A stretch of 64,000 nucleotides of DNA from Sporopachydermia quercuum (Eukaryota): contig BCGN01000002.1 of NCBI GenBank assembly GCA_001599295.1, forward strand, positions 1,550,001-1,614,000. Reading direction: 5' to 3'. How positions within the stretch are numbered: position 1 is the stretch's first letter; each line of letters begins with the position of its first letter. This document shows, piece by piece, positions 1-64,000 of this stretch. Under the pieces are notes generated by a model. The model saw only the letters and a program-made list of their open reading frames with translations, was not told the origin of the DNA and did no database searches. Position numbers and translations under genes: made by a program.

Positions 1-1
1 T

Positions 2-691
2 TTGGTCGTTGCTGGTATTACCTTATATGAAACCGAAAGTGCTTATGACGCTGATTTATACACAATATATGACTTATTGCAACAATACGTTAGTCCTGCA
101 GTTGGAACTATTTTTATGGTTGCTCTTCTATTTTCTGGCCAGTCTGCTGGTATTGTTTGCACTATTGCTGGACAAATGGTCTCTGAAGGGTTTTTGAATT
201 GGACCATTACCCCATGGCTAAGAAGAATCATCACAAGATTGATTGCTATTGTTCCTTGCTTAGGAATTGCTCTTGGTTTGGGTAGAAATGGTCTAGGTGA
301 TGCATTGACGGCCTCACAAGTATGCTTATCCGTTTTATTACCATTTATTTCTGCACCATTGATTTTCTTCACAGCTAAGAAAAGCATTATGGAAGTCAAG
401 AATGGTCGAACAACAGATTCTAGGAGAGTGAACCATGGAGATAACAATAATAATAGCAATAATGAAAGTACTGACGGTAATATTTCTATTACTAATAGAT
501 CTGAGAATCAAGAGGAAGACGTTGCATCAAGAGAAGAGAATCAAGATGAAGAGCAAGCTTCATCCACAGAAGAAGGATACCATAATTATACCAATACTGT
601 TTTTACGTCAATTGTTGCATTTTGCATTTGGATGTTCATTTCTGGTTTGAATATTTATATGATTGTTGAACTTGGGTTAGGTAATGGCTAA
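2..691 (+). CDS. SMF1: NRAMP-family Mn2+/divalent metal transporter, C-terminal part (5' end lies outside the window)
   Basis: NRAMP motifs LLFSGQSAGIVCTIAGQMVSEGF, RRIITRLIAIVP and SQVCLSVLLPF. Convergent with HRP1, as SMF1 is in S. cerevisiae. SMF2 is not excluded by sequence alone. Confidence 0.88.
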   Translation: MVVAGITLYETESAYDADLYTIYDLLQQYVSPAVGTIFMVALLFSGQSAGIVCTIAGQMVSEGFLNWTITPWLRRIITRLIAIVPCLGIALGLGRNGLGDALTASQVCLSVLLPFISAPLIFFTAKKSIMEVKNGRTTDSRRVNHGDNNNNSNNESTDGNISITNRSENQEEDVASREENQDEEQASSTEEGYHNYTNTVFTSIVAFCIWMFISGLNIYMIVELGLGNG

Positions 692-897
692 TAGAGCATC
701 ATATAGAAGATATTACTTTCATTTTATATTTATTTCACTCCAATTTTATTTTCGTTTACGAAACACATAAATCACAACTATTACCAATCATTGGAGGCTC
801 TTTAAGGTAAGAAGCTATCATTCTAATGTTCTGGAAAACTAACGAACAATAAACCCTTCGGATACATAATGTAGATCCATAGTCAATCATCTGCTGT

Positions 898-2628
898 CTA
901 CCTTCGGTACGGATGATAATTCTTCTTTCTATAACCTCTACGTTTCCCGTTGTTATTTCTAGGACCTGTTGGAGCATTCCTTGGCGGAGAACGAGATCTT
1001 GACCTTGATTCTGAACCCGATCTTGAACGACGATAATCACGGTCTCGGTCCCATTCTCTTTCCTTGTATGAGCCTCTTTGCCTATGTTCATTGTAGTTAT
1101 CACCATCATCGTCATCATCTCTATTTCTATCGTCATAATCGTCAGATCGGTTTTTACCGTCATCTTCTCCTCCATAATTGGGGGTATGATCTTGATTACC
1201 AGGTTGATTATTTCCAGGTGCACCGTTGAAATTATTCATTGGATTGAAAGGAGGCATAGGGAAATTAGCATTTGGCATAGGAGGTAAAGATCCTGCACCA
1301 AGGACACCAGGACCCCCGGGACCACCAGGTGGACCATTACCCTCATTTTGACGCATTTTCAACATTCCTTGCATCATACGCATTTGATTTAAATACATTT
1401 GCCACATCTCAGGATTCACCATTGGCATACCAGGCGCACCAGGTTGTGGTGGTAAACCTGGCATACCAGGTAAAGGAGGACCAACACCAGGTTGTGGTGG
1501 AACGAAAGGAAATCCCATAGGACCTCTGTTATGTTGATTATGTCCGCGATTATTGTTATCTTGATCGCCTCGATTTCTCTTATCTTTTCCTCTTGGTTCT
1601 GCCCTTCTAATCTCAATATATTTCCCGTGTAATTCTAAATACTTATTAGCAGTCACAGCGTCTACAGCAGCTTCTGAATCATATGTCACAAATCCAAATC
1701 CGCGGGATCTACCGGAATCTTTGTCCATCATCAGTTGTGCATCAATCACAGTTCCAAACTTTTCAAACAAATCAGAGAACTCTTTTTCAGTAACGTCAGG
1801 TGGGATGCCACCAACGAAGATTTTACCTGTCTTGTCTTGCTCTTCTCTTGGGATTGCACGTTTAGGATCGATGATTTTACCATCTAAAACGTGTTCTTCC
1901 GCCATAACAGCGTTTACAGCATCATTAGTAGCAAATGTCAAAAACCCGAATCCTCTTGATTTCCCGGTTCCATCTTTCATAACAGCACAATCAACTACTT
2001 CGCCAAATTTAGAAAAATAGTTACGAAGTTTCTCATCTGAAGTTTCCCAATTCAATCCTCCAATGAACATCTTACCTTCATCTTTCATAATGGCTCGAGC
2101 AGGCGGTCCTGTAAGCTCAGATGACGAGCCAGTGTTCTCATTACCGCCGACAGGTCCATGGCCACTATTGCTACCGATGTTTATACTCGAACTTGAAGCG
2201 GCATCATAGCTGTCTGTACTTTGGGTAATCCCTGTGTCGTTAGCTGTTTCAGGAGCAGATAGAGCATTGGTTGAATCATTAGTAGAACCGGCTGAAGTAG
2301 CACCAGTTTCATTGGACTCTGAAGCCTTAGGTTCAGGAGCTGTTTGTTGCTGAGGTTCATCATCACCACTAGAATAATTAGTATACAGGTTCGAAGAAAT
2401 AAAATAAAGATATAAAGAAAAAAAAGAAAAAAAAGACAAAATGAAAAATTTGTTCTGGGTTAAACGATCGAAACTCGTTCATTTATCTATCCATATGAGA
2501 ATCAAGTGATTACTAGTATTAACACCATCATCTCTTTATGATGACTTTTTCTCTTTCATAAATGGTAGATTAAAACATAAAAAGTTTCCTTGTACATACT
2601 AAATATCACCGAAATCGTCGTCATCCAT
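898..2628 (-). CDS. HRP1: Hrp1/Nab4 two-RRM hnRNP (cleavage factor IB); exons 2600-2628 and 898-2368
   Basis: Tandem RRMs (KMFIGGLNW..RGFGFLTF; KIFVGG..RGFGFVTY) and C-terminal PY-NLS YHPYRR. Intron 2369-2599 (GTATGT..TACTAAT..TAG) joins in frame to give the N-terminus MDDDDFGDIYGDD, resembling yeast Hrp1 'DFNDIYGDD'. Confidence 0.93.
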
Positions 2629-4634
2629 TTTGAAAAGCTATAAGAATCAACAACAATGTATTTTGCTTATGTGAGCTTGCTATCTGATGTAAATCCTATT
2701 ACCGTTATATATTATCTTATTGTCTTTAACTAAGTACTTGATATACAATCGTATTAACCATATGATATACAGTTGTAAGCTATGGTCTGATTCAACTATA
2801 TTATCAATTAGCTCTTGGGTTTGGAAATAGTTTGTTATACCTTTAGAATCCTGATATCTTCCCAGTTATTTATGTCAAGCGCTGTTGTATTGAACCAATG
2901 AACAGAGAACAGTAAAACGCTTCACGACGTTGTTGGGATCCACAAGAAGCACTAATATTTGCGCTTATAAACTAGTTCTGAAAAACAACCAAATTAAACA
3001 ATCTAATCACAAATTGAGCATACAGTAGATGATATATTGACAATAGTAGATGGTTAATTGATACTATTAAGAGAAGAAACAAAAAGACGACACATATTAA
3101 TATGAAATAATAAGAGAAGTTAAAGAGTGTAAAGTGGTTTGAGGGTGTGATAGTTGAAAGTTTTTTGTTACCAACGGGAAAGATGGGTGTGCCTGAAGAT
3201 AAATTTGAATAATGAAGTTACTTAAATAATGATTACGTGATTGTTAATTTTGCCGATGAATGCGAAAGAAGGAGAGAAGGGAAGAAGTATTTGATAAGAG
3301 CCCAAGGATACAACACCAGTGTTCAATTGAGAAAGCTCTTTATTTCCTTGTAGTTATCAAGGATCTAGCTTCTTGAAGTTTTCCTTTTCTTGAATTTAGA
3401 AGCTTCTAATTATTCCCTTCTCCCTAATCACATATTCTCCCAATTAGCTAGGAGCAAGCAATGTTACGACAGAGATGTACTAGACATACTCATTTTAGAG
3501 CAAAAACAGCGGAACAAATACATGACATGTTTCCTTTGAGTGTACCTCCAATTCAATCGTGAAAACACAATGGATACTATGCTACAACAGACAAGATCTT
3601 GTGCAATAGATATAGTAACTAAGGATCATATTATGTCAGTTTTCCGCACTGCTAACCCGAGCCTAAAGAACACAAGCTATGATTTAGTTATAACTCAACA
3701 GTTACCATCTCAACATCATCCTCTGAAATCATTTCCTTTTCCATACTCACAAGTCTTACGCATCTTCAGTCTAGCAACTAACTACTCCTATCCACTATTC
3801 CTCTATATCTTTGGACTTAATCAGGAACAAAATCTAATATCTTGAAATCAGGTACCAAACCTTATTCTCTTCTTCATACACCCGAATCCTTTATGTGGGG
3901 TCTCTAGAGTACTTTTAGTATTTATATATGACATAATCATGAATTGTCTTATTTCACTCTATCATGTCCTATAATGAAATGTTAGGAGTCTTACATAAAC
4001 TCTTAATCTATCATCAACTCCTTCTTTTAATTTATTGCCAAAGTCAAACAATTTCCGAAAACGCGTCAATTCAATCATTCAATACATCTAAATTCTATCT
4101 TTCTTCTCTCTCTTCAATGTGTTCTTTCTTCCTTGTATGACTTTTCATCTCTTATCAGCCAAATGTCCTACTTGTCGACTTATCGTGTGTCTCATTTCAC
4201 CTCCGATTTCGGTGAAAAAGAAAGTTCAAGTAAAAAAAAAAATGTACAGAATCCTGTCAGCCTCTCTGTCGGTTATTGAATTAATTTTCATGAAATCGAT
4301 CGATCAAAACACTAATAATTGACTTTAGAAGCCCATAAACAATAATTGAACCAAGTAGCTAGTAAGCTAAAGTTTTGTAAATAGTCTTTCAGGAGTATGT
4401 TATAACTCCTATTTACTCTCTATCCAACACAAGACCTCAAGCGCTTGTTCTTCTACCCGTTTGTCATAAGTATCGATTGATTAAGCATTAGCGAATCTCC
4501 AATAATTGATATTGTCTCCGTTTATTTCATTGATACCAAAACGATAAAAACTCATATGAAAGTATAACTGGCCGAATTTCGGCTTCACTTTCCCTATTTT
4601 CATTTAAATTCACACAATTCTGTTCGTCATTGGG

Positions 4635-6683
4635 ATGCCTGAATCACATTTGTCTTCAATTTTTAAGGTGCCCCCTGCAGCGCCAGTTACCGCTACATCA
4701 TGTGCAACAGCTCAAGCAACAGGAATCAACAACGACCAAGCTGAAGAAAACGAGAATCAACCTGCAGTTCCTCAATCTATTGCTTCAGTTTCAGCTTTCA
4801 AACATGTTCCAAGTCGGACAAAGGATGCTGCTTTAACTCTATCAACACATTTCCCATCCTCAGTAAAAGTATCTCAAGTTAACGTCGCTGGCCACTTAAC
4901 CGGAACTTTACCAGCTCAATCGTTTCGAACAGCAGATTCTCTAGCTGATAGACCATATGGACTTCCCGATCCTGAAAGCTATTCCGATTCTGGCTCGGAA
5001 ACCGATTCTGATGATGAGCCTATTCGTTTTGAACATGAAGAAGAAGCAAAAGACTACAAACAAGGTGGTTATCATCCTGTTCATGTTGGAGATACATTCA
5101 AAGATGGACGATACGAAGTTGTTCGTAAATTAGGATGGGGTCACTTTTCAACTGTTTGGTTAGCCAAAGATAGAGATTGCTCTCGTCACGTTGCGTTGAA
5201 AATTGTTCGCTCTGCTCAACATTATACAGAGACTGCTTTGGATGAAATCGCAATTTTAAGAAGAATAGCAAACCCAAAAACTTCAGATGCGAAAATCATA
5301 GATGGCCATCCAGGAAGATCTCATGTGCTTGGTTTATGGGATGATTTCACTCATAAGGGACCAAATGGAACCCACATTTGTATGGTGTTTGAAGTCTTAG
5401 GGGAAAATATGTTAAATCTTATACGTAAATATGATCATAAAGGCATTCCAATTGTTTTGGTTAAACAAATTACTAAACAAGTGTTATTGGCATTGGATTA
5501 TTTACACCGGTATTGCGGAATCATTCATACAGATTTAAAACCAGAGAACATTCTCATTGAATTTGGAGAAGATAACGTTGAAACAGTTGTTGAAATATTA
5601 GAAAAGGAAGAAATGGAAAGGAAACAACTGAAAAGATTATCCCGGCAAAATTCAATGAAGTCTTTGTCTGATGAACACGGAATGCCAATTCCCTCGAAAC
5701 CTAGAAGATCACGTCGTTCGCGCGCTCATACTCCAATCACAGGATCAAAACCTTTACCATCACCACTCAAATCAAGACTGTCCAACCTACCAGACTTTGC
5801 AATGTCTCCTATTACTAGAACAACTAATACATCACCAACCCCTGAACCTATTAGCAATTCCGATGAACCAATGGCTTCCAGTCTTTCTGCTTTATCATTA
5901 AATGATCGATTGTCTGTTCTGAAAACGTCTTTGGATGATAATCTCATTTCTATCAAAATTGCTGATTTCGGTAATGCCTGTTATACAGATTATCATTTCA
6001 CCAATGATATTCAAACTAGACAATACAGAGCTCCAGAAGTTCTCACAGGTAATAAATGGGGAGCTTCTGCTGATTTATGGAGTACAGCATGCATTGTGTT
6101 TGAGTTGATTACTGGTGACTATTTATTCGATCCTCAAGCTGACGGTCATTACTCCCGTGATGATGATCATTTAGCTCAAATTATTGAACTATTAAGCGAA
6201 TTCCCATTAGAATTCATTCAATATGGAAGATATTCTCGTGAACTTTTTGCTGAAATCCCGGCCCAAATCGACCTTGATCCAATCCCATTATCCATTTCAT
6301 CCTCACAGAATAGAGACAAATATTTGGTTCGTACTGAAGCTAGTGCTAATTCAGATAAACCTATATATAAACTTCCTCGGTACCAATTAAAAAGAATCCC
6401 GAAGTTGAAATACTGGTCATTACAAGCTATTCTGAGAGAGAAATATAAAATGTCCATTACTGATGCTTTACAGATCACTGATTTTCTATTGCCAATGCTA
6501 GATTTGAAATCATGGGACAGATATGATGCTGGTGGCATGAGCAATCATCCTTGGTTGGAAGATACTGCCGGTATGGCTGGTCGTTGTGTAGATCGTGATT
6601 ATGGGAGTAAGGGTGATGATATACAAGGTTGGTACTATGAAACCAAAAAGAAAGAAATAGCTAATGAAGGGAAGGGCAAATAG
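4635..6683 (+). CDS. SKY1: SR protein-specific kinase (SRPK)
   Basis: DYKQGGYHPV, KLGWGHFSTVWL, HTDLKPEN, spacer insert, IADFGNAC, DIQTRQYRAPEV, DDDHLAQIIEL. Confidence 0.96.
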   Translation: MPESHLSSIFKVPPAAPVTATSCATAQATGINNDQAEENENQPAVPQSIASVSAFKHVPSRTKDAALTLSTHFPSSVKVSQVNVAGHLTGTLPAQSFRTADSLADRPYGLPDPESYSDSGSETDSDDEPIRFEHEEEAKDYKQGGYHPVHVGDTFKDGRYEVVRKLGWGHFSTVWLAKDRDCSRHVALKIVRSAQHYTETALDEIAILRRIANPKTSDAKIIDGHPGRSHVLGLWDDFTHKGPNGTHICMVFEVLGENMLNLIRKYDHKGIPIVLVKQITKQVLLALDYLHRYCGIIHTDLKPENILIEFGEDNVETVVEILEKEEMERKQLKRLSRQNSMKSLSDEHGMPIPSKPRRSRRSRAHTPITGSKPLPSPLKSRLSNLPDFAMSPITRTTNTSPTPEPISNSDEPMASSLSALSLNDRLSVLKTSLDDNLISIKIADFGNACYTDYHFTNDIQTRQYRAPEVLTGNKWGASADLWSTACIVFELITGDYLFDPQADGHYSRDDDHLAQIIELLSEFPLEFIQYGRYSRELFAEIPAQIDLDPIPLSISSSQNRDKYLVRTEASANSDKPIYKLPRYQLKRIPKLKYWSLQAILREKYKMSITDALQITDFLLPMLDLKSWDRYDAGGMSNHPWLEDTAGMAGRCVDRDYGSKGDDIQGWYYETKKKEIANEGKGK

Positions 6684-7205
6684 GAATGGAACATGTGAGA
6701 GATAATAACGATATATTTCAATCAGCAGTGAAATCAGCAATGATTAGAAAGAATAGACATTAGTAATATAAAAACAAAGAAGAAAAAAGTAAGCGAAGTA
6801 AAGGGAAATAAATGAAATGAAAGAAAAGGAAAGGAAAGACTGGAGGAACGTTGTTTAATTATATTTTGATTGTAAAGCATATGTAGGTAGGAAACATTTG
6901 AATGTTCTATCTTCAAACTCTAATATCGATGTTTGATATATAAGAAATCTTTAGGGAATTACAAGGTATATACAATGAGAAATAGGGTATAATTTATTAT
7001 GCTTGCTATCACGGCAATTTCTTTATCTTTATGAAAATAAGTCTAGTACTCAATCATACATAGTTTTTGTTAGGGCGTGAACTTGAGAAAGGAAAACAGC
7101 TCCTATTGGTACTGGATCAGAAGAACTGAATAGAAACATTTGTCTTATAGTTTCCAATGAAGATTGAATAGTTCACTATTACTATTAAGATAATATACAA
7201 ATATA

Positions 7206-8543
7206 CTATTTCCTTCTGAAGATATCTTCTTTTGCCTTCCTCGCTTGTTTAACTGCTAATGGATCTTGAGTAATCAGATTATCCTCATCAGTGATCTCAT
7301 TATTGGGGTTGGCTTTGAAGTCCAACCTATGGGTTAAGAATGAGGTATCAGAGGCGAACTCCTGATCTGACTCATTAGCAGAAAGCTCTCCTTCATCATT
7401 ATTTTCTGATCCTTTTGATAATGGCACTTGATCGTTATATTGATCCTGGCTTCCCGTACTGGTTTTGCTATTAAGGGAAGATTCCGATAGTTTGCTCCTG
7501 AATTTACTCAAGATTTGTAATGTATCTGTTTCCCTGAGTTTTGCTTTCTTATAATTTGTCTTCTGTTGCTCTAAAAGAGACGGTGCTTCTGTTATTGTTG
7601 ATCTATCTATAATATTACCACGACTATGTTTTAACGACTCCTTCATTTGCTCAATTTGCGCTGATAACGAGTTTTGAGCCGTCGCTGACATTGATGTTGA
7701 AGTCTCATTTGATTTCTGAGGCTTTTGCTCGGTCGAAACCGATAAAGATTCCGTTCTAGAGTCCTCCTTAGATTTTGTTTTTATTTTCTCTTCTTTCCGC
7801 GTCTTTATTGATTTATCAAGTATCCCCGGAGCCGGCTTTATCTTGAATGCACTACCTCTGTTATTTAATAGTGATACATTTGCTTCTTCAATCTCCTCCT
7901 CATCTTCTTCGAATGACAGTTTCACTGTTTGCTTCTTCCGCTTCTTTTTATTCTTTTTATCCTTGTCAGAACTTGACTGTTTAGGTTTTTGTTCCGTTGT
8001 CTTGTCGGATTCAGCGTTTATTTTCAAATCATCGAAAAAAGGCACAATAATCTCCGTACTCTTAATTTTTACTGGAAATAACGGCCTATCATCATCTCCT
8101 AACTCAGATTCTCCAATCCGCAGAACATTAAATATCGTATCTCCAATAACTTGACCAAACAACGTTGTATTTCCTGTAAGTTCTGGTGTTTCTGCTAAAG
8201 TAATGAAAAACTGTGAGCCATTCTTACGAGGCTTCCGTTTACTTTCTTCTGAACTAGCAAATCCAACAAGGCCTCTCCTCGAGAATTTCAGCCTAGAATT
8301 TGTTTCCACTTCAAATAAGTCACCGTAAATTGACTCTCCACCTAACCCTGTATTAGTTGGATCGCCAGTTTGTATAATGAAGTCTTTCACAACTCTAAAG
8401 AATTCACATCCGTCATAGTAACCATTAGCACAATGAGTTAGAAAGTTCCTACTGGCTTTAGGAGTTTCTTTCGCCCACAGTTCTATTTCAATTGGCCCTG
8501 CTGTTGTATTCAGCACAGCTTTAGCTGTACTTCTAGGTTCCAT
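7206..8543 (-). CDS. CWC27: Spliceosomal cyclophilin-type peptidyl-prolyl isomerase-like protein
   Basis: N-terminal cyclophilin domain (IELWAKETPKASRNF, IIQTGDPTNTGLGGESIYG, NGSQFFITL, IVPFFDD) followed by a long charged tail. Confidence 0.92.
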   Translation of the reverse strand: MEPRSTAKAVLNTTAGPIEIELWAKETPKASRNFLTHCANGYYDGCEFFRVVKDFIIQTGDPTNTGLGGESIYGDLFEVETNSRLKFSRRGLVGFASSEESKRKPRKNGSQFFITLAETPELTGNTTLFGQVIGDTIFNVLRIGESELGDDDRPLFPVKIKSTEIIVPFFDDLKINAESDKTTEQKPKQSSSDKDKKNKKKRKKQTVKLSFEEDEEEIEEANVSLLNNRGSAFKIKPAPGILDKSIKTRKEEKIKTKSKEDSRTESLSVSTEQKPQKSNETSTSMSATAQNSLSAQIEQMKESLKHSRGNIIDRSTITEAPSLLEQQKTNYKKAKLRETDTLQILSKFRSKLSESSLNSKTSTGSQDQYNDQVPLSKGSENNDEGELSANESDQEFASDTSFLTHRLDFKANPNNEITDEDNLITQDPLAVKQARKAKEDIFRRK

Positions 8544-8972
8544 TTGATTCCTATGCTTGAAATATGATCTAATGGATATCTATCCTGTTCAATAGTACTT
8601 GTGCCATGGGATGATTGCCAAGTAGACCCTCTACTTTTCTCCCAAAATACAATCATCGAAACTGCCATGAACAAAGCACCAAAAAACTACTTTTTCAGCT
8701 GATAAGTTCCCACCCTTCCAACACAATAAAGATTGACGTAATTATCCGATCTATCAACTCAACAGAGTTCTTCCTCGTAGTCTAACAGTGTATGTCCTTT
8801 CCTTTGCTCACTTGCTCTCTCAGCGGTCATCAAACAAATGGTTTCCGTATTCTATGAACAACGGAGATTATATCAAATCATTCCATATCATGTCACACCA
8901 AACTCTATCTTATGAGGAGATGTCATGTCGTGTCCAGTAAATTTTTTTCTTTCTTTTGTAACTAATAAAGAC

Positions 8973-8994
8973 TGAAATTTTTTTGTGATGAGAT
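8973..8994 (+). promoter_or_regulatory. RRPE-like element (TGAAATTTTTT) directly followed by a PAC-like element (GATGAGAT)
   Basis: Sequence tgaaatttttttgtgatgagat about 240-260 bp upstream of the RSM22 ATG, in the usual RRPE-then-PAC order. Confidence 0.5.
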
Positions 8995-9234
8995 TTCGGA
9001 TTGATAAGCAGGAATATTTATGGTTATGCTTGCTTATATGTTTTCGATTTGATTTGCCATTAACTAGTTTACTGGTTGGGACGTAAATAATGATATTTCT
9101 CCGCTTATGCTTTTTGCAAGACTGATAATTAGGTATAGTAGTAGTAGAAAAGGGCTCAAGCTGCAGTAGACCAGAGGAGTCCTATTGAAATCAACTACTT
9201 TGAAAGAGCTCTCTGCATATCTCATTCATTGTAC

Positions 9235-11613
9235 ATGTTGAGACAGAGTATACAACGAGGCAGCTCTGCCATGCCGTTAAGGCATTCGCAGAAGTTTGGG
9301 AATTACCAATGTCACAGCATTTTTAAAAGGTATTATAGTGGAGTTAATGAAGAATCAAATAATAGAGTGTTTAATGTGAGAACGAAGACTTTTGATGAGA
9401 TCAGTATTAAGAATGGTACAAGTGAGCCAAATGTGGATAAAAAGCTATCATTAAACGAGTCCGTTTATGTCTTACCTAATACAACGTTTGGTGAATTGGG
9501 ACCCAAACAGAAAGAATCAGACTTAAATAATGAGAGTGAAAAAAACGATGAGGATCATTCTAAGAGTAGAACTGCTGATGAACCTGCAACTGACATGGAG
9601 TACCAAGAAGAGGAGCTTAGATATTTGGAAGAGCACTATGAAGAGTATGATGAAACTTCTCCTTTGAATAAAAAAGCCAAGTTTCATCCTAATACAGTAC
9701 TAGGACGATCAAACCGGAAAGCGATTTATTTACCTCCAATTTTGGCTCAAACAATAAGTGGCATTTTACAGAAGACTACTGTTCCTCAACAAGTTCGTAT
9801 TGCTACAGCTAAGAAATATGCAGCTTTACGGGAAGGAGAACATGATCAAGAGTTGACTGAAATGGATGTTGATGCTCACTTGGCGGGTTTTTTTTTACAA
9901 AATTATGGTTCATTATACAATGTTCTTACTGATGTGAAACATCAAATGGATACTGAGCAAAGTGAACCATGGAGGCCAAAATCTGTTTTGGATGTTGGAT
10001 ATGGTCCTGCCACGGGAATGGTTGCTTTCAATGAAATAATGAAAGATGATAAAGAATGGAAACCTGAGATTAAAGACGCTGTTATTTCAGGAACGTCAGA
10101 TATGAAGCTAAGAGCAAGATTACTGCTAACTCATCAGTTTCAAGAGTCGACAGCAGCTAAGATTCAAATAGAACGAGAACCTGGATCAAAAGAGTTTGTA
10201 ACAGAAAAATTAGATAAGAATCCTGATGCTGTTGAAACTTATTTCCCAGCTGATTTGCCAACTATTAACTCAAACAAAAGATATGATCTTATAATAGCAA
10301 CTCATCAACTATTACAGCACGAAAGTAAATACTCACCTTTCCCCCATTGTGTCGATATAAGAATTAATGAGTTAGTGCCATTACTGAATCCCGGTGGCGT
10401 ACTTGTTTTCTTAGAAAGAGGAACACCTCAAGGATTTGAAAATATTGCAAGAGCCCGTCAATTGATTGTTAGACCAGAAAGACATAAGAAAGAATTAATT
10501 CAAGAACAATCAGCAGGTTTATATAAGACTCCAAGAGAATGGAATAATTCTGCTTACAAGAGTAAAAGCGAAATTGATGATACTATTTCTAAAGGAGATG
10601 AACGATTCTCAGCAAAGATAGTGGAAGAATATGGTGAACTCTCAGAAGAGGACCTGAAAAATGAAAGAAAGATTCTCGATAATTTTGATGTCGACGAAAT
10701 AACCGAAAATCGAACCGATTCTTCACTTCCTGATTTCCATGTTAAGATATTAGCCCCTTGTGCTCATCATGGTTCATGTCCTCTTCAAATGAAGTATGTT
10801 TCTCTTTATAAAGAGTTCCAGAAATCAAGATCTCATAAACAACAGGCTTCCTGGTGCCACTTCAGTAAATTAATGCACAGACCAAAATACTCTATTGAAC
10901 TGAAAAAAGGTAAATATCTTGCTACCAAATGGGAAACTCCAACATCGGCTATGGGTTTACCAGGATTCGCAACTAGTGGCAAAGGAAGAAAGTTTGGAAA
11001 AGATGTGGAATTAGCATCTTACAGTTACTTAGTCACTCAAAGAGTTCCTTCGGAGCTTGTGAATCATCCTGAAAGACAGGAAAGCAAACCGGATATTCGA
11101 GCTGGCTGGCCTAGAATCCTACAGACACCTAAAAAGAGAAAAGGTCATGTGATTATGAATATGTGCACTGCTAATAGCACATTAGAGCATTGGATTGTCA
11201 CTAAATCGTTTTCAAAAAAGGGTTATCATGATGCTCGTAAAGCATTTGCAGGTGATCTATGGGCATTAGATGCTAAAACAAAACTTGCCAAGACTCTCAT
11301 TGATAAGGAGAAACTGATCAGTGCTTTGAAATCTAAGGAAAAAGCAGCCAGAAAATTGGCTCGAAAACTTCGTAGAGCAGATGCAAAGAAACTTCAAGAA
11401 AGGAAAGAGGCTGTTGATTCTGGAACAGTTGAGTTGTGGTTAGAGAAGTATGAACCTGAGTTGTACGAGAAAGTAAAGAGTGACCCCGATGCTTTAGAGA
11501 AAGCAGTCACGAAGATTGAAATTGAAGAAGATCCATTAAAGCGTATTGAGAAAGGTGACCAAGAGATGATCAGAGATCTAATGAAAGATATCGAACTTGA
11601 TGAAGGCTTGTAA
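9235..11613 (+). CDS. RSM22: Mitochondrial small ribosomal subunit methyltransferase-like protein (METTL17 family)
   Basis: Presequence-like N-terminus, VLDVGYGPATG, ERGTPQGFENIARARQ, Cys motifs APCAHHGSCPL/WCHF/MCT, YHDARKA.GDLWAL. First ATG is at 9235; the ORF track starts at a TTG. Confidence 0.93.
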   Translation: MLRQSIQRGSSAMPLRHSQKFGNYQCHSIFKRYYSGVNEESNNRVFNVRTKTFDEISIKNGTSEPNVDKKLSLNESVYVLPNTTFGELGPKQKESDLNNESEKNDEDHSKSRTADEPATDMEYQEEELRYLEEHYEEYDETSPLNKKAKFHPNTVLGRSNRKAIYLPPILAQTISGILQKTTVPQQVRIATAKKYAALREGEHDQELTEMDVDAHLAGFFLQNYGSLYNVLTDVKHQMDTEQSEPWRPKSVLDVGYGPATGMVAFNEIMKDDKEWKPEIKDAVISGTSDMKLRARLLLTHQFQESTAAKIQIEREPGSKEFVTEKLDKNPDAVETYFPADLPTINSNKRYDLIIATHQLLQHESKYSPFPHCVDIRINELVPLLNPGGVLVFLERGTPQGFENIARARQLIVRPERHKKELIQEQSAGLYKTPREWNNSAYKSKSEIDDTISKGDERFSAKIVEEYGELSEEDLKNERKILDNFDVDEITENRTDSSLPDFHVKILAPCAHHGSCPLQMKYVSLYKEFQKSRSHKQQASWCHFSKLMHRPKYSIELKKGKYLATKWETPTSAMGLPGFATSGKGRKFGKDVELASYSYLVTQRVPSELVNHPERQESKPDIRAGWPRILQTPKKRKGHVIMNMCTANSTLEHWIVTKSFSKKGYHDARKAFAGDLWALDAKTKLAKTLIDKEKLISALKSKEKAARKLARKLRRADAKKLQERKEAVDSGTVELWLEKYEPELYEKVKSDPDALEKAVTKIEIEEDPLKRIEKGDQEMIRDLMKDIELDEGL

Positions 11614-11815
11614 ATAAATATTATAACAATAAATACGACAGAAAGAGGAAAAAGATCCAAGTAAATGGATTGTTTTCATAATACAACATTTAATAGTAGT
11701 TCCATCTACATTATATGAACATTGTAGTAACACTACCGCATCCTAATAATAGGAATAGAAAGAGGAAACTAAATAATTGAAAAATGGCAGTCACTAACCC
11801 AATATTTTGATATAT

Positions 11816-13426
11816 TTACGATGGTTGTTGAGGTCTGTGATTTTCTGAATAAATCACTGGAATACTGATATCAAACTTGAACTCCACGTCGGTACTTCTG
11901 TATTCTTCAGGAACTCGTATTCTCTTTTCCCACCAGCCTTTCCAAACACCCTCCATATCCCATCTGCCAGCGAAATGTGCCGAGAAATCACCATCACAAT
12001 AAACATGTTCTAAATCATTATCACTGATTAAAAATGGTGCAATTAACTTTTGAGAAACCAACCCCATCTTCTTTCGAACATACGGAACTCTACCCATGAG
12101 ATAACCCATCACATCTTGTTCAATTAGAATTGTGTTTAAATCAACAATTGATTGATCTTCCCAGAAACTCAAAAAATGCCTCATCCAATCAGTACGTCTG
12201 AACAATAATGCACCCGCATTTGTTTCTGTATCATCTTGTCCTATAATAATATCCATATTAGCAATATCATCATCAGTAAGAATCTCAGGTGGTTCAATTT
12301 CATTGGGTTCGATGTTAACTGATTCAATTAAACTATGGTATTCTTCCAATGATAGCACAGGGTATAATTGTTCTAGATAAGTAAATCTAGCTTGAGTAGC
12401 ATGTCTTTGTAAAGGTCTTCCATAACTTAGACGATTTTTCAAAGCCTTTGGGTGTAAGAAATGTTTCGCCAAATCAATTTCTGAATTCATGATGATAATA
12501 TCTAAATCAAGCCAAAAAACCCATTCAGCATCTGGATTATCGTCAAAAGCTTTACGCACCGCCAACATTTTTGCCCAACATCCTTTACGATCAGCAGGTA
12601 AAGGCTCTTTCATTTTAGAGAAATCATAGAAAACGTGAGTATATCCATGGTATCTACAATACTCATCACGATTTTGGATAGCCATAGCTGTCATATTAGG
12701 CACTTTTTCTCCACCACCATCTGTAGCAGTTAATAAAACAATTTTCTTACCAGCTGGCTGTATAACACCTTCACTATCATAATCATCTTCATCGAAAACA
12801 ACAGGTTTCTTGTTTCGGACAAAATCACGTAAAGAAACTTGACGATCAAGTTGCCGTAGCTTCTTCTTCAACAGATCGTCTTTCAATGAGGGCGCATCAT
12901 GAACAAATCGCGTTAGTTGACCCTGCTGTTCATAATTTAGATCCAGTTCACGGACCAATTCAGAAACAATACTATCAGTTAAACCCATAGTAGTTCCTGA
13001 AGCGAAGATTTCATTAATCTTTTGAATCTGCTCATTGGTTAATTCAGAACCATTAAGAATTCGCTGCATGTCATCCCCTAATCCACCTTCACCTAAACCA
13101 TTAGCAGGTCCTTGCTTGAAAAAAGGTTTAGGCAATGCATCAATAGAGATCTTGGAAGACATAAAACTAGGTGAGTATCTAGCACCGGTTGCGGCTGATG
13201 AAGTTATCATTGACGCGGTTGTAGATGAGAACGTAATCATGGCAACAACAATAGTGACAAGAAGGACCAATGGTAATACTTTTTTCCGAAATATGAACTG
13301 AGAAACAAGTTGGAGAGTGTCACCAACAACCTTCACAGGACTTTTACCCTCAGCAGATCCTGCTAATGGTGTATATCCTGTAAAGAAAGACTTTACAGTA
13401 CTAGAGAAAGATCTTGGTCCAGCCAT
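11816..13426 (-). CDS. GT34 glycosyltransferase (Gma12/Mnn10 family, probably an alpha-1,2-galactosyltransferase), type II membrane protein
   Basis: Single N-terminal TM, long stem, IVLLTATDGGG, NRDEYCRYHGY, WAKMLAVRKAF, EWVFWLDLDIIIMN (DxD), NAGALLFR, EQDVM, HFAG. Confidence 0.85.
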   Translation of the reverse strand: MAGPRSFSSTVKSFFTGYTPLAGSAEGKSPVKVVGDTLQLVSQFIFRKKVLPLVLLVTIVVAMITFSSTTASMITSSAATGARYSPSFMSSKISIDALPKPFFKQGPANGLGEGGLGDDMQRILNGSELTNEQIQKINEIFASGTTMGLTDSIVSELVRELDLNYEQQGQLTRFVHDAPSLKDDLLKKKLRQLDRQVSLRDFVRNKKPVVFDEDDYDSEGVIQPAGKKIVLLTATDGGGEKVPNMTAMAIQNRDEYCRYHGYTHVFYDFSKMKEPLPADRKGCWAKMLAVRKAFDDNPDAEWVFWLDLDIIIMNSEIDLAKHFLHPKALKNRLSYGRPLQRHATQARFTYLEQLYPVLSLEEYHSLIESVNIEPNEIEPPEILTDDDIANMDIIIGQDDTETNAGALLFRRTDWMRHFLSFWEDQSIVDLNTILIEQDVMGYLMGRVPYVRKKMGLVSQKLIAPFLISDNDLEHVYCDGDFSAHFAGRWDMEGVWKGWWEKRIRVPEEYRSTDVEFKFDISIPVIYSENHRPQQPS

Positions 13427-14280
13427 TATTACGAGTACGATACCTTCAAACAAAAGAGTGGATCCTGAGATTCTGGTGAGATTTTACGCGTTTTCAATAA
13501 TAGGTAACGTTAAACGCACCAAAATCTTTCGACCTACTGGTTTCTCTAATCCCCTGAGTATTCAGAGAACTCTTAATCAATCTAGAAAGCACGAGTCTTC
13601 TATACTTTTACCTTGAAATGCTATGCTGTCCAATGGGTAAGTTATGCAGTTTTGTTTCCCGCTCTCTCTCCTCATTTATTGATACTCGCGGGTTAGGTGG
13701 CATAAATTCCATAATGTGAATTATGCAGGAGAATGTATCCTTCTTCATCAAGATTACTTGTTTTGGAAGTATAGTTTCAATTGGGGCTAAGTGGTAACAA
13801 GACTAATTTACCTATATTCACCGCTATGTGATCATTCACAACCCAAGGGCCTCCGATTACTCTTGTAACTATCGATCATATCAATCATATTTCAGAATCA
13901 CAAAAGGTGAAGTAGAAAGAGATCTCAAACTGAATATAAGTTAGTATAGCGTTTATAGTGCTTTGTCTAGCTCTGACTTGTCCCGGGTTTGGGGGCATAG
14001 CTTGATCAAAGTAAGTGCTACAGTATTCATACATATTACGTAATCTTTAATTATTGTTTGAGTACTGAAATCAACTGTACGATTCTGCATCTTCTACGAT
14101 GATACATGAGAGTAATTATCGGCTTACCAATTGATGGACATTATGATTGACAATTGGGACAAGAAAAACGAAAGGTTGAGTTGAGGCTGCCTGGATAGAA
14201 TAGCTAACGAATTGGGCCTAAAGATCAATATTCAGAACTTGAATGAGTACTTATCTGTTTGATTTGTCTCGTAAATTTTG

Positions 14281-15299
14281 ATGAACAAGATGCCGTTTAC
14301 ATTACCCAAAGGATTTGGCACATTGGTTGATTCTTGCTTCAAGAAGGCAGTTGAATCTGGAGAGTTGGTTTACAGCAAATCAACCTCAAAGGTGATATCA
14401 ACCAGTAATGGACCACTAGACGTAAGGAGTTTTCTTTTGTTTATAGGTTTCGAACTAGTGTTCTGAAACCAACGATATTTTACTTGATAACTGACGTGTT
14501 GTAGTTTTTAGTCACTTCAGCACCTGCCTTAGCGCTTAAACCATCAGGCCCACCACCGCCTGAAGCATCAGGTCCTAAGGATCCTTTTGAGAATCCATCT
14601 GAAGAATTAACAATTTTGAAAACATTTGGAGACGATTATTCAATCTTACTTAATAAGTTCGCTGTTGTACCCAATCATATTTTGCTTATCACCAAAGAAT
14701 ATAGACCTCAAACAGAGCCTTTGTCACCAAGAGACCTATTTGCAACCTATACATTGCTGAAATCACTACCAAATCACTTAGCTTTCTTTAATTCAGGTTC
14801 AAAATCTGGGGCTTCTCAACCTCATAAACATGTGCAATTGTTACCTTTAGATACAAGTTTTACTCCATTCCCAGCAAAGGCTGTGTTCCCTGAGCTTGGT
14901 AAGGCAAAAGTACCGCAACCGGTCCAAACTCCTAGCATACCATTTGCCCATTTTATTGCTGAAATAAAACTTACCTCCGAAGATGAAGGTGAAATTCAAG
15001 AGGATTTAATGCAAGCTTTCACCTCTGTTATAGCCAGAGTGTTTACTACATTGAGAGAGTATAATGCACCTCTGAGTTATAATATCTTATTGACAGAAAA
15101 ATGGATTATGGCTGTACCTAGAAAAGAAAGTGTTGCTGAAGGGATTTCTGTAAATGCCACAGGAGTTTTAGGGATGCTACTTGCTAAAAATGATGAACAG
15201 ACCGAATACTTATCAGATTACGACAATTGTATAAAAGTGGTAGAAGGTGTCACATTTCCTAATACTTCCGAACTTGAAGAAAGTGAGTACCATTATTAA
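14281..15299 (+). CDS. APA2: Diadenosine tetraphosphate phosphorylase (Apa1/Apa2); exons 14281-14421 and 14505-15299
   Basis: DPFENP, LLNKFAVVPNHILLITKEY, FFNSG..SGASQPHKHVQ. Phase-0 intron 14422-14504 (GTAAGG..AACTGAC..TAG) joins two ORF-track pieces. Start could be 14281 or 14290. Confidence 0.92.
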
Positions 15300-15766
15300 G
15301 ATGTCACTATCACAAACGTTTTCTCCTATGTGTAAATTTGATATCTTCCTATTAAACAAAGACTACTTCCTATATACAATCATTCAGTATAGATATATTC
15401 AATTGATACTATGAATCAATACCATGACTGGCATAGTGGTCTGTCTATGCCTACCCTCTGTTTCTACACGTTCAAACTACCAATCTTGCGATAACATTTT
15501 TTACCAACTCAGAACACTAGTCAATTATATCCATCAGTTAATCATCAGATCAACAACCCAATTATCAAATCCTTCTGTTACTGTCGATCTATTTACTATT
15601 CTCGCTCTCTTCTCATACAAGATCAAACTTCAAGCCTTATTTCAAAGTCACATGACTTACTGATACTTATTTTCAGGGCCCGGCATATATAGTAGGACAT
15701 TCGATTATATCATGACTTCTGGGACATTCCCGGACATTGATAAAGAATGAAAGGGTGTAAAATAAA

Positions 15767-15771
15767 CCAAT
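15767..15771 (+). promoter_or_regulatory. CCAAT box, candidate Hap2/3/5 site for QCR7
   Basis: aaCCAATcg about 240 bp upstream of a respiratory-chain gene. The motif is short and common. Confidence 0.3.
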
Positions 15772-16007
15772 CGTCAAATAGGAAATCAAATCTTACCACA
15801 AAGCAAGAAAATGTACTCTCTTTACTATATGATGATAATGCTAAAATGTTACTGCATAGAAACAAGGCGACACAGTGTAGCATAAGTATTCAGGAATAAT
15901 TACGATATTATTATTATCATTTACAATACAAGGGTATTTGTACATGATATATTGAATCGAGTTTACGGGNAAGAAGAACAGAAGCTCAAATCAATAAATC
16001 AGACAAG

Positions 16008-16400
16008 ATGGTTATGCAATCTTTCACTCAAATCGTGTCATGGGTTCAAGCAGCTCGCAAGTTTCCAACTATCTACAACAATGTTTTGTATCCTATAGCC
16101 AAGTTCTACAGAGAGTTATCTGGATATCGTCAATTAGGATTGAAGTACAACGACTTGATTATGGAAGAAAATGATGTCGTTGAAACTGCTTTGAAGAGAT
16201 TACCACCTAAAGTCTCATATGATAGAGTTTATCGTCTCAGAACTGCTTTCCAACTTGGCTTAACTCATCATGTTTTACCAAAGAGTCAACGACTCACGGA
16301 AGCTGAAGATGATTTTTACTTACTACCTTACATTCTTGAATCTGAAAAGGAAATTCTCGAAAAGAAGTCCCTCAACTCCATCGAACTCTCCAAGATCTAA
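16008..16400 (+). CDS. QCR7: Cytochrome bc1 complex subunit 7
   Basis: SGYRQLGLKYNDLIMEENDVVETALKRLP..SYDRVYR, YLLPYILE. Confidence 0.96.
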   Translation: MVMQSFTQIVSWVQAARKFPTIYNNVLYPIAKFYRELSGYRQLGLKYNDLIMEENDVVETALKRLPPKVSYDRVYRLRTAFQLGLTHHVLPKSQRLTEAEDDFYLLPYILESEKEILEKKSLNSIELSKI

Positions 16401-17295
16401 GGCTAGCATATATTAAAATCAACGCATTTCAGATTCATTATGATAAAGATAAAGCAGTACAGTTAGCTCGACACGTCAGCTCATTGAACTTGAAACTCAC
16501 CTAGATTTAATTCCTATTGACGATTCAGTGCGTTGAAGCTGCCAGCTTTTTGGTTTAGATTTCATTATCAGTATTTACATACATCAATCATCGTGTTTAT
16601 TTAAAATTTTGTCGAAACATTAGAAGTACAAATTGAGCCCAAGAAAACTTTTATTTTCAAGAAAAACCGATTGTTTTCTTCTTGTCGTAGCAATGGCTTA
16701 CAAAAGATTTATAGTTTTCTTTGTAGTTTTGATTATGAAATACTGCCAGAACCAAAAGCACCTTGCTTTCAGAGAAGCTCAAGCTATCTCTAGAGTTTTA
16801 CAGACAAAAGTCCAATCTTTACGAAGTATCAGAAATATGACCTATAACCAGATAATTTTAGTGTGTAAAAAAAGTATGATAAAATGTCTATATGCTAAGC
16901 GTATTGTGACAAGTATTTCATATGTAAAGAAAAAGNAGTGTACAAGTTGATAAAGGTGATACTTTTATCATTCTGACTCATAAAATAACAAGACTGTGTA
17001 TCAAAAATGTATCGATTTCCATTGGGATAGTTGACATAACTTTACCTCAATAATTCGGAGAGATAATGCTGCTCAATAAGATATTGATAATAATGGAGAA
17101 GAAGAATATTAAAATCACAAGGGAACTCTGGTAGTTCATTTTCATTCCAGCGCCCGCGATGCTAACGTGATAGCGTAAAGAAATAATATGGATAAATACA
17201 AAACATTAAAAAAAAATATATATATAAGAAAAATAAATCCCGCCCTAACCAATAAAATAAACACGAATAAGTCATAAAATTGAGAAAGTTTATCT

Positions 17296-18510
17296 TCATC
17301 TTTTGCCTTCTATAATCCACCTAAACATCCTGTGCTTGGATTTAATCTTCTTCTCACTTCTCACTTCAGGGCCAGGCTCCCCTAAAGCTAGTTCGAATGG
17401 TAGTTCATTGATGTCTGACCCTGCTTTGGTACCCTGCAAAGGTAAAGAAGTATAAGAAGAGCTATAGTTATTATAACCAGGAGCACTTGGGGGTTCATAA
17501 ACAATTGGCTTGAACGCGAATCGCGTCCTTGGTGGAGGAGGTGGCATGAAACCTTTATCATCTAAAGATTCAATGCGTTTATAATGTGCTTCGTACCTAG
17601 CCGGGAAACGAGAACGCGTAGAAATGGATAGAGATGAAGTCAAAGATGATGTTGAACATGTGGGATCATTGTGCGAATCTGTTTGAGATTCCAGGTCTGA
17701 TTCGTCTTCCTCTGCAATAATTATTGGTGCTGACTCTGCTCTTTTATGCGATCTGGGTGAGGTAATCTGACTGAAATTGTGGCTAAGGCTGTGACTATGT
17801 CCGAATCTGAAGTTCTCGTTGCTACTTTTCGTCGGGCTGATTGGCCTTGTTGAGAGAGCTAAATCTAGATCAATTAAAGGTTGAGGAGCTGTATTTAAAG
17901 GCGTTAAGGGTGATCTGAGCGACGAATATAGTGCTGAATTAAATAATGAATTTGGATAAAACTGACTGGAGTTTGTTTGTTCGGGCTCAACAATAAGTTG
18001 AACATTCTCATCAGTCTTTCGTTTGAAAATTGTAAGCAAAGAAGACATTCTAGTATGTTGTTTTGAAAAAAGNGATTTTGGTTTGGTATGAATAGTTGAT
18101 TGAGAACGTTTATGGTGGTTTTTCGGTCGCGTATTATTTCCAGAAGAAGGGGTAATAGTACCATCATTCCGTCTTGTACTTGCTGAAGAGTCAACCGTGG
18201 GACAAGACATTTTATCAGAGCGCACTGACGATACAGACTTACGAGGTGACTCTGGAATTTCAAATTCAAGTTTCGTTAATACTGGTGATTTGGCACTTTC
18301 CAAAGAAAATCTTATTTCTTGCTTCGGTTTCGTAGTATTTGTGGATAAGCTAGTTGGAGGTAAAGCAATTATAGGGAACTCTTCAGCATCAAAATCTCCA
18401 GATATGGCTTGAGACCTCCGATGTCGATGTCGTCTAATAGATGACGGAGGACTCAAAGTTGACCCCCATCCTGATATTGAAGTTGGTTCAAGTGTTGTGG
18501 TAACTGACAT
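17296..18510 (-). CDS. LRE1: Lre1/Hlr1-like disordered Ser/Pro-rich protein (Cbk1/RAM-pathway regulator)
   Basis: Motifs RHRHRRSQAISGDF, PLIDLDLAL and HKRAESAP match those I recall from Lre1 (HRHRRSLAISGDF, IINLDDAL, HRRSESAP). Position and strand between QCR7 and PBN1 match LRE1/HLR1. Confidence 0.8.
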   Translation of the reverse strand: MSVTTTLEPTSISGWGSTLSPPSSIRRHRHRRSQAISGDFDAEEFPIIALPPTSLSTNTTKPKQEIRFSLESAKSPVLTKLEFEIPESPRKSVSSVRSDKMSCPTVDSSASTRRNDGTITPSSGNNTRPKNHHKRSQSTIHTKPKXLFSKQHTRMSSLLTIFKRKTDENVQLIVEPEQTNSSQFYPNSLFNSALYSSLRSPLTPLNTAPQPLIDLDLALSTRPISPTKSSNENFRFGHSHSLSHNFSQITSPRSHKRAESAPIIIAEEDESDLESQTDSHNDPTCSTSSLTSSLSISTRSRFPARYEAHYKRIESLDDKGFMPPPPPRTRFAFKPIVYEPPSAPGYNNYSSSYTSLPLQGTKAGSDINELPFELALGEPGPEVRSEKKIKSKHRMFRWIIEGKR

Positions 18511-21388
18511 GTTGTGAAATAACTTGATCACCGCAGACTTCAAGCCCCCAGCAAGTCGAGGAACAAACGAATGAATAGAGTAGGTGAAAGTCCCAATATT
18601 CCTAGGAAAACTTGAAGAAAATCACTACTATGCTGATGTTTCTTTTGAATTTTAATAATTTATAATTATACCGGTTTCTAGTATTCAAATTCCACTCCAT
18701 AACACGGTCTATTCTTCCGTAGTTTGATAGAAAGGAAAGAGTGTCAAATCCTTTCCTTATTGATTCTTTTCCTCCTGACCTTCCAAACCGTTCCGCTTTT
18801 TCTTTATGAAATTTACTGTTTACCTTCAGTATACGGATGAACTTTCTTCTAGGTACATTCCCTATTTGATTAGTTCAGGGAAAGTGTTGAGGTTTGAAGA
18901 ATAAAACAATGCTAGAAAATATTAACATTCATTAATAATAATCAAGAAATATAAGTTTTTATCTGAATATTGAAGTTGATACAAAAAATGATAAAAGATG
19001 TCTACTCAACAATACTTAACACTACACTTTTGATTAGCCTCCACAACTGATATTTGAAGTTTTTGTTTAGTAATACTGCTAAAACCATGAAAATTTAGTG
19101 ATACATTTCATATCACGTGGCTTCAAATGATTGAGACTAGAGGTGATTTGTACGTTACTTGTTCAATTGGGGAAAAATATGTAAAAAAGGTTAAAGTTTG
19201 TAGAAAAAGAAAGCTAAGGCTAATATCAAATAAAGTCGTAATTTCATGACGTAGATTACCTAGCTGAGATATTTGGACTTTTTCACTGTGGAGAATGAGA
19301 GAAAGAGGTTTATGGATTAACGATTGCGAGCTGGAAAGGTAACTCACATAAAGAGCAGCTCTCATTATAGTTCGAAAAAAGAAAAAAAAATTAAAATAAA
19401 AATGTAATTCAATTTACTCCATAACCAATGAAAAATTGAATTACCAAGAAGTGGGGTTGAAAATATCTCATCAACTAATTTAAACAATGACCTAACAAAC
19501 CTAGAACCTTAGCGGGAGGTTCGGGCTCATATGTAGGAATAGTCAAACTTTATCGCTCCGAACAATTTGATAATCTGCAATAAAACTGAACTAACAAAGT
19601 CCTAATTACAAACGTTCTTAGTATGAGAGTAAAAATTAGTTGAAAACTCTGGAATATTTCTTCAACTTTTAGTTAAATCTAAAAAGCAAATAGTTTAATT
19701 TTTTTCTTCCTTAGAATTAGAGAGATATTCAGACGCATAATTTGCATTACATCCTCTATGCTAAGGGTGAAATAGTAAGACCAAACGCGTTCTTCTATCA
19801 GGCGGTCCTTTTCTTTTAACAATCTTTCCTCGAATTGTTCTTATTCAGGTACCATTTTTCTGATGAATGACCAAATATGGTAGTATTTCATCCGAATAGA
19901 AAGATCTACAATGTGTTGCTTTTTTCTTTCTTTCAGGAGCCTGATTTAAATTGATTTACTTCCTAAAGAGTAAACAGGGTTTAAGAACATGCTTAAAGTT
20001 TGTCCGATTAATTAGTCCCATACAGGCTAAAAATAACCTTTCAGTTTACTGATGAGGAGCCATTATCAAGTGATTAAATCAATCAAATCAAATCAGTCAA
20101 TTAGTATGTTAGTTAAAGAATTCTTACAAGATAGGTTGAACTTTGACGAATTAAGAGGAAAATGGGGGGAAATATGGATGGAATAATGAACTAAAAAGTA
20201 AGAGAAAGAGATAGAATCAGTTTTAGGTCTCTTTGCAAGAAATAAAGTAGTCTTCGCCCGAAGTAAAAAGCAGCCCTTCAAATAATGGAGCTTACTCTGT
20301 TAAATGTTAATTATTGATAATTATTGGTTGTGCTGGCGCAGATATAAGGAGTGGCAATTATTGTGGTGGCCACTCGAAGTTAAATAATTGATTAATGCCC
20401 TTTTGATCTTCATGAAAATCTTGTCTTTGTCTTATATAACCATCCAAGTCCCAGACCACTAACAAACTGAAATTTTGTCTACTGATTGATAACCGTAAAA
20501 GTAATTGTTCCGCAGATGTGTAAACGTGCCAAATGAGTCCTATATTTTATCAACTGGAACCAGAAGTCGTGAGAAGTCTTGCTTGATTTGGATTTCATGA
20601 TTTTTCGTTCCAAATTGGTTATATTAAATTTCTAATATTCGCCTTATCGCGAGAAAGTTTTTTATATCTTTCGCATCCTGATGACATATCAGTTAAGTTA
20701 TGGAAGCCTATCTATTGTAGTATGGGCTTCTCCGAACATTAGCTCACGCCGCTATCCAAATGTGCTAATTAATTTTAGAGATGAGCTGAGAAAATAGATA
20801 TAAGATATGAGATACAACAGGACTACGTTTTATCCAAAGTGCCTCATTTGTGCTAACTAAGCTTGATTGACATATTACACTGATTATTTCATTCTTTTTA
20901 CTCTATCGAACCATTCTATAATAATTGATAATATACTCGTCACTGATATTTCTTTTAACTTTCTAAAGTATAGCGGGGATTTACATCTATTCAGTATCCT
21001 CCTGTCCCAGATTATGCAGGACTTGGACCAGCTGTTTCGTAATACTTCCTATTCTGCACTTAAAGTTTTTTCTGAATCTCATATAGTATTCTAAGCTCTT
21101 GAACTTAAATGTTAGATTTAAGAGATAAAATGATTATCTAATCTGTTTTCTGAAATACAAAAAATGTTTATTATTTCCGAAATTCAGANCTTTGCTATGT
21201 TCTCCGATATCTTCAACATTGAAATCGGTACTCAATCAGCCAAGGTGAAAAATCTAAGAGCTTAACTGTTTGTCAATGAAGAAACAATTGATCTTCGGTA
21301 CCAAAACATGGTGGAATCATTGAAATGTGTTTCAATATTTGCTCTTGGAGATCTTCCCTAGGTTTTGAGCTGTCTAGTACTTACAGAG

Positions 21389-23011
21389 ATGCCTCAAATG
21401 AGAAGAAGAATTACAGTTCCTATTGGAACGAACAAAACACTAAATGATAAACTTACCCTTGANAATGGTACTGTAACTTTAAGAAATATATCAAATCCAC
21501 GACAAGATAGATACATCGTAGCACCTTCAGATTTCAGCAAACTTGTTAAATATGTTTCCGAGAATCCTCAGGATATTGGTTTGAATGATGAAAAAGAATG
21601 GAGTAATCTATTCAGGCTATTGAGATCATATAAAGCGACATTAGAGATCATATGGAGTACTGAAAGATCATCACAACTACCTGTACTTTTATTTCAACCG
21701 GAGGTTTCTGGTTTTCAGATACGAATCAACTCAAAAAATAAGAGCTTATTGTATGTTGAGATAAGAAAAGGAACTGTTGGGGCTCTGGAGTTGGCATGAA
21801 TTGATTGAATATTAATTTCTTATTAACTGAATTAAACCACAGGGATCTTTCACCGTTTAAGCATGCAATTCAGTCATTGACTGCTGAACCATTTTCAGCT
21901 TCTGTAAGTACTATTCTATTTTCCATCTTCATAAAAAAATAGAAGCAAAAAAATAATCTTAAAGAGACATATACTAATGGTATTGTAGCTCTTGATTCAG
22001 CCTACTGAAGACATCTACACTTTCTACTCAAAGGACAGACCAAGTTTTCATAAAGCATTCGGACTGAATAGTGAGTTTTCATATTCAGACAGCATATATA
22101 TACGCTTGACCGGTAACTCAGCTGAACTGGAATTATCGTGGCTTTCTATGTCTAATCTCCATGCTGATCGTCAAGTAAATGAGACTATTATATCTCCAGA
22201 TCCACGAATGAAAGCTGAATTTGGTTTATTACATGCTCATCCAACCGTTGATTATCTTTTAACTGTTTCTGGCGTGTTATATCCAATTTCTACTAACTCT
22301 GCACCTAGTAAAACACTTTTTACTGTTCCTATAGCTCACGATGTATTAGAGAGTGAAAAAGTAGATTGTCGATTGATCCAGCCAACTGGCTTACATCCTG
22401 AATTGAAGTGCAAGCTGTTTCCAGATACATTTAAAAGGCCTGATCCCAGTTGTGATCTGTATGCATTTTATACACTACCATCACCTTTCTTCTTAGACAG
22501 GTATCAATTACCTAATATGACAATAACAGGTGCATTGGATTTAGAAGCACCTGAGTATGCTACCGCATTATGGGGAGTTCAAGCTCTATCAAGTCCGTTA
22601 CCACTTGATTCCGAATGGACACTCCCTACTCATTTTCGTTATGCCGAACCTGGTGAAAGTGCTTATATTAATGTGACACTACCACAACCTCTANTATTCT
22701 TTGCATGTTTTCCTCAACCAGATGATTCCATAGATACAGAAGATCAATTGAAACTAGAGCAATCTCCATTTTATCATGAGCTGCTTGGTTTTGAACGATA
22801 CTTTCCTGATGACACAAGGTTCATTCATCTAAGATCAGAAGGCTCATTTCTACGAGCAAAACTACCAAGGGCCGAAGTTGCAATTGAATACCGAGTTGCT
22901 CTAGGCACAACGGTCACAGTGATACTATCCGTCATTTATATTCTGTGGAAACTAGTTTCTCCTTGTACTATCGGAAAAGCCAAAAAGGATTTGAAGGAAA
23001 AAACACAGTAA
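21389..23011 (+). CDS. PBN1: PIG-X/Pbn1, GPI mannosyltransferase I subunit; exons 21389-21750, 21843-21903, 21989-23011
   Basis: N-terminal RRRITV, PTGLHP, CDLYAFYTLPSPFFLDRYQ, DLEAPEY..WG, LPTHFRY, C-terminal TM. Introns 21751-21842 (GTATGT..CAG) and 21904-21988 (GTAAGT..TACTAAT..TAG) preserve the frame. Confidence 0.9.
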
Positions 23012-23653
23012 GTAATTGCATAATTGCATAATCTAGCTTCTTAATCCGCCTTTTTTACGTGTTTGTAGGTTTTTGCAAGTTAGATCAAATGTTCTTTATG
23101 TGGAAATTCCATATCACCAGTGTACTTCCCTCCTTTCTTAACTGATGCGTAGTCAATTTAGAGATATGAGATCTAAGAAATTCTTTTTTGGTAATCTCTT
23201 CTCAGTCTCCAAATCAACTGCTGCCACTATCGTGGGATTAGCAAAGGCAGCAATACTTATCGAACTGGAGTTAGAATTGGACGCTTTTCTTCTTCAAATC
23301 AGCAAATTAAAGTTGCGGGTTGAACTTCTTATCGCCATCTTCTTCTCTTTCCTCTCTTGACATTTGAACCATCTTAATCCTAAGCACTACTGGAAATGGC
23401 AAGTATATTGTGTGCGTGCCTGTGTGCGTGCTACTAGTATCAATATAATGTTATTACATATTTTGCTTCCTAATTTATTTCTTCCTTCCTTCAAATTTAC
23501 ACTTTATGCTGTGATCTTATATTGTGATCTTATATAGTTATTAAATCGTACGACTACTTATACCCCTCGATTGTTTGGCGTCTCATTTAAATGAGAATCA
23601 GACAAACAAACAAAAAATAAAGTAAAGAAAACCACGTCCATTTATTTGATTAT

Positions 23654-26182
23654 TCATTTCCTTCCCTTCTTCTTCTTTGCAATTCTCTTCAAAGCCCTTT
23701 GTTCATTCTTCAAAACACCGTCAAGCATTTTATATTTACCTTTAACACCTCTTGGACGACCAACCAGTCGCTTATTTTGACCTTTGGCAAACACAACAGT
23801 TACCTTAGGCTTTTGCTTCTTCTTAGTCATCTTACCCATTAATTTAGAGATCTCATTAGCCTTCTCAAGTTCACTCTTATCACTATCATCATTAATAAGG
23901 TCAGACTTCTTACGAATCTTCTCTAATCTTCTAGCAGCACGTAACTTCTTTCTTGATTTAGCTTCCATCACTTTCTTAATAGGTCTAGCATTGAGTGCTT
24001 TCATTTTCGTTTGAATAGCATGGGCTGCTTCTTTAGTTATAGGCTTGATGAGCTTTGAATGTTCTGATTCTTCTTCTACAAACCATTCAGGTAAACCCTC
24101 AGTGTCACGGAATGAATAACGATTGAATCCTTCATCAGCAACAGCATGAACGGTTTTTCTTTTCAAAGCCAAGTCATGTGCTATGGTCATTGCTTGTGCA
24201 GTTACCAAGTCAACCGCAGGTCCAGCATCTATACTTCGGTAGTCAGCATCATCGTCTACTTCTGAATCGGAGTCTGCTTCTGAATCTGATGCTAATTCAA
24301 AATCATCATCATCAATGCTGGCATATTCTTCTTCTTGACCTTCGTCTCCATCGCCAGTGACTGTTTCATTACTTTTAGAGCCATTAGATNTCTTACGGGT
24401 ATCTTGTTTCCTACTACCATTAGTAGCAGCAGCTCCATTGACAGCAATCTCTACATCTTCATCACCGAATTCAGAGAAGATAGAATCGTTGAAAAACACT
24501 GCTGCTCNTCTACTGAGCCCATTTTCAGTAACTATAAGCTTTTTCTTGCTTTGATCATCGTTGGCGTCCACTTCGCCTTCTCCATCGCTATCATAAGCAA
24601 CAGCATCAGAATCATCGTCGTCATCCACAGTTCCAGTTTGTTTTTCGGTAATTCCATCCCATTCATCGTCAAACTCTTTTCCAACGGCTTCTCTTGCTTT
24701 TCTTGCTCTGAACCGTGCATCTCTTTCAGATTTACGTTCTTTATATGCCTCATACATATTATCTAATTGTGATTCTAATGTATCTAACTCATCAGCCGAG
24801 TCTTCATCATCGAAGTTCTCACCGTCGGAATTATCTCCCACGTGGATATCAACATCTTTGATTATTTCTGCTTCCGAGAAAACCATTGCTCTTTTACCCT
24901 GGGCAATACCATCTAATTGACCTGTTTGTTCAGCATGTTTCAAATTGAATAAAGTATCACGTCCTTGGTTACCAGCATCAACACCTAACTCCATTGGAGA
25001 AATCATGTGCAGTTGCATACGTTGAATCTCTTTCTGTTTCGACTCGTTTGCTCTTCTTTTTTCTCGCTTCTGTCGTTGTTGTTGTTTGTCTTTTAACATA
25101 CTTAGTTCTTTCTCGATTTGCTCTTCTTCTGATATGGGTGCTAACTCTGACTTCAAATCAGATGCCTCCTTATTCTCATCTAAACCAAGGGTTTCTCTAG
25201 CTAATATTCTCCATCTTAGGATACTTCTGAATTCTTTTCTTCCGAGAACTTTTAAATCCTTGAAACATTCAAATAATTCAGGTGTTGACTGTTTTAGCTT
25301 TTTAATTGGTTTCCATTCAGGATCCTTCTTAACTGCATCATCAACAACTAATTGAGACATTGATCCTAGAATTGAGATTGGGTCTTCTGCCTTGATAAAA
25401 TCTATAGCAGAAGTGGTATGAAATTGAGTATAATCTCCTTCTTCATAACCATCACGTTTCCTCTTTTTGACTTCAGGGTTGAACACTTTTGCTTCATAGT
25501 TCGTTGGGCCTTCTGGTAATTCTTCAAACACTTCCTTTGGATCTAAGAGACGAGGATCAAATTTTTTTGGCGCTTTGAATCCTTGACAAACAACAAAAAT
25601 TTCAGCAGAAACATTACGGGAAGAAGGAGGTTTTGTTGCTTCGACTTTATTGAAAAACTGTTGAAATACCCACATTAAATTATTATAATCTTTTGATCTG
25701 AAAACTTTAGTAACGAAAATACCATTAGGGGCCAGGAATTCAACTGCCAATTTCAAAGACATTAATACAAGTTGAGATTGTGTGAAAGCATCCTGATTCC
25801 AAGATAAACCAACGTTAGGAGCACCATCATGCATAACAACATCAGCTTTCCAAGTCTTCATATGGCCTCTTAGTTGTGATCTGCAATGTTCTGTTGTGAT
25901 ATCTGATTGAAATGTAATAACATTAGGTAACGGCTTGATTGCAACTAAATCTACACCAATAATTAGTGAATTGATGGGACATAATTGAGATGCCACTTGA
26001 CACCAAGATCCTGGCGCCGCACATAAATCAATAACCACTTTGGATTTCTCTAAAAAGTGTCCATATTTTTCATTGATTTGTATAATCTTGAAAGACGAAC
26101 GGGCTCTATAACCCTTCTCTTTAGCTAACCTGTAGTAATGATCTAAACGACCTTTACCAAACTTCTTTTGTGCTTTACCCAT
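23654..26182 (-). CDS. SPB1: AdoMet-dependent rRNA 2'-O-methyltransferase
   Basis: GKGRLDHYYRLAKEKGYRARSSFK, DLCAAPGSW, HDGAPNVG, TKPPSSRNVSAEIFVVC, C-terminal NARPIKKV and KGKYKMLDG. Confidence 0.98.
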   Translation of the reverse strand: MGKAQKKFGKGRLDHYYRLAKEKGYRARSSFKIIQINEKYGHFLEKSKVVIDLCAAPGSWCQVASQLCPINSLIIGVDLVAIKPLPNVITFQSDITTEHCRSQLRGHMKTWKADVVMHDGAPNVGLSWNQDAFTQSQLVLMSLKLAVEFLAPNGIFVTKVFRSKDYNNLMWVFQQFFNKVEATKPPSSRNVSAEIFVVCQGFKAPKKFDPRLLDPKEVFEELPEGPTNYEAKVFNPEVKKRKRDGYEEGDYTQFHTTSAIDFIKAEDPISILGSMSQLVVDDAVKKDPEWKPIKKLKQSTPELFECFKDLKVLGRKEFRSILRWRILARETLGLDENKEASDLKSELAPISEEEQIEKELSMLKDKQQQRQKREKRRANESKQKEIQRMQLHMISPMELGVDAGNQGRDTLFNLKHAEQTGQLDGIAQGKRAMVFSEAEIIKDVDIHVGDNSDGENFDDEDSADELDTLESQLDNMYEAYKERKSERDARFRARKAREAVGKEFDDEWDGITEKQTGTVDDDDDSDAVAYDSDGEGEVDANDDQSKKKLIVTENGLSRXAAVFFNDSIFSEFGDEDVEIAVNGAAATNGSRKQDTRKXSNGSKSNETVTGDGDEGQEEEYASIDDDDFELASDSEADSDSEVDDDADYRSIDAGPAVDLVTAQAMTIAHDLALKRKTVHAVADEGFNRYSFRDTEGLPEWFVEEESEHSKLIKPITKEAAHAIQTKMKALNARPIKKVMEAKSRKKLRAARRLEKIRKKSDLINDDSDKSELEKANEISKLMGKMTKKKQKPKVTVVFAKGQNKRLVGRPRGVKGKYKMLDGVLKNEQRALKRIAKKKKGRK

Positions 26183-28511
26183 CTTGACCTAACAATGAGC
26201 TTTGATTCCAATTCGATAAAACTGAAATTTTCTACTTGCTAAGAAAGTTGATCTTTCATATCNCTAAAAATCAAATGATAAGATAATGAAAGGAGGACAG
26301 TTGCAAATGAATTGAATTATTTCACTTACAGAAATTAAAAAATTTTTAATGTAGAGAAGAAATTTGAAACGGAAATTTCGTATCATGTGATTGTATGAGC
26401 TAGGACATTGACGCGCCATTAGGATACTGAACAATATTGGATTTGAAAGACTAGACAGCTATTTGATAGGAAATAAGCTGGATAATAATTTAGCAAGAAA
26501 ATAGTAACATATATAATTTTGGGCCTTCATAATTTAATCATTGTTCGAATGAGGGTACTTTAGTTAGATGATTTTACTGTAATCTTCCGAGAGACATATG
26601 GCTGTTTGACAGACAGGACAATATATATGACAATACACTTTCTCTGACAATCTTTGTGACTTGAATCACCGTTTTAACGTCGAATGGTTAATAAAGAAAA
26701 CGATAAAGAATAGATAACAGGACTCCTGAAAATGGTTTGAGCTTTGAATCATTGAACCAAATAAAAAGGTGGGTTAATCTTTATTACTAAAACATTCAAA
26801 TAAAGCAATTCTGCTATGTTTGATTTAAAAATACCATGCGTTTCTTGGGTCTTCAGGCGTTTGGTACAACTAGTACGGGAAGCATACCAATTAGCGATAA
26901 GTTTTAAGACTTAGCCAATTGTTCCGTTTCAGCAAAAAAACTGCTCAATAATAGCAAATATATAAAATCAAATAGTAGTTATATCATTGATTACTTGAGT
27001 TTCTTCTTTTATTTGAACATGTGTATATTGATTATATGATCGAGATTCTAACCGCCAACTTACTACTAGCATGAGTCATTAATTTCCTTTTTTGAACAGT
27101 CTGATTGTTCGCAAATCTCGTTCCTGAAACTTTATTTCAATCGAACAAAGAACAGTTTGATGCAATATTGTAAGAGATTGAATCAATACTGAAAATATGT
27201 TATTCGTAATTCCGGTACTGTTAAGTAGCACTTATTTTTTGTTTGAGCAGTTAACTAACGCTAAGTCTTTTCTTCAAAACTCAAACAAATATGAATCAAT
27301 CGATCTAAATTGAACGTTTACCCGAACTTTCATAATTTAGGATACGACAAGAACACTCTATCACCTGAAAACAATAAAAGAACCAAAAAATTATTCTTGA
27401 TACGATAGATCAATGTATTCCGCTACCAACGCCTCTACTATCTGCATGTGTATTCATTTGCAAATATCACCAGATTCCATTCTTGCTAAACCTCTTACCA
27501 ATGCCGCTTTCAAGCGAAAGTTCAAACTACTTCTTGGACAATCACAAACTGATTTTCAAACTTCAATTCCTAGCAGTCAGTGTATTTTGACGTATTATTA
27601 AGCAACAATGTCCCAAACTCTGTCAGCCTATATCAAAATGTATATAACCGCATCAAAATATTCCTCACCCGCTCAGTAAGCAAACCCTAATACTGAATCA
27701 TGCATGATAGTGCATTCACGTACATCAAAATACGATGACATCAACTCTATCTACCTAATAATCATTAGACAACATTTAATTGAATAACCAACTATATTGT
27801 CAATCGAATTATAAACATATTCTTAAATCCCTTCAACCCTCTGAAAGAGTCATATTTCAAAGCCCTTAACAATTAGAGTTTTTCTGCTTCACCATCGACA
27901 AGTCCTATACATTCTAAGCTGCTACCTTCATAATTATATGCATCTCACCAAAACCTTATATCTTGTTCGTGTCTTCGGTGGTCAGCTGGCATTTAATTCA
28001 ACTAACAATTCATCAAATATCTTTACACTACATAAATGAAATATGATCATAATCATCTGATACCGCTTTATTAATTACAAGCTTTATTGGAAGACTGAAG
28101 AGTGCAATTATTCGAAGGTAGTACTGAATAACTCAATAGTTTTCTTAGATTTGTTCTCGAAGGTTCATTGAACGGGCTTTCCTGAGTCAATTGTTGATCA
28201 TCTCAGGGGAAGAAACGCTGTGCTTCATTCAATCGTGACGCTCAAGGCAATTGAGGTTAACATTTGCTCATTTTCCTACATATTTGAAGTCAAGATAGGT
28301 ATATTTTAGTTAATGATTACTTATTGAATATTGATTATCTGTTAAACTATCATTCCTGTTTTTTGCGACGTGAAGGTGTGCCAACATAATTAGCAAATTG
28401 AGTATAGCACCTAACCATTCATTTCCAGCCAAACAATTGAGGTATCATTTCTTGGTTCTCAAACTATTCAAAAAACTAATCATACCATTAGCCTTTATAT
28501 CTGTATATACA

Positions 28512-31016
28512 ATGTCTGAAAAACAAGCTGTCTCGAAAATCAACCGGGAACCAAGTCAGAAATGTAAACCTGGTTTCCTGAATCCAGGGGTATACAGACC
28601 TTATTACTCTACAAAGGTCAGCCAGTCTACTCTGAACTTGACAAAAATCACAATTATTGACCGGATCCTTTTATTCGTTTTATGTCTGATTTCAGTAGTN
28701 GTCAGGTTTTATTTAATTGAACATCCTACTAATGTCGTGTTTGATGAAGTACATTTTGGAGGGTTTGCTCATAAGTATTTCATCGGACGATTCTTCCTAG
28801 ATGTTCATCCACCATTAGCAAAATTGTTATACACTTTGGTTGCTTTGGTCAGTGGATATGATGGTAAATTCAACTTTGCAGAAATTGGCTTAGATTATAA
28901 TGAAGCAGGAAATGTCCCTTATGTTGCTATGAGATGCTATCCATGTGTATTGGGAGTTATGTCAATAGTTCTGTGTTATTTGACTCTGAGAGCATCTGGT
29001 GTATTGAATTGGATCTCGTTTGCTGTTTCTTTACTACTCACTTTTGACAACGCTTTTATCACTCAATCTAGATTCATTCTGTTAGATTCTCCACTAATTT
29101 TCGCTATTGCTCTCACTGTTTATGGTATGAAGAAACTGCAACTGACCCAACAGTTCACATTGAACTGGTTCAGATTTCTATTTCTAACTTCAATTGCTAT
29201 GGGCTTTTCCGTTGGTATTAAATGGGTTGGTTTGTTCACAATTGCTTGGGTTGGCCTTTTGACAATAAAACAATTATGGTTGGTCGTTGGTGATCTATCA
29301 TTGACTAACAAAGATATTACTAAGCATTTCTTATACCGTGTCTTCTTTTTGATTATTGTTCCTGCAGTTATGTATGTTGGTTTATTTGCTCTCCATTTTA
29401 TCTGTGGATCGAACTTTGGTAAAGGCTCAACCAATTTAGGGCCCGAATTTCAAGCTACTTTAAAACATAGTTTAGACTATGATAGCATTCCATTGAACGT
29501 TGCTTATGGAAGTGAAATTACTATTCGACATTACAACTATCCACGTGCATATCTTCATTCACATAATTCTACTTATCGTGGTGGTTCTAAACTACAGCAA
29601 ATAACTATGTATGAGCATATGGATGAGAATAATGTGTGGATTATTGAAAAAGAAGAAGATATGAATATTGAAGATTTGCAATCTAAACCTCTTACATTTG
29701 TGAAGCATGGTGATAGAATAAGATTGAAACATAAAGCAACTGGTAAAAGATTACATGCTTTTGACAATATAAAGCCACCAATCTCGGAACAGGATTATCA
29801 ATTTGAAGTTTGCGGGTTTGACGATAAGGTGGACTCTGTTAAATTTCCTGTGCCTGAAAATGAAAGAAGAGAGAAAAGACGGGCAAAAACTCCCAATCTT
29901 GGAAATGATTATGACATTTTCACTGTTCTTATCAGTAAGGCTCACTCCCATACTTCAGATTCTCAATCAAAACTTCAAGCTTTAGATAGCAGATTTTTCC
30001 TCAGTCATACCGAAACAAGCTGTAAGCTCTGCAGCATCGGTCTTACTCTACCTGAGTGGGCTTTTGGTCAAGCGGAGGTTACCTGTAACAATAAAGCACC
30101 AACTGAACATTCCTTATGGAGAATTGAAGAAAATTACCATCCTTTGCAAAGAGAAGAAATAGAAAAGGCTACTGAGGAAAGTACGGAAACTGCTAAAAAA
30201 AAGGACAATACTGCTCTGGAAATGGTTCATGTGAAGAAAATGAACTTTCTTCAGAAATTTCTTAGCCTTAACACAGTGATGTGGGTTTCTAATCAAGGTC
30301 TTACGGCTTCTCATCCTTATGAATCTCGTCCGGAATCTTGGCCTTTACTGAGAAGAGGTGTTAGCTACTACGCTGCAAGAAACACTGTTGTATACTTACT
30401 TGGAAATCTTGTTGTATGGACGTCAATCGTTGGGTTTATTGCTTTTTATGTTTGTTATATTGTCGTTTATGTTGTTTGGCTTAAAGTAAAAGTTAGTACG
30501 ACTTTATACGAGATTGAAGAACATCCTGAAAAGCAGCAGGTGATAGAATCTGAGCTGGAATCTATTGATTTTGCTCAAAATACAGAAGTGAATTATTTGT
30601 CACATGGGGCTGATTATTTATTAGGATATTTACTCCATTATCTACCATGGTTTCAGATGCATCGCCAACTGTTTCTGCATCATTACTTGCCAGCAGTTTA
30701 TTTTGGTATCTTATTAGTTGGGCAAACGTTGCAGTTTCTGTATGAGAAAACCGACCCAGCAAATAAGCAAAGTTGGTTTTATGTCAATGAGAAAAAATCA
30801 AAGAATAGAAGCTTCTCTAAACAGATAAAGCAAATTATTGTTTTAGTTGCATATTCCTTGGTGATCACATTAATCGTATCTCTTCCTATATTCACAGCCT
30901 ATTTCTACTACACATATTCACCATTGATATATGGAACGCCATGGAAAAAGGAGCTCTGTGAGCTATCCAAAATAAAGCCTCAATGGGACTATGACTGTGA
31001 TCAATATACTATTTGA
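28512..31016 (+). CDS. Dolichyl-phosphate-mannose protein O-mannosyltransferase, PMT1 subfamily (positional equivalent of PMT7)
   Basis: VVFDEVHFGGF, FLDVHPPLAKLLY, QSRFILLDSPL, KWVGLFT, MIR domain (YLHSH, IRLKH..TGKRLH), HPYESRPESWP, RQLFLHHYLPA. Confidence 0.93.
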   Translation: MSEKQAVSKINREPSQKCKPGFLNPGVYRPYYSTKVSQSTLNLTKITIIDRILLFVLCLISVXVRFYLIEHPTNVVFDEVHFGGFAHKYFIGRFFLDVHPPLAKLLYTLVALVSGYDGKFNFAEIGLDYNEAGNVPYVAMRCYPCVLGVMSIVLCYLTLRASGVLNWISFAVSLLLTFDNAFITQSRFILLDSPLIFAIALTVYGMKKLQLTQQFTLNWFRFLFLTSIAMGFSVGIKWVGLFTIAWVGLLTIKQLWLVVGDLSLTNKDITKHFLYRVFFLIIVPAVMYVGLFALHFICGSNFGKGSTNLGPEFQATLKHSLDYDSIPLNVAYGSEITIRHYNYPRAYLHSHNSTYRGGSKLQQITMYEHMDENNVWIIEKEEDMNIEDLQSKPLTFVKHGDRIRLKHKATGKRLHAFDNIKPPISEQDYQFEVCGFDDKVDSVKFPVPENERREKRRAKTPNLGNDYDIFTVLISKAHSHTSDSQSKLQALDSRFFLSHTETSCKLCSIGLTLPEWAFGQAEVTCNNKAPTEHSLWRIEENYHPLQREEIEKATEESTETAKKKDNTALEMVHVKKMNFLQKFLSLNTVMWVSNQGLTASHPYESRPESWPLLRRGVSYYAARNTVVYLLGNLVVWTSIVGFIAFYVCYIVVYVVWLKVKVSTTLYEIEEHPEKQQVIESELESIDFAQNTEVNYLSHGADYLLGYLLHYLPWFQMHRQLFLHHYLPAVYFGILLVGQTLQFLYEKTDPANKQSWFYVNEKKSKNRSFSKQIKQIIVLVAYSLVITLIVSLPIFTAYFYYTYSPLIYGTPWKKELCELSKIKPQWDYDCDQYTI

Positions 31017-31497
31017 TTCTAGATTTATTAAGGATTATGCATATGGGTAAATGGTATATCTTTTACCTGTTGTTACAGAAGTACTTGAATAAAAACTAAC
31101 AAAAATGATATATCATTTGTTTACTGATCATTATCTGTCAAAACAGACAATATTTAGAGTAAAAAATAAAGGTTAAATACATAAAAATCATAAGATCATA
31201 AAAGTTTAAATACCAAAAAACGTAAGCCAATATCGTAACTAATAAGAGAAGAAAAATGAGTAACAAATGATGAAATAAACAAACTATAATAATCAAAACG
31301 CCGGTCATAATAAAAAATATAAACTTGGTCGATATAATACAAACAATAAAAAGCATAACGCTTGAACCACCTGATAAACTTAGATACTGCCAGCGTTCCC
31401 TGAGCTTGATTCTTCAACATAGCCATAGTAAATGGACCATATAATTTAGAACCATCTCTTCCTTGTGAATATAAATGTTCAGTCCTCCTTTCGCCCC

Positions 31498-31911
31498 TTA
31501 AGAGTCACTGATACCGTTAGCGACTAATAAGATAATCTCATCACACCATTTCAAAAGCTCGTTCTTCTTCTTCAAACTCTCCGTTCTTTTCTTTTCTATT
31601 GTCTTCAGATCAGATTGTAAATCAGATAATCTATGTATCTGTTGACTTGCACTAATTCCAATACCTGGAAGTGAAGATATCAAAGCCAATATTTGTCGCG
31701 TCTTGATAATCAAATCTTTCGATAGTTCGTCAATTGTTGATAGAAACTCATCCTTTGGTGCCGGTGCTATCGCTGGATCTTCAACTTGTGCTTCATTTTC
31801 ATTAACAGGAATAAATGTATGACTAGAATAAACATAATTCAATGTAGCGCAAAATTGCTCCAGTAACTGATCGTAACATATTTGCAATTGCGTAAGCTTG
31901 TCTGAACTCAT
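31498..31911 (-). CDS. SRB7: Mediator subunit 21
   Basis: DKLTQLQICYDQL, DELSKDLIIKTRQI..LISSLPGI, C-terminal coiled coil. Confidence 0.94.
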   Translation of the reverse strand: MSSDKLTQLQICYDQLLEQFCATLNYVYSSHTFIPVNENEAQVEDPAIAPAPKDEFLSTIDELSKDLIIKTRQILALISSLPGIGISASQQIHRLSDLQSDLKTIEKKRTESLKKKNELLKWCDEIILLVANGISDS

Positions 31912-33505
31912 CTTTGTCGATTTCTCTTCTACCGCGCACGCTTATTTACCCTTCTTTCTTCCTAATATTCTATAATCTTATTAAATGATAACGAATTTCT
32001 AACGACGCTTCTCTTATGGTTCCTTCACTAATCAGCAAAATTCAATTTATATAATCCTGACGACTAAGCTTGCTCTAAACCAAAATAATATAGCGAACGA
32101 AAGCCAATGCTGCTATACAATAAATTGAAACTGTTCTAATCTTTCTCAAAATTGTAAAAGCGAATGTACTGAACAGATATATTATCGTAACTATTATTTA
32201 AATTTGATTAAAATCCAAAAAATATTAAAAAAGAACAGATTCTCTCTCTCATCTATTACATTTATTTATCATATACTTGAAAGATGAACGTAGAACATTC
32301 AATTGGTTCTCCTCACTACAATGAGACAAATTGAAGAAACGAGCATCGATGACACCAACATACATGTCTACATTTTATTACTGCGAATCCAGGCCATTTG
32401 TTTGGTTTGTGCTCCCAAAAAGATCTTTATGCAGGCAATTAAGCTCTAACTTAGTGGAACACCAAAAATTTTGTTGGGGAGTTTAAATATCATTATTTCT
32501 GAAATTGCTTCAGAATACCCCCTTAAGCAGAAGCCGAGAAGATATATGAGTGTCTCAAGATAGGATAGAGATAATGGACGACCTACTGTGTGTGACCTAT
32601 AAAATGTATGTCCATAGAATTACCTATACATTCACTATACATAACTGTACAGCTATCGGTAAATATATGACGAACAAGAATTGGATATTTTCAAATCAAT
32701 AAGCAAATACTTAAGCCTGATTTTCGTTGGATTTGATAGTATTTTAGAGTGACTTTGATTTAAGTGTAATTGTCTCCATGATTTCTATTTTTCTGCAATG
32801 CGGACTGCACCATTCCTGCAGATTAAATGCAGGAACACTGTAGTTAAGAGGTGGCCATCATTTGTTCATACATTGCTTTTCTATCTTCATCAAAGTGCAG
32901 GCATATTCAAACTTCAAGAGCACGTAGAAAGTAAGGAACGTTTTCACATACTGAAATGGCTTACAGCAAAAGTTTGCCTTTTATCTGATACATATATATT
33001 ATCACCTTGTAGTTGCCAATCATGGAGGGTTTGCCAATTATGCACAATAATGCATGGTTTGAAGATCATAGAGGATTTGAAGAAAGGATTTTTCTTGGGA
33101 CACAACATACACATAAGAATGCCACTGAGAGTTGGGAATGCCGATAAATATTATTGATGATGACGAAGAGAAAGAAATACGTTAATGCCATTAGTTAGAT
33201 GATGTCGTATATGGAATGCTATGAATCATACCATGAATCATACGTCAATTATGGATGAAAATTTCAGTTGATTGGTTTTTTGTAGTGTATTTGTTCTAAG
33301 TAAAGACTAAGCTAGTTGATACCACTGATATTAGATGCGTAGTTGAATGAAGTTGTATAGTATGTTGGGTGAATACGAGGGTAATCCTGGTGGAATCATT
33401 GGAGCTTCTTTCCCCGTTGAGGTTCAAACGGAATTGTTTCCTTTGATTTTCAGTGTATCTGATGTCGTTGAAATCTCATTACTGAGATTAAAGATCGTGC
33501 ACGTA

Positions 33506-34057
33506 TCATATATCTTTTGTAGTATTCAACTCATTGACTAGTATCTTGATTCTATTTACCAGATTTGCCAAATCGATTGACAGATCTAAACTTTTTATAA
33601 AATCCTCTTGAGAAGATCTTAGAGGCATAGGTACCAAAACACCAAACATTCTTAAAGGATCCGGTAGCGACTTATCCTCCCTAAGTTCCCTTTTCAAGCA
33701 AAACTCGTTATTGTTATTCACGCTTCTGGATGCTTTTGTTAGTAGCCAACATAGAAGCATTTTAAGAACTATTCAGTAATAAACTTACATCGTTGCTATT
33801 GCTTTCATTCTATAATCGTAATAATCCCTTCCAAAAGGTTTTCCTGTGTTAGACCCTATATAATTAGCTCTAGCTAGATTTATGAACCCCTGTATACAGT
33901 TAGTTGTCACGAATCAAACATCAACGAATATAATGCTAATTCGCACCAAACTTCTTTTACTTACAGATGAGTACTGTTGTGATAGATTCCTAAGTTGAAT
34001 ATCATATTCGTCTAATAGATTCAACAGCTGTTGATACTTCTCATTCTCTATATCCAT
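33506..34057 (-). CDS. VMA22: V-ATPase assembly factor Vma22/CCDC115, 137 aa; exons 33965-34057, 33789-33889, 33506-33725
   Basis: Spliced product MDIENEKYQQLLNLLDEY..SS|GFINLARANY..FGRDYYDYRMKA..|..DPLRMFGVLVPMPLRSSQEDF. Introns 33890-33964 and 33726-33788 both have GTAAGT, ACTAAC and CAG with consistent phases. Confidence 0.88.
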
Positions 34058-34336
34058 TGTNAATCTTATACTACTTCTTTCTACTTCCTTTCTACTACTG
34101 GTTGACTAATTACTCGGTGGGCTCTTTCAATACATCAAATGATCACGACGTAACACTTCAGGATGCTTTCTTCAAACAATCCTAGTTATTAATCAATTCA
34201 CCCAAGCCTGTTGTTTCTATATTTTGCTTTCCACTATTAATATGAATCTATTCCATCGTAAGAAGCGCAGTTTCTTTCAGATTGTAACGCACGGGTCTAT
34301 TGAAGTGTCAAACTTAAGGTTTCTCTAACGGGTCCC

Positions 34337-34375
34337 GAATAATATGGTGTTGAAAACTTCAACACCACATTATTC
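34337..34375 (-). repeat. 18-bp inverted repeat (hairpin) with a 3-nt loop
   Basis: gaataatatggtgttgaa-aac-ttcaacaccacattattc; the single mismatch becomes a G-U pair on the minus strand. Confidence 0.8.
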
Positions 34376-35044
34376 AACAGTCAAAATACGAATGAAAATA
34401 AAAACTAGTTTTATTCTGTTAACTTCCAGTACAAATTCTCATCATGGCAAGAATACCAGAAACAATGATCGATTGGATTTTATAATATCATCCTTTTTAT
34501 TATAATTTAATATCAGAAGACGGTGTAAATCACGTATTTGTCAATTGTATTATTCCACACTGATGTGATGAGAGAAGTATGAATTGATTCACACTAGAAT
34601 TTTGTATCTTGATCAATAAAAGACAGTAGGAGAGTATTCTACCGAGCTGTCTATCCTTGCAGCTCGATTTTTACATTTATGTTCAGGAAATAAGTGATGA
34701 TAGTTGGATTTCTTTCAAACAGGCTTTAAAATTAATTTTCATTCCATAGATTTCAACAGTCTCATCTTTGCAATGAACACTGATCATGGATTGAACAGAG
34801 TAATTAAGCCACCGATTGATCGTTGGCATTTATTAATGCAAAACATATCGGCAGAAACTCTCAGATTCACGTTCCTATTTAAGTCCCGTTGTCATCTACA
34901 GTTCTCTTTTACTGGTAGGCCTACAAGATTCCTGATTCTAATGAAACCTCCATCAACCGAATTTATTGTCCAAACCAGGCGAAATGCATAATAATAGTAA
35001 TAATTTGAAAAGAAAATTAAAAAGAAAAATTAAAAGAAAACATG

Positions 35045-36148
35045 TTACATAGGGAGAGAAGGAAGCAAAATGCTAGTTCTACCCATCTCTTTTTCATCAA
35101 CAGAAATGTAAGAGTTTCGTTCATTTGATTCTTCCAAGTTCAGCTCGGAAAACTTAATCAAAGAAGCAATTGAAGCTTTATTGTTCAACTTTGGTTCTGT
35201 TAAGGTTGCAGTAGATTGAGATGTAGCCATAGATCCTAATGTGTGTTGTGAAGCAGAAGATGAAATATGATATGCATAGTTGGGTTGTCTGTGGGGAGTG
35301 CTGGTAAATACTAACTCCGAAGTATCCACACAAGTTGAATCGGGAATTATTTTGTAACCACTATTATCGTAAGAACCATGTTTGGGTATAGAATGTAGTT
35401 CACTAGTTAAACTTGCTATGCTTGCTGAGCTTGTGTGATAGTGACTTGGAGAGTCAGCTTCCATACTGAAGTAATGACTTTCAATAGACGTTGAATCAGT
35501 GGATGAGGTCACATTTGACGAAGCTGTAACAGTTGATTTCACTGATGTAATGGAAGAAATAGAGTCCATGAATTTTTTGGATTTTTTACTAGAAGATGAT
35601 CCAGAGTTACCAGAACTCAAATGGTATGATATTGTTGAACCCGCAGTGGTAGTGGGGGTGATAGATGTGTAATTTCCAGAATTACAAGCAGATTGCATTG
35701 CAAGCTGATGTTGATGTTGTTGTAGTAAAGAAACAGATCTTTGTCTGCTATGTGAAGGGCTAGATTTTAATGATGATGATGATGACGATGGTGTTAATGA
35801 CATAGGTTTGCTTGGTAACTGTGAGTTATATTTCCCAAAGTTATTATTCTCTAAAGTTGGGATATTATGATATTGGTCCATTCCAGAATCCATGTGAGAA
35901 ACATGAACAAAATTAGTTGGATTAGAAATTTGATACTTAGGAGTTGAGGTCGATTTAGAGCGAGATTTTGATTTTGTTCTTGGAGGAGAGTTTGATGAAT
36001 TGGGTGAAGAGGTCTTTAGTGCAGATGAAATGCGTGATAGTTTATTAGATAAATTCCTCGTTGGAGCATTTGCTCTAGTAGAGGTAGTTTGCTCAAAAGG
36101 AATATCCTCGTCTAGCCAGCTAGCAGATATAATACCTCGTTCAGTCAT
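35045..36148 (-). CDS. Ser-rich CRIB/PBD-motif protein without a kinase domain (Gic1/Gic2-like Cdc42 effector)
   Basis: ISNPTNFVHVSH matches the CRIB consensus and is preceded by a basic patch. 367-codon ORF lying next to VMA22 and SRB7, as GIC1/GIC2 do. Confidence 0.75.
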   Translation of the reverse strand: MTERGIISASWLDEDIPFEQTTSTRANAPTRNLSNKLSRISSALKTSSPNSSNSPPRTKSKSRSKSTSTPKYQISNPTNFVHVSHMDSGMDQYHNIPTLENNNFGKYNSQLPSKPMSLTPSSSSSSLKSSPSHSRQRSVSLLQQHQHQLAMQSACNSGNYTSITPTTTAGSTISYHLSSGNSGSSSSKKSKKFMDSISSITSVKSTVTASSNVTSSTDSTSIESHYFSMEADSPSHYHTSSASIASLTSELHSIPKHGSYDNSGYKIIPDSTCVDTSELVFTSTPHRQPNYAYHISSSASQHTLGSMATSQSTATLTEPKLNNKASIASLIKFSELNLEESNERNSYISVDEKEMGRTSILLPSLPM

Positions 36149-38350
36149 CACGTTCAGTAGTCAAATTCTCTTATATATATTCAATGTGCTTATTCACAAT
36201 GATTGAATCTCCTCAATTGAACCTCTGGTCTTTGGTGATTTGCCTGTGATTCGTTCACAGCTAATAGAACGGAANAGCTTGTTAACAACGTTCAAATGCC
36301 AGAAAGAATGCTTTATGATTAGACTTATACTTTTCGACAAACAGATCAAATTCAGTCCATATGATGTAGTATTTTGTTGATGTTTGTTTATTGATCTCTC
36401 TATTACGTCTGAATATAATTCCGTCACAAGAGAATACTTAATCAGACTAACCAATACTTGTTCATTTAGCAATGATTCAGTATCAAAGAAGATAATAGAA
36501 GCATAAAAACTACAATTAAAAACAACAAAAAAGAATCTATCTGAATCAAATGAACANCAGGAGAATCCCTTTGTTTATATTCTTTTGGCTCTAATCATTG
36601 AACATAGAAACATTCATTTCCTATTAGATTCAATGAGGATAATTAGTTGGAATTATTCTAAGGGAATGAGTTTTCTTTACGTGAAGTAAATAAGTTTCAA
36701 AACAAAACTTTAATGTGGAACGCAACAGATTTATACCAAAAATGGAAAATACATGTGAACTTTATTTGATTTCTATGGGAGATTTTGAAACCACTTTGAA
36801 TTGAACTTTATTTCCATAAAGAAATGAAGAATACTACACCTACCTTTTACGTAAGCTTGAGACGGTTTTTGATGAGATAATCCGATCTGAAGGGTAAGCA
36901 TGAGGAGAGATCAAGTTGCATTGATTTTGTTCTAAATTAATGGGCTTTATTGTAGCCAATTGATGATTGATTGTTTCATGATTTAGAAAAGAAATGAAAT
37001 ATATGAACCAGTATTTCAGTTGAATAGTGGGTAAGAGGCTTTCAGAAGGAGGTATATATCATATCACTGTTGATGTGATCCGAACGTTCTTTGATTCCAT
37101 CGATTCATAAGATTTGACAGATTTTAATAATTATTCCNGTCTTTGAACAATATCGTCTCTTTCCCTATTGACAATATCGTTGATTTCTTTCTATCTCCTG
37201 CATTGCGATTACTTGAGAAAGTATAAGGACTCGATGGCTCGCTTACAAAACAGGCTAATCCAATGGAATTTTCAGGTCTTACATCCTCCATCGATGTTAT
37301 AGTCTCATGGAATCCTATTATTCCACTTACGATTGAGTTGACTCCCAAAGGTTCATTCACTCTTCGTTGAGAATAATAATTATATTACTTATTATGGTAG
37401 GTCAATTCACCTTTTGGTACTATTCCGTTAAGTGAGATTGGAATTTTCTCAATAAATTGAATAAAAGTAAACAAACATTCTAACTCTGTTTTGAGACGCG
37501 CACAGGGATTATTGCATTCAATTGCAGCAAGATGCAGGAACTTTCCCTTTATTTTTAAGTCAACCTGTCTTAAGATTAACAAGTACTGAAAAAGTATGAA
37601 AAATAAATAAATCTTATACAAAACTGGAATTCTTCTTCAACGCGATAGCTTCAACTGTATTTCTACTTCTGGTAATAAACCTCTATGTACCATATCTCTT
37701 CTTCAATTGATAGATAGAGACAGAGGATCCAAGAAACAGACTGTAGTTGATCAGACGACTTAGCTCTCATGTCTCCTATTTTGTTTAAATCGTTCTTTAG
37801 TAGATGGAACTTCTTTGCTCTTAAAAACTATTAGCCTCAATTTTTTGTAACAGGTGATTTGAAATGAGAACCAGTTCTAATTATTGATCTGACTTTTCTT
37901 GAATCTTCAATTGGTTCATTATTTCTACTATTAATAATTTAGTCATGTATTTTGTTCACATCTGAAGGAACGCCAGTTTTATAATCTGTCTAAGCTATAC
38001 TTGTAAACTCAACGCTATATCAATAAATTTTATTACATCTATTCCAACCTTTTGCATCTCAAAGTCATATCGTAGCCATATTATGCTCAACTATTTTTCC
38101 TAACAGTGAAAACTGTCACCTTCTAGAATCAGTTGATTCATTACCTCATTTATCATCACGTCTCGTCTCACAACTAAAACATTTGAAATTCCAGTTAAGT
38201 TTTAAACTCGGAAATTAAGTTCTGAATTTGTACTAAAAGAGAAGTACCTTTAGAAGATAGAACGAGGAAACGCGAATTATTTGAAGCTTTTCAAAGTCCC
38301 AATTCAACTGTCAAATTCAATTCTCACATCTGGATATTCAATTTAACGAA

Positions 38351-41300
38351 CTAAGTAATTGTTTTCAACAGGGATAATAATTCTTTAAGTAATGATTGTT
38401 TCTCCGCGTCCTGTAAGATGATTGACTTTGTTTCGATTTCAGATGTTAGCTTAGCTAATATTTTGCAAACGCGGTCAACTTCTACTTCTTTATCGATATC
38501 ATTGTCGAGAAGTTCAGGGGGTGGTGCTTTCAAACTTATACCTGGTTTTCTTTTGCTTAATTGTCTTCTCACTAGTTTCGTAGGAGGACTCGCCGGGGAT
38601 GTAGTAGTATAGTTTGTAGCTGTTGGCGATGGTGATCTTAATGGTGATCTATGTGGTGATCTTGGAGGTGATCTTGGAGGTGATCTGGATGGTGAATTAG
38701 AACGTGAAGGTGAACTTGTTCCAGATTGGGTTGGTGATTTATTGTATTTTGGACTGGCAGATGGTGATCTTCTGCCAGGTGAGCCCATTCTTGGTCTCAG
38801 TTCAGGTTTCTCGCCCATTGCATCAATAACTTCACTGCTAGTAAGAATCTTCCTCGCTGGTCGAATAGTTGTTTTTGGTAAAGATGAAGTAGGTGTAGAA
38901 CAGCCGCTGTTAAATCCACTACTCTTTCTCGTGCTAGTATTATTATTACCCACAGTAGGGCTATTATTTTGACTATTGGTTTCATAATCGTGAACACCAT
39001 TGTCTTCTTTTTCGTTTTCAAATGTCCATCGAAAGATACAACCATCAGTACTGGTGCTGACAAAGGAAATATTATTTGATCCACTTATTTCTTCAGTATC
39101 ATTCTTAATGGGAAGAAATCCAGTAATTGATGCACTATGTCCATAACAACATGCAAGTAAACTTCCAGTTGTCATTTCATAAGCTCTGATAGCTTTATCA
39201 GATCCAACTCCAAATAGTATATTCTGGTTGAAACCTTTGCCAGATTTGAATGTCGACATCTGTACGAAGCCTAGATTTACTAATTCTAATGATGATGATC
39301 CTGGTGACAAGTTGCCACTGCTAGCAGAATTCATACTTACATTACCTCCAACTGCACCAGGGTTATCTTTCAGTACTCTAAACATATTCTTTTGTTCACC
39401 AGTATTAACATCATGGACAAAAACTTGTTTGTCCAAAGTTGGAACGATCAATTCCATAGTTTCCTCATTAACGAATATGTCTAAAGGTGCTGACTTGAAG
39501 GTCAGTGTTCTAGTTAGTAGAAATGCAACATTTGGCTTGTCAGGATTCTTTTCATCTTTAGGAAGATCAACCAATTTGTAGATGAAAATGTTTCTATCTG
39601 ATGAACCTGTGATGAGCAATCTCTCTTTATGAATATATCGAATTATTAAAACTGATGCTTTGTTATCTGCAAGTGTTTGAATCAGTTCCCATCCAGATGA
39701 TGACGATGGGATGCCATTGGTATTAGATTTTTCATCATTGCTAGTCCAATTAAGTAAAACTTGAACTGTACGATCTCTTGACGCCGAAACCATTAAATAT
39801 GTCTTTATTTGGGTATTATTTTCTTTGTTTCTATTTCGCTTATATTTTGTATCTGTCTCATCCTTAACATCATTTTCTTCATGGCGTCTAGGATGTTCCT
39901 TATCGCCTGTCTCATTATTATTATCATTAGCTTCTGTGTCCATTGGATCTTCTCCATCACTACTGTTGGTATCTTTATTTCTATTGCTATCGTCCTTTTC
40001 AGAAGCTTTTGAGGCATTCTTTGAGCATAACTCAATGATGATTACATCGTTTACTTGTGAAGAGTGTGCTTTTATACGGACTATGTTGAATAGGTCCTTT
40101 TCGTGATCCTGATCTTTTTCAGAATATTCCTCTTTTAGTAATTTTGATGGAAACACCTGTAGTAAACCAAACCTATCACCAGCAACAGAGAATTTATCAC
40201 CAATCTTCAAACAACAAACCATATTTTCTAACATATCATCTTCTTGGTCACTTAATGGAATCTTAAAAGCAGATTTTGCTTGCTGGAAACTATTGTCCCA
40301 TAGTTTTGTTTCTCCATTACCGGACCATGACAAGAAGCTGTCTTGGTTCTCAGTATTCAAAATTTGTTGTATTCCACGAATTGCTGCTTCGTGACCAGAA
40401 GTTATAGTTTCTGTTTCGAAAGTTTTAGTATCTACCAATTCAATCTCCCGTTTGTTGCTTAGCACGCAAACTTTGCCTGGAGAATAAAGAAATCCACCAA
40501 CATATCCACTTTTGAAACTAACAGCTGATCCGGGGTTATTTGCTAATCCTGGTTGTAGTTTCAACTTTGACGATGCGTCAGGTTCATTCTCCTTCTCAAG
40601 GGGGTTATAATTCTCATTAGATGCTTTTGGATCCAGTTTCTCTTGTGAGTTGCTGATGCAATAGTTGTCNTTACTAATGACCAAGCTGAGATTTATTGTT
40701 TCGATCCAGTTTTCATTATTTTTTTCTCCTATCAGAAAAAATGAATCGTTATCATAGTCACATACCACATCTCTAATTGTCATGTTTATTTTTGTTTTGA
40801 GTTGCAATTTAGGGGCGTTGCCATCTTCACTTAATAAGAATACTTCACCAGAATCCGCACATATCACGATTGTATCTTCAGGCTCGATATAACAACAACA
40901 AACAAAGTTCAAACCGCCATACTTATTGCCTAGTAGTACATTACGTCCTCCTAATACAGATACTTTAGCTCTTGTATCACTTTCCGGGCATTTCCATTCT
41001 TTCACGTGTCTTAATCCTACTGATAAAATTGACTGGCCAAACGAATAGAGCCCTTGAATTGGTACAGTACACTTATTACTTGCAATAAGAGTAGCACTAG
41101 GATTTAAGCCAAGTCGTAGATTCCAAACATGAATGAAACCATCATTGGGAAAGCCTAATGATACTAATTTGTTGCCAGATGCTGTAAATGCCAACTGAGC
41201 AATACCAAATGAGTGCTGCTGTATTATAATCAAAGGGCTGTTACTATGTGTAGTAGCAGTTGAATAGATAAGAATTCGCGGTTTGTGACCTGATTCCCCA

Positions 41301-41665
41301 ACTGCTAACATTCGTCCAGATGGTGATAGGGCTAATGTTGAGATAACTTTTACTCTTTCTTTCACTGGAGACCTTTGAGGCTCCGATGCGCCATTTTTAA
41401 TATCTCCATCATTAACTGTAGTAAAATAAAATGATTGCTCACCATCTTTATCGACAACGACTCCTGCCCCTGCCGTATAAGCCAGAATACCATTGGAATT
41501 GCCAGAAAATTCAAGTTTATTAGCCGATGTTAAGCCTATTATTTGAGAGGCCTTTAATGCTGGTTGCAAATCTGATAGTCCAGCTATCTTAGGTGAGATC
41601 TGTAGGCCATTCTTGCTAGCAAGCTCTGGTGGTATAAATTTCCTGGTAGTAGGAGTAAATGCCAT
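38351..41665 (-). CDS. Large WD40-repeat protein, MABP1/WDR62-like
   Basis: AYTAGAGVVV, LALSPSGRMLAVGESGHKPRILIY, HSFGIAQLAF..LVSLG..NDGFIHVW, ASNKCT, GRNVLLG, SASRDRTVQV, SSDRNI, STDGCIFRW; disordered SP-rich tail. Confidence 0.8.
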   Translation of the reverse strand: MAFTPTTRKFIPPELASKNGLQISPKIAGLSDLQPALKASQIIGLTSANKLEFSGNSNGILAYTAGAGVVVDKDGEQSFYFTTVNDGDIKNGASEPQRSPVKERVKVISTLALSPSGRMLAVGESGHKPRILIYSTATTHSNSPLIIIQQHSFGIAQLAFTASGNKLVSLGFPNDGFIHVWNLRLGLNPSATLIASNKCTVPIQGLYSFGQSILSVGLRHVKEWKCPESDTRAKVSVLGGRNVLLGNKYGGLNFVCCCYIEPEDTIVICADSGEVFLLSEDGNAPKLQLKTKINMTIRDVVCDYDNDSFFLIGEKNNENWIETINLSLVISXDNYCISNSQEKLDPKASNENYNPLEKENEPDASSKLKLQPGLANNPGSAVSFKSGYVGGFLYSPGKVCVLSNKREIELVDTKTFETETITSGHEAAIRGIQQILNTENQDSFLSWSGNGETKLWDNSFQQAKSAFKIPLSDQEDDMLENMVCCLKIGDKFSVAGDRFGLLQVFPSKLLKEEYSEKDQDHEKDLFNIVRIKAHSSQVNDVIIIELCSKNASKASEKDDSNRNKDTNSSDGEDPMDTEANDNNNETGDKEHPRRHEENDVKDETDTKYKRNRNKENNTQIKTYLMVSASRDRTVQVLLNWTSNDEKSNTNGIPSSSSGWELIQTLADNKASVLIIRYIHKERLLITGSSDRNIFIYKLVDLPKDEKNPDKPNVAFLLTRTLTFKSAPLDIFVNEETMELIVPTLDKQVFVHDVNTGEQKNMFRVLKDNPGAVGGNVSMNSASSGNLSPGSSSLELVNLGFVQMSTFKSGKGFNQNILFGVGSDKAIRAYEMTTGSLLACCYGHSASITGFLPIKNDTEEISGSNNISFVSTSTDGCIFRWTFENEKEDNGVHDYETNSQNNSPTVGNNNTSTRKSSGFNSGCSTPTSSLPKTTIRPARKILTSSEVIDAMGEKPELRPRMGSPGRRSPSASPKYNKSPTQSGTSSPSRSNSPSRSPPRSPPRSPHRSPLRSPSPTATNYTTTSPASPPTKLVRRQLSKRKPGISLKAPPPELLDNDIDKEVEVDRVCKILAKLTSEIETKSIILQDAEKQSLLKELLSLLKTIT
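38631..38695 (-). repeat. 12-bp coding tandem repeat (ggtgatctnnnn, about 5 copies) encoding RSPP/RSPH/RSPL
   Basis: Units start at 38631, 38643, 38655, 38667 and 38679, with a partial unit at 38691. Confidence 0.9.
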
Positions 41666-42653
41666 AGTAATAACCACACGATCCTCTTTCCGATACTATT
41701 GATCAATCCAAGTCAAACACAACTACAACTCCATCTAATTAAAGTCTTTTCTTCTTACTCCTTTCCTTTATATTCAATAACCCAATGCAATTGAATTCTC
41801 ACGCCAAAGAGTCAAGAGACTCCAAGAGATTTAATCATCAGCTTTTACAAAAACCACATCTTAGCCAAAGAAGTAACCAAGTTTGATTCTCCATTTGATT
41901 ATTGTAATGCTTGCCAAATCAGAAGATGTAGAATCAAAAAAAAACTTAAAGTTCAGAAGCTTATGGATTATTTGGGTAAAAAGAAAACTTTGTATTGAAG
42001 TCTGATTCTTAATAAGGAAAATGGGTGATTCAATTGTATGATTCTTTAATAACAGTGCTAATGGAAACATTAAGTAGAAAGTGTCGAAGAGACTCGAGAA
42101 AGTAAATTGTTATGCTATTTCTAATACTGGGTTATGGCTGAAGCAAGCTTTAGGGGATTAAATGCATCGATGGTTTTCTATCGTCTCATCGATGGAATGT
42201 TGATTTCACATCGATTTGAAGTTCCAAAGGTTCGAAAACAGAATAAAGTTAAACTTTATTTATAGTTTCCAGTTTAATCTCTGAACTTAATGTTAAAGTT
42301 AAAGACCAATATAAACAAAAGCTAACGAACGACTGTTAATGTCCGGTAAGATAGGGCACTCCGCAATGCAAGTTTCATGCCATTTTTGCATATCATGCAG
42401 AGTAATAAAGGAAAACAGAATTTCTCGTGCATTGTTAGAAGATGAAATTCATTATCATATGTTCTTCATATCGCTTATATCAAAATACTCGTTTCGATAG
42501 AACGAAATAGGACCTAAAAGATGACTGATCAAAAGAAAAAAACAGGTTCGCTCAATCGTACTATTAGGAAGCAAAATAACATAAAATTGAAAGAATATAA
42601 AATTTTAGTCATGATCATTATATTAATTAACTAACAACCTTCCACTTCAATCT

Positions 42654-45452
42654 CTACAAAGGTAAATATCTATTGTCATTTTTGCTACTTCCAACCAGCT
42701 TGCCTAAAATACTTTTGACCCATTTAAATCTAGATGACTTTGATTTATCGATTCTGATTGGGCTACCAATATCAGGATATTTCCAACGTTTTAAAAGTAA
42801 ACTAGAAACAACGACAGATACCGAACTTAGAGCCATAGCTGCTCCTGCAACCACAGGATGTAATACAATTCCAAAAGGAAGTAGTATACCCATAGCGATT
42901 GGTAACATGATAGCATTGTAACCCAATGCCCAACCATAATTAGCCTTGATTTTGTCGAATGTTGCAACAGATAAATCTAATGCTGCTACTACACCATATA
43001 TGTCAGTTCTCAGCAAGATCATATCAGCAGTTGCTATTGCAACATCTGTTCCTGAGCCTACTGCAATACCAATATCAGCAGCTGCCAATGCAGGCGTATC
43101 ATTTACGCCATCACCAACAAATGCAACAACTTCTCCTTCAGCCTGTAAATCAGTCACCAAGGACACTTTATCTGCAGGTTTCATTTGAGAGTGAATTTCA
43201 CTCTTCTCTAAACCAACAAAACCACCAATCATCTCTGCAGTTTGTGCACCGTCTCCTGAAACCATTTCAGTCTTAATACCTGCTTTCTGTAATGCAGAAA
43301 TAGTTGCTTCAGCTTCAGGTTTCACTTCATCATACAAGGAAATTGTTCCCTTAAATTCTCTATCAACTGATACATATACAATAACTTTTCCCGATGGGTT
43401 ATCAACCACTTTCCAGCCCTGAACGTTATTCTCTGTCATTAGATCAGGATTTCCAATCAATACATATCTATTATCAACCTTTCCTCCTAACCCAAACCCA
43501 GGTTGATATAAAAAGTTTTCAACAGAACCAGAAAAGCGATCAGTTAAAGGCTGCATTCCCAATTTATCTTTAGCATAATCACACAACGCAGCACCAATAG
43601 GGTGTTCCGATTGTTCCTCTAATATTCCGATTAATCTCCAGTCTTCCTTCCCGAATGAACCTTCGACGTCCTCAACATTTAGTTTTCCCTTCGTTAAAGT
43701 ACCTGTTTTATCAAACAGTACAACCGTCACCTTAGTAGCTTGTTCTAAAACAGCACCGCCTTTGATTAAAAGACCATTAGAAGCTCCAATTCCTGTGCCA
43801 ACCATAACAGCAGTAGGGGTCGCCAATCCCAAAGCACAAGGACAAGCAACAACAATAACCGAAATACAGAGTTGTAAACAAACAAAGAATTTACCCTCTT
43901 TAGCGTTGAATAATGCTGGTGGACTTTTCAATAAATGCGAAAGAACCATCCATACGACAAATGTCAATATACCCAAAGAAACAATTGCTGGAACAAAGAA
44001 TGATGTGATCTTATCGCCAAATCTTTGAATAGGAGCACGTGAAGTTTGAGCTTCTGATACAAGTTCAATAATCTTTGCTAACTCAGTATTAGACCCAGTT
44101 CTTGTTAGTTTAACATGCAGAAGGCCCAATCCATTGATAGATCCTCCAATAATTGGAGCGCCTATAGTTTTCATTACTGGTTTTGATTCACCTGTTAAAA
44201 GAGATTCATCCAAGTATGACGAGCCATATACAACTACTCCATCAGCCGGTGCTTTTGATCCAGGATATAAAATTGCGATATCTCCTACTTTTGCTAATTC
44301 AGACGCAATATGTAATATATCTCCTGACTCTAAATCCGGCTCCTGATTATCTCTTGATTCTGCAGCTAGTTCAGAACCTGGTGAAAAAGTATCAAGTACG
44401 CTTCTTTCAGCTTTCTCTGCAGCTTCTGGATTAGAAAATATATAGCACATCGAAGGAGTTAGCGAAATGAGCCTTGAAAGAGCGCTTGACGTTTGTCCCT
44501 TAGCTTTATTTTCGATGTACTTTCCAAAGGTTATAAATACAATCAGCATGACTGCAGCGTCAAATAACACTTTTGGTGGAATACTAGACTGAAGTATTAT
44601 AGATACCACCATTGAAAAAATTGAAAAAATTAAAGATACTCCTGTTGAAATCATGACCAGACAATCCATAGTCCAACTGCTATGACGGAAAGCTTTGATT
44701 GCTGACTTATAATAAGGACTGGCGACAGACCCCATAATATAGCATGTGAGTAATAATGATATAAGTTGATCAATAAATAAACCCGGAAATATAGGAGCAA
44801 ATATCATACATTTTTTACCCCATCCTGTTTCGTATAACCAATGGAAGGCAATAATGGGTATCCCTAATATGAATGATAAAATGAACATTCTACGGTAACG
44901 CCGTATTTCTTGAACTTTTGCTAAAACGTCTAATTGTGCCGATGAGTTTATTGTGTCTGCAAGTACAGCATCAAATCCTCTATCTTCAACAGTTTCTATT
45001 ACATCTCTCACACCTAATTTCCCGTTGTTGAATGTAACTCGAGCTTCAGACGTTGAAAGAGAAACAACGGCCGATTCAACACCATCAAGTTCTAACAAGC
45101 CTTCTTCTATACTTTGAGAACAGTTAGAACAAGTCATTCCATAAACTTTCAATACCGTCGATTCTAAAGAGCTTCCATTAGAAACTTTACTAGATCCATT
45201 TTCGTTCTTTGATTCATCACTGTCTGTTTGCTCTTCTGATGATACTATATCAGCATCAAATCCTGTGTCTTCAATAGCTTCTTTCAAATCTTCCGGCGCT
45301 AAGCTTTTATCGTGAATGATAGTTCCTTTTTCAGTTATTAAAGAAACAGCAACTGAATCAACACCAGAAAGACTTTCCACAGTATTCGTTATCGAAGCAA
45401 CACATGCTCCGCATGTCATACCACCAATAGATATCACTGTTTTTTGCTTCAT
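42654..45452 (-). CDS. CCC2: P1B-type Cu(I)-transporting ATPase
   Basis: Two metal-binding domains (GMTCGAC, GMTCSNC), TGES, CPC in TM6, DKTGT, SEHP, GDGVND, YN and MALSS motifs. Confidence 0.95.
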   Translation of the reverse strand: MKQKTVISIGGMTCGACVASITNTVESLSGVDSVAVSLITEKGTIIHDKSLAPEDLKEAIEDTGFDADIVSSEEQTDSDESKNENGSSKVSNGSSLESTVLKVYGMTCSNCSQSIEEGLLELDGVESAVVSLSTSEARVTFNNGKLGVRDVIETVEDRGFDAVLADTINSSAQLDVLAKVQEIRRYRRMFILSFILGIPIIAFHWLYETGWGKKCMIFAPIFPGLFIDQLISLLLTCYIMGSVASPYYKSAIKAFRHSSWTMDCLVMISTGVSLIFSIFSMVVSIILQSSIPPKVLFDAAVMLIVFITFGKYIENKAKGQTSSALSRLISLTPSMCYIFSNPEAAEKAERSVLDTFSPGSELAAESRDNQEPDLESGDILHIASELAKVGDIAILYPGSKAPADGVVVYGSSYLDESLLTGESKPVMKTIGAPIIGGSINGLGLLHVKLTRTGSNTELAKIIELVSEAQTSRAPIQRFGDKITSFFVPAIVSLGILTFVVWMVLSHLLKSPPALFNAKEGKFFVCLQLCISVIVVACPCALGLATPTAVMVGTGIGASNGLLIKGGAVLEQATKVTVVLFDKTGTLTKGKLNVEDVEGSFGKEDWRLIGILEEQSEHPIGAALCDYAKDKLGMQPLTDRFSGSVENFLYQPGFGLGGKVDNRYVLIGNPDLMTENNVQGWKVVDNPSGKVIVYVSVDREFKGTISLYDEVKPEAEATISALQKAGIKTEMVSGDGAQTAEMIGGFVGLEKSEIHSQMKPADKVSLVTDLQAEGEVVAFVGDGVNDTPALAAADIGIAVGSGTDVAIATADMILLRTDIYGVVAALDLSVATFDKIKANYGWALGYNAIMLPIAMGILLPFGIVLHPVVAGAAMALSSVSVVVSSLLLKRWKYPDIGSPIRIDKSKSSRFKWVKSILGKLVGSSKNDNRYLPL

Positions 45453-47356
45453 TTTTGTATTCTTATTTGTACATTAACAATTTGCCTTTTATACTAAAAT
45501 CCCAAAAACCCACCCTTTTCGTTCTATCCCTCCTTTTCCTCGCTAAATCTGAACCAAGATTTCTTCTATGATTAAAAAAAAGCTCTTTGCCTAAATTTTC
45601 TCCTGTACTTCCGAGGTTCCCTAAAACAAGGCTTCTCAAGCACGTACTATTTTTATGCAATCAAATAATACAAATTATCTTCTGGATCCGCTTTTGTTAA
45701 CACATCAACCATAATACATTACAACCCATCCGTAGCCAGTTATACACACTTGAGAAATCAGATTAGTTTTCGGCATTCACCAATGAAAAACATCAAGGTC
45801 ACTCACTGTCTTGTAATGTTTAAACTTACACTATCATGGAAGATGATAGACAACAAACATTAACTGATACAATGTAAATCTATAAAGAAAGAAGAAGAAA
45901 TTAACACTGAAAATAATTTATTTAAGAGAAATACTGTTAAGAGGAAATAGGAATTGAAGAAAAAAAAAAAAAGAAAGAATTAACCAAAAAGGATATACTT
46001 TATTCTGGCTTCCTATCCTTTTATCTCTCCTATCATTTGAACGGCAATGTGCCAGTATAAGAAGAAAAGTAAGGTTTGTTTCCATATTGAGTTGGGAAAA
46101 ATAATTAAAAAATCAAGAAGAATCTCATGTCATTCTTGGTAAAACCAACTTCACGTCTCAATNTGAACGTACAGTCAATTTGAGTTAAACAAATTGTGGT
46201 GCATTTCTAATGAANTTTTCTTTTTATCACCTAGAAATTCATGAAATGTATGAATATTTCTTGTGAAATATGATACAATTTTCATATTTAGAAATGTGAT
46301 TCAAACGAGAAGTTTTGATGATTCCAACCATTAATATGAAAAAGATCGCTAATCAAGTGAAGGAATCTAAACCATGGTTCGCAGAAAAGGAGTTAAAGCT
46401 AAGCATAATTGGATTAAGCATTTTAGCCAAACCTTAGTTATATAGGAGTTGTACGATTTTGTCAATACTTTCATTTAAGTTGAAGAGATTTCGACTAGTG
46501 GATGAAATTTGGATTAGAAGGCTATTAGACATTTTGGAGAGAAACGTTCGAGAAAGAATCAAACAGACGAATAGGAATATTCAACTAATGTTAAGAAGAC
46601 ACGAAGAAGCTTCACCTGCTTAAATCTCATTGTGATTCTCTTCTTTCTGTAAAATTAGCTTGCAGTATAATAAGGTGACAATACTTTATTACTGAAAATA
46701 GAGCTGTGAGTAGGCCGCATTAACCTTAATCCTAACTTTAGGGATTTTAAGCATTATCAAATGTTTCATTGAAACTGAAGAAACATTTCAATTTATAATC
46801 TTGGATTGAATGATACAAGATCAAGTCTTATTCAAGCAAAGAACAAGTTCAACAGAACATTCAACAAGAAAATGTTTTAATTCATGCTTAGTATAAAATA
46901 TTTGCAACTTCGTTATGATGCGGTGTAATTATATCTCCTCTTAGTGCAATCAAATAGTTGTTCAGAGTAACTTAGATCCAGTAACTGGAATTGAAATAGT
47001 TTTATCTCAACCCCCTTAATCATAATAAACGCATTAATAATTTTCATAGTCCTACACACATACTAAACATACTAAAGTGTTTCTACCCCAAATTAGCTTG
47101 TATGAAAAGTTTTAAATTAAAGAAATGAAGTAATTGAAGATTTATGTATGCATTAGTTTTTCGTTTTCAATTCAGCCTTTCAGTGATGAAAACTTTTTGC
47201 TTCATATTCCTAGGGTTCAAACAGAGCTTTAATAAACGAGATCTTCTCCATTATATACGTTTGACTTTATAAATTGACGACAAACTTGGTTACACTGAAA
47301 AACCTATCCAAGAGAGGTAAACGAGATTTAAAATTGTCACAAAAAAAAATTGCAGA

Positions 47357-48442
47357 TCAAGATGTCAATTTCCAAATATTTGTTTTCCCATCATCCCCAC
47401 CTGTTATTAGGCACTCATCACTACCTATAGTAGCCCATTGAACACAGTTTACTTCATAAACACCATGACATCTATCAGCAGTTGCAACCACACTCCAATT
47501 TTTCTCTTCATTTTCTTCGTATACAACTAATTTTCCGTCAGCCCCAACAGTGGCAATCCTGTTACTCACTTTGCTCCAACTTACACCATATAAGCTTCTT
47601 TTACAAACTTTTGGTAGCGTTGATGAAAGTTCCCATTCTTCTTTTATTGGATCCGAGCTTCGAAATGTTGATGGCATTTTCCCTAGAAAAGCACTTGTAC
47701 CTCCTAGGCTGCTATCATTGGCATTAATATTTTGATATTTTCTATTGGAACCAACTCTTTCATAGACTTCAACATCTGCTTCATCGGTAACTGCTACCAA
47801 ACGTGCAGGCGTACTTTCATTGGAAAAATCTATCTCCCAGACAGTGCCTTTATTGATAGCAAGCTCACTGACACATACCCAATCACCTTCATCTTCATCT
47901 TCTCTGTATAGCCTAACAGTATCATCATAAGAACTACTAGCTACTAGTTCTTCAGATGGGTGCCATCTCACACATTTCACATCTTGACTATGCTCTTGTA
48001 ACACACTAATACATTCAAATTCTTCATTACTATCATCAGCTTCCCAGATCCACACACTTTTATCTCTAGAGCAACTAGCCAAAAAAAACCCATTATAACT
48101 CCAATCAACTGCTTTCACTTCATTCTCATGACCTTCAATGATAGCTAAAAGTTCCCATTCGTCATCTTCTTCACTCCAGATTGAAATAGTAGAGTCAAAA
48201 CTACCCACAGCAATAGATGGCGCTTCAGTGCCTGTTGTATCCGGTTTCCAACTCAAGCTTCTGCAACTTCGTTTATGTGCATCTTCAAGTACGGTTACCA
48301 GCTGCAGAGTATTCAAATTGTATATTCGGCAAGTCTTATCCCCTGACGCTGTAGCTAGTAATGGCTTCCTACTATGAACAGATACATCCCATACTCGATC
48401 TTTATGTCCTTCGAGACTTGTTACTAGTTTCAGTTCAATCAT
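47357..48442 (-). CDS. CIA1: Cytosolic Fe-S assembly WD40 protein
   Basis: [63 protein letters not shown]. Confidence 0.96.
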
Positions 48443-48942
48443 TCTTTTTCCAGTTCCAAACTGCGGTACTTATTAAGCTCCTTTGATCATAAATAGTCTC
48501 ATACCAGTAGAAATCAATGAGTAATTTAATAGATTGCTGAATTTGCTTCACTCACTCAAATCTTTCTCTTATGCTGAATAATGTATCCGCAAACCGATCT
48601 TTAGATGCCCCCCATTATCCTGTTTACCATCATAAAGCAACCCACAGCTGAGAATCTTAAAGAACACACACACGTATAATTTTATTTATGTTCTCCGGTT
48701 TATGGTCTCCGTTCTCAAAAAGAAAAGCGGAAGTGTTGTGAGGGTAGTTCTAAATACCAATAGTTACCGTTGCTCGAAGTGCCTGAAGGTTTTTAGGTAT
48801 TTTCATCATTCACAAAACATGAAGTAGAAAAATTGAATCAAATAAAGTTATTGATAATCTTATTATTGTGAAATATCAGAATATAAAAGCAAAATTTTCT
48901 TGATGATAAGGAACAGCGAAGGTGGTAGGGTAGAGTAGTAAG

Positions 48943-50634
48943 ATGTTTAGACATTTATCTCGACGAATTACTGCTAGGTCTAATGTTAGACTGAAAATTC
49001 AGATCCAACATGAAGGGATTCATAGCATCTCTTTAGTATTCCAGAGGAGTAAAGGAACTTCTGGGACGCCAGACGAAGAAAAAGAAAATGAGAGTTCAGG
49101 GTCTTTATCTCATTCTGTGGACAAAAGTAAGAAATCTCACGAAGAGCAAAATAAGAATGAGGGTGAGGAGCAATCATTCACTTTATCATCGTCCTTATCA
49201 ACATCTTTATTCCGGAAGCAAAGCTATGTCCCTTCAAAAGTTCATCCAAGGGTAACTTACGAACAACCACCACCACCTAAATCAATTTTCACCAAACCGA
49301 ATGTTCGTAAATGGCCTCTAAGACGGCTTATTTTACCTTTCCTAGGAATTGCAGGAGGCATTTGGACACTTTATCATATCAATTTGGCAATAGATGCATC
49401 ATCTGAAGGTAGACCGTTTCTTTCCTCAGCCAAAGAACCAAATGCTCTTGATCCTGATAAATTCATGACATATGTTATTTCTTACAAAGAGCAAATTTCA
49501 CCTGATCATTATCTCATCGAGTTGTCACCTACCATCAAAGGATATAATGCATTATCCAAATCACAGCTTTATTGGAATTCTAAAAGACTGTGGTCTATTG
49601 AAATCAAGCAACCCGAAATCCAGATAGTTAGAAGGTATACACCTTTACCATTCTCAGTTTACCAAGCACCCTCTGTGAAAGGATTTGAAGAAATCAAAAC
49701 ACCGCCTGTAATCAGGACTTATGATCCTCTTAAAGATGAAGGTCGTATGTTACTATATGTTAAAAAGTATGGCGATGGAGAATTATCTAGATGGCTTGTA
49801 TCAAGACCTGTTGGTTATAGATTGCAAGTGAGAGGAAAGTTCACGGAGTTCAAGTTCCCTTATTCTCCTTTAGATGAGCTGGAAGCGAGATCTGCTATAA
49901 CTGATGATCCATTACTACTTCCAGGGGATGCACCAGTCGATTACTTACAATATCCAAGACCTGATAATATCATATTTTTTGCTGCAGGCACAGGCATTGC
50001 CCCAGTTTTACAACTGCTTTATTCCCCAAATCCACCACGAGGCTTTACCACCGTCCATTACTCGGTTAGATCTCGTGATGAAATTCCACTTTTGAGGTAT
50101 ATGAAGATAGCTGAAGAGATTGGGAGAGCAAAGTTCATTTTTCACATTGATTCGGAAACTTCTAACCTTTCAATTAAAGATGTTCCGATTCCTGTGGCTT
50201 CTGAGTATAGAGAACGAATTTCCAAATGGGACAAAATTGTAGAAGAGGAAGAAATCATCAAACAGCAACTTAAAGAAAAATTACAAAATAAACAAAAAGA
50301 ATTATCAATGGCAGAGAAAACTGGAGTTCCAACTGATGTTTCTAAGCTTCTATTGGAAAAGAAACAACCTTTACCCAGTGAAGTGCCTTTGGGTAGCTAT
50401 ATTGACAATTTTGAAACTAACAGGAAACACGTTAAAACAACAGTCTATCGTACTGCTATTGAACAGGCACTGGCTGAAAAGAATCTACCGAAAGATCCAG
50501 CATTAGCATTAGTTTGTGGGCCTGACGGCTACATTAAATATGTTGCGGGACAAAAGGAATATGATGGTCCGGGACCTATTGGAGGTTTATTGAAAGCAAA
50601 AGGCTGGAATGAAGATAATGTTGGAAAGATGTGA
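48943..50634 (+). CDS. CYC2: Mitochondrial FAD-dependent oxidoreductase for cytochrome c heme attachment
   Basis: Presequence plus TM, LWSIEIKQPEIQIVRRYTPLP, YVKKYGDGELSRW, FAAGTGIAP, VCGPDGYI..AG.K, GGLLKAKGW. Confidence 0.88.
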   Translation: MFRHLSRRITARSNVRLKIQIQHEGIHSISLVFQRSKGTSGTPDEEKENESSGSLSHSVDKSKKSHEEQNKNEGEEQSFTLSSSLSTSLFRKQSYVPSKVHPRVTYEQPPPPKSIFTKPNVRKWPLRRLILPFLGIAGGIWTLYHINLAIDASSEGRPFLSSAKEPNALDPDKFMTYVISYKEQISPDHYLIELSPTIKGYNALSKSQLYWNSKRLWSIEIKQPEIQIVRRYTPLPFSVYQAPSVKGFEEIKTPPVIRTYDPLKDEGRMLLYVKKYGDGELSRWLVSRPVGYRLQVRGKFTEFKFPYSPLDELEARSAITDDPLLLPGDAPVDYLQYPRPDNIIFFAAGTGIAPVLQLLYSPNPPRGFTTVHYSVRSRDEIPLLRYMKIAEEIGRAKFIFHIDSETSNLSIKDVPIPVASEYRERISKWDKIVEEEEIIKQQLKEKLQNKQKELSMAEKTGVPTDVSKLLLEKKQPLPSEVPLGSYIDNFETNRKHVKTTVYRTAIEQALAEKNLPKDPALALVCGPDGYIKYVAGQKEYDGPGPIGGLLKAKGWNEDNVGKM

Positions 50635-50871
50635 TTAGAATATCGGCAAATTAAAACAATTTTTATTCTTGAGTAGATAGGGAGAGCGAGGTATCTTGTA
50701 TATATATGTATTTGATTTTTCTATATTATTATTAATGCATCATAAATCATAAATGTATGGTTATATACATTGTGATACCAGTAATTGTAACCTTGAGTCG
50801 TTGTTAGTTGATTCATTGAATCAACCAACCCACTACGTCACATGCTGTATAGTCATTTTCTCCTGGGCATA

Positions 50872-51974
50872 TCATCTTTGTTCTTTTCTTATTGGTACTT
50901 TGATACCCTGAGAGGCGAACTTCGCACTCAATTTTGTACTTTCAATAACACCAGGAAACTTTTTGGCTGAATACACTTTGAAGACATCAGAAAATACTGA
51001 TGAAGTACAAGGAGTAGGATCATTAGGAAGTCTTTCACCAGGGCTTATAGTTACGCTTGTGGGATAAACCGATGGACTGCGTTCTGGTTTTCTACCTTTA
51101 TCAGTACCATCGAAATCATCGAAAGAATAATCACCATAGCCCTCTAATACATTGTCAGATATTGTAGAATCGATAGACTGAAGCATGTCGGAAAGATCAA
51201 AAAGATTGAATTTAAATCTAAACTCTCCATCAAATCTTATTGACAGGTCATACAGAATGAACCATATTCCTAGTTCATCTTTAAGATCATATAGTTTATA
51301 AGCTGTGGTTGCTAGTGATCCTATCAGGTTTCGTATTGGAGGAGCAACAGCTGCACCAGAATTGGCTGAGCTGCTTGACATTCTGCGACTCAAAGAAGAA
51401 GTAGACGAGGAATTGTTTGATATTACTTCATTGCTGTTTTGTAGGCGTGCTAGTTCATTATCATTTTTTGAAGTTGACTGTAAGTGATCACTAGACTCAA
51501 CTTCAAGCTCAGATTGACCCTGGACAAATCCTAGATTTTTCTTCATATCACTCGACCAAAGTTCTACCATTAGAAAATAATGGGTAGGGATGATATCGCT
51601 GTAAAGGGAAAAAANAAGAAAAAGTTTGATTGCGGTTAGTAACCTGAGCAATTCAATATCAAACTTGATTTCAGTGAAGCACGAATATTCTAACCTCAAA
51701 AGGTTATCATGAGATATGAAAAAAAAACTTACGCAGCAGGCACTTCTTGACCATTCTTATAGATTCTCAATCTTATACAAGGAGTAGGCGATACTTGCCT
51801 TCGATCTTTGTCACCTAATCCGCACATTCGGGCTCTGAGTGGTTGTTGTTCCACAGTCAGTCTATACTCAAAATCTATTTTGTGTAATCGATTAGTAATA
51901 TTCAAAAATCAGAATCCAATCCATGTTAAATTGTCAACTGTCAAACTAATGAAATTCTACATACCCCCGTTCAT
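50872..51974 (-). CDS. velB: Velvet-domain transcription regulator, VelB-like, 292 aa; exons 51965-51974, 51733-51874, 50872-51598
   Basis: Exon 2 encodes YRLTVEQQPLRARMCGLGDKDRRQVSPTPCIRL. Exon 3 encodes YFLMVELWS, RNLIGSLATTAYKLYD..GIWFILYDLSIR..GEFRFKF and VYSAKKFPGVIESTKLS..FASQGIKVPIRK. Introns 51875-51964 (GTATGT..TACTAAT..TAG) and 51599-51732 (GTAAGT..TACTAAC..CAG) are in phase. Confidence 0.92.
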
Positions 51975-53582
51975 TGTAATATTCAATTTTTCTATCTCAA
52001 TAGAGCAGCTTCTCGATGCAAGCTTATCTTATCGAGAGAGCCTCAGTTTACGCTGCTAGTCAACGAATGAACAAGTAACCTATTGATACAACTGGTGATT
52101 TCAGATCTAGCAATAGTATTATCCGTAAATTCAGCTTAGCTCAATCCACTTCTGTATCATACACCATGAATCACTTTATCGCAATGGGCTTTATCAGTAT
52201 TGTCAGATGATTCAGCAAATAGTTTTTCAGTATTTCATTATTGTTCAATTCTTGGTGGCATTCAATCACATGTCCTTTGAAAAGCTTCTTTCTTCCTTTT
52301 CTGCGGATCAGCTGAAATATTTATTCATAGGGTTCTACTGAAAGAAAGAAAAAAAATGAGAAAAAAAACTACTTGTTTGTTCGAAAACAGTCTCTAATAG
52401 TGAGTATCTGTTGTCCTCAATCCTGGTCTACTTCTTAAAGAATTTAATCTGAGATTATCTCTAACCTTCAACATTGTCTCCCTTTTTATTTTTCTTCCTC
52501 GGTGCTACGTCCATGGAACCTATAAAAGTTGTCTTAAATACTAACGATGGCTAATAGTTTACAACTTCAACCAGTGCGATTAGAGTAGCGTTCAATAATC
52601 AAAGTACCTGCTAAATATGTGTTCAGCCGTATTTTTATAGCCTTATTATGGGGCTTGAATATAGTGAATCACCAAAAGAGGAAATTCCCATCAGTAAGCT
52701 AGAACAATACTATCATTTCAGAACACAACAAAGCAGTAAAGTAAAGTTCTCGAATTCAGATTCCATTTACTGCAAGGAAATAAGTTACGATAAAGATGCA
52801 GGAGCCAATAATTGTTGTATACCTAAATATGTATGAATCCTCTACAGTTAGAAATCGGTGACCAACAATTTGTTTACTGGGAATGGTTTGGAGTATGATT
52901 CCTTTTCATTACTGTTAGTTCCTTTCTTGGTAAATTAATTTCTAAGTCTTGGCTACGTTGCAATTGAAGGAGCTAAAACAATTCTGGAAAGAGCATTTTT
53001 TGCAGGTATCTATTATGATGTACATATGTTTCAAAAAAGAGGCTGACAGTTTTTAGACAAACTAGTACTGAAACTAAATTTTAGTCTCTATTACTTGCAT
53101 ACTACAGCTTATGTATTGCAGCTCGAACTAATTGATAAGGTTGCCAAGAGGAAGATTAGTGATAGAGTAAAAAAAGTATGGTTTATTTGGGTTGACAACA
53201 ACTTAAGTGTTGGTATAATTGACAGATATTTTCCTTTATACAACTAATGTAGCTGATTCGTTGCATACATATGCATATTTCGTAGATGTTAATTATTTCA
53301 TATTCTTAAGTGAGGGTCCATAAAACCACACTATCAGAGAAAACGAAAGGTATTGTTATGTCGGGTAAGATATTTGATATGATCATGTGATATATGAGCC
53401 GGGGTATTTCTGGTGATGTTTCTCAGCTAATCAGGTGCCTGAATTACTTGATTTGAAAAGAGATTCAATTGATTAGAAGTTTAAGTAGAATAAATAAATA
53501 TGGATTATTTATATTGATAAAGGACCCTAAGTAGGTTCGGATTAAGGTGATCCAAGTACGTGTGAAAATTCCACTGTCGAAG

Positions 53583-54728
53583 ATGAAGATATCAAGATCT
53601 GGAATAAGAGAAGTATTTAGAGGGTTCAGTTGTTCATCTACGGTTCTGACTGGAGCACCCACCGTGAATAGAACCGGAATTGTTCCAGCATCAAATTCGG
53701 TGATTTTTTCAGGAATTCAGCCTACCGGAGTTTTTCATCTTGGAAACTATCTAGGTGCCGTAAATAATTGGCTCACCTTATCACAGTCTGTGGATTCAAG
53801 CTCGAAATTGATATTCATGGTGGCAGACCTTCATGCTATAACTGTTCCAAAAGATCCAAAAGAATTGAAAGAATATCGAGAAAAGGCAATTGCTTCCATA
53901 CTCTCTGTTGGATTGGATCCCAAAAACTGCATAATCTATTATCAGTCTGAAATTCCTCAACATTCTGAGCTTTCATGGATTTTGTCTTGTATCACAAGTA
54001 TGAGTTATCTTAATAGAATGACTCAATGGAAATCTAAAGCAAACCTCAAGGAAAACACTTCAATATCTGATTCAAAAACACTCAAAAATCTTAAACTTGG
54101 TCTGTTTTCATATCCCGTGCTACAAGCTGCTGATATACTTCTTTACAAGGCAACACATGTCCCAGTAGGTGAAGATCAAGCCCAACATCTAGAACTTACA
54201 AGACAAATTGCTACTACCTTCAATTCAAGATTCGGTAACTTTTTTCCCTTACCTGAGACATTGTTAACGCCCACGTCAAAAGTACTCTCTTTGAGAAATC
54301 CTGAAAAGAAAATGTCGAAATCAGATCCAAACAAAAATGCAACAGTTCTTCTTACCGATGATGAAGATACCATTGCATCTAAAATCAGGAAAGCGGTTAC
54401 TGATTCTATTCAAGGCCCTTTCTTGTATGATCCGGAAGTACGACCTGGAATTTCCTCGTTGCTATCAGTTGTTTCTGGCTTAACTAGGAAGCCCATCGCT
54501 GACATAGTAATTGATATCAATGAAAATGCCAAAGTGAAAAATCACCAACAATTCAAGGAGTACGTGACAGATGTTGTAATTGATAGCTTACGGAACCCAA
54601 GAAAAGAGTATGAGAGACTAGTTAATGATAAATCTTATTTAAAGAAGATATCTGATGAGGGAGCGGGAAGAGCCGGGGATATTGCCTCAATTGTTCTCGT
54701 TGATGTTAAGAAATTGGTGGGCTTGTAA
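53583..54728 (+). CDS. MSW1: Mitochondrial tryptophanyl-tRNA synthetase
   Basis: FSGIQPTG.FHLGNYLGA, LNRMTQWKSK, YPVLQAADIL, VPVGEDQAQHLEL, KMSKS; presequence-like N-terminus from the ATG at 53583. Confidence 0.96.
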   Translation: MKISRSGIREVFRGFSCSSTVLTGAPTVNRTGIVPASNSVIFSGIQPTGVFHLGNYLGAVNNWLTLSQSVDSSSKLIFMVADLHAITVPKDPKELKEYREKAIASILSVGLDPKNCIIYYQSEIPQHSELSWILSCITSMSYLNRMTQWKSKANLKENTSISDSKTLKNLKLGLFSYPVLQAADILLYKATHVPVGEDQAQHLELTRQIATTFNSRFGNFFPLPETLLTPTSKVLSLRNPEKKMSKSDPNKNATVLLTDDEDTIASKIRKAVTDSIQGPFLYDPEVRPGISSLLSVVSGLTRKPIADIVIDINENAKVKNHQQFKEYVTDVVIDSLRNPRKEYERLVNDKSYLKKISDEGAGRAGDIASIVLVDVKKLVGL

Positions 54729-54938
54729 AAATAGGAATGCTTAGATTGACGATGAATTCAACCGTCACGATTACTCAAACAATCACCTGTACATACTTCA
54801 ATAGACCTTTTTGCTTGCAATAGACGTTTATTAATTATATAATCAGTTTTAGCCATTTCTGAAAATTGAGCGACATGAAGGGAACTGACACACTATTTTT
54901 TCTACTAAGCATAGGCTCTCGAGGGACAACATCTTGTT

Positions 54939-56663
54939 TCATACAACAGAGAAATTCTGTTTAATNCCTTGCAACTCAAGTTCTCGCTCCCTCAGATGCC
55001 TTTTCCTCTCATTGATCTCACTCTCAAGTATTCCTTCTATTTCGTTCAGCTGAGCTTGCTCCATAAACAGTTTCCGAGCCTTTGTAGAGTCAAATTGTTT
55101 CACTGAAGAACTGGGTACAGACTTTGCAATTTCTCTGTTCTGGTAGGATCGTTGATCATGAAAACCACTAAAATATTGAAATTAGAAAAGAAAAAAAGAA
55201 AGAAAAAAAGCAAGCCAGTATCAATTATGGGAATTAAGAGAATGACCATCAGTTTATTCGAGAGGTATTCGACATACAGTAATGAATCTTGAGATATCAA
55301 AGGATTCTGAATAGAGAGTCTGGACGATCTGTAACGTTCGTACAGCACATTATGAGTTATCTCCTTGAACTCGTTTAAATGAGAACCAAAAAGGACTGCT
55401 CTCAATGCCAAAAAATCGGAATGATCAGGATCATCAACTAAAGAAGTCAGTATTAACTTGTCCTGAAAACATTTAATCGTCCATTAAGTGATTGCTCCAT
55501 ACCTCTTACTTTTCCCCAGGGATAATCAATATAGTAAAACACTTTCCCATCTTTCTCAACTTTTGTGTCGCTACCAATTACTGCAAAAGGAACCAATTCT
55601 TCCAAATGAGAGTTTCCTTCAATAGAATCGCTATCACTAAGTTCATTCTCGAACGAGTAGACAGGTATGGTCAGTTTTTTGATATCATTCCGGATCAGCT
55701 CTTTGCAACGCTTCAATTCAGTTTCTGTCAAACAATCTGCTCTGCCTATAACAGGAATAATATTCACATAACCTGACAATGCTGTCATGAAGCTAATATC
55801 AAGTTCCCTCAATCTGTACCGNAAAAAAGAACATGCCCAGTTTGTCAGTATACATTTCATTGCTGAAAACACAAAATCATACGACTACTGAAAAGTCAAA
55901 CTCATACCCTCTACCAGTGGGTTGAATGAAGTATAGTGCAACGTGTACTCTGTTATCAACAAATTTAGGATTTCGATTAATTCGGCATTCTTCAGTCAAA
56001 ACGTCATTGAATTGATCTTCAATGTATGCAACAATTTTAGAGCAGCTACTTCTGTCAGCATGTTGACAAGACTTGGAAATTATTTGAGCATTGATGATGC
56101 CTATTTCAACATATTTCAGTATTGGTTCCACTGTAGGTTATATTTCATACCAGTATGTATTGTTGATATTATCACCAAATCCAGGAGTATCAACGACATT
56201 CAAGCTGATTGGGGTAGAGTTTTTTTCTACAACTTCTAGTTGAGAGCACTGGTTAGTCAATGTTATAAGTACTTGCTAGTTGGAGATCAGTAAGCCAATC
56301 GACATAGTTTCCTTGTCAACCTTACCGGCATGATATGTTTTGATTGACATTCCTGGGTCGCTGTCAGCATTCTCTGGGGAAATAGTTCCTCTATCTATTA
56401 CATTTTTATTACAAAGAGTGTTAATAAATGTCGATTTCCCTGTACCAGATCTCCCACATATTAGTATCGTAAGTTGAAGGCCTCTTTTAACCATTTTACG
56501 CCTTCTCATCTCCTCAGGAGTAATCTAAGTATTTGAACAGTTAATTTCCCAAACCTACAAACACTGTGGATAATAAACAAAGCATCTTTCCATTACAACA
56601 AGTAAAATCCTTTCAGCTTCCAGTCAATCTTACGCTTGAAAACGATTCCCATTTATGACTCAT
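54939..56663 (-). CDS. SPR28: Cdc11-group septin, Spr28-like, 383 aa; exons 56634-56663, 56326-56524, 56151-56235, 55908-56045, 55503-55813, 55278-55437, 54939-55167
   Basis: EMRRRK..KRGLQLTIL..GRSGTGKST (G1), DTPGFGD (G3), NRVHVALYFI, VIGRADCLT (G4), PFAVIGS, YPWG..VDDPDHSDF, HNVLYERYR, C-terminal coiled coil. All six GT-AG introns have branch motifs and consistent phases. Septin identity is firm; SPR28 versus CDC11 is less so. Confidence 0.82.
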
Positions 56664-57110
56664 ATTGTAAATGTTTAGCTGAATTCTCGTCAACAATTAG
56701 GTTGATAGTAATCAGTAACAAAATCTTTTATTCAATTTGATACCAGACTTTTTATAATGCATGTTAAATGAAAAACACCCACAAGAAATAAAGAACCACT
56801 GTTTAAACACCAATTTCTTTACCTTCTTTTTCAAATCGTCAAAGAGAAAGAAAAGAGAAAAGACAGAGGTATGTTGCAAATGTGGGATTACAAAAAAGCT
56901 GTCTCTTTCACCAACAGAAATCATAAATATGTTGGGACACTTTATCTTTAACATAATCCACAAAAGAAATTAAAAGTCCCAACCTTTCAATAATGGTAAG
57001 CTTAACGATCACATGCCTCGTTTATATAGTTGGTCAATATTTATTTAATGCATAAAAGTATAATTTATATATGTTGATATACGAACTTCTCTTCTTATTT
57101 GAGATCGCAA

Positions 57111-60100
57111 TTAATATACATTATCAATAACACGAATCATCTTCGCAAAGGGTAGTAAAACGCGTTGCATTTCCCGATTTTTAGAAGTAGCTAAAAGAAC
57201 AGCTTTCAGAAGATCATGCTTACTATGACCACATAGTTTAGGATCCCAGCTAGGAGCTTCATTCTCGATTTCAGCCGATATCTGTTGTTTATTATTGGAA
57301 TCGTTCACATTGCTGTGAGTCATCTCTATATCATCTTCTTCGTCTTCAGCGTCGTCACTTATATCTTCAGGACTTTGAGTTGAAAGTAATATAGATGGGC
57401 CTAACAACTCGGTGCACAGTTCCTGTAACCTTCGTTTCATACCTTCCTCCGCTAGTCTTCTGGCGTAGGAAATCAACAGCTGCTTTAATTCTTCACCTTC
57501 TTGTAAGACAATGGTCGCGCCTAACCTATTTTCCAGATGTGCTATTGAAACTACTGATTCCAATCCTTCAAATCCTTCCCTCATTAGCATGGCTTTAGCA
57601 ACACGTTGTAGCATTTTGGCTCTTCCTTTCCTAACATACTCTTCATTAGTCTTACGTTCAATTGTTTCAACTGTACTGTCTTTAGAGCTATTGCTTCCCG
57701 ACAATGTATCCCAATAGTAAGAACCAAAGGCCCACCAAGTATCACTGACTCTTTGCCAACATTTCAAATTCCCATTAAATACATATCCTGAACCATTACT
57801 AAGAGTTATGATGGCACATCCTCTTCCAGTTACTCCACAAAGTGTGATACTATCGCCACGATAAAGTCCTGTATCTGCATAGTGTCTTGCTGCAGATTCT
57901 AATAAGGGAGCAATCGACACTGGAGAATGGATCGCTTTTCTTTTCACAATATCCCAAAGATACATTAATCCAGTACACGTGACAGCTAGCAGAAAGTTTT
58001 TGTTGTTCTCTAAAAACGATAAGGGTGCCCCTAGGACCATTGGTGGTAATATTTTACGACCCGCAGGGGAATACACATGGATAGTACCTGAATCAGTTGC
58101 TACAGACCAAAACAAGTTTTGAGTTCCTGTAGCTAAGGATACATAATGCGGAATAAAATCATGAAATACTGGTTTAGAGTTCGTCACTACTGTGATCTTT
58201 GTTGGAACTTGCTCGGACCCTGTTCCATTACGGACTTCAATGAAGCTATCATCGTGATTTCTCAAATTTTCACCCATTTTGAAATATGCTCTAATTCTAG
58301 GGGTAGCAATACGGACATTTGACGAAGCAACTGAAGGATTAATTAACGCTGACCCAATAAACTCATAAACTTCAGTTTGGTTAGCTAGAGAAGCTTTCTT
58401 TTGAGGTTGCGAGTCACCATTTATTCCTTCAATTGCTTTCCGTTTTGCAATTATTGATGTTGTGTCTTTGGTTAACGCATGTGATGCTTTTGAAAATCTC
58501 ATTTCTGTTGCCACATTACTGTTGGAAACTTTTGAAACCGAGCTTCCTGTAGATGTCAAAGTCTTTGAAGATGATCCAGAGTTTGATGGTTTAGAGCCAG
58601 TGGAGATTAAAGTAGGCTCAATTCTTTTCTTCCCTGATTTNATCTCAATACTGTTCACTTTGTTTTTCGGATCTGTCTTATCGGAACTTTTATTCTCTAC
58701 CGTTTTAGTTTTCGATCGACTTTTTTCCAATGTTGGTTTTGTATTTGTTTCTTTCGCGCCATCTTTACTNGTTGTTTCTTCAATCGGTGTAGCTCTGCCT
58801 TCGGTTATAATTTCAATCTCAGGCTCTTTCTCGTCAGTACTAAATTTTGGATCATAGTTATGTAGTTCTTCGTGCTTATGGCTCTCTAATTGTTCCTCCA
58901 AAAGTCTTGAATCGCTTATTCTTCCGATTTCCATATTATCAAGCAATAGCACTGTTAAAACACCTTCTAAAGAGGCCACAGACAGAGAACTTCCATCCGG
59001 ACTCCATACTAAGTCGGTTATTGAATTGTGACAAATATTGAGGGCTACTAATAATGGCCTGGGATTAAGAGTATTCCAAATAACCAGAGATCTATCCTGA
59101 CCAGCAGTAGCGATTACAGTGAAAGGGTTAGATACTCTATTAGAAGCATCGACGATCTCATATAAGTTGGGATTGAACGCAGCAACATCACAAGCCTTTG
59201 AATGACCAATCAAAGAAATTTCTGAGTCCCATGTACCAGTGTTCATAATAGCAACCACAGGTAATTTACCATTCGTTGAATTTGGAACTGCAATATGGTT
59301 GCCATCTGGAGACCAAGAACATCGTCGATACAAAACACTGCTTTTCTTCGTTGGTTCTAAATTTCGCTGTGATAATTCCTTTGATCCATTAATTCCTGTA
59401 TCGTCAGCTTCTGGTCTCATAAAAAAGCTTTCAACACATTTAACGTGGTCAATTGAGAGTTTTTCCCTATCTAGCCACTTGTATTTATAAATCTCTAAAG
59501 TTGGATCTGTTGATATGATTATGAATTGATTTGCTGGATCAACTAGTGTTCCTCGTATAATGGTTGGTAATGGCTTTGCTTCAATCATTAATGCTATAAT
59601 TCGTGCGAAGAAAAACATCAAAGTAGCAAAATGTTAGTTATAGTCCAATGATCAAAATGAACCCAAAGTCTGGTCCAATAAACATATGTCCAAGAATGAA
59701 ATGAAAAAAATGCAACTTACACATTGTAAAAACATTGTATATTCGAACTTTCCTTTCCAAACCCCCTGAAACAATCATTCTTGAATCGGGACTCCAAGCC
59801 AGATCCGTCACGGCTTCTTTTGACTCTTTAAATACATGTCGCAACTGTAGAAGATCATTGTTTGTTGTGCTCTTTTTGTTGTATTTCCAAATTTTGAGAG
59901 TGCAATCTTCAGAAGCAGAAGCAAACCATTTGCCTGTTGGTGAAAACCGTATGGACCTAACAGGACCATCATGAGCTTCTAATATTAAAAAAGGCTTGAT
60001 ACTTGACTTGGAACTCGGATCCTCATTAACATTCTTTATATCAGAGTCTTTGAAAATTACTACTGACCCATCTATCATTCGTTGTTAGAAACTCTTGAAT

Positions 60101-60376
60101 GAATTTATATAGTAAAGAAATAAACAAACAAATAGAAAAACAAAAAAAGGATAGTTCCGTTTGATTAGAAACTTGACATTTCGCGTGAAGTAAAACTTAC
60201 TATGGCAGCCTATCGCTACATGGAGACCATCGACAGAGTATGTTGTTGAATATATAGTTGAGTCTCCATTTGAAGCATCTATTGAAACGTTAGTGTTAAT
60301 TCACCTAGTTTGAATAACAATAGTAGACGTTGTACTTACCTTGATCCAAAAAATTGGGAATTTTTATTATCCTCAT
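57111..60376 (-). CDS. HIR2: HIR complex histone chaperone (HIRA family), 982 aa; exons 60340-60376, 60201-60278, 59721-60071, 57111-59593
   Basis: WD40 repeats, YRRCSWSPDG..IAVPN, B-motif GKKRIEPTLIS, Hira domain (MREGFEGLESVVSIAHLENR). Three GTAAGT..CTAAC..TAG introns in phase. The diverged N-terminus and divergent pairing with CKB2 favour HIR2 over HIR1. Confidence 0.87.
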
Positions 60377-61206
60377 CGTTTTCTTCCGTCGATTTCGCTA
60401 CGTTCACGGTCTATCGGAAAATTATAGTGTATCAATATGTACATAAGCCATTGAATTCTTTATTAACTCTTCTTGAAGCAGAACTTCTCCTAGGATAATA
60501 AAAATAAATCCCTTCACGGTTTTAATATAGGTTTCCAAGAGCCAGATTGATCGGCTCCTCTTATTATTGCTATTAAGATTCGATAGATGAATGAATAATG
60601 CACTAATATAACCATTTGTTCACTGAGCATGGCCACACTGAACAGTTCTTCATCAAATTCTTCTTGATAACAATTTATTTAGATCTAGCACAATCATCAA
60701 TAAACAGTTATGATTTTATTTCTCCAGAAGAGACTAGCAAAGGATTCTTCGTGTTTTACTGAGATTGAATCAACTTGGTTATTTGCAAATCTGGTAGAGC
60801 CAGAATGATGTCTGAGAAGAGATATAGGGATTATGGATTACATAATATTTTTCTTAGTTGACCGTTAGAAAGCGGAAATTATACATCAAAGAATCATAGT
60901 TTCCGTCTCAAAACACATTTACTAACTATTTCTCCTCAGTCCCAGTTCCAATTGCAATTTCATTTCTAGTGTTTAGAGCCTTCAAATGTATCAACTTGCG
61001 ACTTTAACAGCTGGATGTCAAAAAGATCTGTAGCTTGTGACTGATTTACTATAAATATTTGATATTAGTAAAAGGTGGCATATATTTGGTTCATATCCAC
61101 GTTTGATTTTGGGGAAGCTAGTAACAATCTCATTTGTTATTTGCCTTCATAGGTTCCATAAAGTCAAGATTGTTGATGTTTCCTAACACATAATATAGTT
61201 ACAATC

Positions 61207-62197
61207 ATGTCTAATACAACTGGAGGTGAGGTGTATTCCAGTGGTTCCAGCACTGATTTAAGCGGTATGATTGAAATTTGTTTCTTTTTTATCAATTCAA
61301 TTTTCTTATACGTTGTTTTGTTGAAACTCTGATGCTAACTATTAATTCAAGAGTATTGGATGGACTGGTTTCTAGCAGCAAAAGGGAATGAGTATTTTTG
61401 TGATATAGATATAGATTATATAACAGACAGGTTTAACCTGACTGGATTGAATGCAGAAACAGACCATCTGTCGTTAGCTATTGATGTGATTACAGATAAT
61501 CTAAGTAAGTTCGTGATGGTTACTTGAAAGATTGTTGAGAAATATTAGACTAATAAGAATACTAACCTAAGTAGCGGAGGAGTTTTCGGCAGATATAAAG
61601 GATCAGATTGATTCAACAGCAAGATACGTATACGGGTTAATTCATGCTAGATTTATTATCACATCTCGTGGCTTACAAAAGATGTTTGATAAATATCGGC
61701 ATGGGGATTTCGGATACTGTCCTAGGGTTCATTGCAGTTTACAACCTTTGCTACCTGTCGGATTGAATGACCAGCCTAATGTTTCATCGGTCAAACTATA
61801 TTGTGTGAAGTGTGAAGATCTATATAATCCCAAATCACCAAGACATCAAGCTATAGATGGCGCATTTTTTGGAAAATCATTCCCGGCAATGTTCTTTCAA
61901 GTTTATAAACATCTAGTTCCAGCACATCCTGTTGAAAGGTTCGTACCCAAGATATTTGGCTTTAAGATGCACGATTATGCAAATTTAGCTAGGTGGCAAG
62001 AGAAGAAGCGCAGGGAACTTAATAAAAAACTGACAACCGTTTATGGTTTACAAACAGAGAATACGCCTGGTGGCTATTTATTGCCGGACGTCGTGACCAG
62101 CAGTAGCAATGAAAAGAAGAAATTTAAAACTAGTGACAACAAAACAACCCCATCCAGTAGTCATAAGACGAGTGGAAGGAAGGAACCTACTAAGTAA
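61207..62197 (+). CDS. CKB2: Casein kinase II regulatory beta' subunit; exons 61207-61264, 61352-61504, 61575-62197
   Basis: YWMDWFL..KGNEYFCDID.DYITDRFNLTGL, YGLIHARFI, zinc ribbon CPRVHC..CVKC, IDGAFFG, PKIFGFK. Introns 61265-61351 and 61505-61574. Confidence 0.93.
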
Positions 62198-62362
62198 TTT
62201 TATGATTTATGTACTAATTAAGATTGAGCTAGTCAATATTATAAAGATATATGAATGATTATATTAGCATCGTTCGTACTTTTTGGATCGAAATGATATT
62301 GTTCTGATAGCAAGAATATCACTTAACACTCAAATAGGTTGCCAATAATTAGCATAACAAAA

Positions 62363-63394
62363 TTACTCAAGCTTTCCCTTTTTAATAACAAATCCTTCTA
62401 AGGCAGCAATTGCAGCATACAATCTGTTTTCAGCTTCAGGGAATACTACAGATCTATCAGAGTAAAAAACTTCGTCGGCAACTTCTTCCTGATGTCTAGG
62501 TAAACAATGCATGAAAATCCAGTTTTCATTTGCTCCACCTTTTTTAGCAAGATCATTCGTAATTCTGAAACCATCGAATTCTTTGACTTTTTGTTGAGTC
62601 TCAGCCTCTTGACCCATAGATATCCAGGTGTCAGTAACTAAAATGTCAGCATTCTTAACAGCTTCCAGAGGATCGTGAGTAGTTTCAAATCTAGCATTTG
62701 TCTTTTCGCCAATTTCCTTGGCAACAATTCCAATTTCTGAGTCAAAATTGTAGGCAGGAGGTGTAGCAACACTTACATTTATACCTGATTTTACACATGC
62801 AATAGCCAAATCATTAATAACGTTATTGGCATCACCAATCCAAGCCAATTTCAATTTTCCATCAACTTGAGATTCTGGNTTTATTCCAAATGCTTCTTTT
62901 ATAGTAAGTATATCGGTGATAGCTTGAAGTGGGTGATAATTATCACACAAAGCATTAATGACAGGAACAGATGATGATTCAGCTAATTCAGCAATCTCAG
63001 CATGTTTGCCAACTCGAGCAACAATACATGATACCATTGACGAAATCACACGGGACGTATCATAAAGAGTTTCATTGACACCAAGTTGAATATCGTCCTT
63101 ACCCAAAAACATAGGCAGTCCCCCAAAATATTGAACTGCACCTTCTGTAGAGACTCTGGTTCTAGTAGATCTTTTGGAAAAAATCAAAGCAACTGTCTTA
63201 GCTGCCAAGGATACCTTTGGTGCTACTGCATCTGATTTGATCAGTGCCTTATGCTTAGCTGCCGATGAAACAAGAGCAGCTAACTCAGACGAACTAAGAT
63301 CTTGTATCGACAGAAGATGTCGAGGTTTGGTCCCAGTAGATAGAAATCGGCGACTTATTGGTAGCGTCATCTTTGAACAATATCGAAAACTCAT
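62363..63394 (-). CDS. ARG3: Ornithine carbamoyltransferase with a mitochondrial presequence
   Basis: FSKRSTRTR, HPLQAITD, DTWISMG, HCLP, EAENR. Confidence 0.97.
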   Translation of the reverse strand: MSFRYCSKMTLPISRRFLSTGTKPRHLLSIQDLSSSELAALVSSAAKHKALIKSDAVAPKVSLAAKTVALIFSKRSTRTRVSTEGAVQYFGGLPMFLGKDDIQLGVNETLYDTSRVISSMVSCIVARVGKHAEIAELAESSSVPVINALCDNYHPLQAITDILTIKEAFGIXPESQVDGKLKLAWIGDANNVINDLAIACVKSGINVSVATPPAYNFDSEIGIVAKEIGEKTNARFETTHDPLEAVKNADILVTDTWISMGQEAETQQKVKEFDGFRITNDLAKKGGANENWIFMHCLPRHQEEVADEVFYSDRSVVFPEAENRLYAAIAALEGFVIKKGKLE

Positions 63395-63821
63395 TATCGA
63401 GAATGTTGGCTAGACGTAAAAAAAAGCTTCCCTGAATTACTCTGATACAAATTTCTTATATGCTACGTGATAAATAAAGTATTAGAAAGTACATACTCTT
63501 CTTAAATAATAAGAAGAATAGGGGGAGCTTTTTACAACTCGGTGCCTGAATCGCTTCCGACACCCAATTTAGTCCCCAGGCAAAGAAGATCATTATTAAC
63601 TTTCACTTTTCAATCTATCAATTGGAGAAGAGCTGTGATTGTTTCTCACATTATTGTTGTCCGGATATATGTCCTATCTGTTAGGAGTCCTTGCGTACTT
63701 CAAGTATATTTGTATACCAGTAACCAGACCGTTAGTAAGTTTCATCGTACCGGTTCATGGACAGTAGTTCGGTTTCTTGTTCGCGAAACAGCGTTACGCT
63801 TCCTCCACCTAAAGAAAGCCG

Positions 63822-63830
63822 ATGAGTCAT
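63822..63830. promoter_or_regulatory. Gcn4/AP-1 consensus site ATGAGTCAT upstream of ARG3
   Basis: Perfect ATGA(G/C)TCAT about 430 bp upstream of an amino-acid biosynthesis gene. Confidence 0.55.
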
Positions 63831-64000
63831 TATAGGAACGATAGTTTGTCGCTAATACTATAATTATTTGATTGCGGTATATATGAGAGGACATTCGACA
63901 TATCTTCCGTATTAAAGTTCCATAAATTTACTGAAATTTCAGTTACTCAAATGCTGTGAAGCTGTTGAGTTTCAAAAGCCGAAACGGAATCAGCACAATA

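What the first reader, a model, noticed from the sequence alone, without database searches (positions are those of the whole stretch)
50872..51974. Intact VelB-type velvet regulator in a budding-yeast genome
Seen: a three-exon gene, only partly visible in the ORF track, with a complete velvet domain split by a low-complexity insert and almost no sequence outside the domain. Established: velvet proteins (VeA/VelB/VosA/VelC) are NF-kB-fold regulators of development and spore maturation in filamentous fungi and are absent from S. cerevisiae and C. albicans; VelB works as a dimer with VeA or VosA. Inference: this yeast retains a minimal, uncharacterised velvet circuit, possibly for sporulation or dimorphism.
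Basis: partly seen in the sequence, partly recalled or inferred. Interest (0 to 1): 0.8.

Follow-up and report, generated by a model that had tools for sequence, protein, structure and literature searches.

The report
VelB-type velvet gene in a yeast
This is a real, apparently intact gene for a small VelB-like "velvet" DNA-binding regulator in what looks like a budding yeast, but such genes are already catalogued in several budding-yeast lineages, so it is a new member of a known group.

Summary
On the minus strand, 51974..50872, a three-exon model gives an 879-nt CDS (292 aa) with no internal stop. Both introns carry yeast-type signals. Pfam Velvet (PF11754) is covered at positions 1-42 by exon 2 and 51-236 of 237 by exon 3.

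The protein is VelB-like. Both exons score best against A. nidulans VelB among solved structures. A Ser-rich insert of about 61 aa sits at the site of VelB's 99-aa insertion. In an ML tree it lies in a 34-row clade (99/95) holding all 16 Saccharomycotina-named rows, sister to Pezizomycotina VelB/Ryp3. It keeps 57 of 61 near-invariant columns.

Yeast origin is supported by composition, CUG=Leu and a Spb1 closest to the S. cerevisiae chain.

It is not new in kind. A 2024 survey (PMC10845976) defines a Sac-Tap-VelB clade of 32 proteins, and public records name velvet proteins in Wickerhamomyces, Cyberlindnera, Ascoidea, Nadsonia and Lipomyces.

Not tested: splicing (no RNA run listed), partners (no genome held), and a tree with VeA, VosA and VelC. 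Any role in sporulation or dimorphism is analogy only. Interest is low to moderate.

The parts
51965..51974 (-). Exon 1: ATG plus 7 nt (codes M-N-G and the first base of the next codon)
   Evidence: Sequence read. A GTATGT 5' splice site follows directly. The model is checked. Without this micro-exon the first in-frame ATG would remove the conserved N-terminal strand.
51875..51964 (-). Intron 1, 90 nt: GTATGT ... TACTAAT, 16 nt, TAG
   Evidence: The first AG after the branch motif restores the frame. This is a prediction; there are no RNA data.
51733..51874 (-). Exon 2: N-terminal part of the velvet domain
   Evidence: Pfam PF11754, E 1.7e-16, profile positions 1-42. Best solved-structure match is VelB 4n6r_B, 45.7 bits.
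51798..51815 (-). Codons for G-D-K-D-R-R, the loop A equivalent (DNA-contact loop of velvet proteins)
   Evidence: These residues align identically to the GDKDRR stretch of A. nidulans VelB. Loop A basic residues are needed for DNA binding in VosA, and VelB R80/R81 correspond to them (PMC3876986 passages).
51599..51732 (-). Intron 2, 134 nt: GTAAGT ... TACTAAC, 36 nt, CAG (holds the N at 51615)
   Evidence: Retention would give an immediate TAA stop. This is a prediction; there are no RNA data.
50872..51598 (-). Exon 3: rest of the velvet domain, with stop TGA at 50874-50872
   Evidence: Pfam PF11754, E 8.5e-45, profile positions 51-236 of 237. VelB 4n6r_B scores 99.5 bits.
51337..51519 (-). 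Ser/Asn-rich low-complexity insert (about 61 aa) inside the velvet domain
   Evidence: It lies between the stretches that align to VelB residues 110-131 and 235-289. That is the site of VelB's 99-aa insertion, residues 132-231 (PMC3876986). Composition is 18 Ser and 7 Asn of 61.
51022..51171 (-). Second variable loop (about 50 aa, acidic) before the C-terminal conserved block
   Evidence: Query residues 143-192 of exon 3 lie between the VelB-aligned blocks that end at VelB 289 and start at VelB 301. Loops of variable length at this site in other yeast homologues are seen.

Best explanation
The locus is a resident, intact nuclear gene of a budding yeast (Saccharomycotina, with CUG read as Leu). 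It encodes a 292-aa protein that is essentially one VelB-type velvet domain.

Shown here:
- The reading frame is open across three exons.
- The Velvet domain is complete.
- The protein is closest to VelB among solved velvet proteins.
- It has the VelB-specific internal insert.
- The GDKDRR loop A is conserved.
- 57 of 61 near-invariant family columns are retained.
- It sits in the Saccharomycotina branch of the VelB clade.

Inferred from the family (PMC3876986):
- After removal of two short yeast-type introns, the protein folds into the NF-kB-like beta-sandwich.
- It pairs through one face of the sandwich with a second velvet domain. That partner could be another copy of itself, or a VeA- or VosA-like protein encoded elsewhere in the genome.
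- It contacts DNA through the basic loop A, while the Ser-rich insert stays disordered and is dispensable for pairing.
- Because almost nothing lies outside the domain, any activation, localisation or signal-sensing function probably comes from a partner.

By analogy only, its targets would be genes of a developmental switch such as ascospore maturation or a change of cell form.
For: Gene model and domain:
- Three-exon model with canonical splice signals.
- Pfam Velvet on both coding exons, jointly covering 1-42 and 51-236 of 237.

VelB likeness among solved structures:
- Exon 3: VelB 99.5 bits, VosA 59.4, VeA 33.4.
- Exon 2: VelB 45.7 bits, VeA 29.7, VosA 24.9.
- A profile of 23 yeast-clade homologues (window protein not included): VelB 319.9 bits in one stretch, VosA 132.6, VeA 116.6.
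- The insert lies at VelB's insertion site.

Named database hits:
- Of the 224 rows listed (120 + 80 + 24, with some proteins repeated), 10 carry VelB, Ryp3 or 'velvet complex subunit B' names.
- None carries a VeA, VosA or VelC name.

Tree (IQ-TREE, 60 rows):
- The window protein is inside a 34-row clade (UFboot 99 / SH-aLRT 95) with all 16 Saccharomycotina-named rows.
- That clade is sister to a 16-row Pezizomycotina VelB/Ryp3 clade (98/92).
- Both are separated (100/98) from 10 rows that form the other side of that split; 8 of them carry names of early-diverging fungi.
- The FastTree of 207 rows agrees.

Constraint: 57 of 61 near-invariant columns are kept, and the 4 changes are conservative.

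Resident, yeast-like context:
- CDS GC 38.9% and GC3 27.6%, within the range of 10 neighbouring genes.
- 4 of 4 CTG codons fall on Leu-dominated columns.
- Housekeeping neighbours.
- Spb1 is closest to the 841-aa chain 6elz_w (749 bits, against 633 and 575 for the next Spb1 chains).
Against: - No transcript evidence. No RNA run could be examined, so both introns and the 10-nt first exon remain predictions.
- No VeA, VosA or VelC sequences entered the tree. Exclusion of VelC in particular rests on names of hits, on the insert, and on the statement in PMC3876986 that only VelB has the insertion.
- The window protein sits on a long branch (0.98 changes per column). Its place inside the non-Lipomycetales yeast subclade is unresolved.
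- The nearest relative is only 56-58% identical over the kept columns.
- No genome is held, so it is unknown whether any partner (VeA-like, VosA-like, LaeA-like) exists. The window holds none.
- DNA binding, dimerisation and biological role are all inferred.
- The organisms behind the PDB Spb1 chains are recalled, not given by the tool.
Confidence: 0.85

Rival explanations
1. It is a velvet protein of another class (VosA-, VelC- or VeA-like, or a yeast-specific class) that only looks like VelB.
For: No VeA, VosA or VelC sequences could be placed in the tree (searches returned only VelB-like proteins or proteins of early-diverging fungi). The window protein has a long branch. VelC has no solved structure to compare with.
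Against: Both exons, and the profile of the yeast clade, score far higher on VelB than on VosA or VeA. The insert sits at the VelB-specific site. 10 named hits are VelB/Ryp3 and none is of another class. The clade mirrors the species split between Saccharomycotina and Pezizomycotina inside a VelB group.
Confidence: 0.05
2. It is a silent relic or a mis-modelled gene. The introns are not removed, or the gene is not expressed, so no functional protein is made.
For: No RNA evidence of any kind (no holder listed). The first exon is only 10 nt. The protein is the most divergent non-paralogous member of its subclade.
Against: The frame is open over 292 codons across three exons. Canonical 5' splice site, branch motif and first-AG 3' splice site are present in both introns. 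57 of 61 near-invariant residues are kept and the 4 changes are conservative. Codon composition is like that of the neighbours.
Confidence: 0.07
3. The contig is not from a budding yeast, or the gene arrived by recent transfer or contamination from a filamentous fungus.
For: Its proteins are not in the protein collection (0 of 5 exact look-ups found). The Atlas gives only 'Ascomycota'.
Against: The gene groups with Saccharomycotina proteins, not with Pezizomycotina VelB. It has GTATGT / TACTAAC-type introns. GC and GC3 match the flanking housekeeping genes. The window's Spb1 is nearest the chain I recall as S. cerevisiae. The window is compact, with about 57% in long ORFs and few interruptions.
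Confidence: 0.03

Closest known systems
Aspergillus nidulans VelB (PDB 4n6r chain B; PMC3876986)
   Same: It is the best solved-structure match for both coding exons (99.5 and 45.7 bits). It has an identical GDKDRR loop A, near-identical C-terminal SAKKFPGVIEST...QGIK.PIRK block, and a velvet domain interrupted at the same place by a low-complexity insert.
   Different: The window protein has 292 aa, against 369 for VelB (length from PMC3876986). It has about 6 residues before the domain where VelB has about 45-60 (the profile match starts at VelB residue 46). Its insert is about 61 aa and Ser/Asn-rich, not 99 aa and Pro/Gln/Gly/Tyr/Ser-rich. It has an extra acidic loop of about 50 aa where VelB has about 11 residues. 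Partners and function are untested.
Saccharomycotina VelB-like proteins (published clade 'Sac-Tap-VelB', 32 proteins, PMC10845976). Examples: Wickerhamomyces ciferrii BN7_3365 (272 aa), W. anomalus WICANDRAFT_78865, Cyberlindnera jadinii CYBJADRAFT_168166, Ascoidea rubescens, Nadsonia fulvescens, Lipomyces spp.
   Same: They share the tree clade (99/95). The Phaffomycetales members share the minimal architecture, with very short N- and C-termini. W. ciferrii shares the unusual MCGLGDKDRRQ variant of the N-terminal motif.
   Different: Identity is at most 56-58% over the kept columns, and the window protein sits on a long branch. That the rows of my tree equal the published clade is my inference.
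Histoplasma Ryp3 and other Pezizomycotina VelB orthologues
   Same: They form the sister clade in the tree (98/92), with the same domain and insert layout. One record is named 'velvet family protein required for yeast-phase growth', which is the basis of the dimorphism analogy.
   Different: They are longer proteins (about 300-450 aa) with N-terminal extensions. They act within a four-member velvet family, which is not shown here.
A. nidulans VosA (PDB 4n6q) and VeA (PDB 9i2s)
   Same: Same Pfam family and fold class. The loop A basic residues are conserved.
   Different: Scores are much lower (59.4 and 33.4 bits on exon 3; 24.9 and 29.7 on exon 2). Their velvet domains are continuous, without the insert (PMC3876986).
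Rel homology domain of NF-kB
   Same: Works alike according to PMC3876986: a beta-sandwich that dimerises and reads DNA with loops.
   Different: No sequence-level membership was tested or claimed here.

Membership tests
Velvet family (Pfam PF11754) | Complete velvet domain above Pfam's gathering score | tested here: met
   Exon 2 scores 61.4 bits and exon 3 scores 154 bits, against a cut-off of 25. Together they cover profile positions 1-42 and 51-236 of 237.
Velvet family (Pfam PF11754) | Basic loop A residues used for DNA contact | tested here: met
   G-D-K-D-R-R aligns identically to VelB. It aligns to VosA K39/R41/K42 as K/R/R. The role of these residues is taken from PMC3876986 passages. 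Binding itself is not tested.
VelB class | Closer to VelB than to VosA or VeA | tested here: met
   Window exons. Profile of 23 yeast-clade homologues: 319.9 vs 132.6 vs 116.6 bits.
VelB class | Velvet domain interrupted by a low-complexity or disordered insertion at the VelB site | tested here: met
   The insert lies between the blocks aligned to VelB 110-131 and 235-289. The VelB insertion is at residues 132-231 and is unique among the four A. nidulans velvet proteins (PMC3876986). Disorder itself is not computed.
VelB class | Groups with VelB to the exclusion of VeA, VosA and VelC in a phylogeny | tested here: inconclusive
   It groups with named VelB/Ryp3 and yeast VelB-like rows, apart from proteins of early-diverging fungi. 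No VeA, VosA or VelC sequence could be fetched for the tree.
VelB class | Forms dimers with VosA or VeA, or with itself | not testable with these tools
   No genome is held in which to find partners. The spliced protein cannot be handed to the folding tools, and no job was sent.
Saccharomycotina VelB clade | Nested among budding-yeast VelB-like proteins | tested here: met
   34-row clade with support 99/95, holding all 16 Saccharomycotina-named rows. Lineages were checked for 6 genera; the rest are recalled.
Expressed, spliced gene | Spliced transcript across both introns | not testable with these tools
   No RNA holder was listed.

The most novel reading that the evidence does not exclude
In this yeast, VelB may be the only velvet protein left. 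In that case it would work as a bare-domain homodimer, a minimal NF-kB-like switch for ascospore maturation or cell form. The gene sits between the CIA1-like and MSW1-like genes, which I recall as direct neighbours in S. cerevisiae. That would mark the spot where the Saccharomyces lineage lost its last velvet gene.
Probability: 0.12. Interest if true: 0.55.

Novelty: new member of a known kind. Interest (0 to 1): 0.25.

Why it matters
Velvet regulators control development, spore maturation and secondary metabolism in filamentous fungi, and the yeast-mould switch in Histoplasma.

In the searches I ran I saw no functional study of a velvet protein in any budding yeast. Those searches cover open-access papers only. 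A 292-aa, domain-only VelB in a compact and probably tractable yeast genome would be a convenient minimal system. It could be used to ask what the ancestral job of VelB was, and whether the domain alone suffices for DNA binding and pairing.

As a genomic observation, however, it adds one more species to a distribution that is already published. It does not change what is known.

Tried and rejected
- **Own genome.** None is held, so VosA, VeA and LaeA could be sought only in the 64-kb window. The window has no second velvet gene, and no methyltransferase family appeared among the Pfam hits of 41 ORFs other than the velvet exons (two of them were scanned twice).
- **RNA evidence.** No RNA holder was listed.
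- **Exact look-ups.** 0 of 5 window proteins were found in the collection.
- **Pulling in VeA, VosA and VelC for a four-paralogue tree.** The 'longer' search with exon 3, the exon-2 search and the exhaustive exon-2 search (404 hits, 150 listed) gave VelB-like proteins or fragments ending at a shared position. They also gave proteins that sit outside the ascomycete VelB group; I looked up 10 of these and 8 carry names of early-diverging fungi. The four-paralogue tree was therefore not done.
- **ESM Atlas.** It gave only 'Ascomycota' for the Trp-tRNA ligase and only 'velvet' for exon 3. Neither helped with class or taxon.
- **Mid-sporulation element GNCRCAAAW.** 4 matches in the window against 8.86 expected, and none in the upstream region 51975-53546. 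This gives no hint of sporulation control.
- **Bacterial promoter and terminator scan.** At chance level and not relevant to a eukaryote.
- **Earlier scan notes.** Nothing on this genome or on velvet.
- **Supplements of PMC10845976.** Closed.
- **Structure and complex prediction.** Not run.

Full report
**What is there**

The finding's coordinates match a minus-strand gene exactly. The ATG is at 51974-51972 and is followed after 10 nt by GTATGT. There is a TACTAAT 16 nt before a TAG. A 142-nt exon follows, ending just before GTAAGT. A TACTAAC lies 36 nt before a CAG, and a last exon runs to the TGA at 50874-50872.

Joined by coordinates in a script, the CDS is 879 nt and encodes 292 aa with no internal stop. 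In each intron the first AG after the branch motif is the one that keeps the frame. The next two AGs after intron 1 lead straight into stops, and retaining intron 2 gives an immediate TAA (read). The only N near the gene (51615) is inside intron 2.

Without the 10-nt first exon, the first in-frame ATG would cut off the conserved first strand.

**Is it a velvet domain?**

Yes. Pfam Velvet (PF11754) matches exon 2 at E 1.7e-16 (profile 1-42) and exon 3 at E 8.5e-45 (profile 51-236 of 237). The 8 missing profile positions are bridged by the residues around the exon junction.

An HMM built from 207 velvet rows hit 2 of 1348 six-frame pieces of the window, namely these two exons (E 2.1e-54 and 2.4e-22). 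The next best piece had E 0.81. So this is the only velvet gene in the 64 kb.

About 6 residues precede the domain and 2 follow it. Two variable stretches interrupt the domain. One is a Ser/Asn-rich insert of about 61 aa (18 Ser, 7 Asn).

**Which velvet class?**

Solved structures:
- Exon 3 scores 99.5 bits on A. nidulans VelB (4n6r_B), 59.4 on VosA (4n6q_A) and 33.4 on VeA (9i2s_A).
- Exon 2 scores 45.7, 24.9 and 29.7 bits on the same three.
- A profile of 23 budding-yeast homologues, without the window protein, gives VelB 319.9 bits in one stretch, VosA 132.6 and VeA 116.6.

Insert position: the first insert lies between the blocks aligned to VelB 110-131 and 235-289. According to the passages I read in PMC3876986, VelB alone among the four A. 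nidulans velvet proteins has its domain interrupted, by 99 residues at 132-231. That insertion is predicted to be disordered and is dispensable for binding VosA.

Named hits: among the rows listed in the three word-indexed searches (120 of 372 hits, 80, 24), 10 carry VelB, Ryp3 or 'velvet complex subunit B' names. None carries a VeA, VosA or VelC name.

**Tree**

From the 344 proteins stored up to that point, I kept the 206 whose match to the window protein covered the N-terminal, middle and C-terminal blocks. The other 138, mostly fragments, were dropped.

A FastTree of 207 rows put the window protein in a 34-row group with every budding-yeast-named row.

I then chose 60 of the 207 rows: 16 Saccharomycotina-named, 16 Pezizomycotina-named, 8 from early-diverging fungi, 19 unnamed, and the window protein. 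I ran IQ-TREE with the mixture model. The result:
- The window protein lies in a 34-row clade (UFboot 99 / SH-aLRT 95).
- That clade holds all 16 Saccharomycotina-named rows: eight Lipomycetales, two Wickerhamomyces, Cyberlindnera, three Ascoidea, Nadsonia and Trichomonascus.
- It is sister to the 16-row Pezizomycotina VelB/Ryp3 clade (98/92).
- Both are separated (100/98) from 10 rows of Mucoromycota, Glomeromycota, Chytridiomycota, Zoopagomycota and two unnamed.

Lineages of six genera were checked; the rest I assign from memory.

Caveats:
- The window protein has a long end branch (0.98).
- Its place inside the non-Lipomycetales subclade (86/90) is unresolved.
- Its best identity is 56-58%.
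- No VeA, VosA or VelC sequence is in the tree. Every attempt to fetch them returned VelB-like proteins, or proteins that fall outside the ascomycete VelB group, most of them from early-diverging fungi.

**Is it intact and resident?**

Of 61 columns that are at least 90% conserved among 49 ascomycete rows, the window protein keeps 57. The four changes are P>T, E>D, L>F and I>V. On the same count the Ascoidea and Nadsonia proteins keep 49-56.

The GDKDRR loop is identical to that of VelB. In VosA the corresponding basic residues are required for DNA binding (PMC3876986).

CDS GC is 38.9% and GC3 is 27.6%. Both lie within the range of ten neighbouring genes (37.4-42.3% and 24.8-33.4%).

**Is it a yeast?**

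No genome is held, and 0 of 5 window proteins are in the protein collection. Indirect evidence agrees with a budding yeast:
- The tree placement above.
- GTATGT/GTAAGT with TACTAAY introns.
- Long uninterrupted housekeeping ORFs filling about 57% of a 35.9%-GC window.
- All 4 CTG codons of the gene sit on columns where 45-57 of 59 homologues have Leu, so CUG is read as Leu.
- A Spb1 of the same length class that scores 749 bits on chain 6elz_w, against 633 and 575 on the next Spb1 chains. That these chains are S. cerevisiae, Chaetomium and S. pombe is my recollection.
- The Cia1-like neighbour's best solved match is named 'Ydr267cp'.

**What is already known**

- PMC10845976 (2024). I saw the search listing, passages, and section 5 in full. 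It reports that only part of the ascomycete yeasts have velvet genes. [quoted passage not shown] The Saccharomycotina ancestor had velvet genes that most lineages lost.
- PMC7539958 (passages), quoting Bayram & Braus 2012, which I did not see. [quoted passage not shown]
- PMC5106798 (passages). It reports 12 velvet-domain genes in Saccharomycopsis fibuligera.
- PMC6231087 (passages). It added nothing specific on velvet in yeasts.
- Public records already name velvet proteins in W. ciferrii, W. anomalus, C. jadinii, A. rubescens, N. fulvescens, Trichomonascus, Lipomyces and others.
- The Phaffomycetales proteins (190-272 aa) share the bare-domain architecture.

In my three literature searches I saw no functional study of a velvet protein in a budding yeast. 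Most 'velvet' hits with yeast names refer to the assembler of that name.

**How it most likely works**

Shown: an intact VelB-type domain with a conserved DNA-contact loop and conserved core.

Inferred from the A. nidulans structures (PMC3876986):
- It forms a beta-sandwich that pairs through one face with another velvet domain.
- It reads DNA with loop A.
- The Ser-rich insert is a disordered loop not needed for pairing.

With nothing outside the domain, regulation and activation probably come from a partner. That partner could be a Sac-VeA-type or VosA-type protein elsewhere in the genome, or a second copy of the protein itself. The biological role (spore maturation, change of cell form) is analogy only. 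The upstream 1.57 kb holds no mid-sporulation element.

**Verdict**

This is a new and rather divergent member of the published budding-yeast VelB clade. Splicing, partners and function remain untested. The supplements of PMC10845976 may already list this species.

Noticed in passing
window 42654-54725: The gene order here is CCC2-like Cu-ATPase (42654-45449, -), Cia1-like WD40 (47357-48439, -; best solved match named 'Ydr267cp'), a 566-aa FAD/NAD oxidoreductase-like gene, the velvet gene, then a mitochondrial Trp-tRNA ligase-like gene (53547-54725, +). From memory, CIA1, MSW1 and CCC2 are neighbours in S. cerevisiae (YDR267C-YDR270W). If so, the velvet gene and the oxidoreductase would be extra genes inside a conserved block.
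   Followed up: no
window 48934-50634 (+): A 566-aa ORF directly downstream of the velvet gene. It has only sub-threshold matches to the FAD_binding_6 and NAD_binding_1 families (18.9 and 21.5 bits, both under the cut-offs) and a long N-terminal extension. It may be a divergent cytochrome-b5-reductase-like protein.
   Followed up: no
window 55103-55884 (-): Septin matches lie in two overlapping reading frames: profile 126-229 in 55456-55884 and profile 231-275 in 55103-55483. An N lies at 55822. This could be a frameshift, a short intron or a sequence error. One GNCRCAAAW match lies inside it at 55561.
   Followed up: no
window 57111-60084 (-): The Hir1-like gene is split between two ORFs, 59641-60084 (WD40 repeats) and 57111-59621 (Hira domain). 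Ns lie at 58641 and 58770. The cause is probably an intron or a frame break.
   Followed up: no
whole window: 23 isolated single N bases are scattered through the window. Several fall inside genes (Spb1, PMT, Hir1, OTCase), so translations of those genes carry X.
   Followed up: partly
window 14505-26179: A run of Ap4A phosphorylase-like, QCR7-like, PBN1-like and SPB1-like genes. It includes an ORF with no Pfam match at 17296-18540 (414 aa). A second such ORF lies at 35045-36148 (367 aa). From memory, APA1, PBN1 and SPB1 are also close together on S. cerevisiae chromosome III.
   Followed up: no
P0199: A 995-aa lichen-fungus record (Haloplaca sp.) combines Velvet with WD40 and cyclophilin families. 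It looks like a gene-model fusion of neighbouring genes rather than a real architecture.
   Followed up: no
P0188, P0195: Two 'velvet complex subunit b' records are attributed to the oak Quercus suber. They cluster inside Pezizomycotina VelB in the 207-row tree, so they are probably fungal contamination of a plant assembly.
   Followed up: partly
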